Position numbers and translations under genes: made by a program. From Anthoceros angustus (Eukaryota > Plantae > Anthocerotophyta): DNA of 64,000 nt. The stretch covers positions 1,612,001 to 1,676,000 of the forward strand of contig VJWM01000025.1 of assembly GCA_010909165.1 (NCBI GenBank), given 5' to 3'. The notes beneath the pieces were generated by a model. It was not told the DNA's origin, did no database searches, and saw only the letters and a program-made list of their open reading frames with translations. Position 1 is the stretch's first letter. Every line of letters starts with the position of its first letter. Below are positions 1 through 64,000 of this stretch, piece after piece.

Positions 1-54
1 ATGTCTGTAACATACATGAGAGCTAAACCCTGTAACTTCTACAACAAACGTATG

Positions 55-480
55 TATGTAACATACATTACAACTATCCGTTATAGTACCTTCCGACCAT
101 GCCTTGAACATGCGGGGGGGAAATGCTGGAACCCGCCCTTCCTTGTCCCTCCTGTGGCTCGGCTTCCTCCCCACGAACCTCATCCTCTTTTTCCCCCCCT
201 TCCTGAACCCCCTCCTGCTCCTCCTCCTTCACCTCCTCCCCCTCTTCTCTATAAGATACATCACAGCTACTCGTCGTAAGTTCCACAACAAACACATTGC
301 TGTAAGATGCATTACTGTCCGATGTAAAATCGCAACAAACACCTGCTGTAACGTACATTACAGCTACACGATAATCGAGAGCACATGCACGGAAAAAACA
401 TACGATTACCTTCCGACCATGGCACATGGGGAAAATCTTGGAACCGCCCATCCTTGTACATCTTTGGCTCTCTTCCTCCC
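55..480. repeat. Degenerate direct duplication (~55-250 vs ~345-480)
   Basis: Shared blocks gtaacatacattacaacta / gtaacgtacattacagcta and taccttccgaccatg...ggaa(c)ccgccc.tccttgt recur about 300 bp apart. Confidence 0.45.
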
Positions 481-490
481 CAACCTCCTC

Positions 491-568
491 CCCTCCTCAT
501 CCTCCTCCTCCTCCTCCTCCTCCTCCTCCCTCCTCCTCCTCCTCCTCCTCCTCCTCCTCCTCCTCCTC
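491..568. repeat. (CCT)n microsatellite
   Basis: Near-pure cct run; explains the poly-Pro/Leu/Ser/Glu ORFs here. Confidence 0.95.
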
Positions 569-791
569 AGATGATGAGAAATCCGTTATTTCGTCCTCAT
601 CACTGCTCGTTGCGACGTTGGATTGTTCATGGTCGGTGGCCATGTCCTCATGTGCTCTCCGAGCTGCCCTTTCTTCCATTAACTTCACTTGCGCATCCAC
701 TTGTATGTCCTCGTCTTCTATGCACTGCACCACCACGGCATTGGAACATGGAAAGGACATGAAAATGATGAACTGACAGGTGTAGAAATAC

Positions 792-1750
792 TTACCAGGA
801 ACCTGTAGGATGGGAACTCTTCAGATACTGGAAAAAGTGTTGCTCCCATAACCTCATGCGCTGCCTCATATCTTTCAGAAGTGTTCCATGAGGGAAAGAA
901 TAGCCAAACACTCTGAACTCTTCAAAATAAGAACTTGAACCTGCAACATGGTTGGCCCAGTGAATGAAACCACTGCACAAAAGTGCAGCACTAGAGATGT
1001 CTTCTTGGATGGTAATCCTTGTAATCGTTGATGGCGTTCCCCACCCTTCCCCTGTCCACCCAATCACGGGTGCATCACCGTCTCCCGATCCATGCCTCCG
1101 GTCTGGATGCATTATCTTGTTGCAATGCATGGCAAGGTGGAAAAGCCCATCGATACTGTACCAGCCATTTACCTCGTCTAGCAAGGCAGGCTCTACAAAC
1201 CTCTCAAAAAAAGCGACCACATGTGCCGCTGTCACTCCAACTGGAAATGCTGCTTTCCCCGCCCAAGCACGTTCAGCACTCCTCACATCTTCCTTGGACT
1301 CCTGTTTCACATGGTCCGCTTCCCTCATAAATCTCACTAATTGTCTGGCCCGCCATCTTCTTGTGTACGCAGCCCCCTTCCGCCTTTTCTCCGCCGCTGC
1401 CGCAGCCGATCTCACAGGATTCGTGGGAATCCTCGCTATGTACATTCTGAACAATACATAATGTGATGTCAGTTACTGTAATACACAATAAGGCACGCGT
1501 TCACAGATACTTACTTGTGGTATTGGGCCATGTGTCGATTGAGGTCCTGGCGCCTTTTGCCTTCCCTCTTCCGGTCGCTCTGGTTACAATTCGGTAACAG
1601 GCACTTCTAGAAAGTGCCTCTCTCATTCCTGGAGTAATCAGTCTCTGGCTTTGCAACCTTGTATCCCCGTGGGACATTCTTGAGGTCTGCAAAAGATAGC
1701 TTGAACCTCTCGACCACGCGCCGGTTGCGCAAGTCGAGAGCATCCTGCAT
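792..1750 (-). pseudogene. Spliced gene for a C2H2-like zinc finger plus basic-region protein (~296 aa), one in-frame stop
   Basis: Exon 1 1750-1515 (MQDALDLRN...KCLLPNCNQSDRKREGKRRQDLNRHMAQYH). 68-nt GTAAGT...ACTGAC...TTCAG intron 1514-1447. Exon 2 1446-792 joins in frame with the 220-aa ORF. TAG at 1609-1607. Confidence 0.6.
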
Positions 1751-1866
1751 ATCTTGCCTTGGCGAGCAAACATAGATCAAAGCGCGTTACTTGTTTACTT
1801 GTTTTCTCTAAGCTATATTACAAACCCAAGTAGTATATTACCTTGATTTCCCTTCCGGGCGACCAT

Positions 1867-2048
1867 GGCGGCGGCAACCACCGAGCCGCCTTGAAGGGTG
1901 AGCAGCCTTCACGTGTAAGGCACTCTGCGGAAACACAGCGGCGGCGGCAACCACCGAGCCGCCTTCAAGGGTGAGCGGCCTTCACGTGTAAGGCACTCTG
2001 CGAAAACGTGGCGGCGGCAACCAGAGCCGCCTTGAAGTGTGAGCAGCC
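1867..2048 (+). repeat. ~72-bp tandem array, left part (continues at 9644-9745 after the copia insertion)
   Basis: Unit ggcggcggcaaccaccgagccgccttgaag.gtgagcagccttcacgtgtaaggcactctgcg, about 2.5 copies here; third unit split by the copia element. Confidence 0.85.
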
Positions 2049-2302
2049 TGATGAGAATAGATGCTGATTTATTAGGGCTTAGTAATATCTGCATTTATAG
2101 TGAGTGTGTGTGTACATAGTTATTATTATTCTACATACCCCTTCGTTTGGGTTCGCCTTTAGTGAAAGGTCATGTCTGTTCATAATAACTTAAGTGCTGT
2201 TAGCGTTTCTTGATACATGCTCTTATTGTAATATTCTTTGATTAATAATGTAATTGTTTAATATAGCAATTGGTCTACACCAATCCAATCCAATATTTGT
2301 CA
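2049..2302 (+). repeat. 5' LTR of copia 1
   Basis: 254 bp; roughly ten substitutions/indels by eye versus the 3' LTR. Confidence 0.95.
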
Positions 2303-2688
2303 TGGTATCAGAGCCCATGCTTAGGTGTAGATTGCATTCATAAGAATGCACATTAAATTCTGCACGTTTTGATGTGCAATACAATGTATTTAGTTGCTGT
2401 GTTTTGTTGTTGTTTTCTTTTAAAGAAAATGTTTTAAAACACATCAAGAAATGGTTTATATTTTTCTATTAATTTTATCCTTGAAAATTTGCATTTCTAG
2501 GAGTTTGTTCTAGTGCATCTATTGACAGATTGCACCTTTGCATTCTGACAGTAGGCACGCTAGAACAAGTGCCAGAATTGGCAAATATTTCATTATAGAA
2601 TCATATACAAAATTATAAAATGTTTCTTGATAAATAACAAAATACAACAATTGGCCAAATGAATGGCCAATTTGGTGGACGGGCAGCG

Positions 2689-3369
2689 ATGGCGGCCACG
2701 CCCTGCTGAACGGATTCGACAAGGGATGTCTACATAAGACAATTGGCACAAGAGGACAGGCTAACATTTGCTGAATCGCTTTACCAGCAAACCCTGGAGT
2801 GGATTCTTCAAACACAAGATCAGCCTGAGCGTACTCTTGTTGTGAGGGAGTCATTCAATAATCTGCTTGATGCTATCTTCCCTCAACAGCGTCATCTGTC
2901 GCTTGCTCAACCACCTAGGAATCCTACTAATCTTCCATTTGTTGGAAATGATAACCCTAGAGGTTTTCTGACCACACACATATCACCACATATAAGTGTG
3001 TCACAATTAAATGCTAGGATAGAATCACATCAACAGCATGTTGATGAGCGCTTTCAGAGCATTTATCACAAACTTGCTGCAGTCAGTGTTGACTTGCAAG
3101 AATTGAAGGAACAAATAGGACATTTGGATTTTAAGTTGCTAACCTTATTGAAACCCGCTTTGCTTGCAAATCCTGCTCTTAGAGGCATTGCATGCAAGCG
3201 TGCAAATAAGAAATACAACTTACATACCTTTGATGCCCCAAATTCTTGTCCTTCTTGCTCTACCTATGCATTTAATAGATGGGAGATTAGAAATCAGAGG
3301 ATAGCACATCTAGTTGCAAACCAATCTGCCATCTTACCTGTGGTAGATCGCTTTGCAAATCCTTTGTAG
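2689..3369 (+). CDS. Extra ORF (ORF0) upstream of gag in copia 1; helical/coiled-coil, Cys/His-rich C-terminus
   Basis: 208-codon open frame 2743-3369, in frame with ATG 2689 apart from one TGA at 2707. Heptad-like LAAVSVDLQELKEQIGHLDFKLLTLL; C-terminal C..H..CPSC. Confidence 0.6.
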
Positions 3370-3525
3370 ATAGGGCTGCTCCTACAGCCTATCTGAGATG
3401 CAACAGTAGCATCTCATTGTTCCCCTGCTTTCTCTATCATCGATTGTGTACCTTGTCAGGATAGGCCACAGATCTACACATAGCCAACATCCTAACAGTT
3501 AGGATAGGATTTCTAGAATCCCAAA

Positions 3526-6500
3526 ATGGCTGACACCACTAATCTGAGTGGTGATGGGTTTAAAGAGAAAGACCGGTTTGGGGGAATAGACTATGACATT
3601 TGGGTCATGCGTATGCGTGGAGCCCTACAAAATAAAAGACTTTGGAAGATAGCCACAGGAGAAGACATTCTCCCTGGCCCTTCTTCCCCTGAAGCTACTC
3701 CTTCTTCTGAAAAGAAACCAAGAGGCTTGGTATATTAAGGATGAATCTGCAATGTACTTAATAAGAAGTGGACTAAGCTCTGACATGCTAAGACAGACTT
3801 CTGGATGCAAAACATCTGCTGAGATTTGGTCCAGACTACAAGATCTGTATGCAGGTGTAAATACCACAAGTCAGATGACTGCCCTTCGAAATATTCAAAA
3901 TTGCAGAATGAGAGAGGGGATACTGTTGAAAAACATATTGGGCACTTTAGGACACTTGTTTCTAAATTAGAAAGTGCTTCTCAGGAAATTCTCACTGATG
4001 AGATACTTACCTTGTATTTCATGATGTCTCTTCCTGACTCCTGGTCACATTTTGTGACCTCATACAATGCCTCTCAGCTTCAGGCTGCTAAGATCGCTAA
4101 GGCTGCAAATGTCACTATACCACAGACAACATTTTCAGAGTTAGTGGGAGCTCTTCTTCAAGAAGAAGCAACAAGAGGACAAAATAAGCATGCTGGCAAG
4201 CAGCAGGCTCTTTACACCACAAACAAAAACAAAGGCGCAAGGCCTAACTTTAAAGGTAAACAAAATACCTTTCAAGGTGCTGGCAGCTCACGGCGAGCTC
4301 CTGCACATAATAAACCCAAAAGGACTGGAAAATGCCACTGGTGCCAAATTCCAGGACATTGGGAGAATGAGTGTCGGAAGAAGCAGGCCGGAGTACCTCG
4401 CAAGGAGGGCAACTCCACTTCTGAGACACATGTTGTGGTGAAAAAGCAAGCCTCACCTTCAGCCCTGACAGTAGGGGTTAGGAAGTTTGCTATTCCTCTT
4501 GTTAACCCCACTGTTTGTCTGCAAATATACAAGGTCGACCAGTTAATGAATGGTACCTTGATACTGGTGCAACAGCGCACATATGCTTTGACAGAAATGC
4601 TTTTGTCACATACAAACTGGTAGACAATCAATTCGTTTACCTTGGTGATGATAGATCACTTGTGTCTCCAGGAAAAGGCACAGTGAGAATTCCAGTTCCC
4701 TCTGGAGTTACACTCTTATTGAGAGATGTATATTATGTCCCTGAAATGACTAGGAATCTCATCTCTGTTAGGAAACTAAACTTGGATAACAATACTCACA
4801 TCCTATTTACCCCTACAGAGTGTAGGATCATTGATGCCTTTGATCATCGCAAGATTCTAGCTTCTGGGTCATCTGAACATGACCTGTTCCGTTTGCACAC
4901 ATCTGATCCACAGCCACAACACACTTAGCTTCAAACTCTTCAGAAGCAACTAACAAGCTAGAAGAAAAGGCTAAGTTATGGCATGCTCGCCTAGGTCACC
5001 CTCATAGTGCTAAGCTACAGAAACTTGCCAACAGTGACTTATATGGTGATGGAAAAATTGGCAGCTTGCCACCTTTACCTCTATGTGAAGCTGTGTGTTG
5101 TCAAAACGTCATCAAGCAGCTTTCAAGAACAAATCTCCTCACAGAGCTTCAAATGTTCTTGAGCTTGTCCCACTGACATATGTGGGCCATTGTCCCAGCC
5201 TTCCATTGGTGGTGGCAGATATTTTCTCACCTTCACGATGACAAAACCAGGTTTGTCATGGCCTACATCCTGCAGGCCAAAAGTGAGTGTTTTTCTCTGT
5301 TTAAAGACTATATGAAATATACAGAGAGATGGACTGGCAAACAGTTGAAAACCCTCCGCTCTGACAATGGTGGAGAATTCACATCCATGAATTTCAGACC
5401 TATTGTGCAAATGAGGGAATAGGAAGACAACTTACAGTTGTTTATACACCACAACAGAATGGTGTTGCTGAGCGCTTGAATCAGACTTTGCAGGAAATGG
5501 TTTCCTCTATGTTACATCAAGCCTCTCTGCCACTCCCCTATTGGGCTGAGGCCCTTATGACAGCTATGTACTTGCGTAACAGGCTGCCTACCACTGCTGT
5601 TGTGGGACAAACCCCCTATGAAGCTTTCTTTGGCAGAAAACCAGCTATCTTGCATCTTCGCACCTTTGGTTGCCTCGCTTATGCTTTTGTTCCTAAAGCC
5701 AAGCGCCCCAAGTTAGCTGCTAAGGCCAAGAAATACCTCATGATAGGTTATACTGAAGGTATTAAGGCATATAAATTATATGATGTACCTTAGAATCAGG
5801 TGGCTTATGCCCGCAGCGTGACTTTTGATGAAACTCGCTATTGGCAGCCAGTGGGAGCCCTTCCCACCTCACAAGAGGGTTTTGATGTGTCTGCTCTTTC
5901 TGACATCACCGTTTTTCCTGACCTTCCACATGAGGAGTTTGCTCCTGGGGAAGACAATCAGCAACATGATGGACAAAGTTGCGCAGCGGATGAATGCGAT
6001 TTTGATGATCTCGTGATCCACCTCCTCATGTTGTTGATCCTGAACCCCTTGTTCCTGATGATGATGATGGCCCTGATCCTAATCCAGATCTTGACAGTGA
6101 TGATGAAGATGTATGAGCCACTGTATGCTATCCCGGAGAAAGACGGGCACAGTTATTATCGATCTCAAGATTTTAGGAGACCTTCTGCACATGCTATTGC
6201 TCTTGATCCTATAGAGCCTCAATCTTATGAAGAAGCTTTGAGTAGCCCTGATGCTGCAGAATGGAAAAGGCCATTCAATCTGAATATGATTCATTGATCA
6301 AAAATGGAACATGGGAATTAGCTACCTCCTCATGTTGTTGATCCTGAACCCCTTGTTCCTGATGATGATGATGGCCCTGATCCTAATCCAGATCTTGACA
6401 GTGATGATGAAGATGTAACAGTACCTGTGCGCCGTTATCCTGCCAGAGAAAGACGGGCACCAGATTATTATCAGTCTCAAGATTTTAGGAGACCTTCTGC

Positions 6501-8099
6501 ACATGCTATTGCTCTTGATCCTATAGAGCCTCAATCTTATGAAGAAGCTTTGAGTAGCCCTGATGCTGCAGAATGGAAAAAGGCCATTCAATCTGAATAT
6601 GATTCATTGATCAAAAATGGAACATGGGAATTAGCTAAGTTACCTCCTGGACGCAAGCCTGTATCTTGCAAATGGGTTTTTAAATTAAAGGTTAAAGCAG
6701 ATGGCACTTTTGACCGCTATAAAGCCCGGCTTGTGGCCCGAGGCTTCTCTCAAGTGCCAGGTCTGGATTACCTAGAAACATATGCTCCTGTTGTGAAGCT
6801 GGCCACTTTTCGCACTATCTGTGCACTTGCAGCACACAATGATTATGAGTTAGATATGTTTGATGTAAAGACAGCTTTCTTACATGGAAAACTGGACACT
6901 GAAATTTATATGCAACAGCCACTAGGATATGAGGTAAAAGGAAAAGAAGACCATGTCTTACGTTTGATTAAAACCCTGTATGGGTTGAAACAATCTGCCC
7001 TTGAGTGGAATGCTGTTCTTGATGAAGAACTGCGAGCCTTGGGCTTTGTTAGATGTGTTTCAGATGGAAGCTTATATGTTTACAAGTCTAAAGATGTAGT
7101 ATGTTACCTGGCTGTATATGTGGATGATCTTATATTGGCCTGTAACAGTCCTACCTTCATCAAAGACATAAACAAGGTGTTATCAACCAAGTTTGAGATG
7201 ACACACCTAGGTGCTTTACAAAGTTGCCTTGGTATATTGATTCGGTGATGCGTAAAAGGACTATTTCTTTAACACGCCCGTTACTGTTAAATAGTCTTGA
7301 ACAACTTGGTTTGAAGGATGCCAAACCATCAGCTACTCCTTTACCTTGTGGACTGAAAATGAGCAAATCAATGTGTCGACACACAAATGTAAAAGGATCA
7401 ATGAGATCGGTACCCTCTGACATGAGGGAAAACTTATCTATGCTGCAAATACTACAAGACCTGAAGTAGCTTATGCTACAAGTGTGCTTTCACAGTATCT
7501 GGAAAATCCAGGTCAAACACATTGGACAGGTGTTAAAAGAGTTTTCAGATACCTAAAAGGGACTTATGACATTGGCATAAGGTATAGACATATACCTAGA
7601 GTACCTTTACAGCTGGATGTCTTCACAGATTCAGACTATGCTGGAGACATAGATACACGAAAGTCAGTTTCTGGCTATGTAGTAATGATAGCAGGAGGAC
7701 CAATCTGGTCCGACGAAGCGACCCTCGTGGCTTTATCTAGCATGTACAGGCGTATCGTGTACTACGGTCAAGAAGGAAATAGCTTGGTGTAAATTGATGT
7801 TCAAGGAGCTTGGATTACCACTTCCAACCTGCACCACAATTAACACAGACAATCAAGGATCAATGAGTCTTGCTCACAATCCAGTGTTTCACTCCAGAAC
7901 CAAACACGTGGAAGTTGAATATCACTTCATACGTGACTTGATCAAATCTGGACAGATTGATCTAGAATATGTGCCAACATCTGAAAACCCAGCAGACATT
8001 TTAACTAAGTCCCTAGGAAGGGAACTTCACGAAAAACACATGAGAGTTCTTGGCATGGGGAGCCATGAAGGCATCCCCACTGCCACATCTAAAACCTAG
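3526..8099 (+). pseudogene. copia 1 gag-pol, frameshifted
   Basis: gag FKEKDRFGG; zinc knuckle CHWCQIPGHWENEC; protease WYLDTGATAHIC; pre-integrase WHARLGHP; integrase LRSDNGGEF; RT YKARLVARGFSQ and YVDDL; RNase H TDSDYAGD, TDNQG, ENPADILTK. Confidence 0.95.
6021..6637 (+). repeat. Internal ~305-313 bp tandem duplication in copia 1 pol
   Basis: 6021-6324 repeats as 6325-6637 (cctcctcatgttgttgatcc...gaattagcta); first copy has extra small deletions. Confidence 0.92.
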
Positions 8100-9387
8100 C
8101 TAACCAAGCTAGGTACAACCCCAGTCATTGCTGTCGTCATTGTCTGAATTCCCAGGTGGAGTTGGGAAAGATTTCCTGCTCTCAGAACTTGTTGAGTTGG
8201 AAAATTTCTCCCAAGAATCATAGCCCACAGACTCTGAAGAAAAAGTTTCATTCTCAGTGCGGGGAGAAAATCTCTTCTTCCTCTCCTGATAGGAAATTCT
8301 CTCCTTCGTCTCCAGGCTGTTCTCCTCTTCCAGCCTATCTTCAGATCCTGTTGATAGACAGTGGGAGCATGGTTTACAAACAATTGACACAGGTCAGCAG
8401 GGGGTTAAGACCTTTTTTCAGGTCATACACAAAGACAAACATCAGACTGTTTGCATTAGCTGTTTTAAGCGCAGAAGAACGGACTCAAGCTGGTGTGAAG
8501 ACTTACTATAGATGCTGGTCATGTGATCTTGGTATTCACGGCATAGCCGCACCTCAACGCGCTTCATCACCAGTCCAGTGGATGTGCACCTATACCAGAG
8601 AGGACTTCCGGGCGTTTCCCAATTTCCAGGGGTCACGATTTTTGTCTCTGACATCACACCTGTGGGAATTGGGAACCTGGGCGGAACAGGAGGGCGTTGA
8701 TCAGTACTGGCATACTCAAACTCACCACGATTGAAGCGGCGCCTCTCCACTGTTGCCCGAGAATGGATATCTTCATGTGTCCGGCCTCTCAAACCTCCCA
8801 TGGCCGTATCTGGTGTTGTGCGGGATCGAGGTTGTGGCACGGTCGCTATTTGTTGATCAGCCCTGTTGCTTGAAGTCAAGCGGGTGTGGTGTGGAGGCGC
8901 TGTCGCCGCCGCCGCCACAGCTTCCGGTGTTGTTTCGAGGCGTCTCGCCTCAAGCACAGCTCTGGTGGTGCCTCGGGGTCTTCCTCGTGGCCGCCCTGAG
9001 CTGCTAGCTCCTCTTGCACTTGTTCTCATTGTTTACGCGGTGATGCGCTCGCGCCTTCAAAGCGGTTGCTCTAGGGCCCGCTGCTGGGCGTCTATGATCC
9101 CTTGGGTAGGGCCCGCTGCGGAGGCAGCTTTCCTCGGACCAGAGCGCCATGTTTTCTAAGGATTTGAGCCTGTGCCCTATGAGCCTAGCCGCTATATGGC
9201 ATGGGGCGTAAACGAGAGCTATTAAAAGCGACAAACGCTGCCTTCACACTGTCCTGATCCATTGGGAGCTTACGCTACACAGAGTACACACACACTTTCT
9301 AGCAAGAAGCCCAGCTGAACTTACAGTCTCCACAGGCTACTCGCGAAGGAAAAGACTGACCGACCCGTAATAATCAGCAAGTGGGAG

Positions 9388-9643
9388 TGATGAGAATAGA
9401 TGCTGATTTATTAAGGCTTAGTAATATCTGCATTTATAGTGAGTGTGTGTATACATAGTTATTATTATTCTACACACCCCTTCGTTAGGGTTACGTCCTT
9501 TAGTGAAAGGTCATGTCTGTCCATAATAACTTAAGTGCTGTTAGCGTTTCTTGACATATGCTCTTATTGTAATATTCTTTGATATATAATGTAATTGTTT
9601 AATATAGCAATTGGTCTACACCAATCCAATCCAATATTTGTCA
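9388..9643 (+). repeat. 3' LTR of copia 1
   Basis: Direct repeat of 2049-2302, followed by TSD CAGCC. Confidence 0.95.
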
Positions 9644-9745
9644 CAGCCTTCCCGTGTAAGGCACTCTGCGGCTTGTGGCGTGACCGCGAGCCTTGAAGTG
9701 TGGCCTTCACGTGTAAGGCACTCTGCGAGAAACACATGGCGGCGG
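9644..9745 (+). repeat. Right part of the ~72-bp tandem array
   Basis: cagcc|ttcccgtgtaaggcactctgcgg completes the split unit; one further unit follows. Confidence 0.8.
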
Positions 9746-10285
9746 CGGGGTGGATGCAAGCTTTGGTGTTCCATACAAGTGTGCAGCGGATGCAACACGG
9801 TTTTTGTCCACATGTGGACATGTTATTGAAGGAAAAATTTTAAATATTGTAATTTTGATCCGAATGGCTTGAAACTTTTCAGGCTAAGAGTCACCCAAAT
9901 GTCAGTGGTACACAAAAATTCCAGCGCAAAATAAGTAGGATTAGGCTTTGAACTATATTCACGGGTATTCCCTTTGAAGGTAGCATACGGACCACTAGAT
10001 ATATGCGGTGAGTCCACATCAAAAACGGGGAGAGAATATCGTATCAAAATTTGAATGTGCGTGTAGATGTTCTCTCTCTTAATGGAAGAGGGAGTCTAGT
10101 TTTGTCAAAGAGTTTACGGTGGGGAACTCACTTGACATTTAAAATTCAAACCCTCCATACCCTCTTCGCCAAGGGAGATGATGGGGCGTGGCCGTCTCTC
10201 CGCTCTGATCCTGGAAGGCTGCAGTTGGCTCACAGCACACTTGTCACAGATCCTAAGTGGTTTGCTTGGCAAACAACCTGAAGAG

Positions 10286-13200
10286 ATGGCTCCAACGCGC
10301 AACAACGAAGCTGATGCCGACCGTCGTGCCAAGCACGCTGCTTGGAAGCGTCGTTGGAGATGGCAGAGGGAGCTAAACATGCGGCAGGGTGTGGCGATTG
10401 CCACTCCAAGTGCTCCTCACCCACCGGCTAATAGTGTGACAGTTGTCACTCACAGTGGTGGGGGCAATGATCAACAAACACCAGCTCAACCAAGTGAACG
10501 GGACAATGATCAACAATGCGCGGAAGAATTGTTGCCATCTCACACCGTTTGCGTAGAGATTGTGCATCCAGGGTCTCAAGAAAATCAGGCTGTAGGGACA
10601 CATGAAGTTCGGGTGGCACCTGCAAGCGGAGCTGCCGCATCATCACGCTTGTCACCGAAAGGTCAAGGCGGTGTCGAGCGGCGAAGGAGTTGCTCGACAC
10701 CTCCGGTTTAAGGGGAGCCCTCCGAAGGCTGCAGCGGTTGCTCGGGAGTTAGGGTCCTTCTTTTGCGGAGGACTCGTCACTGTAGTGGGCGTGGGAGGAG
10801 GAGGATTTTGGAGGCGTTCTCTACACTTCGCATTCTGAAGAGATTTCGCAGTGCTAAGGGGGAGGAAAGCCGGACTCGAAAAGCCACAAATCAAGCTCTG
10901 GAGAACATCAGGTCTGCTATGAGGAGTCTACAAAGTGTGCAAGTTGCGGACAAGTTGAGAGCTCGGCAAACTTTCATGAACATTGTTTTGTCCAAGGATG
11001 TCATGCAAGAAGCGAGCGGCCGCCATGGGGCGTGTTCGGGGTCAATAGGCGAGTTGTGGCGCGGCATGTGCAAACCCTTTGCCAATTGGACATCGCAGAA
11101 CAGGGCCACCAATGGTGCGGTGCAGGGCGGAAGGTTAGATCAGATTCCTTGAGCACAACTGTGAGGGATTTAATTGTCCAGTTTTGGGAGAACTCCTCAC
11201 GCCCTTCCTCGAGCTCGAAGGATGCCAGGCGGCATCGGGTGGCCCCGTTTGTGTATCGTACGCATATCACGCACTTCCTCGATACCTCACAGGTGAGCGC
11301 AAGTTGGGGTTTCCTTCGTTGTTTACCACATCATGGGTTCATTGTGGGTGTGTGGCGCTTGTGGCTGGTTGGTCTGTGGAAGATGGTCCTAGCGCTAGTG
11401 GAGTCCTATCCAACATTGTGGCTGCAGCGCTTTCACTCACGTCACTCGGGTGCGCTAACACATCTCACACTAGTTGCGTGTCTCACACCGCGCATGCCGA
11501 TGCCACTGTGCTATTCAAGATGTCACCGGCACTTTGCGAGATTACACTTTTAGGACAGCTTCATCACTTGATGGGGTTCATTGTCACAATTTGAAGTTGC
11601 CGGCACCACTTCGCCCTGACCATGCCGCAGTTGAAGTGTCTGGTTGCACTTGCAGTTGTTCTACGTTCAGATGTAGTCTCTTACACTTGTGGTCCCTTGT
11701 TGTTTGTGATGCAGACGGAGTTCTTCCTCCGATTCCGAAGTCAGTATCCTGAGATCAAGATAGGCCAGCGTGCCTTTGAGAGGTTGAAACCCTTCTACAT
11801 CAAATCCTTGCAGGAGCGAAACGTGTGTTGCTGCAGGTATCACGTTGAAATGGCATTTCTAAAGGATGCTCTCAACCAGCTCCGCAGTGTCCAATCAAAG
11901 GTTCACTTGAGATCTACATGCTCATGTCCTTGTCCGTGTGCCAAGGGAAGGTGCTTGACTGGGCAGCGTGCCCGCAGCTCGGCGTGAACCGGGTTCACGT
12001 ATTGTGCCCTAAAGCACATGACGATGAATTCCATAAGCGGAAGTGTTTAATGGGGAATTGCAATCTTTGTGGGGTTGAAGCTAGGGCTTTGTCCGAAGGA
12101 GGTCACAACAAACTTGTTGCCGCTACATTGAAGTGGCGTTGTTTTGAATACCACCACGTTGGGCGTAATGAAGACGGCACTTCCAAGTCTCGAATCAAGC
12201 TTGTACAGTGGAAACTCACCCGTCGAAATGGTAGAGTTCCTAAAAGGCAAGTTGAAACATTTCATCACCCATGATTTTGTTCGATGGCAAGCTTATGAGT
12301 TTCGCAGATGTCTAGAATGGTTTCGAGGATGTCATCGCCTCGATTGATTTCTCACAAAACTACGCCTTCCAAGTGCGACGAGATCCAAAGCATGCATTGG
12401 CAGTGATCGAGTTACAATTCTTGTGCATGTTTCAGATATGAGAACTGGTCCAATTGTGGAGGAGGACCCGTTTTGCAACGTTGAAAAGTTCTACCATTTT
12501 ACATCGATGACATGCAACATGACACCCTTTTGTCCAAAGATTGTCTCATGCTACATCGGGAGTGGTTGCTGGGCAGCGGTATAGGAGACCACGGAGCATT
12601 GGATGTGGAGTGATGGGGCTGCTTCAGCTCAAGGCCTGCCTAGTTACTTGTAGCCGATACCTAGCCTAAGGCGGATGCAATATGCTTTGGAGTTACTTGG
12701 TCGACACGGAAGGGAGAACATGACGGGTGCCATCTTGAAGCGGGCGTTGAGAGTCAAGAATTGTCTCCTTCCTCGGTGAGATTGCAAGGGGCTGGCGTGG
12801 TGGTTTCACGTAGCTCAATCTCTAATGCAAAGATCCTCATACACCAATGGTGAAAGGCAAGCGGTTATTGCCTGATTGGGAAGACGGATGTCAATAGGAG
12901 ACAAAAGTGGGGTGTGCCTCGATCCCGTGTTCCAAGAGCATGCACTCCATTTATGGGTATTCTCAAGATGCTTTGAATCCACGGGTGAAAATGAGACACT
13001 TGGCTTGCTTTTGTGGGGCTTGCATGGCGGTGACCATGCAAAGATGTGAAACAAAGGCTCATCAGGAATCGCGCCATATATCGTTAAAGCCCGCCGACGC
13101 CGAGCAGAGAATAGCAACTCGACAACGATGTGGAACATCGTTGGTTGATGACCACGTTGAGACAGCCACACCGATCCAGTGCAAGGGCGATGAGGAAGCC

Positions 13201-13562
13201 TCGAGGACCTCACGATATGGCGCGCTCCGGAGGTAGGCGATAACTTTGTTGTGGCTGCGAGGCAGACGAAGGTGCAACTTTCTACCGGTTAGGTGCACCG
13301 TTGCTTCCCACAAAGCGATGTGGCAAGAACATGTCCTTGGAGCCTTCGTACTTTCCTCCGCGATGATATTGTAGTGGGCCAATATTACCAGGGGCTTGAG
13401 CCAGACGGTCATGTTTACACCCTAGACCTGGATGAAGCAGAGTGCATACTCCCTGCTGCAACGGTGCACACTTGCAAGTTTGCACTCTTCCAGCGAGTGT
13501 TAGATGGTCGTGAGGTATTTGAGTTAGACCCAGACACTTTAGAGACGTTCAGGTCTTTATAA
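10286..13562 (+). pseudogene. Putative DNA-transposon transposase (RNase H-fold DDD/E type, superfamily uncertain), spliced and heavily frameshifted
   Basis: Intron 11293-11714 (HFLDTSQ|TEFFLRF). Cys clusters CCCRYHVE, CSCPC, CLMGNCNLCG. Catalytic-type motifs IDFSQNY..DEIQSMHW (~12345), WSDGAAS (~12610), degenerate HG(K)GEHDG (~12710); C-terminal LACFCGAC. Confidence 0.65.
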
Positions 13563-13837
13563 GGTCCTTGTTAGGAAGGGGCTGTCGAGGGAAGACCCAC
13601 CTGTTTTGATTAGGGCTAAATCGTGTCTGGGCACACTTGAGGCTTGACGCCAATTTTCATGGCCGATGTGGTGTTGATGGCACTCCCGGTTGCATGGGCC
13701 ACAAAATGGGTACACCACTTGCCATGTCTAGTGCGCACGCAGGACACACCCCAGTGTTGTTGCACACGAAGGCACTTGTGAACTTTTGACTTCACCGCCA
13801 TGTCTTAGTAAAAGGGACCATTTGGAAAGAAGTCGCC

Positions 13838-14275
13838 ATGTGGCTTCCTCTCAAGAAGACCGTCTTTAGTCCCGTATGTGAAGAGCCACAATGGCCGCGG
13901 GCGGCGACGAGGGCGGAGAAAGAGGGACCCGAGTTGCGAATGGTAGGTGTGATGGCCCGGCGCCACCCTCGTGTCGATCCCCTAGTGCCTGCAGGGACAG
14001 TTGCTGAGCAAATAGCGCACTGGACTGCAATTGCGGTCGAGTTGCGCAGGCAGTTAGCAGTGATCCGGCAAGGTCGGCAAGCAGGACTTCAGGCGCGTCT
14101 TCAAGCAGTGCCTGCGGCGCATGAGCAGGCGGTAATCACCGATTCTGGCGGACCAGAGGAGGATGACCCCGATGTGACTCCTCCTGACGACGAACACCTT
14201 ACAAGCGCGCGGACACCTCCAGAAATCCACGTTGCTGATGGGGGGGCCATTCCGCATGTGACTCGTGAGGGTTGA
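13838..14275 (+). CDS. Hypothetical protein, helical middle and acidic tail
   Basis: 145-aa ATG ORF; no recognised family. Confidence 0.3.
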   Translation: MWLPLKKTVFSPVCEEPQWPRAATRAEKEGPELRMVGVMARRHPRVDPLVPAGTVAEQIAHWTAIAVELRRQLAVIRQGRQAGLQARLQAVPAAHEQAVITDSGGPEEDDPDVTPPDDEHLTSARTPPEIHVADGGAIPHVTREG

Positions 14276-14618
14276 GTCTCAAGCTATACTGTGATGGTAG
14301 CTTGCCCATGTGTGGTACTGCACGACGGCGTGCATGTAATCGCACAACTTCACCGGTCTCTACATGTATCTATGTTTTCAATCTATCCGAGAGCGAGCCA
14401 GACATAGCGAAACCTGAGCAATGGTGGCAATTTTAGATCTTATATTTCGACAATCTCGCAAGTTCCGCAACACTAGTTGCCTAAGGACTCAAAAGTGTGT
14501 CACTTGGACTTGGATCTAATTTCTTCGATCCAATCAAAACCCGAGAGGTACCCGTGCATTGATTCAATGTTTGTGAGCAGCTATGACCAACGAATGTAGC
14601 GTGATCTACAACACGACT

Positions 14619-16200
14619 CTACTTAGGCCGATTTGTACAAGCAGCCTTTAACATTGCCGTTGTTGCCGGATCCATCCAGAACAATGGCACCTCGTTCTTA
14701 TTGGGCTCCATCTTCTCTTGTTCCTCGAGGAGGAACTTCGCCGCTTTCACCAAGCTTGCACGCAAGACAACCGGTGCCCTGCTTTCCCCTGCTCAAAAGC
14801 TCATATATACCCGGCTCCACTGCCGGTAGTAGTTGCCCTCAGCCTCGGTTCTTAGGAAGAGGGTCACTATTCCACACGTCCCTCTCGATGTAGGCAGCTA
14901 GCTTGTGAACTCCCCTGACGCACTTCAGGACATAGAAGTCAACTTTTTCATCATTTTCAGCCTCAGCTGCCACCATGTAGTTGTCCCCGGGCTCCAATTC
15001 CCGCACACTTGGGTCCACAGGTTCTGCTACCACCTTCTGTCGGGTTGGCCGTTTTGGCTTAGTTGTTTTAATCGCTGCCCTCCGCTTGGATCCCCTTGTT
15101 CGTCCTCCCTCTCCGCTCACAGTGACCGACGGTACAGAGTGAGCTGTTACGGACTGAGCTGGAGTGACCTGCAAGGGTGCTGACGACTGCACTGGAGTCA
15201 CTTGATTACTCTTCTCCTTCTGCTGCACGCGCTCCGGATCCGCCGACTCTGTGTCTATTTCTAGTGTCCCCTTTGCCACCTCAAGTACAGTATCCGCCAC
15301 AGGTGCCACTTGATACGACACCAACTCCAGCGGCCTTGACTCCACATCTAGTGCACGACGGACACCAACTCCACCGCCTTGACTCCACATCTAGTGCACC
15401 ACCGACGGACACCAACTCCGCCTTGACTCCACATCTAGTGGTGCCACTTGAAACGACACCAACCCCACATCTAGTGGTGCCACTTGATCCGGCACCAACC
15501 CCACATCTACCGGTGTCACCATTATCCACTACCCTAATACCCGGAGGCACCAAAGGAGCACCTGTGATGGCATGTTGACCACCGATGGCATGTGTTCTTC
15601 CATGGCATCAGCCTCTAGTGCTTCCATAGCCTCCATAACGTCCGGGGCGGGGAGCTGCGTCATCTTCAAGAACAATACCGACTCATCACGGATCCGCCGA
15701 CTGTGTCTATTTCTAGTGTCCCTTTGCCACCTCAAGTCAAGTATCGCCACAGTGCCGAACGACACCAACTCCGGTGCCTTGACTCCACATCTAGTGCGGC
15801 CGCGATCGGACACCAACTCCGGTGCCTTGACTCCACATCTAGTGGCCGATCGGACACCAACTCCGGTGCCTTGACTCCACATCTAGTGTGTGTCGACCGA
15901 CACCAGTTCCACATCTAGTGGTGCCACTTGATCCGCACCAACCCCATATCTACTGGTGTCAGCTCATTATCCACTACCCTAATACCCATCGGGAGGCACC
16001 AAAGGAGCACCTGTGATGGCATGTTGACCACGATGGCATGTTCTTCCATGGCATCGCCTCTAGTGCTTCCATAGCCTCCATAACGTCCGAGGCAAGGCTG
16101 CATCTTGACAACAATCTTGACTCATCACGGATCCCGTGCTCCCCACTTGTGGCGTCTCTCCACATGCACGGTCTCCGGCTTCCTCACGTAAGGGGTAGCA
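14619..16200 (-). pseudogene. Degenerate gene: repeat-rich region plus a C-terminal domain homologous to the transposase C-terminus
   Basis: GDNYMVAAE..FYVLKC..GNYY..VY..KFLL..FWMDPATT aligns by eye with GDNFVVAAE..FY.VRC..GQYY..VY..KFAL..FELDPDTL at 13240-13562. Confidence 0.5.
15235..16135. repeat. Higher-order repeat: two ~450-bp units, each with ~36-45-bp minisatellite copies
   Basis: cgccgact.tgtgtctatttctagtgtccc at ~15241 and ~15696; gacaccaactcc(ggtg)ccttgactccacatctagtg repeated several times in each unit. Confidence 0.9.
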
Positions 16201-17529
16201 ACCCCAACCCCCGCCCTCCGTCGCCGGGTACACCGCAATGGATCCCAACGATCCTTGCCGCGAAGGAGTCATGTTAAATAAACTCTGCGTATTCTCGACA
16301 GCACGAGACCCACTACTTAGAAGGGCTTCGTAGCATGCGCAAAGGAGACAACACAAAGCCACGATCATGTCAAATCATGGTCGAATGCACCTCAAGAATG
16401 ACCGAAATCCAAGAAGTCGAACATAGGTACTGGAGATGCACATGTGATGTCACGAACACGCTGAACTTTATCCAGTGAGGAACCGGTCGATCTTTCACTA
16501 GATTGAAGAAATCGACTCCCATTCCTTAACCGCTTTGCCACCCTTCATTTTCACTTGAGTTTGGCGTTGTCCAACCTTTGGCTTTCACCATCGGGGTCAA
16601 CCGAGCACATCTTCGAGGGCACAAGTGTTTGCTGCAAATGCGCCACAAGCACGGCTCGTGGTACATGTGCCCACAAGACAACAACACTTGTTCACGAAGC
16701 CAAAGTATCGCAATATAGGGACAAAAGCCGTTAGCCTTGTTCGCGATAAAGTGATAGGCATCTTTAAAGAAAAATGATTGTAGACTACCTTGAGCAAATT
16801 GGATGCATTAACGGGATGGTTAGGGCACTCCGCCTCCAAGGGTGCCGGAGCCCATCCGTACCTTGCTCGACCCTCCGTCACATCCACCACAGCCTTTTAG
16901 TCAAGTGCACTCCACTGCTGGCAAGGCCACAACCATGCTTGCCCCGCCTATCTTGCTCAGATGTCTTGATGCCACCTCGCTAGCTCCTCCACCTTCCCCA
17001 ATGCTCCTTCTCTAGACCATACAGTTCTTGAAGTTGTTGCCCTAGGTGATTCACCAACGACGCTTCGTGAAGATCGTGTATCCTCCACGCGCCTTGTATA
17101 ACTTGATGCAGCTCTTCCATCTCCTGTAAACTTTTTCGAATATCGAACGCCACTTCCCCAAGCCGTTGCTTCTCCTCAATTAGTGTTAGAGTTAATTGTG
17201 TTTACCCTAACTCGGTTAGTGGTAGATTAGTTTAATTAGGGTTATCCTTGATATACTATTTAAACATGGACCAGTACTTTTTGTATTATTGCTCTTATTT
17301 TTCAATATATGCTTCCGTTGTCTTTGTCATGGTATCAGAGCCATGGAATTTCTTTTTTTGCCACAATCCGTATTTTGTCGATGATTTGCTAGCCATTGTC
17401 TATGGGAAATTGTTGTGGAGATTTGCTGGTGTATTTATCTACGTGATAAATGCCTCATTTCTCACAATCTGATGGCGCGTCGGGGAAGATGTGTTTTGAC
17501 GGATTCATTCTCGGTTTGCTGACAGGCTT

Positions 17530-17937
17530 GTGAATCAGCCATTGAGATCGGGCCGTGGTAGGAGATCACAACATGCTCTGTCACGGCGCGACCTGTTCTA
17601 TGATGGGATGCAGGTGTCTCGGGAAGAATCCCTAGCTGATTTCCTAGCCAGTTCAGATCAGAGGAGGAGAGCACCTGAATTCACGTCTCTTTCCCGGCTG
17701 GACAGCATCGAGTCTCTGCTTAGGCGCATCCTGGATGAGCAGGCTAGGCAGGCGACCCGTCTCGATTGCTTCGCTGTTAGAATTGCTGGCTTACTGGAGA
17801 GATTTGGTGAGTCACAGGGCCGGAAATCATCTCAGTATTGCGACTGTGGCTGTCAATTGCGTCGAGACTTTATGGCGAAGGGGAGCGCGGTGAAGATGCC
17901 GGCTTCCCCTCCGCATCGCGATGCAGGATTGCTGTAA
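17530..17937 (+). CDS. Extra ORF (ORF0) upstream of gag in copia 2
   Basis: 135-codon frame; helical LDSIESLLRRILDEQARQATRLD followed by CDCGC; probable original ATG at 17472 is out of frame by one base. Confidence 0.45.
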   Translation: MNQPLRSGRGRRSQHALSRRDLFYDGMQVSREESLADFLASSDQRRRAPEFTSLSRLDSIESLLRRILDEQARQATRLDCFAVRIAGLLERFGESQGRKSSQYCDCGCQLRRDFMAKGSAVKMPASPPHRDAGLL

Positions 17938-18047
17938 CTCGGATCAGGATGGGCGCGGCACATGTGAGCGTGATCTGAAGCGGTGCTTGCCTTGCTTGGT
18001 CGCGGTGTGCGTCATCCTGTCGCGGGTGGTTTTAACGGAAACGAAAT

Positions 18048-18230
18048 GGGTTCTTTTAGGGCTTCGGTGCGCTTAAGTTGGCATATCGTTTCGGGTTCCT
18101 TTTAGGGCTTTGGTGCGCTTAAGTTGGAATATCGGTTCGGTGGCCTTTTAGGGCATTGATGCATAAGTTGGAATATCGTTTCGGGTTCCTTTTAGGTCTT
18201 TGGTGCATTTAAGTTGTAATAACGTTTCGC
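18048..18230. repeat. 46-bp tandem repeat, about 4 copies, in the copia 2 leader
   Basis: Unit gggttccttttagggctttggtgcgcttaagttggaatatcgtttc. Confidence 0.9.
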
Positions 18231-18599
18231 TTTATAAGTTGAACCTGCTTTATGATGCGAAACGACTTGAGATTTCTTAGTTTCTTCTTTTAGAATAAGA
18301 ACTCTTGTATAGTTTTTCTCTGTAAGTCTAGAGTTTAGAGGTCATTTACCTTTCTTTCTAGATTGTGTATGTCGGACTCATCTTCCAGTAGTGAGCATGA
18401 TGATGCAGTAAGACCAGATCCCTTATGCAGGATGACTCTCGACTCGTCGAGGAACAAGCTAGGTTAAATTCTCAATTGCTTCAACTCTTCAACAGCTAGC
18501 ACGTTGAATACAAATACCTCGGTTCCTCAACCTCTTGTCTAGACCCCTGCTGTTCCATTCCCTCTTACCATGACGCTAGGGTGGTGCTTTGACAACTCT

Positions 18600-21500
18600 T
18601 GGAGCTACCTATTCGTGTGAATTTAAGGAGAAGGACCGGTTTGATGGCAAAGCTTCTCATATGAGAGTGGCGTGCGGATGCGAGCATTCTTGGATGCCGA
18701 GATGTGGGAATATGTTGACGTTCTTTTCCTAAACCCGATATCACAATTCGGTGTTACTCAAGACATGGTGGACAAGTGGAAAAGGGGAACAAAATAGCTT
18801 TTGCTATTCTACTTTCAGTCTAGATGAAACTATGGAGGTGGAGTCCTTACCAACAGCAATGAGGTTTGACGCAACGAAAGATACATATCGTGCAAAATAT
18901 TCTTACGCTTGTACATGCTAGGAATGAGTTTTATGGCTGCGAGAAGGAGATCCGTGGGACCACATATTGTGAAGTTCCGCCATTTGCGATCTCATAGGCT
19001 CTTGGATCTAGTATGATCAAGTGGACGTAGCTTGCTCAATTGCTATCCACCACGGCTTCTTTCGAACTTCGTGTCAAGCCAAAATACCTCCATTCGAGCT
19101 TCTTATCGGCTGTGAGTGCTGGTAGACCTTCCTTATAACGTTGAATGACTTGATTGGGGCTCTCCGCAAGAGGAACAGAGTCGCCATAAGTCGTGGCCTT
19201 CGCCCCGCCTCGGGAGAAGGTGCTTTACGTTGCAAAAGGAAAAGGACCAGGCACAACAATAAGAACAAGAAAGGAGTAGGTTTGTCTCGCCGCCCTCTTC
19301 TCCTCCTGCGGCTGTGGTGCTTGTAATCGTGTCAAATTCCGTGGCATTGGGAGCGTGATTGCGAAGAAAAGGCGAACCAAAGAAGGAAGTTCGCCCTTTG
19401 GCTCATGTTAGTACCAAGGAGCATCTTCGGACAACAGCAACATAAAAGCAGTGCGTGTTGATCGTGTGTCTAATTTCGAGTAAGGAGAATTCATTTATGT
19501 GGTTTGTAGATTCGGATCTACTTCGCACATTTGTAACAACAGGAAGCTATTTTCTAAGTTCAGCTATCAATCACCTTTTCGACTGCTTATGGTGATTCTA
19601 GGGGACTAGAAGTGGAAGGTAGTGGTGAAGTTTGCATACCTTTGTTAGATGGTACAAGCTTGCTACTTTCGATGTGTTGTTTGTTCTCGCAATGAGCAAA
19701 ACTTGCTTTCTGTTAGAGTCACATTTCCTGGTGACTTTGGGTTTAGCTTTGAACATTTGCATTGTTATATGTATAGATTACAATTGCGTGAATTATGTTG
19801 CAAAGGCTACCTTAGTTGATGATTTGTATCGACGATATTTCTCCTTGTACTTTTACTCCTAGTGCTCATGCTTTAGTAACCTCTTCTTCTCATCAAGCTA
19901 GCTTATGGCATGCACGTCAGGTCATGTCAATAAGGCTAAGCTAACTTGATGTCTCACTCAAGTCGCTACCGAGAGAAGCGCCTCCTTGTTTCAAGCACCT
20001 TGCTCGCAGCGTGTGTATCTTGTCCAAGGTATGAGCTTCCTTTTAAGAATCAATCGGCCACTCGAGCTAAAGCAGTTTTGGAGTTGATACATGCAGATCT
20101 AGCGGGAAAGCTTCCAGTGAAATCACTTGGTGGGTCTGAGTATTATCTTTCTCTCACAGATGATTTTTCACGTTATACATGGACCTTTCCCTTGCAGTTG
20201 AAGAGTGACGTCTTTGAGCATATCTCCTCTTGGATTCCTATGGTTCAAAGACAAACAGGGCATTTGGTCAAGTGCTTTCGCACGGATAATGGTGGAGAGT
20301 TTACTGGCCATAGGTTTGATGAGCTTTTTCAGCAGTTTGGGATCATACGTCAACTTTCTGTTCCTTATACACAACAACAGAATGGAGTTGCTGAAAGGAA
20401 GAATCAAACCTTGATGGGAATGACTCGAGCATGTTGGCTTGGGTGGTCTTCCTAAATCCTTTTAATGAGGTAGTTGCGACTACTTATATTTTGAATAGAG
20501 TTGTGATCACACTGTTGCACTTATGAAGCCTTTTGGGGCGCAAGCCAAGTCTTCTTCATTTACGTGTTTTTGGATCTCCGCTTTTGCATTCATTCCGAGG
20601 CCAAGAGGGGAAGTTAGATGCAAGGTCGAAGCCTCTTATTTTTCTTGGCTACTCGGAAGAATCCAAAGCATACAAGTTGTTTGATCCCACGACCTATAAG
20701 ATGACGTTGGCGAGGAGTGTTACCTTTAAGGAGATCACTTCTCACACCGATTCTTTCTAGCTCCCCGACGCTATGGATGATGTGCGGAGGATATGAGTGA
20801 CCTGTGTTATGTTTCCACGACGGATGGAGCGTTGGATGGTGAGCTTCCTTTAGCTCCAACTGCGGTAGATGATACACCGCCATACCGGTGTGGTTGATTC
20901 ACTGCTTCGATGATGCACCCACTTCTTCTCATGCTTCCCTTGATGATGAGGTTGCTGGTCTTGATGAATCTTGTTCCCCCTCCGCAGCATCCCGCCCCGA
21001 TATTCATTGAGAGGCGTCAGTACTCGTGATCGGATTGAATGTATCGATCTATAGACTTTAGGAAGTCTTCACTAATGTAGCATTTATTTCCATACCCGAG
21101 GTTAGACCGATCCTCTATATAGAGAAGCTTTAGATGGCCCCGATGGGGAACATTGGCGGGTCTCCATAGCGTATGAGTATAACTCTCTTGTTAAAAATAA
21201 CACTTGGGAGCTTGTGGATCGCCACCGGGAGAAAGCCTATAACTTGTAAATGGGTTTTCAAAACTAAGTTAAAGGTGATGGGACCATTGCTAGATATAAG
21301 TCTAGATTGGTTGCTAGGGGCTTTAGTCAAATTCCGTGAATTGATTATGGAGACACCTTTAGTCCAGCTTGTTAAGCCTCCATCATCCGCATACTTTTAG
21401 CTATGGCTGGAGTTTAATTTAGAACTTCATCAAATGGATGTTTGTACGCTTTTGCATGGTGAACTTGAGGAGGTTCTCTATATGACGCAAGGGGTTTGTT

Positions 21501-22620
21501 AGTAGAAAGTTTCCAAAGAAGGTTTGTAAGTTGCTCAAGACTTTATATGGATTAAAGCAGAGTCCGAGAGCTGGTTTAAGCGGATTATGAAGTTTTTGAA
21601 ACGCGTGGGTTCATTCGATCCGGCGACATACAAATGTTTTCTATCTTTTAGCAGGCGCCTTGTTTGTAATCTTAGCTTTGTATGTGGATGATGCAATCCT
21701 ACTTAGTAATAGTATGCAGCAGATGGATGAAGTCAAGGCAATATTGCGGTCGGAGTTCGAGATGACCGACCAGGGTCCTCTGGAGTTTTGTTTAGGAGTT
21801 CAAATCCTTAGAGACAGGCAACAAGGGGTTATTGTTCTTCATCAAACAAAATATTTTAAGGAAATATTAACACGTTTCCATTTGGAGGATGCTCGACCGC
21901 AACAACTCCTTATTCGGGGGAGAAGCTTACGATAGAGCGCCTCTCCAGTCGATAAGGAAGATATGTCTACTGCTCCTGCGTCAAGCTGGTGTTTGATTTT
22001 CGCTAATTGGACTAGGCCGATATTTCTTATGCCGTTGACGGTTTCTTAAGAACCCGGGTAAACCTCACGGAATGCTGAAGAGGATATATCGTTACCTCAA
22101 GGGTACATTGGCTTATGGTCTTCATTATACATCAAGTGGCAGCAAAGATTTTACTCTTACATCCTTGATTGGGATCAAGTGACCGACACTAGAAGGAGTT
22201 TGTCGGCTTATGCGTGCATTTTAGCTTCCGAGTCGTTAATGGTCATGCAAGAAACAAGCGTCCTTGGCACTTTCTTCTACGGAGGCGAATATAAGGCACT
22301 AACCGATGCTTGTAAAGAGGTGGAATGGAACGGCAATTTTGGATTCTATCAAGTTGACACGGAGGATGCCACTTCCTTGTTTTGTGACAATATGTCGGCT
22401 ATCGCTCTTGTTGCTAATCCTAGGTTTCATGCGAGAACAAAGCATATCGAGCTTTATCATCATTATATTAGGGATGTTGCGTAACGTGGTTTGGTCCGTG
22501 CAATATGTGGCGACTTCGTAAAACGCGTCGATATATTGACAAAGGGTCTTTCACAACCTAGGCATTTTAAGCATCTTGCTAGTTTGGGTTTAAGGGAGTT
22601 TAAGCTCCCAACCCCTATAT
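18600..22620 (+). pseudogene. copia 2 gag-pol remnants
   Basis: FKEKDRFDG gag start; integrase LELIHADLAG, FRTDNGGEF, QQNGVAERKN; RT ALYVDD; RNase H CDNMSAI, HARTKHIE. Confidence 0.9.
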
Positions 22621-25600
22621 CAAAATCCTGAATTTATATATATGAGGAGAGTGACACTTGGTTTTCTACAATATGGAATTACTATCTAATTTTCAGCTAT
22701 ACTCTCCTATGTATTTTTGGGATTTATGGACCTGCAAAATCTGAACATAAGTGAAATGAGATTGGCACTGGTGGATGAAGCATCATTTGTTATTCAACGC
22801 AGCAGATCGAAACACACAAATCGAAAAAAAAACAACAATGTTTTAAAGGGAAAAAGTGCCGACCAGTATGTGTGTTGCAGACGAAGTCTCAAGTCCTTTG
22901 CCCTCATCTCTTCGACTGGCTACCCTTTTGTATTTCTTCGCGAGTGGCTCTCGGCTTGTGTCTTCATCCGGCCTGGACAAGATCGCGATGTCTTTTGTTG
23001 CGATTGAGCCTGGACGCAGGGTCAATCTTTTGGTTGTCAGCCAAAGCAAGCTCGCCGGGCAGGGCCATTCTCCGTCACCCCAGCCGACCGATCTGCTGGT
23101 GGCGCCTCCTTTCGGCTGTGGCGCTGGAGTGTGTGAGCGGGCGCGATTCAGATCGCTGGAGAATCGATCACGCCCGGCGTCATACCGTTTGTGGTTCCCG
23201 GCGCGCCATGGACGCCACGCTTGAGGTTGTCCCAGGAATCGGAGTGCGCGGCATGGTTTTTCTCCGCGATGTGTGGCGCCGCCACCGTGGCGATCGTGGT
23301 GTTGGACGCGTGGTGACTGGCGCCGCTGTGTGCTATGGGTGTGATTTTAAGCTCGGGCGTGGCACGCTTCGAGTGTCCTGCCGCTATCGCGAGAAATGTG
23401 TCCTTGGTCAGTGGAGTTAGTTTGCACGCTTGCTTGTGCTTTGTGTTTCCTCGTGTGTTTACGGACTTGGTGTGGTGTTGTTTCGTTCGTGTGGCTTTAA
23501 CTCCTTTTAACCTCGTTAGGTTAAGTGGGGTGTTAGAGTTAATTGTGTTTACCCTAACTCGGTAGTGGTAGATTAGTTTAATTAGGGTTATCCTTGATAT
23601 ACTATTTAAACATGGACCAAGATTTTTGTATTATTGCTCTTATTTTCAATATATGCTCGTTGTCTTTTGTCAATTAGCGTGGCTTTTGCCGCTTTGGCAT
23701 TGGCATAGTGTCCCACCCAAAGCAATTGCGGTTATTCGTCCTCCGCCTCCACGGCGAGGTGCTCAGAGCTCTTGGCCTGACCGAGTTGAGGTTCCCGCAC
23801 TGCCGACACGTAACACGGGTCATTAGGGGTGACACAATGCTCACACCACATAGCATAGCGTAGGAGGACACCACACCTATCAGTGCCATGCCATGACAGT
23901 GGATGCCATGTGTAATACTAGCATGCTCTAGCGCTCGAACCTCGGATCGGTGCACATCAAGCGTTGATAAAGGCATGCCAAGTGACACCGTGTTACCCGG
24001 CATGACTGAAAGTGACACGCAAAACGGATCGAGGCCACGTAACTTGTTCAAGGGGATCGATTACTGCATTGTACCCAAAGTCGCACTCTAGAAATCAAAT
24101 ATCACAAGCATAAAGGCAACACCGGCCACGCACTCACTCTTGTCCACCATGACAAAAATGAGTCAGGTACTTACCACCAGCATGCTCAATGTCCTTGGGT
24201 CAGCCTCATGTACCACGAGATCGCCTTGTGACACTCCATCTCCAAGCAATCCAGCCTGCCTTCACCTTCTCCCTTTTCTCCTCCGTGTCTTGGCGTGCTT
24301 CTCAATGCCTTCTGCCGCCATCTTGTACTTGTTCGCTCACCATGACACCCTCCACCTTCCATTACAATACCAAGGCACATAAGGCGAGGGATCCTTTTGC
24401 CATCTATGGAGGGCCTCAATTTATATATATGGGCAGGTCGTCCACCTACAGTACTCTTCATTGGTCAACCTCGTCCGCTTGCTTCCACTTGTAGCCCTTG
24501 CTCGCATGGAGCTCCAAACCAAGACCGGATTGCATCGCCTCCAACTCGATCTCGCAAGGCCCCTACGATGCATGTGTCTCAACATTGCACCCTTCGCACC
24601 TGTAGTCCGCCCATCGCTGGCCCGCCACCACTGTAGTTAGGGGCCTTTTGGGAGATCCCTGATGGCATCTATTACTCCTCCTCGCTTAGCACCGCTCCTT
24701 CCCTTCTTGCTTCTTTGCGACTCCTACTATTAGACCTCCCACGTCAGGCCTTGCTAGGTTGAGACTCTTCTACCTCACCACCGGGTGGCACTCTCACCGA
24801 CTCCTCGCCTTTAGTGATGAGGATTCCACCCGTTGCTCACTGGAAACATACCACACGTAGATCCCACCCAAGATACACACCCACCGCATACGCCCACACA
24901 CTTAGTCACGCACCGCACACACAAGTCGCCCTTTAGCCAAACACACATGTAGTCTCAAACACAAGTCATCCATGCCGCAAGTGCAAGGCAGCAGGAGGTA
25001 GCCGCGGCTCAAGACGCAAGGACGGCACGATCGCCGCCACCAAGAATTCAAGATGCTTGCTCAAGAATCGCTCAAGACGCGCTGCTCGCCGAGCTGGACC
25101 CAACAGGCCGAGATAAAGACGTGAGCACGCTGCGGCCGAGCGTGCACAATGCGACTCCTAGTTCCGTGCTGCCACCACACAAAACCTCCACAACAACCCT
25201 CCGCCTATGCGCTCATGCCACAACAAACATGCAAACAAGCCCTGCCACACCACAACAACCATCCGTGATGCTTCAATTGCAAAGCCAGACGCAATCAACA
25301 CAAAAGTGTCAAGCAAACACACTAGGGGCTACACAAAAGCATAGCCATCACAAGAACCTCGCTTACACACCTAGAAACCGAGTTCGTAAACTCCACTGAC
25401 AAGGGGCATCGAGGCTCCTCTCGCCCCTCTTGCATCCGAGCAAGAGCCCAATTGTCGAGGTGTTCTTTCAACATCGCCACCGGCGGAGCCGCCTCACGCA
25501 GAAAAGAGCTGGCTGACGCATACGAGTATGGCATGGCTTGTAGAAGAAGCCCAAACACACCTTGCGCCTTGCTCCCACTGGCTTCCTCCTTTGCCGCCGC

Positions 25601-25902
25601 CCAAGCGAGGCGAGCGATTGTGAAGGCGGCAGGCGCTGCCCAAAACCGGGCGTCTCGGGCGAATCCAAGGACGAGGAGTCGTAGTTTACTGCCCGGGGCG
25701 AAGATGACGCGGTAGCGCTAGTCGCCTTCATGCCAGACGACATCGTATGCATACATATTTGAATAAAGAAAGTGATCCAAACCACAAGCCTGAATGCCCG
25801 AAAAAGATTACTTAACTCGATCCGTGAATCGAGTGTTGTATGGGTCACTTATTTTTGATCACACATTGTGGTATACCATAGCGTGCTTCGACCCAAAGAA
25901 GA

Positions 25903-26040
25903 ACCACCGTAAAGCCGCTTTGAAGTGTGAAACCTGTGGGCGAGGCAAAGAAGACCACCGAAAAGCCGCCTTGAAGTGTGAAACCTGTGGCAGGCGAAGA
26001 ACCACCGTAAGCCTTGAAGTGTGGAGCACCTTCACGCAAG
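25903..26040 (+). repeat. ~50-bp tandem repeat, 3 copies, sharing the accaccg..agccgccttgaagtgtg core with the 1867-9745 array
   Basis: Units start at 25903, 25954 and 26001. Confidence 0.8.
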
Positions 26041-26259
26041 TGCACCTGCAACTAAACCGAAACCCCGACATAACCTCGAACGCCCCTCACACGCAACGCC
26101 TTCACACCAAACGCCTCACACAAAACCCCTCACACAAAACCCCGTGCGATTTGAATTGATAATTTTAAATTTTAAATCAATTTGAAGACAGGCGATTTGA
26201 AATCAATCAATTTCAAAATAGTAGCATCAAGGTCCGAGAGAGAATGCATCAAGCACGCG

Positions 26260-28100
26260 TGAAATGTTATGGAGATCCGGCAAAGTATATCGGGATATCC
26301 ATCGAGGATGGACCAACAAGACAGCTTCCACATTTCACGTTTACCCAAGGACTGTCGATGTAGGTTTGATCGGCGTCCATGTTGTGGGGTGCATGGTTTA
26401 TAACTACACCATGTCGGCGGAACTATTCATGGCATACGGAACATCCTAACGATGCAAACCTCGACTATAGCCAATATCCGATGTCATTTCAAATTACGAG
26501 GACTACTACCAAAGGTTCTTTATCTTCAACTCGACAATACCGCACGGAGAATAAGAATGCACGCTATTCGCTTACCGAATATGTTGGTAGAGCTTAAGGT
26601 TTTGAGAAGGTAAAAGTAGGATTCCTCCGGTTGGGCACACTCATGACCAAAGTTGACGATGTTTTCGAGGTTTTGTGCTTGCACGAAGGAAGCTTTACGC
26701 CCAAACCGACCGGTATTTTGGAGAATGCATATACGCCCAAACCAAAATTATGGAGGTGAAAGAAGTTCCGGACTAAAAGTTTGTGTGGCCAATACCTTAT
26801 GGTAAGGGGCTATAAAGTTTGCGCAGTGAAACAGCACAATATATCTTTTCGATCGTTCAAAATAACCCGAGAAACGCGAGGTGAGCGGACTTGTTATTCG
26901 TGATGAGGGGCAAACAATATTCCACCGATGAATCTCACGGACGAGGGTTTGGAGTTTTTGAATAATGTCCCATCTACTCCTATTCAAGCTGCTCGTTTGG
27001 TTCATTTGGAGGTCCGAAGTAAAAAAGCGGTTGCAGAGGGGAGAGATCCCGAAAGAAGTCTTGCAGCAATGCGTGGGAAACTAGAGGAAAAACTCAGGAC
27101 CCATTTGGGCGCAGTGAGGATATTTGGTGGAGGAATTCACGAGCAATCACCATCGTGGACAAGATAGCATGTGAGCATGTTGAGGAATTGAAGACCCCTT
27201 GGCAATGTGCGATAGAACACATAATGAAGAGTTGCATCGCCTTTGGTTGTACCAGGTGAGATTTTACAGATCCAATCGTTCGTGCAGCGGACATGTATGT
27301 TGGAGCGCATCGGCAGGATGATGCGCAAGGGAACAAGAAAGCTTGAAGCGATGTGTTGGAGATACAAACAGTCACATGATTGCGGTGCCTTGTGAGAGAT
27401 GCGAATCGACCATTCGCTCGCAAAAGTTCTGGTGGACTTCCAATGTGCGCCCATTCATTAAAGTCCATTGGTGGGTGACTAAATGCACCGACGACGAAGG
27501 CGTACCTAGAGGAGATGAGATCGATCACCACCAACGCGGCTGGGTCGCTCTCAACGACGGAGCATGAGGTTGCGGAAACACCGACAAATTGCTTCTTGAC
27601 ACATTCATCTTGGCATACGGGTTTTCTAACAAAACGAAGCAACTAAATGCAAGGACCAGAACCATAATACGGAAAAACATGTACGTTTTGCGCTGTGGAG
27701 GAAGCTCCGGAACATATGGAAGGAAGGGACGCATGGATGATGGCGCGCGAAGATGTTGCATCCAAGGCGAGGACATTGAAACACTTGATGAACATGGTTC
27801 ACGGAGTTCGACAGTTAGTTTTCGCTGACCATGGACTCCTACTAGTGGGATCGTGGAAGGTCCGCTGACCGCAGACTTCGTGAGTGGATAGGTTGTGTTC
27901 CGCCATGGACATAAACGCCAAGTGCAGAGTATGGGCACACAAAATGATGGTAATAAATACGTAATTTGCGATTATGTTCCAAATCGCCAAAACCTGTCTA
28001 TTCTATTCGATGGACCTTATTTTTTAGGACAACATACGATAAGACCCAGTACGACAAATGTTCAAACGCATCCACCAGCCCGTCCCCACACTTTTTCCTC
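26260..28100 (+). pseudogene. Degenerate unidentified coding region
   Basis: Protein-like segments in alternating frames (PPMNLTDEGLEFLNNVP..., ELKTPWQCAIEHIMKSC...); no family recognised. Confidence 0.3.
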
Positions 28101-28338
28101 AAGTTTTGAGGAATGAATTCAAAGACGACTTTTTGGCCACGTTCTTTTCGGTGTCGAAAAGTGGATGCCAAATTTCTTCAAAACCATAAAGCGTACATGG
28201 TTTTACGGGACATGCTTTTTTTGATATGACGCCCAAAAGTATCAGCTTTTTGCCCATTTCAAAGCAAAATCCCTATTTAACATTGAATCAGCATTTTGTT
28301 ATAGAAGAACTTGCTATAAGAAGAACCAAGCTGTGAAA

Positions 28339-28591
28339 ATGGCTTCGGCAGACCACAAACGGCTCACAAGAGCAATCTGCGGGTGGCATTAAGTTCATAA
28401 GGAAGCTACCTTGCCTCCAAAGCTACTAAAGGACGGGATGAAATAGTTGGAGGCATCAAGAAGCCATGTCACCATCATCCCAAAGTCATGTCTCTTTGGT
28501 AAGCTCCTTGCAAGCATTGAGAGGAGGGTCATGTGTGATTGCTTTCTTTCACACATTCTTATTCTTAGTCACGTTCATTACATATAGTAGC
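28339..28591 (+). pseudogene. Histone H3 variant pseudogene: frameshifted exon 1 plus start of intron 1
   Basis: [22 protein letters not shown]|gtaagc; intron sequence closely matches intron 1 of the intact copy; intron resumes at ~42885-42930 after the gypsy element. Confidence 0.85.
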
Positions 28592-31500
28592 TGTGGACTA
28601 CGGACTTCCCTGGGGGGTTAGAAATTAGGTAGGGTTTTGTTTTTTTTCGTGGAGCCTAAGGATGTAAAATGAGGTGGCTAAAAAGGGGAAATGGTAGCAC
28701 CAAGTAGGTAGCACCCCTCGACAGCACTGAGTATAATCCTGGAAGCAGGAGTGAGGAACGATCAGGGCCACGATGGCGTGCATAAGTGGGCGTAATTCCT
28801 GACAAGTCCGGACTCCACTCCAGACCAAAGTGATAAGTGCGTGAAAGTAACTTAGAAGTTGGGCCGTGGACCCGACTTCAGGCGACGCCCACCCGAGTGG
28901 AGGACGGCATGCAATGGGTCGACCGTAATCCTTGCTGCAGAGTGGTATCACGCCGGACCCGCGCGGGCGAGGCCGCAGTACGCTGCCAGGCCGAGACGCG
29001 GCGAGTACGCCGCGCAGTAAGGCGAGGCTAGGTAAGCCATGTCATCTCCTCGCGCTACATTTGGAAGAGGGCGCCTCCCGCCCAATGCATATTCCCGGGG
29101 CTGTGACGCAGGAGAAGGCCAAGCACCGAGACAATTTTCCGCGATCTCTGCGCCTCCGCAACCGCCTCCATGTATCTTGTTGGACACTGACGCTCACAGC
29201 TCACCTCATTGAGGTTGGAGGCAACGCGGCAAGAAGGCCAACGCGCCGCCTCCTACCAAAGCTTAACCAAGGAGAATATTAAAAACCAGCCTGCAAGTGA
29301 AGTTTGGGAGCCATGGAACCTTGTGGAGCGCACATATCAGGACCCGCGCTTATCCGGACTTTTGGTCCCCGGCTCCGGAAGTGAGAATTGGTGCAGAGTG
29401 GCATTTGGATGTGTTCCATGTCCGGACATTTGGATGCTGTACCACTGGTCCGGAGTTCGCCCAAGATGCCGCGCGGCAATAAGCAATAAGGAGGTGCGTC
29501 CAAGAACCTCCTGGAGGACCCAAGGCGGCATGGACCTTGGAGGTCCCGAGGGCGCCTTACAACCTCCCCAAGGAGGAAGAGGGGTGGTGCCGAGCCCCTC
29601 AAGGCGGGGGAAGATAGGCCCAGCAGCCGGCGCTAAGGCTCGACGCAACGACCACCAACGTTGGTCGACATCCGACCGCTGACAATGAGGCGGTGGCCCG
29701 ATCATTGTCCATCGGAACCTACTCACCAAGGTGGATCACCTTGGTGATAACTGCTGGATTCCCCGCACGCTACCGCAGCTGGGGAAGAGGGCGGACCGGG
29801 AAGGATTATCTTCGCGCTTAGCTGTGAGGCTCGCAGACCGAGAAGCCTCGCCATCTGGGCCCCCATACCCGATCCATGTATGGGGCATTTCGAGCTCCTC
29901 AAGGAAGGAGAGCTTGAGCGCCCCGAAAGGACCGAGGCCCCGCCAAGTGGAGCGGCAAGGCCGAGGGAGGAGGCCGCAAAGCCAAACTGACTCGGAGGAG
30001 GACGACTGGAGGATTCCTGACTCCATACCCTGAACGGACCCCTCACCACCTGTGGAAGTATGGAAGAAATTCCCCGCCTCCTCCTTCCGTGCCCCAAGAG
30101 GCACAGAAGCGCCTGACCCCAGCAGCCGCCACTGCCATCACTCCTACCGAGGAGCCCCGCCGACTGTGAGGGAGAGCCAAGAGACGCAAGACCACGCACC
30201 AACGCTGCACCCCTGGGCCGGTGCCAAGATTCTTCCCCGCACCTGAGTGGCAAGAAGCGAGGAAGCGAAGGAGGGCGAAAGGACGCCAGGAGTGTGGAGG
30301 ACACCGGGCAGCCTGATCAGCCGGGTCCCGCCGGCCGATGTGAAGGGGCAAAAGGCTTGCTCCCGACTCCTCACCTCCTCCGAGCCCTGTGGAGGAAAAG
30401 GGCGAGAAGGAGCTCGCGCCAAAAGGGCCAAGGAGGGGAAGCTCCGAAGCCACTGACCCCGACATTAGGTCCGGAGAACCCACTGGACTTCCCGGACAAG
30501 GGTATGGAGGTCCTGACGACTGTGGAGATGCCGCCCGCCACGGACTTTGTGGGAGCCTCACTCAGCGGCCGGAAGAAACACGGCGGTCCTGCTACACATG
30601 GACGAATGCCTGGGGTCTGGGATGGCCGAGAAGACCTGTGGAGGTAGGCCACCCGGCAGATGGTGGAGCAGGCTGAGGAGCCCAGAGGCGAGGAAGGAAG
30701 GCGCTCGGATTGGAGGAAGGAGGCGAGAGGGAGGTCCGTCCATCCGCAAGGACCGGACTAAATTCCTTCACCGAGGAACACCAAGGGGCAAGGAGGCCCA
30801 AGCTGGGCGGAGGACCTCGCAGTGAGGGGCGAGCGCAGAAGCGAGGACGCCCGGCGCAAGGTAACGGGCGCGGATCCGCGAGGCAGCTGACCGACCAGAG
30901 CTGTCGAGAGGCTCGTGAAGGTGGCCAAGGAGGCGAGGCCACGGCGGCCGATCGCGATACCATCGTGATCGGAACCGGTGGAGGGAGGCCGAGAGAGCCA
31001 CGCCAATCAAGGCCGAGCAAGTGGTCATGAGCAAGCCGACAAGCCGAGGAAACATCGAGGCCAAGACCCGGAAATTGGGGACCCAGTGCAGAGGTAGAAG
31101 GAGGCGCAGGAGCGGGAGGACAAGAAGGACACCTTGGAGTTACAACCCAAGATGCGACGGAGCAAAGCAAGGAATTCTCAACGGGAGAATCCAAGACTTC
31201 GAAAGGTGAGATAGAGCGCCCAGCCCGCTCAAGATGGAGCAGGAGGTGGCGAGCAAGCGCGACCAACCAGCCCAAGAAGTCGCCACAAGGAGGTGGAGGA
31301 TCTCCGACTCGCCCGGGAGGTGCAGCGCGGAGATGGAGGAAGGAGACTTTGAGCCGCAAACAAACTATCATTGAGAGGAATGGTAGTTCAGAGACATCGC
31401 GAACGGAGATAGAGCTCCGGCCTGCTGGCGACGGAGCGAAGGCGACGGAGGAGCAGACGCCGAGATGGAAAAACCCGGTGAAGCGCACCGTGTTGCCCGA

Positions 31501-33089
31501 CCGTCTGGAGCGGGAGATGAGTTAACAATGGACAAGGAGGCGAGGGCGCCGGAAGATAAGAAGTCACCGTCCACCGAGGAAGGGAAGGCCGCTGCTATGG
31601 CGGGCAAGCGAACGGAAACGAGGAGTTGGAGCAGGAGCAACAATGACGCCATGGAGGTGACCGAGGCACCAAGGCAGAAGGCCTGCCCGCCTATCCAACT
31701 CGGGAGGTGGAGCAACAAGCGGGCAACAGCCCGCCCGAGCATCTATGGCGGGGAGACGCCCGGCACACGTGGAAGAGGCAATCCAGAAGTGGATTCGCCT
31801 GCTTACCACACCGAGCTCCCGGCGAGGCCTCTCACCACCGCCACAGACGGCCCTGGAAGGCCTGAGGGGAAGAAGGGCACGGACAGACAGGGACCCTAGG
31901 GGCCCTGCTTGGAGACGACGGCAAGGGAGGGAGCCCCGTGAGGAGCGGACGCAGGACCCCAAGGTAAGTTCACCACCACCCGATCCCAAGGGGGAGGGGC
32001 CCAGGGTGCAAGGGGAGCCAACCCGACCAAGGGTCGGGGTAAGGAGGAGGACCCCAAGACGAGGTCCAGGGAAGGGGTCCGAGTTTGAGATCGGACTGAG
32101 GCACGGACCCCGAGGTCCGAACCCGAGACGAGGCCGACCCACCGGTGGACTCAAATAAACCGACCTTGAGTTCAGTTCGAGTCGAGACCGACCTCGAGGT
32201 CCGACCAAGAAGGAGGAGTCCTCTCGACTTACGCTAGGAGCGACAATGGGCCCCACCGAGGGGGACCCACGGAAGGCGGGGAGGATGACGTTGTGGTAAC
32301 GGCTCGCCACCGCCAGAGCCCAACCCGATGTGATTCCGGAAAGGAGGGCCCCGCCGCGGATCATCCGATTGCGCCGATTGTCGGGAGATTGGACCACCAA
32401 GGCGAAGGACCTTCCCACCCACGGCGAAGGAGATAGGAGGAGGGAAATAGGATGGTAGGGCGATTAGCACCGAAATGGGCCTCACCGTAATAGGTGTAAT
32501 AAAGACGCCGACCGGCGTAGTATAAGAGGGCTAAGGCCTCAATAAATCATCTTTCTTGGTGTTGATGCCGCTCTGCACCTTGTGTGTCTTCGCTAACGTG
32601 AGTCCCGAGTCACCGAAAGGTGCACGACCCCGGGAGATTGATCGTGGTCCCGTGACGACCTAACGTTGTGGTGTGTGCTGGGAAGGGTGATCGGGGACCC
32701 GTGCTCGCCCGAGCACCCGACCGAACGGACCGGAACGTGTGAGCCGGAGGAACTCCGGAGGGCGGCAGCCCGGACGGAGAGGCCCGTGAACGACGGAGGA
32801 GGTCCGGCCGGTAACCCGCTTTTTCTAAGACCGATGAGTGTAGCGTGAGGAGAGAGGAAAGGACGAAGTGTGAGTGAAATGTGAACGATACGGACGCGAA
32901 CGGGTCTCAAACGCTTGGCCATACCGGCCTGACGGTGAACGCTAGAGTAGTTAGCGTATGTGCGAGACCGAACGGCGCAAAGCGAGGTAAGAATCACCAA
33001 ACGCCAAACGGAGTCTATCATTCCTTTGGGAACGACTTCCTTCACAACGACACGGATTGTGCGCTACCGCCATCACGAAAGTCGCCACA
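28592..33089 (+). repeat. 5' LTR, ~4.5 kb
   Basis: Starts tgtggact..ggggttagaaattaggtaggg and ends gaaagtcgccaca just before the PBS; colinear with 38467-42879. Confidence 0.9.
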
Positions 33090-33349
33090 TTTTGGCGCCG
33101 CTGCGGGAATGAAATCGCTCAGTAGCGCTGATGCGTGGAGGACGGAGGTAGTTAAGGAAGAATCAAGAGAGTCGGACGCCAGATCGCCGAGCGCCCGAGC
33201 GCAGCACGTGAGAGACGACGAGCTCGAGGAGGTCACACCGCAGGTGCGGTGGAGTTGTCGGATCGAGAGGAGGAAGCAAAGTCGTCGGGGCGGTTCCTCA
33301 TCCCTCGCCGCGATGATGGCAACAACGCGACCAAGATTCTCTCTGGAGT

Positions 33350-36300
33350 AAGAAGGAGGGATGCGAAACCTTCGTGGAGGATTTCGTGTCCCGAGCAAAC
33401 TTCAAGGTCCTGATGCACCATCCAAAAGGGTCCCGGGTGGCCCGCTGGTACCGGGAAAAATACCACCGCCGTAACGCCCCGCAACCTTCAAGATTGAAGG
33501 ATGCCTTCTAGAAAGATTCCGCGAATCGATCAAGAAGGCTACGCCTTGTCCAAACTTGAGAACCCAAAGAGGGAAGACGAGAAGTTGGGATGACATCGAA
33601 CGGTTCTACTGCTCCGGACGCACCCCACCCACACCACTACCATGCGGGCGTTGGTTCGCCTGGCTTATCCAAGCCAATGGCTAAGCACGCCGGCAGAGAA
33701 GATGTGAGCAAGGCGGGCGGAGAACTATGAAGAATCGATGCACCAACGACGAGGACTCCTCCAGGAGGAAAGAAGAAGAAAAAGAGGCTGACCAATCAAG
33801 ATGAAGAACCCTCGGAGGAGAGGAGGAAGAGACCGAGGTCACGGAGGAAGAGGAAGAGGACTCAAGAAGAATCCGAAGGAGAAGAAGAAGAAGAAAAAAG
33901 AAGAAGAAGCCCGTAGTCGGAGAAGAAGGAGGTCATGATGCCCGTGCGAGGTCTCGACCCACCTTTGAAGGAAGTAGCGGGCCGAGGGAAGATCTAGAAC
34001 GGTAATGAAGAGGTGGAAGAGTTGACGATCAACCGTGAAAGATCGTGAGCGACGCAAGGTGGCCACCACGGTCCGACTCATTTATGGTGTGCGGTGTGTC
34101 ACCAACATGGGCATGGCCAACCGCCTCCGCACTGGAACCGTGGAGTACGACTACGGGAAGAGTCCGAGGAAGGAGGATGCTTACCAAGTGCAAGAAGCCC
34201 AACCGGCCCACACGATGACGATCCCCGGAGTCCATCCATCGCCTCCGATGCAACCGCATGGAGGACCCCTTCTGAATTCTCGGGCGCGTGGTCTGGAACT
34301 GGGAACCCCGGACACTACTCCAACGCCCATACCCCACCGGCAAGGTAACGACTTTGAACGCCGGTGGAGAAGGGTGCGGGGCACATGGCAAGACTGGTCC
34401 GAATCCTCGCCGAGGACGGTGACGCCACGCAACCCCCCGGGGAGAGCCAAGACCACCGACGCCCTCCCGGCGGCGCCTGTACAAAATTGAAGACGACAAC
34501 CGGGCGGAGGGGAGGAGGCACCGAGGAGCTCGAACGAGGTGGTACGGGCAAGTTCGCCAAGGAGAAGAAGGCGGACTGAGGTACCGGAAGTGTCAACCCG
34601 AGTCGCCAAAGGAAGGAAGGAGACGCTTAAGAGGAAGAAAATGGGGATAGTCCCACGACGGAGGACGGAACACCCGCTGGAAGCCGAACCCGCCAAAGAG
34701 GACGAGTTAAACCGGCCCGCCAGGAGAAGAAACCAAAAGCCACCGGGAGTCTCCGGAGAAGCGGACTCACCTACGGCAACGCCGCAGTTTCCACCGGATG
34801 TGGTTCGGGAAGTGACCGAGATGCTTCAAGAAGAACTCCGACAGACCCAGAAGTGGTCCGGCCACCACAGCGCAGTAGCCAAACGCTGGAGGAGACAAGG
34901 CGAACGCGTGACGCAGCAGGAGAACCACCCGGCCCTTTCAAGGTGGCCGACTTGATGATGGACCAACAACACTTGGTGTCCCTTAGGCAGTTGTTAAAGG
35001 ACAACCCGGCATCGGCTGTGAAGTCCAAGGCCATCGTGGAAACGCAACCACGCCGGAACTCCTTGGTCCGGGCAAGAACGTGGAGGTAAGGGTCGATCTC
35101 ATACGGACTCGGGCGCCAGCAGTGGAAATTGCGGGTGTGTAATTAAAACGTGCCTCTAGACACGGGTCGAGTGAACCTCATCACCGAGGCCACCGCAAGA
35201 CGGCCGGGTTCACCACCTTCGAGCCATCCACCAAAACCCTCGTGGATGGCGGACATGTCGCGGCAGCGCCAGCAGGGAGTTGTCCCGAGTCCAAGCCACC
35301 ATAGCGAGCCCCTATACATTAGATTTCGTCATTATCGACCCGCCGGACTGGGTATGAGGTCCTCTAGCGGCCTTGGCCGGGCCTCGCTGACAAAACTACA
35401 CTTGAGAAGGAAATACACTTCAAGCCGTGGACTGGGATCCAAGGTGAGGGAAGGTAGCGACCGAGTAAGGACACATCGTGGAGAAACCAAGACCACGTAG
35501 GGGTACACCTCCGTCAAGACAAGGACGATGAGGAGAATGAGGACTACCCTTTCCAAAATCACGTGGTCGAAGAAGATGGATTGACGCCTTTGGAGCGAGG
35601 TGGACGAGGAGGTCATCGATTGTTTTAGGGTGGACTCCAAGTGGAACAAGAGCCGGGAAGGCAATCAAGAGGAGGGTCCAGAGAGGAGGGGAGTAGACCG
35701 AGAAGTAACCTTTCACCGACGAGCTCTTCCGGAGTGGGGAATGCGTGAAGATGAACCCTGATGGAGGACGGGCTGAAGCGAAAGAAGAGAAAGGGAGACT
35801 CAACCCGACGATGTGGAAGACGTGGAGGTTCGCCTGTGGAAATTCCTCAAATTCGCAAGGGCATGCCGGAGTTAAAACAAGACCTCACGCTTGTTGGGGA
35901 ATTCAGGGTGTTTGCTTTCAAGGTCACATATGAAAGGCATTCAAACAAGGCGAACACCGGATAGATTCGAAGCCGTGAGCGGCCTGCTCGGATTAGGCAA
36001 GATAAATCAATCCCAAGCACTCGCCAAGGTCAAGGAAGTCCCGGATAAGTATCCGGAAGCGACATCATCTTCCCAATCGTGAATAGTGGGTGGCGCCCAT
36101 TGTGTCGCGGCCAAGAAGCGCAGGGGCATTCGGGTCCGTCAGAGGAGAAAGCTTAACGCCGCCACTAAAAGGACCATTTCCCATGCCCTTTGTGGACGAC
36201 ATCGACAAGGTGGACGAGTACCTACTCCTTCTTGACGGCCACTGGCCATACAACCAGCACCTAAGGGAGCTCTGACCGATAAGACAACATTCACCACGGA

Positions 36301-38260
36301 GGGACGCTTGCCTACAAACGGAGTGCCTGGATGACAGAGCACCCGGATCATTTATGCGATGGTGACCAATGTCTTCCGGAATTCGAGGGACTTCATGGAG
36401 GTGTTCTGACGACTGTGTGCACGGAGAGGAGGACAAACACGTGGACATTTGCGGAAGTGTTTGGAACGATGTAGGGAGACTCAACTGTGCCTGCATCCGG
36501 AGAAATGCTACTTCGGCATGACAGAGGGAATCTTGTTGGGGCACCGAGTGTCGGCAAGAGGGATAGAGGTGGACCAAGACAAGGTGAAAGTCATCCACCC
36601 CTCGCAGCCCACCAACGAACTTGAAGGAGTTACGGGATTCCCGGGCATGGTGGGTTACTATAGGCGTTTCATACAAGATTTTGCAAAGCGGCCTGTGCTA
36701 ACAGAGCTACTCAGAAGGAGGAGGAATGGACCGACGCCGAGAGGGAGGCGGCATTCAGAGACCTCCGCACCACTGTCGGCCCCAAAGATCAAAGGACCGG
36801 ACCGGGGAAGCGATTCCATGTGTACGTGATGTGTCACCGCCATCGGGTAGTGCTCACCAAAAGATGATAAACGAGGGATCACCCAATCTACTACGCTGAA
36901 GACACACGCACGCGAACGGAGGTACACTACTACGAGCGAGAGAGGCATTGGGAATGGTATACGCTAAGAAATTGCACTACCTTCCGCCCAATGAGTTTGT
37001 GTTCTATGTTGATCACTACCAAGCACTTTGGTGAACAAGGCCGACTTGTCTGGACGGATTATAGGTGGATTCTGCCAGGAGTTCACATTTGAGGTGGAGA
37101 CTAGGCAAGGAAGCAACACCAAACGCCGACTTCTTGTCCAGTTAAAGCGAGCCCCCGCAGGATCAAGAGGACGCCTTCCGGATGAGGAATTGGTGGCGAG
37201 AGGAGGAGGTAGAGGAGCAACCGACAAACCCTAAGTCAGGGCGGACCCACGGCGGGGAGAAGGGAGCGACGGGGCCCTCTTACGCGGAGTTGGAACGGTA
37301 CCTATGGGAGATGGAGCTACCAACGAATCGAACCGGGTCCAAGGCAGCCTTTGTGCACTACGCCGCCTTTCCTCAGTATAACTGCATCTTTAAGGTGGGC
37401 CGACGTGGAACGAAGGTACCCAACAAAGGAAACGGAGGTGGTAATAAAGGGGATGCAAGGACTAGGTGGTGGACATTATGCAACAGTCACCACCAAGAAA
37501 ATCTTGAGGTCGGGTACCGTGGCCCACCATGTATGGGGAAACACACCAATTGTGAAGAAGTGTGATGCTTGTCACGGATCGGAAGCCGACCACAACTCAA
37601 TGGCCGTTAGTGCCCATACTAGCACTAGCGCCTTTTGAGAAGTGGGCATCGACTTGCTGGACCTATACCAACCACCGTGCACACACGTAAGCGGTACATC
37701 TTGGTGGCAACGACCATCGCACTGTGGGTGAAGCGCTACTAGAACGGACTCGCGAGCACGGTGGCCAAATTCCTCAAAAACATCATCACAAGGTATGTCC
37801 GCTGTACCGGTGAAGCGATAGGGGAACCCATTTCCTCAATGATGTGATAACTGCAATGACGGACTATTTCGGCATCACACATCGTAAAACGGCCCCCTAC
37901 AATCCGAAGGCCAACGGACTGACGGAGAAGACCAATGGACTTATCTGCCGCATCCTCAATAAGCTGACGGTTAACTATGCGCACGACTGGGATACAAAGC
38001 TGCCATCGGCGCTATGGGCGTTCAGAACGGCAGAGAAGGTAACCACGCAACGAACTCCGTATTATCTGACCTATGGGCACTCACCCGTTATGCCGGTCGA
38101 GTTTGAGGTGCCAACACTCCGAGTCATGATGGAAAGGCGCTTAACGGATGAAGAGAGCCAACCGGAGCGTTGCTAGGGTTTTGTGCAAAGATACGAGGAC
38201 CGGAAGAGGCGCAATAAAAATCGTAATCAACGCAAGCCGTGGCATGATAGCGCCAGAATC
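33350..38260 (+). pseudogene. gypsy gag-pol remnants
   Basis: Protease PLDTG (35159); RT DHFPMPFVDD, GYNQ-like, KCYFGMTEGILLGH; RNase H HPIYYA; integrase PKANGLTEKTNG..WDTKLPSALWAFRT. Confidence 0.93.
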
Positions 38261-38466
38261 GTGGAGTATGTGAAGGAGGGAGATCCGCCTCCTTACGTAC
38301 CGACATATGCACTTCCTGTAAACTCCACCTACGATGGATGGGACCTTACCAAGTCGACTATACCCCAATGGGTCCGCTCAGGCTTGGATGGTGAACCGCC
38401 CACGGTGAACGGATGGCGGTGAAAAGTACTTAGTGTTGGCGAGACGCCAACAGTGAGAAGGGAGTA

Positions 38467-41400
38467 TGTGGACTGACTTCGGGGTTAGAAATTAGGTAGG
38501 GTTTTGTTTTTTGTAGGAGCGAAGGATAAAATGAGGCTAAAAAGGGGAAATAAGCATGTTAGCACTCGGACGACTGGAGTACTCCGACCGGAGTGAGGAA
38601 CGCATCAGACCTACGGCGGCGCGCACGGTAACGGATAAGTCCGGACCCACCTGTGACCAGCAGATAAGTACGCCAGGAAAGTAACTTAGAAGTTGAGCCG
38701 TGAGGGACCAGGCGACGCCACGCGGACGACCGAGTGGAGGACGGCATGCACCGGGTCAGACCGTGAATCGCTGAGGCCGAGGCAGTATTCACGCCCGCTG
38801 ACCGCGCGGCGTAGGGGCCGAGGCACGCGCGTAAGGCCGCAGTACGCGGGCCAGAGGGGCCGAGTAAGCCATGCACTCGCCACGATGTGGAAGAGGCGCC
38901 TCCCCGCCGCATTCCCGGGCGTGGTCGCGGAAGGTCACGCGCACCGAGACACGCGATCTCGCGCCCGCAACCGCCTCGGTATCTCGTGACACTGACGCCT
39001 GCTCACCGCTGAGGTTGAGCAACGAACGCGGGCGAAGGGGCGCTGCCAGCCTCCCGCTACAGAACCAAGGGAGGAGAAGGCGATGGCACCCAAAAGCCCG
39101 CGGAAGTTTGGGAGCCATGGAACCTTGTGGAGCGCAACATTGTGACCCGCGCTATCCGGACTTTGGGCCTGCCCAGGAAGCGGGAGAATTGGTGCAGGAG
39201 TGGCATTTGGATGTGTTCCATGGTCCGACATTTGACAAGGTCACCGTCCGGAGTTCGCCCAAGATGTCGGTCAATAAGGAGGTGCGGTCCAAGAACCTCC
39301 GGAGGACCCAAGGCGATGGACCTTGAGGTCCCGAGGCGCCTACAACCGCCCAAGGAGGAAGAGGGGGTGGTGCCGAGCCCCTCAAGGCGAAGGGAAGATA
39401 GGCCGCCACAGCCGATGCTAAGGCTCGACGCAACGACCACCAACGTTGGTCGATATCCGACCTGACCGAGTAAGGGCGGTGGCCCGGATCATTGTCCATC
39501 GAACCTACTCACCAAGGTGGATCACCTTGGTGATAATCTGGTATTCCGCACGCTACCGCAATGGGAAGAGGGCGACCGGGGAAGGATTATCTTCGCCCTT
39601 AGCTGTGAGGCTCGCAAGCTCAGACCGAAGCCTCGCCATCTGGGCCGCCCCCCATACCGATCCATGTATGGGGCATTTCGAGCTCTCAAGGAAGGAGAGC
39701 TTGAGCGAGCGCCGGAAAGGACCGAGGCCCGCCAAGTGGAGCGGCAAGGGCGCCGGAGGAGGAGGCCGGCCGAAACCAAACGGACGGAGGAGGACGATCG
39801 AGGATTCCGACTCCATACGCCCTGAACGGACCCCTCACCACCTGTGGAAGTATGGGAAGAAATTCCCGCCTCCTCCTCCGTGCCCCAACCAGCACCCCCA
39901 GCAGAAGCCCCGACCTGCCCCCGCCACCGCCATCACTCCTACCGAGGAGCCCGCCGACTGTGAGGGAGCCAAGAGACGCAAGACCACGGCTACCAACGCT
40001 GCACCCGGTGCCAAGACTCTTCCCCGCCACTGAGTGGCAAGAAGCGGAGGAAGCGAAGGAGGGCGAAGGGACGCCTGTGGAGGAGGACACCGCAGCTGAC
40101 CCAGAGCCGGCCCCCCGAAGGGCAAAAAAGGCTTGCTCGACTCTCACCTCCTCCGAGCCCTGTGGAGGAAAAGGGCGAGAAGGAGCTGCCAAAAGGGCCA
40201 AGGAGGGGAAGCTCCGAACCACTCGTGACCTAAGGGTCCCGATTAGGTCCGGAGAACCCACCGACTTCCCGGACATGGTATGGAGGTCCTCGACGGACTG
40301 TGAGATGCCGGCCCCACGGACTTTGTGGGAGCCTCACAGGCCGTGGAAGAAACAGGGTTCTCATATGGAGAATGCCTGGGGTCTGTGGGATGGCCGAGAA
40401 GACCTGTGGAGGTAGCCACCCGAGGCGCATGGTAGCAGCCTGAGGGCCCAGAGGCGAAGGCAAGCTCGGCCGGATTGAGGAAGGAAACGCCGAGGCGAGA
40501 GGGAGGTCCGTCCATCCGCAAGGACCGGACTAAATTCCTTCACCGAGGAACAAACAAGGGCAGGAGGCCCAAGCGCTGGCGGAGGACCTCCGCAGCAGGG
40601 GCGAGCGCAGAGAAGAGGACGCCCGGCGCAAGCGTAACGGGCGGATCCGCGAGGCACTGACCGACCAGCAGCTGCGAGAGGCTCAGTGAAGGTGGCCAAG
40701 GAGGCGGAGGCCACGGCGATCGCGATCACTATCGGATCGAACCGTGGAGGGAGGCGGCCGAGAGAGCCACGCCAATCAAGGCCGAGCAAGTGGTCGGAGC
40801 AAGCCTGACGAGCCGTAAACATGGAGGCCAGACCCGGGAGATTGGGGACCCTGTGCACTGCAGGAGGTAGAAGGGAGGCGCAGGAGTTGGAGGACAAGAA
40901 GGACACCTTGGAGTTACAACCCAAGACGTCGGAGCAAAGAAGGAATTCTCAATGGGAGAATCCAAGACTTCGAAAGGTGAGATAGAGCGCCCACGCAAGA
41001 TGGAGCAGAGGTGGCGGAGCAAGCGCGACCAACCAGCCCAAGAAGTCGCGACAAGGAGGTGGAGGATCTCCTGACTCGCCCCGGAGGTGGAGCAGGCGGA
41101 GATGGAGGACCGCAAGGAGACTTTGAGAGCCCCAAACTATTGAGAGGAATGGTAGTTCAGACATGGTCGCGAACGCGAGGGAAATAGAGCGGCCCGGCCT
41201 GCGGAGAGCGAAGGCGATGGAACAGGAGCAGGACGCCGAGATGGAAAAGGGCTGGTGAAGCCCGCAGTCAGGTTGCCCACCGTCTGGAGCGGAGATGGCG
41301 AGCACAATGGACAAGGAGGCGAGGGCGCCGAGGCGAGAGGGAGGTCCGGTGAGGAAGTCGGGGAACGCCGCTGCTATGGCGGGTGGCAATCTCGAGGAGT

Positions 41401-42879
41401 TGGAGCAAGTGGAGCAGGGAGGCGGAGGTGACCGAGGCACCTACTCGAGAAGGCCCACCTATCAATGGGGAGGTGGAGCAACAAGCGGGCAACAGCTCAC
41501 CTCCGAGCATCAATGGCGGGGAGACGGTGCCCGCACACGTGGAAGAGGCAATCCACAAGTGGATTCGGACTTTGCCTATTACCACACCGAGCCCCGGGCG
41601 GAGGCCTCGCCGCCAAGCCCGGCCTGAGGGGGGAAGAAGGGCACGGAGACAGGGACCCTAGGGGCCCTGCTTGGGACGGCAAGGAGGAGCCAAGAGGAGC
41701 GGACGCATGACCCCAAGGTAAGTTCACCACCACCATCCGCCAAGGGGGTGAGGGGCCTGCAGGGGTGCAACCGGGGAGCCAACCCGACCAAGACAAGGGT
41801 CGGGTAAGGAGGAGGACCTAGCAGACGAGGTCCACAGGAAGGGGTCCGAGTTTGAGATCGGACCAGAAGGCCGGACCTCGAGGTCCGAACCCGAGACGAG
41901 GGGACCCAGGCCTGGAGAAATAAAACCGACCGAGTTCAGTTCGAGACCGACCCCGAGGTCCGACTCCGAAGAAGGAGGAGCCCCTCGACTTACGCAGGGG
42001 AGCGAGGGCACCGGAGGGGACCCACGGAAGGAGGAGGATGACGTTGTGGTAACGCGGCCGCCGACCGCCGAGCCCAACCCGGCTGTGATTCCGGAGGAGG
42101 GGTCCGCCTCGCGATCATCCGATTGCGCGCGCCACGCCGTGACGGGAGATTGGACCACCAATCCCAAGGCGGAAGGGACCTTCCCCCACCGCCGCGAAGG
42201 AGATAGGAGGAGGAATAGGATGGTAGGCGGCCGACAGTAGGCATACCGAAATGGCCTCACCGTAATAGAGGTGTAATAAAGGCGCCGACCGGTAGTATAA
42301 GAGGGCTAAGGCCGCCGAATAAATCATCTTTCTCTTGGTGTTGATGCTGCGCTCTGCACCTTTGTGTCTTCTGCTAACGTGAGTCCCGAGTCACCGAAAG
42401 GTGCACGACACCCGGGAGATTGATCGTGGTCCCGTGACGGACCTAACGTGTTGTGGTGTGTGTGTGGAAGGGTGATGTGACCCGTGCTCGCCCAGAGCCG
42501 CGCCCAAAGACCGAACGGACCGAACGCGGTGAGCCGAGGAACTCCGGAGGGCGCAGAGCCGGACGGAGAGGCCCGGAACGACGGGAGGAGGTCCGGCCGG
42601 TAACCCGCCTTTCCTAAGACCGATGAGGAGTGAGTGGAGAGAGGAAAGGACTGGAAGTGTGAGTGACGAATGAACGATACGGACGCGAACGGTCCCTAAA
42701 CGCTTGGCCATACCGGCCTCAGATGAACGCTAGGTAAAGGCGATGTGTGCGGCGAACGAGCGCAGTGAGGTAAGAATCACCAAACGCTGCAAACGGAGCC
42801 TATCATTCCTTGGGAACGACTCTTCCTACAACGACACGGGATTATGCCTGGCCGGCCATCGCCGAAAGTCGCTACTACA
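38467..42879 (+). repeat. 3' LTR, ~4.4 kb
   Basis: Follows the PPT; colinear with the 5' LTR with many small indels. Confidence 0.88.
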
Positions 42880-42939
42880 AGATGGCTTGTACTCAACGAT
42901 CATAAGACTTACGGTGCTGTGTGTACCAAACCAGATCCT

Positions 42940-43107
42940 GAGCCAGAAAAGCATTATAAATCTTTTTATCACGACCTTTATATTACAAAAGTGTTACATT
43001 TTTTGAGGATTGGAAATACAAACGAAAACCATAACAAACCACTATTATATGTATGCTCAAAAGTGTAACAAAAAAGCATAATAAAAACCCCCTTGTTTCT
43101 AGTAGTG
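42940..43107. mobile_element. CACTA-type element right-end fragment
   Basis: Ends ...ttctagtagtg (reverse complement CACTACTAGAA) after an AT-rich subterminal tract; left boundary approximate. Confidence 0.6.
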
Positions 43108-43878
43108 CTATGCTTTTGAAGATTGCATTTCTTAAGTCGCCTAACTAATGAACATGGACTAGGCTGTTGTCCTTGCTTAAGCTTGAGTCTTCACTTATAG
43201 ACTCAGATTGCGTATCGGACATGGATTATTTGCAATAGTTCTTTCATTCAAGGTGTCACATATTGCTTTTTTCATATTATAAAAATATAATGAATATATT
43301 TGTGTATAAAGTCTAATAAATATATTATATTTTCTTCCATAATTAAGTCGTCTTTCAAGGCCACTTTTAGGTGTTGCTTTGATGTAACAAATGTTGTTGC
43401 CCATGGTTTCAAGTAGAGATCCCTCGATTAACATGTTTGACTTGCATGCATCAGGCCATTAGAGATGCAATCTCGTGTCTACCTAAAGTAGTAGCACAAT
43501 GAAGAAAGTTAATGAATCCTAATGAAGCCTAAGTAACAAAATATATGAATCTAAACAAAACGATGTTTTAACGTTGCACCAAATTCATGTGAGCTTCTCT
43601 TTTCCTTTGGAAATGCAAAGCCTTAAGTTATATGGTCTTAATTACGAGGTTGCTAACTTGGAGCTGAGATAGCCCGGGCTTATAACATCTACAAAGGTCA
43701 TGTCTGACTCTTGTAACATGTTCACACGGTACGCAACACATGGCTAATTTAGTGTAATAAAATGGAATGGCCATTTCCCCTTAATTAATGTTGCTGCAAT
43801 GTACAAAAGTCATGATTAATTCCATGCTCATGAAAACTGTAATTATTCTACAAGAAAGGTCTTCCAAACAATTCATCG

Positions 43879-44666
43879 CTATCTTTCTTGTGATAATCTC
43901 TCTCCACGAATGCGTCTTGCCAACTGCATGTCTTTAGGCATTATGGTGACCCTCTTAGCATGGATGGCGCAAGTGTTGGTGTCTTCAAAGAGCCCTACAA
44001 GATACGCTTCACATGCTTCTTGAAGGGCAAGAATTGCATGGGTCTGAAATCGCAAATCCGCCTGTAGACATGCACATGTCCCAACAAGTCAAGCAAAGTT
44101 AGAACTTACAACAAAGATAGTATAAAGCATAATATTGCTTATTACAAATGGTTATTCATGTATCATTTTATAAAGAAATACAACAATTCTAGATACCAAC
44201 ATGTAACATTATTATAACACTAAACCAACACAAGAGAGTGCTTATTATGCATCACCTTATACTCATGCGCAATCTCCTTCACCAAGCGTTGGAAGGGCAA
44301 CTTCTGGATTAATAGATCTGTGCTCTTTTGGTACTTCCTTATCTCACTGTACAACATGTAACACGTACAACACATATCACTGTAAGTCTTACGATCGTTT
44401 AGTAAAAGCTAATGTAAGTAAAGAGCGTGACCGAGTAGTTTCTCATGCATGCACAAAGAATATGTGAAAGAAAGCAATTACACATGACCCTCCACTCAAT
44501 GCTTGCAAAGAGCTTACCGAAGAGACACGACTCCAAGACGATGGCGACGCGGCTTCTTGATGCCTCCAACTATTTCACCCCATCCTTTAGCAGCCTTAGA
44601 GGCAAGTTGCTTCCTTGGACCTGTGCCACCGTTGCTCCTGCGAGCCATTTGCTTGGTGCGAGCCAT
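43879..44666 (-). CDS. Divergent H3.3-derived histone H3 variant, 140 aa, 3 exons (44666-44518, 44346-44256, 44061-43879)
   Basis: Intact spliced [147 protein letters not shown] introns at R49 (phase 2) and K79 (phase 0). H87/L90 plant H3.3 signature. Confidence 0.92.
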
Positions 44667-44690
44667 AGTATACGCTTGGAATGAGCCAAA

Positions 44691-44831
44691 GTTCTTCTTA
44701 TCCAATGATGTGAAGTCTCTTCTAGAGTGAAAGCTTTTACTTAGACCCAAAAAGGGTATGAACCAACGTTCTTCTTATCCAGTTATGTGAGGTCTCTTCT
44801 AGAGTGAAAGCTTATACTTAGACCCAAAAAG
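44691..44831. repeat. ~64-bp direct duplication (period 77) upstream of the H3 variant
   Basis: gttcttcttatcca..atgtga.gtctcttctagagtgaaagctt.tacttagacccaaaaag at 44691 and 44768. Confidence 0.85.
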
Positions 44832-44868
44832 CTAGTAACTTCTGGATATACATGTGCCCAACTAGTGC

Positions 44869-44875
44869 ATATATA
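44869..44875 (-). promoter_or_regulatory. Possible TATA element of the H3 variant
   Basis: TATATAT on the minus strand about 200 nt upstream of the ATG; position only. Confidence 0.25.
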
Positions 44876-45046
44876 GTCGTCAGGATCTTAGGCACGAGAA
44901 TATTTTCTCGAGAAGAAAAAAAATATAAATAAATTATCCATTACTCTAATTAGCAAAATGAAAGTGGCAATTTCTCTAATTAACAAAATGAGAAAGTGGC
45001 TTTCTTCCCGTTGGATCTGGTGGACTAGATATGGACGTGGCCTACT

Positions 45047-48000
45047 GAGTATGTCTAGGGGTGCGTTCGGGCGAAGCGGCTAAGCTCCAGTTCATGTGCG
45101 AAAACATCTCTAGGATCATGTCGTGAAGGGCCAAACTGGATTTGACTTGACATTGGAGGATGCTAATTGGAGCTGGAGCTGGATCAAGCCCTTAGCGATT
45201 AACGGTGCAAAGGTATTGCTCTTCCTGGCTAAGGCTGGGCTACACTTGGCGGCCGGCATTGGGGGTGCGGTTCCAAACCCTTCTACCAGTTTGGATGGAG
45301 CGGTTTCTATCGTTGCGCTTGGATGGAGCGGTTTCTCTCGTAGCCCTATCCGATTTGAATCTGGACCTGACAGGACCAGCTGCGAGCCAGAACACTCCCG
45401 TGCAAGAGGCAAGAGGCATGGATCGCTCTGAAGAATCTCGTGCAGCCCTTGCTAAGGGATCAAATGGCCGAGAAAGCGTTAGTGGCCAGGAATGGCATCT
45501 TGCTCTGCACCTTGAGTAATGATGTCGAGTATATGGCTGTTAGAGCTCTATTTAGGGCACGTTTCAACAAATACTCTAATATATATTAATTAGGTTACTG
45601 AGATATCATTAATTATAGTAGATTCAGTTTATAACCGCTTTGTGTGTTCACCCCTTGACTTGTTCATTCTCTTAATTGTATCATAGCGTTCTTCGTGTAT
45701 GCTTCCGCTTGTTGATGTTTGACATGGTATCAGAGCCGTGCAAATCTCTGATTGAAATATATTTCCCACAAAGGAGATGCTAACAACATGGCCAGACAAG
45801 GTAGAAAGAGTTCAGGGGATTTCACAAATTGTTCCCCAGCTTTTATCTACCGTGGCCATGGAAACCCTGCTAGAGCACCAAAACCTCAGAGGCAAACACC
45901 TGTCTAGTGTATATGTGATCCAAGGCCCCTCTGCACACCCAACAGGAGACATTCCTCTAATGATTCCTTGCAGGCCATTCAAAGTCAGTTAGAACACATT
46001 GAAGGCCGTCAATTACAAGTACTTGCTTTCTTACAGCACTTCGAGAAATATCATCGATTAGCCTCCTCCAACATGGTGAAAATGATTACTCGGCAGTGAA
46101 ATCATTAATCAAGACAAATCGCATTCCAATTAGAGCAGGAAGATCAATCAACTTACTTTAGCTATCATTCGCAATTCCTCTAGTTCATCCACAAAAGTAA
46201 AAGACAAGCACTTAGCTAATGATGATTGCTACCCAAGATTCCATGTGTAGAAGATTTCTAGCTAATCTCTCCGTAGCTAGTCGTATTTCGTGTCTAGATT
46301 CGACTAGATAAAAGCGCTAGGCCCTCTGGATGTGGTCTCCACCCAATCGAGATTATAGACCATTAACAACTAGGAAAAACCACACCACCACTTATGGCTG
46401 GATCAAGTTATGCGGGATCCAGCACCACCAGCACCACCACCATTAATAATACATATAAATATGACTTCAAGGAAAAAGACAGGTTTGCTGGAAGTGAATA
46501 CAACATCTGGTCAATGCGGATGCGATGCATCTTTGAAGACAGCGACTTGTGGGACGTTGTCAATGGTACATATGCTAAACCTACAGCAACCGGCACAAAT
46601 GCAATACCAGCATCCGACATTGCAGCATGGACCAAAACAGATAAGAGAGCAAGGAATGTGATCCTCTCCGGGTTAGATAGGAGTACTGCTCATCACATCA
46701 TAGGTGCCGTAAGTGCAGCTTCAGCTTGGTCAAATCTCAAGCAGCTGTACGAATCTATGGACGCAATGAGTAAACTGAATGTAACCAGGGCATTTTATCA
46801 TCAAGATGAGTGAAACGGACACCGTCGCTGAACATATCAAATTGTTCAGGACAGCCAGAGCAAGATTAGCATCATGCGGCACAAATTTGGACGAAAGCCA
46901 AGCAGCCATAGCTTTGCTTGGCTCTCTCCCTGACAGTTACCACACATTCAAGACGACACAAAATGGTGTTCCCAAGCAAGCCACTCTTGCAGCAAAGAAG
47001 TCACCTGGACAGCCAATTGATTTCTCTATCTCAGAGTTGGTCGGAGCCCTCATGGAGGAAGAGGTCTCAAGAGGCCTGCCAGACATCCAATGCTGGAGCC
47101 AAGGAAGAGCCCTCTTTGTGGTCAGAGGAAGAGGAAGAGGAAGAGCACGAGGCCGTGGACGTGGCCCTCACGAGTATGTCTAGAGTGCGTTCGGGGCGCG
47201 GCTAAGCTCCAGTTCATGTGCGAAAACATCTCTAGGATCATGTCGTGAAGGGCCAAACTGGATTTGACTTGACATTGAGGATGCTAATTGAGTGGAGTGG
47301 ATCAAGCCCTAGATTAGGTGCAAAGGTATTGCTCTTCCCGGCTAAGGCTGGGCTACACTTGGCGGCCGGCATTGGGGTGCGGTTCCAAACCCTTCTACCG
47401 GTTTGGATGGAGCGGTTTCTATCGTTCGCTTGGATGGAGCGGTTTCTCTCGTAGTCTCTATCCGATTTGAATCTGGACTGACAGACCGAGCGAGAACACT
47501 CCTGCAAGAGGCAAGAGGCATGGATCGCTCAAGAATCTCGTGCAGCCCTTGCTAAGGGATCAAATGGCGAAAGCGTTAGTGGCCGTGAATGGCATCTTGC
47601 TCGCACCTTGAGTAATGATGTCGGTATATGGGTCAGAGCTCTATTTAGGCACGTTTCAACAAATACTCTAATATATATTAATTAGGTTACTGAGATATCA
47701 TTAATTATAGTAGATTCAGTTTATAACCGCTTTGTGTGTTCACCCCTGACTTGTTCATTCTCTTAATTGTATCATAGCGTTCTTCGTATGCTTCCGCTTG
47801 TTGATGTTTGACATGGTATCGAGCTGCAAATCTCTGATTGAAATATATTTACAAAGGAGATGCTAACAACATGGCAGACAGTAGAAGAGTTCGTGGATTT
47901 CACAAATTGTTCCCCGCCTTTTATCTACCGTGGCTATGGAAACCACTAGAGCACCAAAACCTCAGAGGCAAACACCTGTCTAGTGTATATGTGATCCAAG

Positions 48001-49232
48001 GCCCTCTCAGACACCCAACAGAGACATTCCTCTAATGATTCCTTGCAGGCCATTCAAAGTCGCTTAGAACACATTGAAGGTCAATTACAAGTACTTGCTT
48101 TCTTACAAAGACCAGAAATATCATCGATTAGCCTCCTCCAACATGGTGAAAATGATTACTCGAAAACAGGCTGAAATCATTAATCTGCACAAATCACTGT
48201 TCCAATTAGAACAGAAGATCAATCAACTTACTTTAGCTATCATTCGCAATTCCTCTAGTTCATCCACAAAAGTAAAAGACAAGCACTTAGCTAATGATGA
48301 TTGCTTACCCAAGATTCCATGTGTAGAAGATTTCCTAGCTAATCTCTCTGTAGCTAGCTGTATTTCAGGTCTAGATTCAGACTAGATACAGGCGCTAGGC
48401 CCTCTGGATGTGGTCTCCACCCAATCGAGATTATAGACCATTAACAACTAGGAAAAACCACACCACCACTTATGGCTGGATCAAGTTATGCGGGATCCAG
48501 CACCACCAGCACCACCACCATTAATAATACATATAAATATGACTTCAAGGAAAAAGACAGGTTTGCTGGAAGTGAATACAACATCTGGTCAATGCGGATG
48601 CGATGCATCTTTGAAGACAGCGACTTGTGGGACGTTGTCAATGGTACATATGCTAAACCTACGGAAGCGGCAAATGCAATACCAGGATCCGACATTGCAG
48701 CATGGACCAAAACAGATAAGAGAGCAAGGAATGTGATCCTCTCCGGGTTAGATAGAGTACTGCTCATCACATCATAGGTGCCGTGAAGTGCGGCTTGACA
48801 GTCAAATCTCAAACGGTATGCGAATCTATGGACGCAATGAGTAAACTGAATGTAACCAGGGCATTTTATCATCTGAAGATGAGTGAAACGGACACCGTCG
48901 CTGAACATATCAAATTGTTCAGGACAGCCAGAGCAAGATTAGCATCATGCGGCACAAATTTTGACGAAGCCAAAAAGCGATAGCTTTGCTTGGCTCTCTC
49001 CCTGACAGTTACCACACATTCAAGACGACACAAAATGGTGTTCCCAAGCAAGCCACTCTTGCGGAAGAAGTCACCGGACAGCCAATTGATTTCTATCTCG
49101 TAGTTGGTGGCCCTCATGGAGGAAGAGGTCTCAAGAGGCCTGCCCAGCACATCCAATGCTGGAGCCAAGGAAGAGCCCTCTTTGTGGTCAGAGGAAGAGG
49201 AAGAGGAAGAGCACGAGGCCGTGGACGTGGCC
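45047..49232 (+). repeat. ~2.1-kb tandem duplication of flank + LTR + ORF0 + 5' gag (45047-47171 and 47172-~49232)
   Basis: Both copies begin gagtatgtctag; both contain the AATGA TSD, LTR, PBS and gag up to the RGRG tract. Confidence 0.92.
47860..48385 (+). pseudogene. Extra ORF (ORF0) upstream of gag in copia 3 (second copy at ~45777-46308)
   Basis: Coiled-coil-like QAEIINLHKSLFQLEQKINQLTLAII followed by DDCLPKIPC; frameshifted. Confidence 0.45.
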
Positions 49233-52200
49233 GTGGCCGTCCTCCATATGGCAGTCGACCACCATCTGCAGCACCACGAAGGAAAGGGAGCTGTCACTGT
49301 TGTCAAATAGAGGGACATTATGAAAGAGAATGCTGACGGAAAAAGGCTGGTGAGCCTAGGAGAGGTAACCCTGCCAATACTAACGTTATTTTGAGAACAC
49401 ATTTTGAGAAAAATACTTTACAACGTAATCTACAACAAGGGAACCACGTCATCGCATGCTATTGTAAATGGCTTCCAATCATATTTTTGTGATTAATGAT
49501 GTTAATAAATATTTTTAGAAAAATAAAGATCAAATTTTGAAAAAAAGGCTTTTACAACGTAATCTACAACGTGGCAACCACATCATCAATCCGTTGTTGA
49601 AAATGAGCACCCAAAAGAGTGCCACATCATCCAACTAGAAACCCCCCGTTGTAAACCGAGTCTTAAAACTGGCCACATCAGTGAAACTTAAATTTACAAC
49701 GAAGGTGTTTAGATGTTGTAAAGATTGAGAGATTTGCAAAAGGGGTTTTGTAAAACACCCCTCTCCCTAGTAGTGAACATAGTACAAAAGCCACCTGTAC
49801 TTCTAGCTGTCTACCTAGTTACCTCCCAGAATGATATGGCTAATTGGTACTTTGATAGTGGTGCCTCTGCATACATTTGCCATACAAGATCATACTTTAC
49901 CTGTTACATACCTAGTCAGCATGGCAGCTTTGTTTTCCTAGGTGATGATAGTGGTCTGATTGTCCAAGGTCGAGGCACAATTCATCTTAGGTGTGCAGGA
50001 GGTGAGATCCTGCAACTTGATGATGTCTATCATGTACCTCAGATGGCCAAAAATCTGTTATCTATTAAACAACTAACTCTTTCAGGAAGACATCAAGTTC
50101 AATTTACTAGTCAGCTATGTGCTATGTGCAGCTCGCCACCAGTTTGCATTTGTGAAGGGAGACTTTTACATTCATGACCTTTATTGTCTTGAGTTAGAGT
50201 CTGCTCCAGTCTCCAATCTTGCACGATTTTCAAAAACACAGTTATTAGCCTTGTCCGGCACTGTCGGCTTGCTCATGTCAATTCATGTAAACTCATGAAA
50301 CTTAGTCTTGGCAATCTTTACCTAGATAAGATACCTGCTTTGTCTGATGTCCCTTTCTATGAGAGTTGCGTTTATTCCAAGAGACGAATGTCCCCTTTCC
50401 CTATCGGACTTGCAACCAGACCCACAGATCCGTTAGATTTAGTTCATACAGATCTATGTGGCCCTATGTCATGTCCATCCTTCAGCCATTCGTTGTATTT
50501 CATGCCGATCGTGGATGATGCCACGAGAATGACTTACATCTGTTTTTTGAGACACAAGTCAGAAGCCGTGGACAGATTCAAGGAGTACATGGATATGGCA
50601 GAACGCCAATTGGGCACTCGACTAAAGGCAATTAGAACACATGGCAGAGGTGAATTTGTATCAGGTTCCTTTACACAGCTTTGTATATCGAAGGGCATAC
50701 TGATGCAGAGGAGTGTACCTTATTCCCAGGCGCAAAACGGGGTAGTTGAGCGGTGTCATCAGTGGCTTGTTGAGGCTACTCGCTCAATGCTTCATAGTGC
50801 AAATTTGCCCAAGACCTATTGGGTAGAAGCGATCTTAACAGCCACTTACTTGAAAATTGCCTTCCCACTTCAGCAGTTGACGACATGACACCCTACCAGG
50901 CCTGGACAAGATGCAAACCCTCCTTATTGCATCTACGAGTGTTTGGAGCACCTGCATATTCACATATACCTAAGCAACTGCGTCAGAAATTGGATCCGAA
51001 GGCCACCAAACTTCTTTTTGTCGGCTACACGGAAGGAATCAAAGACTACAAGTTGGTGCATCCCCAAACTCACCGGATTACATATTCGAGGAGTGTTGTT
51101 ATCGACGAACAATCTCTGCTGTTCAGCAGCAGTGGGAGAGATTTGAAGAACTTGCAATGGCATCTGAACCAGCAGAACTTGTACAGGTTGGTCCCTTGCA
51201 ATTGGATTCTGACAATGCAGACATGAGTGGGAGTGATGCTGACCAACAGCTGTCACTTTGGGATTCCAAGGACAGTGGGAGCACATACTGTCCTGTGGCC
51301 AAGACCTAATCGCCTTCACACCCCTTGCCATACCGCACTAGCTCCCCGCAACATGCGGGCCAACCCCACCGCAAGACCTCCTCATACTCCTGCAACGCTC
51401 GGTCCAGTAGATCAGCCTCAGTCCAATCCGCACAGCCTCCTCCCAACCCTGCAGCGCCTCCTGCGCCTGCAATGCGTCGCTCCACAAGGACGCGCAGACC
51501 CCCAACCTGGCTTGAGCCATACCACCTTGGAGATGCTCACGCAACCTCAGGGGAGGGACGCGCCTCCTCGCGTGCAGCATCTAGGCACACATCTGGCCAC
51601 ACGCCTCATCTCTCACACCCAGAACTTGCTCAAGCCTCATCAACAAACCCCGTTTCTGCGCCCGTTTCTACACCACCCTTTTCAAATACCCAAAATACCA
51701 ATTCTATTGCTGCCTCTTTATCTAATTTAGAAAATGAATCTAGTTTAGATGTTAACTCATTAACCTCTGCCTCTACTTCACTAGTCCAAGCTTCTATAGC
51801 AGCTACTGACCTTATTGAACCTGCTACCCGTGAAGAAGCATTGTCTGGAACTGATAAGAGAAGTGGGAGGCAGCTATCTTATCAGAATATAATAGTTTGA
51901 TAGAAAATAAAACTTGGGAACTAGTTAAACTTCCTAGTGGTAGGCAACCAATTAAGTGTAAATGGGTATTTCGTATTAAGTTGATAGCCAACTTCTGGGA
52001 GTTGATTATCACGAGACTTTTTCACCAGTAGTTAAGTTGCAGACTATCAGATACTTGCTAGCATTAGCAGTAGAGTTAGATTTAGATTTACATCAAATGG
52101 ATGTTACTACTGCTTTCCTATATGGAAAATTAGAGGAGCTTATCTATATTGAACAACCAAAGGAGTTTATAGATCCTAAAACTAAGGATTTAGTTTGTCT

Positions 52201-53350
52201 ACTTTTGAAATGCATTGATGGACTTAAGCAATTCCCTTTGAAGTGGTATGACGATATTGATGGGACTCTTATTGAGATGGGCTTTGTTCGTTGTGATTCT
52301 GATGAGAATGTATATTTCTTACGTAAGGATGGGATGCTGGTTATTATTGCTTTGTATGTGGATGATATTATTATTGCTACAAACAGCCAGGATCTTCTAT
52401 CAGAAGTAAAGGCCGCTCTTTCTTCAAAGTATAAGATGAAGGATATTGGCACTCTTACTTATTGTCTTCGAGTTCAAATGGCTAGGAATAGAGATGAAAG
52501 TACTCTTAGCATTTATCAAACTAAGTATGTTAAAGAGCTTCTTCATCGTTTCAAGCTTGAGGTAGCTCGACCTGCAGCCACTCCACTTGCAGCTGGACAG
52601 ACCTTATCTTCTGAGGACAGCCCTACTATGGTTGAGGAACAGGAGAAGATGCTCCACACCCCTTATAGGGAGGCAATAGGATGTTTACTTTTCCTTAGTG
52701 GCTGGACTCGTCCAGATATCACTCATGCTGTTTCTATTGTGTCGCAATTCCTCTCTAATCCTGGTTTAGCTCATTGGGTTGCGGTAAAACGTATTTACCG
52801 TTATTTATCCGGGACTATGAATGTAGGGCTTCAGTACAAGAAATCAGGAACAGGAAGACTACTACTTGAGGGTTGGTCTGATGCTAACTAGGCAGCTGAT
52901 CCTGAGACCCGGAAAAGCTTATCTAGCTATTGTTTCACCTTGTGTAGTGCTGCAGTTTCATGGACATGTAAGAAGCAACAAAGTGTGTCTCTTAGCTCAA
53001 CTGAGAGTGAGTATGCTTCCTTGACACTTGCTGGTAAGGAGGCTGTAGCTGGAAGATCTTTGTTAGCGGAGATGGATCAAGTTCAAGAGTCACCTATTGT
53101 ATTGTATTGCGATAATATGTCGGCAATAGCATTAACTAAGAATGCCAAGTACCATGCTCGAACTAAGCATATTGGTGTTCATCATCATTTTATAAGACAA
53201 TTAGTTGCTGAGCATCTTGTGAGTATTGTGTATGTCTCAATGGAGGAGAATCTCCCAGATATATTTACAAAAGGTTTATCCAAGGCTAAGCATGAGCATT
53301 TCTCTTCTGCTTTAATCTTGTGGACTTATCAAGTGTTTCTTCTTGAGTGA
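48472..53350 (+). pseudogene. copia 3 gag-pol, disrupted
   Basis: FKEKDRFAG; CHCCQIEGHYEREC; WYFDSGAS; LVHTDLCGP; QMDVTTAFLYG; ALYVDD; CDNMSAI; HARTKHI. Confidence 0.95.
49385..49775. mobile_element. 391-bp one-ended CACTA-type insertion in copia 3 gag-pol
   Basis: Ends ccctagtagtg (reverse complement CACTACTAGGG). Flanked by a 3-bp AAC duplication. Direct and inverted tttacaacg subterminal repeats. Removal restores GNPANTNIVQKPPVLL. Confidence 0.75.
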
Positions 53351-54068
53351 GAGCCTTTCTTCTTCATTTGTATTAACTTGCTATACATTTATGTTCCTAT
53401 CATGAGTGAACCGCACATGTTAGTTAGTTAGTCTCATTTCATGTTGTTGCAAACGTGAGTGAGTGGGAGTGTCGATGATATGCCTGTTAGAGACCTGTTT
53501 AGGGCACGTTTCAACAAATACTCTAATATATATTAATTAGGTTACTGAGATATCATTAGGCATAGTAGGCATCATTAGTCGCTTTGTGTGTTCATCCCTT
53601 GACTTGTTCATTCTCTTAATTGTATCATAGCGTTCTTCGTGTATGCTTCCGCTTGTTGCTGTTTGACAAATGACTGACACAAACTTGATGTGTGCATCTG
53701 TAGATTTCAGGGGTACCAACGTCTTGGTTAGAACAGTCAATCCGAGCTGGGACAAGTTGCCAAAGACTTGGACGTGGCCGAACGTTCCGTTCCGGTGCAG
53801 GTCCTCACTCCTCAAGTAGTCCGTCTGACAGGCAGCAATTGTTCACTACTCACGGGAAGACTTGCCTTGCCAAGGTTTGCAAGGTACATGTGCCATCGTG
53901 TGTGGCGGAACGCACTTGGTGAAAATACTGCTGCTACAGGGGGACACCAGGATATGCCCAACAAAGCTTGTCTCCATGGTTAAGCATGGATGTGCAGAGG
54001 AGGGCACCATAACGCTGGAGATGGGGATGGAACTTCATGTGCAGACTAGCGAGCATGCAAATTCTTTT

Positions 54069-54132
54069 TGGTGGCCAGCACTGGTAAAGGAAATGGTAGC
54101 CTACCAATCTCCTTTACCAGTGCTGGCCACCA
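54069..54132. other. Near-perfect 64-nt inverted repeat (hairpin)
   Basis: tggtggccagcactggtaaagga (54069-54091) is the exact reverse complement of 54110-54132; inner tggta/tacca stem. Confidence 0.9.
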
Positions 54133-54319
54133 GTAGCTAGAGCCATGTTATGTAGCACTGTTTGACAAATTTATGAGCTCGTTCCACGGCATATTCTGAA
54201 TTTTGTTTCTCAGTTACTCGTGGGATATGGAGCTATTTCAGTTATGGATACTTCCGCCACCGGTGACATGTTTCGCACTGTAATACGCTCCAACCTGTAC
54301 ATGCAGACCTTACGGTTAG

Positions 54320-54700
54320 AACCATTTGAGAAGGTTCTTTGTGTGGCATATGTTTATGGAAACCTACACAAACACAAACAGACTCATGGGAATACTGATC
54401 CAACAAGGGAAAGATGCTTACTTGAAGTGGTTCACTCAGACTTGTGTGGAACCCATGTCCACAGAATCGTTTGGAGGAGCAAGACACTTTATGGTGCTCA
54501 TTGAGGACTGGAGCAGGTTTACAGTCACGTATTTCCTGAAATCCAAAGACCAAGTGTGAGAGAAATTCCAAGAGTATGTGGCATTTTCTTAGAGATTTAC
54601 TGGACATCAGTTGAAGACTCTTAGACAGATAATGCAAGAGAACTTGTATCAAAAGACTTTGCCGCATACTGTAAAGAGAATGGAATTAGTCGATAGCCAA
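54320..54700 (+). mobile_element. Isolated copia integrase fragment
   Basis: LEVVHSDLCG, ESFGGARHF, SRFTVTYFLKSKDQV, degenerate LRTDN. Confidence 0.85.
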
Positions 54701-56021
54701 CAGATGGCCAAATTTGTTACCTATCAACACGAGACAAGTTTGTGAGTTCCCACTTTGCCTGCAGGCACATTCATTCACCTTGGAAGCAACCACCCTCAAC
54801 CATACCAGATTCATGAATTCAAGTCCACGCTGTTTCGCAAACCTGTAGGTCTATACAATGAAGCTGCTTTAAATCGGGTTGCAAGTGAATTCCACATGTC
54901 TACTTGCTGCTTTCGTCCTCGTAACTCGCATCCACTGCTGATTGCAAAAAAGAGATGACAAATGACCTTGGGCATCGATCCACACGTTGACCTTATAAGT
55001 CTAGACAGCTTTAGGGTTTCAAGCTTCAAACAAGGCACTCAGCAAGGCAAGTCGCACAGAAGGGGAGCCGTAAGCCGAAGAACAAACCTTCAACACAGTC
55101 AGGCCACGTGAAAGGTAAACAGAGCAAGAGCGAGCCATCTGGCTCCTCATGGCACAAGCTGACATGACAGTAGCGCGCAAGCTCACCTGTAGTATAATGA
55201 TTGGACAAGATTTCAGGCTAAGAGAAGTAAGGTCGAAGGGAGCAGAGTATAGCCCTCAGCTCATCACAGGAAGTGTCAAAGCTAGCTAGCTACATAGATA
55301 GCTTTTTCAAAGGACAATCAATTGAGGGGCATTGCTGCGCTTGCATAAACAATGTAGCGTATCTAGTACCATTTTTGACAAGTCGCATAGCACTTTCAGC
55401 ATGTGAATAATGTGTCGCCCACCTGCCTGCTCACCGACCTGCCGACTAGCGTACTCACGCACATGCGTACTCACTGTGACTGACTTGTGACGTGAAGATG
55501 TCCACTCACCAAATTGGAACGTGAAGCTGTCGACAGGGCCTAGCGTGTATCGCTGCGGCGTTGTACACACTTTATGGAACGAAGCTCGAAAACGGGTTCG
55601 TGAATATCCTATCCCATTGCATAAATTTGTACACGCGTTTTAAATATTACATTATTGTTGTGTAGGAGCTGTTCGCAGGGAAGGCGTCCCCGAGCGAACC
55701 CTAAGCGACGGATGAGGTACAGGATGTACAGGCGTGAGAATAGAGCCAGCCGCCCCGCGGGTATGCGTACGATAGAGTCGCGTGGGTCACGGATGCTGTA
55801 TTGCGTCCAGCTTGCGTCACCTGCGAGCATCGTGGTGCGAGCCCTTGGGATCTGGAGGACAGCCTCCCGGACTTACAAATCGAGCCCGACGCCCTCCAAC
55901 ATCTCATCAATTTGCAACCTTGCCTTGGCAGACACACTGGTGTGCAGGTTTGCAGAGAAGAGGGCTTGCACGCACCTGGCAGGCCTCACGATCGCGAGTG
56001 CGCAGGCCTGCAGCCGAATTC

Positions 56022-59000
56022 ATGGCCACCAGCGTGACGGCCAATGCTCCGGCCACCGCCACGGCGGCGGCCAGGCCGGGGGCATTCAAGCCCAGCAGCA
56101 GCAGCAGCAGCAGCAGCAGCTTGAGGTCGTGCGAGGCGCTGAGGGGCACACCGCTTGTGGCTTGTCCCCAGACTCTCAGAAGTGCAGGCATGATGCCTTC
56201 TCGTAAGCCGCAGAGCGCTGAGGTGCGCGGCGGCTGCAGGCTGGTGAACAGCATGGGCGAGTCGGTGAGCAATCTGTCGACGCGCGGGGCCGGCGGGCGG
56301 GGCGCCAGCACGCCAGTGCTGTGGCTAGCCCTAGCGACTGCGTCACCGTACCCATGGTGGACATTTCTGGCACTGTGGTGCTTGAGACGAAGAACATCCT
56401 GGACTTCCAGAGCCCGATCGCGGAACTGGAGGATGCGTTGGCCGAGTTCGAGGGGCACAGGGTGGAAGTCCGCCTCGTAAGCGTGGATCTGAATCCCGGT
56501 ACGTGCCTTGTCACTGAAAATTAAAGGTTCCCGGTGGATATCGAAAGCTATCCAATTCGTCCTTGCACGCTTGAAACCAAGAGAACATTTGGCTAGTACT
56601 TGCTACCTTGAAAGTCACTTGAGTTGTTAGGGTTCTTGAAGGAATGTTGCAAGCTTTGCTCGGTGGCTGACTGTGCCACTTGTAAGTGCAGTGACCAAGG
56701 AGCCCAAGGTGAGCGAGGCGAGCCCCATCCGAGCCTTTGAGCGCGAGGACGGCAAGATCGCCGCCGGCGAGGCCGAGTATCCCATCACCTTCACCGTCCC
56801 CGCCGACTTTGGGGAGCCCGGCGCCATCCTGGTGACCAACAACCTCCCGGAAGAGTTCTTCCTGAGCTCCCTCTCCCTCCAGCTCCCCAAGGTGAAGGCC
56901 TGGCAGCCGGTGCCGCTTTCCAAGAACAGGACCGGTAGCGTTTCCATGCCCGGCCAGCCTGAGGGCACCGGCGCCAATGTCATCCACTTCCCCGCCGGCT
57001 CCGTCATCTACAACGCCAACAAATTCGACTCCCGAAACCGCGTCTTCTTCAGCAACAAGACGTGCCTCCCGTCCCGCACCCCTCCGGGCCTCCTCCACCT
57101 CCGCCAGGCCGAATTGGTGGCCAAGCGCGGCGACGGCAATGGCGAGCGGGTGTTCGGGGAGCGCATCTACGACTACGCCGTGTACAACGACCTGTCCAAG
57201 CCCAACACGGACCCCTCCACCGATCGCCCGGTGCTGGGGGGCTCCTCGGAGCGGCCCTACCCCCGCCGCTGCCGCACGGGCCGGCCGTGGGCCACGAGCG
57301 CGCCGCAGCTGGAGATCAACGTGGGCCCGTTCCAGGTCTTCTACATCCCCCGGGACGAGGCGTTCAGCCGGGTGACGACGTCGTCGCTGCTGGCGGACGC
57401 GCTCAAGGCCACGTTGCACTCCATCGTGCCGGCCATCGAGACCAAATTCGACAAGTCGGACGATTTCGAATCGTTTGCCAGCATCATGGACTTGTACGCC
57501 AAGGGGGTGGACTTCAAGGGGATCCTGCCGGAGGAGCCGCAGGGGGACGACACCAAATCGAGCGTGTTGGACGACCCCTACGCGTTTTTTCAGCAGTTTT
57601 TAAACTCGGGCGGGGAGGACAAGAGTTTGGCCAAGTACCCTCTCCCTCAGGTCGTCCAAGGTGAGTAACAACAAGTGTGTCTGTGAGTCGTCTCGCCTTG
57701 GAACCTCATTGTTCCAGATTATTCCTTGCAAGTTCACCACGAGTCTTGATTTCAACCAAGATTGTGACAGTCACTGGTGAGTTCCACGGATCCATCCAAT
57801 GGCATCCTTTGAAATGGCATCCGTTGTGCATGTGCGTGCAGTTTCCGAAGCGGCATGGCTCACAGACGAAGAGTTTGGACATCAGGCCCTCGCGGGCCTC
57901 AACCCTGTCATGATCGAGCTGGTTAAAGTGAGTACCAAGCTTGTACCAGCTGTATGCATGGGGTTGGGGTGTGGACATTGAGCACTGCACTGTTTGTGAA
58001 CATGAATGACACTTGCAAGCAGCGGTCACCTCTTCGTCCTTCTTGAAACACTTTCATGTTGCTCCCTCTATGTGTATGTAGAAGTGTATGTAGACGGGTA
58101 GGTCCCTTGAAATCTTGACGTCTCTTCCAAGGAAGTGATCCATGCTCTGAGTCATCACAGACTGACGGCTTCGCTTGCTTGCTTGCTTGCTTGCTTGCAA
58201 CTACTAATTCGAATTTGGTGAACCAACGTCTGAATGTAAACTTACTGTATGCATGTGGGTGGACACCATGCCACCTTCCAAAATGTTGCAGGAATTCCCT
58301 CCAACCAGCTCGCTGGATCCCGCCGTGTACGGACCTGCTACTGCCCTCACCGACGACCACCTCCTGCCTTACCTGGAGGGACTCACTGTTGCTCAGGTAA
58401 CATATCACAACCTGCAAGCTCTTGAAACTCTCGCTCAGCATTGCCAGCTTACTCCGGAGTTTCGAACACAAAAAACTTTTCAAATGGGCATTGTCTTCAA
58501 AATTTTCTTGAACACAACGTGTTTACTGGCCGCCAGGCCATGGAGGCAAAACGGCTCTTCATGATCGACTACCACGACCTGGTGCTGCCCTTCATCGAAC
58601 TCCAAAACACCCAGGGCAACGGCCAGGGCTACGCGCCGCGGAGCATCCTGTTCCTCACCCGGCACGGCACCTTGAAGGTGATAGCGATCGAGCTGGCCCT
58701 GCCGGCTTACAATGGCAACAAGGCCTCAATCAGGGCTTTCACGGCTGCGCCGATCATTACCGACCTATCATTGAATCCCGCCACACAGGACAAGATTGTG
58801 GAGGCCAGGGTGTGGCAGCTGGTCAAGCTTCACGCCAACACCGTCGATTTCGGGGTTCAAGAGCTCGGCAGCCACTGGTACGCATGCATGCGATGCGCGG
58901 TCAGTGCACACCTTCATTGCTGACAAAAGTTGAAATCGCGACTGCCTGACTGACTGACCAGTGCCCCTGGTTCTTGGTTTCCCTTGAACGTTCAGGCTGG

Positions 59001-60009
59001 ACACCCACGCGACGATGGAGCCCGTCATCATCGCCGCCAACAGGCAGCTGAGCCCCATGCACCCCGTCTTCGTCCTGCTCTTTCCAACCTTCAAAAACAC
59101 CATGAACATCAACGCCGCGGCGCGGCAGTCGCTCATCAACGCCGACGGCATCATCGAAAAGACCTTCACGCCAGGCAAGTTCTGCATGGAGCTCAGCTCC
59201 GCGCTGTACCGCACGCGCTGGCGGTTCGACAGGCTGGCTCTGCCGGAAGACCTCATCGCGCGCGGGATGGCCGAGCGGGCCGCGGACGGCCGCCTCAAGC
59301 TCGTGATGGAGGACTACCCGTTCGCTAAGGACGCGCTGCAAATCTGGGACGCCATCCTCAACTGGACCACCGACTACATCGCACTCGCCTACCGGACGAC
59401 GCCGCCGTGCTGGCCGACGCCGAGCTGCAAGCCTGGTGGACCGAGTACGTGCAGGTGGGCAACGGCGACCTCAAGGACGCCGACTGGTGGCCCAAACTGG
59501 ACTCCCGCCAATCCCTCGCGCACACCCTGGCCACCATCGCCTGGACCGCCGGCCCGCAGCACGCCGCCATCAACTTCGGCCAGTATGCGTACGCCGGGTA
59601 CCCGCCCAACCGCCCCAGCCAGACGCGGCGGCTGGTGCCGGAGAAGGGCTCCAGCGAGTATAAGGCCCTAGCCACTGACCCGTCTGGCGGCATCTTGGGG
59701 ACCATGACCACGGAGAGGGGGGCGTTGAGCGTCATGACCACCATCGAGGTCCTGTCCACGCACGCCGAGGACGAGGAGTACCTGGGCCGCCTCCAGTCCA
59801 ACATCTGGACGTCGGACCCGGCGGTGCTCGCGGCCTATAACCGCTTTGCGAGGGCGATGGAGCAGGTGGCCACGGACATCGAGGCGCGGAACCAAGACCC
59901 GGCGCTCAAGAACCGCAGGGGCCTGGCGCAGGTGCCCTACACGCTGCTCTACCCGTGGTCCTCGGACGGACTCACCGGCCAGGGCGTGCCCTACAGCACT
60001 TCCGTCTGA
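56022..60009 (+). CDS. LOX: Lipoxygenase, predicted plastid-targeted 13S-LOX, 6 exons, two apparent 1-nt frameshifts
   Basis: Exons 56022-56498, 56692-57660, 57842-57927, 58292-58396, 58537-58877, 58996-60009, all GT-AG. PLAT domain; WLTDEEF..QALAGLNP; iron ligands HWLDTH and QHAAINFGQY; Ala at the stereo-determinant site (NAAARQ) and TF positional pair. Shifts near 56319 and 59391. Confidence 0.9.
58172..58198. repeat. (GCTT)n microsatellite in a LOX intron
   Basis: gcttgcttgcttgcttgcttgcttgc. Confidence 0.85.
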
Positions 60010-61213
60010 CTGAGTTAGTGATGAATCCTGTGACTAGTGAGCTTGCTTGACAAACACAGCAATTGCAAGCCTCCTGCAATTTCCATTTGGTGTTCAATCC
60101 TTCTTCCTCTGCGTGGGCTCCTTGTGACCAGTGAGTTTGCTCCTACAGGGCAAGCTTCTGCGATTTCCATTTGGTGTCCTTGCAATTGCTTCTTGTGCTA
60201 GTCCACGTATGTACATAGAGCTCCAAGTTTGGAGGAAGAGCCCTGGGATTGCAAGTGTGCCAAAGATTGTGCTGACTTCTGCAGAACTACTTGCCTGCAA
60301 ATACACCAATCTCCATCCTTCCCCATCCTCTCCCATCTCGTCTTAGGATCAGCACCCTGTCACTGCCTGTTGTAATGTGAGTGCTATGTTCTCAAGAAAG
60401 CGCGCTATGAATCTAGAAGTGGAATTCCAGAATAGAATGTTAGGATCAAGAGTCTTGAGACGACGAGGGGTCATCTGGAGACTGTCATGACCACCATCGA
60501 GGTCCTGTCCACGCACGCCGAGGACGAGGAGTACCTGGGCCGCCTCCAGTCCAACATCTGGACGTCGGACCCGGCGGTGCTCGCGGCCTATAACCGCTTT
60601 GCGAGGGCGATGGAGCAGGTGGCCACGGACATCGAGGCGCGGAACCAAGACCCGGCGCTCAAGAACCGCAGGGGCCTGGCGCAGGTGCCCTACACGCTGC
60701 TCTACCTGTGGTCCTCGGACGGACTCACTGGCCAGGGCGTGCCCTACAGCACTTCCGTCTGACTGAGTTAGTGATGAATCCTGTGACTAGTGAGCTTGCT
60801 TGACAAACACAGCAATTGCAAGCCTCCTGCAATTTCCATTTGGTGTTCAATCCTTCTTCCTCTGCGTGGGCTCCTTGTGACCAGTGAGTTTGCTCCTACA
60901 GGGCAAGCTTCTGCGATTTCCATTTGGTGTCCTTGCAATTGCTTCTTGTGCTAGTCCACGTATGTACATAGAGCTCCAAGTTTGGAGGAAGAGCCCTGGG
61001 ATTGCAAGTGTGCCAAAGATTGTGCTGACTTCTGCAGAACTACTTGCCTGCAAATACACCAATCTCCATCCTTCCCCATCCTCTCCCATCTCGTCTTAGG
61101 ATCAGCACCCTGTCACTGCCTGTTGTAATGTGAGTGCTATGTTCTCAAGAAAGCGCGCTATGAATCTAGAAGTGGAATTCCAGAATAGAATGTTAGGATC
61201 AAGAGTCTTGAGA
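59731..61213 (+). repeat. 730-bp tandem duplication of the LOX 3' end and 3' flank (59731-60460 and 60484-61213) with a 23-nt filler
   Basis: Copies identical by eye except two C>T changes at CpG sites; filler cgacgaggggtcatctggagact. Confidence 0.95.
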
Positions 61214-61336
61214 TTCCTAATCGTATAAAAAAGAAGCTTGGTCAATCCGAGAACTGTCCAAGGAGCCTGGACCACAGTCCATCAATTGTGCGACCCTTTT
61301 CTTCTTCTCTAAACCCTAAAACACACGCTGCGCCCC

Positions 61337-61372
61337 CGCGCGCGCGCGCGCGCGCGCGCGCGCGCGCGCGCG
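61337..61372. repeat. Pure (CG)18 tract
   Basis: Uninterrupted alternating CG; aaaccctaaa telo-box-like motif ~20 nt upstream. Confidence 0.9.
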
Positions 61373-61609
61373 CCGCCTCTTTAGCCTTCCTTCTAGGTGT
61401 CGGCACATCGTTCTCCTTGCTTTCCCGACACACTGGTCCAGAAGTTGCTCGCCCCTCTTGGAAATGCTCCCCTCGCTTCCAACTGTCTCCCAGTGCTGCT
61501 CCGCTAACTCTCACCGACGCTCCACTCCGTTCCGAATGTCTTTCATAAACGCTTCGTCACACTTGCAGGGATCGTGCCCTTCCCATATCAACCATCATTT
61601 GCCATACTG

Positions 61610-61850
61610 TCTTCCATCCATTGGTATTCTTTGCTGACTGAGTACATCCCAAGCTCCAATGTCCTACCTTCCATCCATTGGTATTCTTTGCTGAGTGAGT
61701 ACATCCCAAGCTCCAATGTCCTACCTTCGTTACGAAGATCTATAAAGCTCTCTCACTACGTAAGGTCTACAGCTCTCTCACTACGCAAGCAAGTCTCCTA
61801 CCACTAGAGTACTCTCAAGGAGCCTACCACTAGAGTACTCTCAAGGAGCT
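61610..61850. repeat. Two short tandem duplications (~57 bp x2 and ~26 bp x2)
   Basis: ttccatccattggtattctttgctga.tgagtacatcccaagctccaatgtcctacc twice; ctaccactagagtactctcaaggag twice. Confidence 0.85.
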
Positions 61851-61949
61851 CTTCGCCGGACGGAGAGGCCCGGTTGAGCAACGGAGGAGGTCCGGACTGT
61901 GTAGCCACTTGCGTTCTTTACACCTTCACAAAAACCTTATTCGGAGGAG

Positions 61950-62370
61950 ATGTCGGTCAAAGACTTGGTGATTATGACATCTTCAAAGAAAAGTGATTAG
62001 GAGGAAGTTCCACGGGTCGAATTGTACTTGGAAAACATCTTACAACCAATCGCCCAGTAGCAATCAAGGTGCTTGATTATACGGAGGATGAAGATGATTT
62101 AAAAGAGCTATTATTTGAAGCTTGGTGTTTAGAAGTTTTGGACCATCCGAATATATTGAAAATTCATAATACATATAAATGCAATGATAAAATATATTTG
62201 ATCATGGAAATGATGCAAGGTGGGTCCTTATGGATGTTATTGTAAAACAATGTGGTTTAGATGAAGACACTGCAAGACATTATTTTAGGCAAATTATTTA
62301 TGGTTTAGAATATTATCACAATAAGAGCATTTTCCATCGTGATATTAAACCAAAGAATTCACTTCTAGAA
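61950..62370 (+). pseudogene. Intronless AT-rich Ser/Thr kinase fragment (CAMK/SnRK/CIPK-like), subdomains I-VIb
   Basis: VAIKVLD..E..LDHPNILK..IYLIMEMMQGGSL..ARHYFRQII.GLEY.H..IFHRDIKP; stop and frameshifts. Confidence 0.85.
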
Positions 62371-62429
62371 CACATTCGTAGGATAGTTTCTTAGCACATG
62401 GCAGTGCGTACTCACTAACCACAAAATCA

Positions 62430-62840
62430 TCCTTCTCCTTCTCTTGAATTAAGAGATCTTTCCCAGTACCATCTCAAATAAAGATACTCCAGCAGACCAT
62501 ATATCACATGGCGCTCCTTTATAATTTGATTCTGAACGAATTTCTGGAGCCATGTATACTCTTGTTCCGGCGTAGTCGTCGTATTATGTTTTTAAGTCTC
62601 CTTTGAAAGCGCATCCAAAATCAACAATTTTTAAAACCTTGGATTTATCTAGAAGTAAATTCTCTGCTTTAATATCATGATGGAAAATGCCCTTATTATG
62701 ACAATATTCTAAACCCTAAATAATTTGCCTAAAATAATGTCTCGCAATGTCTTCATCTAAACTACGTTGTTTTACAATAACGTTTTAAGTTTCCTTTGAA
62801 AGCCCGTCCAAAATTAACAAGTTTTAAAAGATCGGATCAT
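62430..62840 (-). pseudogene. Second kinase fragment, subdomains V-IX, inverted relative to the first
   Basis: [60 protein letters not shown]. Confidence 0.85.
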
Positions 62841-63054
62841 GGCAAACACCGTGCACAACACCATCTGGTACATGCCATTTGGTTCATATTCGTTGTCTGC
62901 ATGACACTGGGCGATCAATATGATACTGCCCATAGTTGAGGGCCATCACTTATCATGCGTCTACAGCAGCTTGCTTCTAAAATGTTGGAATCAGAGATTT
63001 TGCATCTCAATTTCAGGGTAGGATGTGCTGAAGTTATTCCACAAAGAGGAGTGG

Positions 63055-63245
63055 AATAATACTCTGGATCAATGTAGCCCACGGTGCCATCGATTCCCAT
63101 TGTAGAAATATGAGTAGTTGCCTTGCTGGGAGCTAGATTGGAGATGCCGAAATCTGCCACCTAGGCATTCAAGTCGTCATCCAGGAGAATGTTGCAAGAC
63201 TTGATGTCTCGGTAGATTGTGCGGATGTATAGTATGCCACGGAGG
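63055..63245 (-). pseudogene. RLK/Pelle kinase fragment, subdomains VIb-VIII
   Basis: IYRDIKSCNILLDDDLNA*VADFGISNLAPSKATTHIST..GTVGYIDPEYY. Confidence 0.88.
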
Positions 63246-63341
63246 GGACGAACACATTTGGTACATAGCATTCTGATCATATTCGTTGTCTGCATGATAC
63301 TACCCATAGTTGAAATCCATCAGTAACCAGTATGGTTCTCT

Positions 63342-63520
63342 GACACTTTGTCTTGTCTACATCCCTCCACATGCCAGCATCTGCATACAGATTCCCAAGT
63401 ACCACATACGCTGCTGCATTTTCAGGTTCCAATTTATAACAAGCTCAAAGCATTGAGCCTCACGCTCAATATCTCCATGGCTTTGGCACGCGTTCAGCAA
63501 GGCTTTCCACCACACGACGC
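63342..63520 (-). pseudogene. PLS-class PPR E-domain fragment
   Basis: WKALLNACQSHGDIE..AQCFELVI(K)LEPENAAAYVVLGNLYADAGMWRDV, across a frameshift. Confidence 0.8.
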
Positions 63521-64000
63521 AATTCTCCCTGCCGCCCTGTAGGTCGCCCAAGCCAGCACGCAATGGAAAACTATCAGCTAACGTAATGGCCTCCAATTGC
63601 ATACATATGTACCAAGGGCTGCTTTGCGAGCCCTTGCTGTGCAGACCTAAGACTAGCGGACAAGTCTCATTAGTGCTATGCATAGGAGGAAATGTGTTTT
63701 GTACATAACATTATGATCATGATACTCACAAATCCATGAGTCCATAATGTGTGTACGGACAGCTCGCGGTTAGAACATTGAAAATCAGAGAAAAATTCAG
63801 TCCAAGATGTGCCACAACTATGAGGTACAAAGAGAACCCGTGGGGACATTGCCAGGACATACAAAAATTAGAAAACGTTGACGAACTACCTCTCTTTTAT
63901 GAGAGTTGTTTTACTCCAAGTTGTAACAAGCTATTGTTCTCCATTTTTTTTACAGCGCTAAATTGAAGCTTTATATCCAGGAAAAAATAAGATTAGCCAC

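Follow-up and report, generated by a model that had tools for sequence, protein, structure and literature searches.

A probably functional H3-like histone gene derived from H3.3, with K9, K14 and K27 all replaced

Does the small histone gene at positions 43879-44666 of the window (the whole stretch of DNA analysed here, 64,000 nucleotides long) encode a working H3 that has given up K9, K14 and K27, or is it what remains of a duplicate that has fallen silent? A sequence-only reading had described an unbroken spliced ORF with GT-AG introns at R49 and K79. Exact splicing of the locus reproduces this structure, and the tail sequence quoted in that reading is exact. Judging from the features described below, we put at about 0.6 the probability that the gene is a functional, selected, protein-coding “H3-like” H3 derived from H3.3.

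Gene structure and descent from H3.3

The gene lies on the minus strand and consists of three exons separated by GT-AG introns:

44518..44666, minus strand: exon 1, 149 nt, begins with the ATG and stops after the second base of the R49 codon; codes for the divergent N-terminal tail
44347..44517, minus strand: intron 1, 171 nt, GTAAGC...ACAG, 39% GC, phase 2, splits the R49 codon
44256..44346, minus strand: exon 2, 91 nt, residues E50-K79, αN to α1/L1
44062..44255, minus strand: intron 2, 194 nt, GTGATG...ACAG, 30% GC, phase 0, after K79
43879..44061, minus strand: exon 3, from A80 through the remainder of the histone fold, with A135L and SQER last; the TAG stop is at 43881-43879

The spliced coding sequence of 423 nt encodes 140 aa and contains no internal stop. 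The Pfam Histone domain (PF00125) matches exon 2 (E 2.5e-9) and exon 3 (E 8.7e-23), and H3 chains of the PDB are matched by exon 3 at E ~1e-28 and by exon 1, the tail, at E ~2e-12. Our reference was the canonical plant H3.3 protein P0122 (136 aa), from a cluster (P0111/P0122) of 1046 members; canonical H3.3 hardly varies across angiosperms. The variant has an H3-class histone fold, aligning with H3.3 at 77% identity over 135 residues (405 nt) with no indel. A CenH3/CENP-A identity was rejected because the tail and loop 1 are of canonical length and the tail aligns end to end. Weak Pfam matches to CENP-S and CENP-T (E 2e-4 and 1.4e-3) fall below the family cut-offs.

The differences from P0122 are distributed along the protein as follows:

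Residues 6-35: T6M, K9R, T11N, K14T, A15G, T22S, R26K, K27G, S28W, A29G, P30E, T31I, T32V, V35I
Residues 39-78: H39R, Y41H, P43L, T45V, A47S, E59D, R63Q, R72K, Q76H, D77E, F78Y
Residues 80-135: T80A, S86T, V89I, A96C, L109T, I124M, A135L, followed by the 4-aa extension SQER

K9R, K14T, K27G, S28W and the extension had been listed in the sequence-only reading and are all present, but that list undercounts the changes, which total 32 replacements. Both ARKS cassettes are destroyed, reading ARRS at 7-10 and AKGW at 25-28. Residue 27 is a glycine (codon GGA), which makes the variant a K27-less H3 of the H3.15 type. The retained residues include K4, S10, K18, K23, K36, K37, K56, K79, K122, H87 and L90. 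The alignment to P0122 thus agrees with the earlier claim that K9, K14 and K27 are lost while K4 and K36 are kept. The accompanying claim that sites of active marks are retained holds in a formal sense only: both lysines are present, but their flanks are changed, by T6M next to K4 and by P30E, T31I, T32V, V35I, H39R and Y41H around K36. The canonical stop has been lost; compared with the 3′ ends of H3.3 genes, a minor lesion in the last codon seems to be the cause, with the frame running five codons into the former 3′-UTR.

Intron positions were compared with ten genomic loci that encode canonical H3.3 (L003-L012), each reconstructed by exact splicing. In all ten the coding region is interrupted three times, by a phase-0 intron following nt 72, a phase-2 intron following nt 149 and another phase-0 intron following nt 240. 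The two introns of the variant agree exactly, in site and phase, with H3.3 introns 2 and 3 (nt 149 and nt 240), and the first coding intron of H3.3, that at nt 72, is cleanly absent from exon 1. Two Poales loci (L001:3001-3517 and L002:3001-3509), which also encode canonical H3.3, show the complementary loss: they retain the nt-72 intron alone and lack the two introns still present in the window variant. Members of the H3.3 family have thus lost introns independently and in complementary fashion. The public annotation of these two loci (P0125, 133 aa) is mis-spliced and drops three residues.

Plant H3.3 is recognized by T31, Y41, H87 and L90 together with coding introns (PMC4357034, PMC12591220). 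The variant reads I31, H41, H87 and L90 at these positions. A single base change separates I31 (ATA) from the T31 codon of H3.3, and likewise H41 (CAT) from its Y41 codon; at least two are needed in either case to reach the H3.1 codons for A31 and F41. The derivation from H3.3 proposed earlier is therefore upheld by the matching positions and phases of the introns in ten H3.3 genes and by the retention of H87 and L90. Since positions 31 and 41 read I31 and H41, the variant is counted as “H3-like” and not as H3.3. H3-like proteins are defined as departing from the H3.1/H3.3 consensus at positions 31, 41, 87 and 90, often with a degenerate tail (PMC4357034). The I/H/H/L combination, K9R, K27G and the heavily replaced tail all fit this description. 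On these sequence characters, the variant is H3.3-derived, yet belongs to the H3-like class by published criteria.

A dead partial duplicate and the constraint on the fold

A tblastn search of the window with the spliced variant protein identified a second fragment at 28410-28496 (plus strand). It belongs to a partial duplicate, here called psi, which is interrupted by an old nested element:

28317..28591, plus strand: left part of psi, consisting of exon 1 preceded by ~20 nt of 5′ flank and followed by the 5′ portion of intron 1
28592..42881, plus strand: nested element of ~14.3 kb, inserted in psi intron 1
42885..42924, plus strand: right part of psi, 40 nt that align at 85% identity with 44409-44370 in intron 1 of the variant

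The nested element carries 4.5-kb LTR-like direct repeats (28592-33088 and 38467-42875) that are 80% identical. Exon 1 of psi is broken by three frameshifting gap events and one stop. Homology ends ~25 nt short of the position of exon 2, and exons 2 and 3 are absent. Psi is inverted relative to the variant gene and would lie ~950 bp beyond its stop once the nested element is removed. Ten derived residues are common to psi and the variant (T22S, R26K, K27G, P30E, T31I, T32V, V35I, Y41H, T45V and A47S), and the nt-72 intron is missing from psi as well. The special tail therefore predates the duplication.

The introns of psi and the variant differ by a K2P distance of 0.165 over 129 nt. Neutral rates in plants are commonly ~0.7-1.3e-8 per site per year, and at such rates the split is estimated to be several million years old. 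In the well-aligned half of exon 1, the two copies differ by 15 transitions and 0 transversions; six of the differences are at CpG sites, and these six CpGs, decayed in psi, stand intact in the variant. With H3.3 as the outgroup, the same half of exon 1 shows one clear replacement in the variant since the split (P43L) and 7-8 in psi.

The replacements that separate the variant from H3.3 are not spread uniformly, with 17 of 43 positions replaced in the tail and 15 of 92 in αN and the fold (Fisher p=0.005). In residues 44-135 they are conservative: their BLOSUM62 scores average +0.93, and random nonsynonymous single-base substitutions in those codons average -0.35 (p=0.002). At least 39 base changes in the variant are nonsynonymous, and none of its changes is a stop or an indel. 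In a neutral simulation, in which mutation was run until 31 residues differed, 21% of runs had no stop; at indel-to-substitution ratios of 0.05-0.1, only 0.2-2% had neither stop nor indel (P=0.002-0.02). In pairwise comparisons with every H3.3 CDS, dS is saturated (≥1.7) and dN is 0.16-0.21, so these comparisons yield no omega specific to the branch of the variant.

These tests show long-term purifying selection on the histone fold of the variant; they speak for past constraint, and such signatures are compatible with recent silencing of the gene. The earlier reading had offered selection or recent origin as reasons for the clean ORF. Selection finds support in the age of psi, in the non-uniform and conservative replacements, and in the neutral simulation. 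Recent origin is excluded by the psi/variant divergence and by the saturated dS against every H3.3 CDS, and it also conflicts with the derived tail that both copies share.

The same reading had set the clean ORF against neighbouring transposable elements (TEs) riddled with indels. This contrast is real, but part of it is suspect. The repeat pair 28592-33088/38467-42875 has 283 gap openings and 360 mismatches, and the pair 45032-47166/47156-49232 has 58 gap openings and 59 mismatches. In both pairs the gaps are mostly of 1-3 bp, there is about one gap per substitution, and transversions equal or exceed transitions. TEs that decay biologically seldom look like this, which suggests that the small indels in the repeats of the window are at least partly errors of an unpolished assembly. 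The contrast with the TEs is weaker evidence because the repeat indels look partly like assembly noise; the other selection tests are independent of it.

Surroundings, relatives and competing readings

The variant gene has the nested element on one side and a tandem repeat on the other. The island left between them measures 2.2 kb (42925-45031) and includes only ~365 bp of unique sequence upstream of the ATG. The nearest features upstream are:

44678..44831, minus strand: two tandem 77-bp units, 91% identical, ending 11 nt upstream of the ATG
45032-47166 and 47156-49232: 2.1-kb tandem repeat, 93% identical, TE-like

The 77-bp units are probably 5′-UTR or proximal promoter, and a TATATAT lies just upstream of them (~44866-44872). 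Farther upstream is a tandem 30-bp pair (80% identical, 44931-44990); together, the 77-bp units and the 30-bp pair account for the greater part of the unique 5′ flank, which is short.

The elements CCACGTCC and GATCCAACG occur 24 nt apart at 45009-45041 (minus strand), ~350-374 nt upstream of the ATG, and resemble the hexamer and the nonamer found in promoters of replication-dependent histone genes of plants. We rejected this pair (hexamer at -374, nonamer at -350) as evidence, because the window has as many one-mismatch nonamers as chance predicts, the hexamer is itself part of the 2.1-kb repeat unit, and the canonical H3.3 loci lack both hexamer and nonamer. No promoter motif is shared among the canonical H3.3 loci L001-L012. 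A scan for bacterial-type promoters was set aside as irrelevant to a plant gene, and an Rfam scan of the window gave no match.

Elsewhere in the window, remnants of copia-type retrotransposons with gag and RVT_2 domains are located at 3826-7248 and 52037-52891 (plus strand). A lipoxygenase gene with PLAT and Lipoxygenase domains (~56649-60006, plus strand, 59% GC) is 44% identical to its best full-length match; in two libraries, the best matches that span most of its ORF show 40-49% identity, and short fragments reach 64%. An apparent frameshift near 59396, within one continuously aligning exon, reflects either a pseudogene or an assembly indel. The last ~94 lipoxygenase codons and the 3′ flank are contained in a 730-bp tandem duplication (59731-60460/60484-61213, 99.7% identical), which either arose very recently or was produced by the assembly.

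Searches for relatives of the variant returned canonical or unrelated H3s. A search with the tail (window:44517-44774:-, region 37-86) among 5.8 billion protein clusters, with proteins of 47-150 aa as candidates, found none that shares it and returned only two unrelated H3s (P0001 and P0002). A profile (A2) built from a scaffold H3 and the three exon peptides of the variant was scored against 8000 candidates, a ceiling that may have kept relatives out of view; among the best 120, none is closer to the variant than H3.3, and the matches are multi-domain or canonical H3s. A metagenome scan with exon 1 yielded canonical H3s only, at 67% identity or less. The tail occurs in none of the annotated proteomes of wheat, durum wheat, Aegilops, barley, Festuca, Eragrostis, rice species and sorghum. 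Exact look-ups of eleven ORFs from the window (exon 1, the lipoxygenase ORF and nine others) in the protein collections found none of them. As even ORFs of the window itself are missing there, these blanks are weak evidence on the source genome.

A grass H3.3-like protein of Eragrostis curvula (P0133, 136 aa) has an altered tail of its own, PRKMLHAVAARKTAPATGGVKKPRRY..., and keeps K27, H87 and L90. Lineage-specific tail variants of H3.3 therefore recur in grasses.

It is possible, if on the doubtful side, that the gene is an H3.3-derived duplicate that was long constrained and is now an unexpressed pseudogene, a silent relic in TE-rich and probably methylated chromatin. Its place between TEs, with a TE-like tandem repeat beginning 365 bp upstream, would suit such a fate, and the neighbours on record are a dead partial copy and a frameshifted lipoxygenase gene. 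The intact reading frame after so many nonsynonymous changes, the spared fold with its conservative replacements, the CpGs kept where psi has lost them and the two intact pairs of splice sites all weigh against long neutral drift; they do not weigh against a very recent silencing. The loss of the canonical stop (A135L and SQER) could be a small lesion of the 3′ end, and the variant is missing from the protein collections searched. There is also precedent in maize, where expression atlases show no signal for many H3-like genes, which are suspected pseudogenes (Cui et al. 2015, PMC4357034).

We consider it very unlikely that the locus is a copy captured by a TE (Pack-MULE, Helitron or CACTA), or the arm of an inverted repeat that yields small RNA against H3.3-like genes instead of protein. 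With the nested element removed, read-through into the inverted 5′ fragment of psi could form a hairpin of ~200-330 bp, and the surroundings are TE-rich. However, the arms are only 82-85% identical and now lie 14 kb apart, and no terminal inverted repeats or other TE termini were found around the variant gene. Unlike typical captured fragments, the gene is complete as a coding unit, from start to stop and with its two introns in place, and the signatures of selection act on the protein.

That an assembly or sequencing artefact, be it error mistaken for divergence from H3.3 or a chimeric locus, produced the variant is scarcely credible: the indel-laden repeat pairs and the lipoxygenase frameshift are compatible with unpolished long-read sequence in places, but the variant differs from H3.3 by substitutions only, ten of its derived residues are independently present in psi, and the differences between the two copies in the well-aligned part of exon 1, all transitions, follow a biological pattern of decay.

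Comparison with known H3 variants and possible consequences for chromatin

Compared to plant H3.3 (Arabidopsis HTR4/5/8; P0122), the window variant has in common its overall sequence, introns 2 and 3, H87, L90, K4, K36, K56 and K79, and differs by its replacements, the C-terminal extension, the absence of T31 and Y41, the missing first intron and the lack of K9, K14 and K27. Atypical plant “H3-like” genes were reportedly described by Okada in 2005 and by Ingouff and Berger in 2010. The window variant resembles these genes in deviating from the consensus at positions 31/41/87/90, in its degenerate tail and in its substituted K9 and K27; it differs from them in that K9, K14 and K27 are lost together, both ARKS cassettes are gone and the fold is well conserved. 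H3-like plant genes with substitutions at K4, K9 or K27, with or without introns, are numerous, and the intron-containing rice gene Os02g25910 carries K27M (PMC4357034).

The closest functional parallels are two Arabidopsis variants. Both dilute Polycomb marks once deposited: H3.15 (HTR15, K27H) removes H3K27me3 during callus formation, and H3.10 (HTR10/MGH3), which keeps H87 and L90, resists K27 methylation in sperm (PMC10426802, PMC7410336). Like these, the window variant is related to H3.3 and has a tail that is unable to carry K27me3. It also lacks K9 and K14, which is not reported for H3.15 or H3.10 (PMC10426802, PMC7410336). Whereas those two have been characterised experimentally, the window variant is known from its gene sequence. 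Its origin is almost certainly independent of theirs.

Mammals have testis- or primate-specific H3 variants (H3T/H3.4, H3.5 and H3.Y) whose substitutions change nucleosome stability (PMC7410336). These are likewise lineage-restricted and carry few to many substitutions, and they differ from the window variant in their independent origin in animals; the PDB matches of the variant exons include H3t, H3.6 and H3mm7. H3T/H3.4, H3.5 and H3.Y keep K9 and K27.

If the gene is, as we favour, a functional H3-like gene, its history would have begun with a DNA-level duplication of a replication-independent H3.3 gene, followed by loss of the first coding intron and then by divergence mainly in the N-terminal tail. 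The protein is predicted still to pair with H4 and to enter nucleosomes. HIRA recognises H87 and L90 (PMC10426802, PMC7410336). Deposition would probably follow the H3.3 route (ASF1/HIRA), because both of these residues are kept. S86T and V89I flank residues of chaperone recognition and, with the αN changes, could impair assembly. At the DNA entry/exit segment, H39R, Y41H, P43L, T45V and A47S probably alter the wrapping of the DNA ends.

Nucleosomes containing the variant would allow neither methylation at K9 or K27 nor acetylation at K14, and phosphorylation would be precluded at T6, T11, S28, T32, Y41 and T45. The ARKS cassettes that chromodomains would read and that SUVH- or PRC2-type enzymes would write are gone. 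Wherever it is deposited, the variant would be expected to dilute both H3K9me2 and H3K27me3; in Arabidopsis, H3.15 has this effect on the K27 mark. That it might erase repressive marks, whether in gametes, during regeneration or in TE-rich chromatin, is conjecture. The most specific form of this idea, a lineage-restricted and selected H3.3 derivative without K14 and the K9 and K27 ARKS cassettes, which the H3.3 pathway would place in one particular cell type (gametes, zygote, endosperm or regenerating tissue) and which would wipe out H3K9me2 and H3K27me3 together, strikes us as unlikely. Such a dual eraser, if real, would be a single protein going beyond H3.15 and H3.10, which deal with K27 only.

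As it stands, the gene is one more well-documented case, intact, old and constrained, on the long list of plant H3-like genes. If expressed and incorporated, it would give rise to chromatin unable to carry either heterochromatic H3K9 methylation or Polycomb H3K27 methylation. It would then provide a natural test of what follows when both marks are impossible on one nucleosome, and would be a candidate tool for reprogramming or regeneration.
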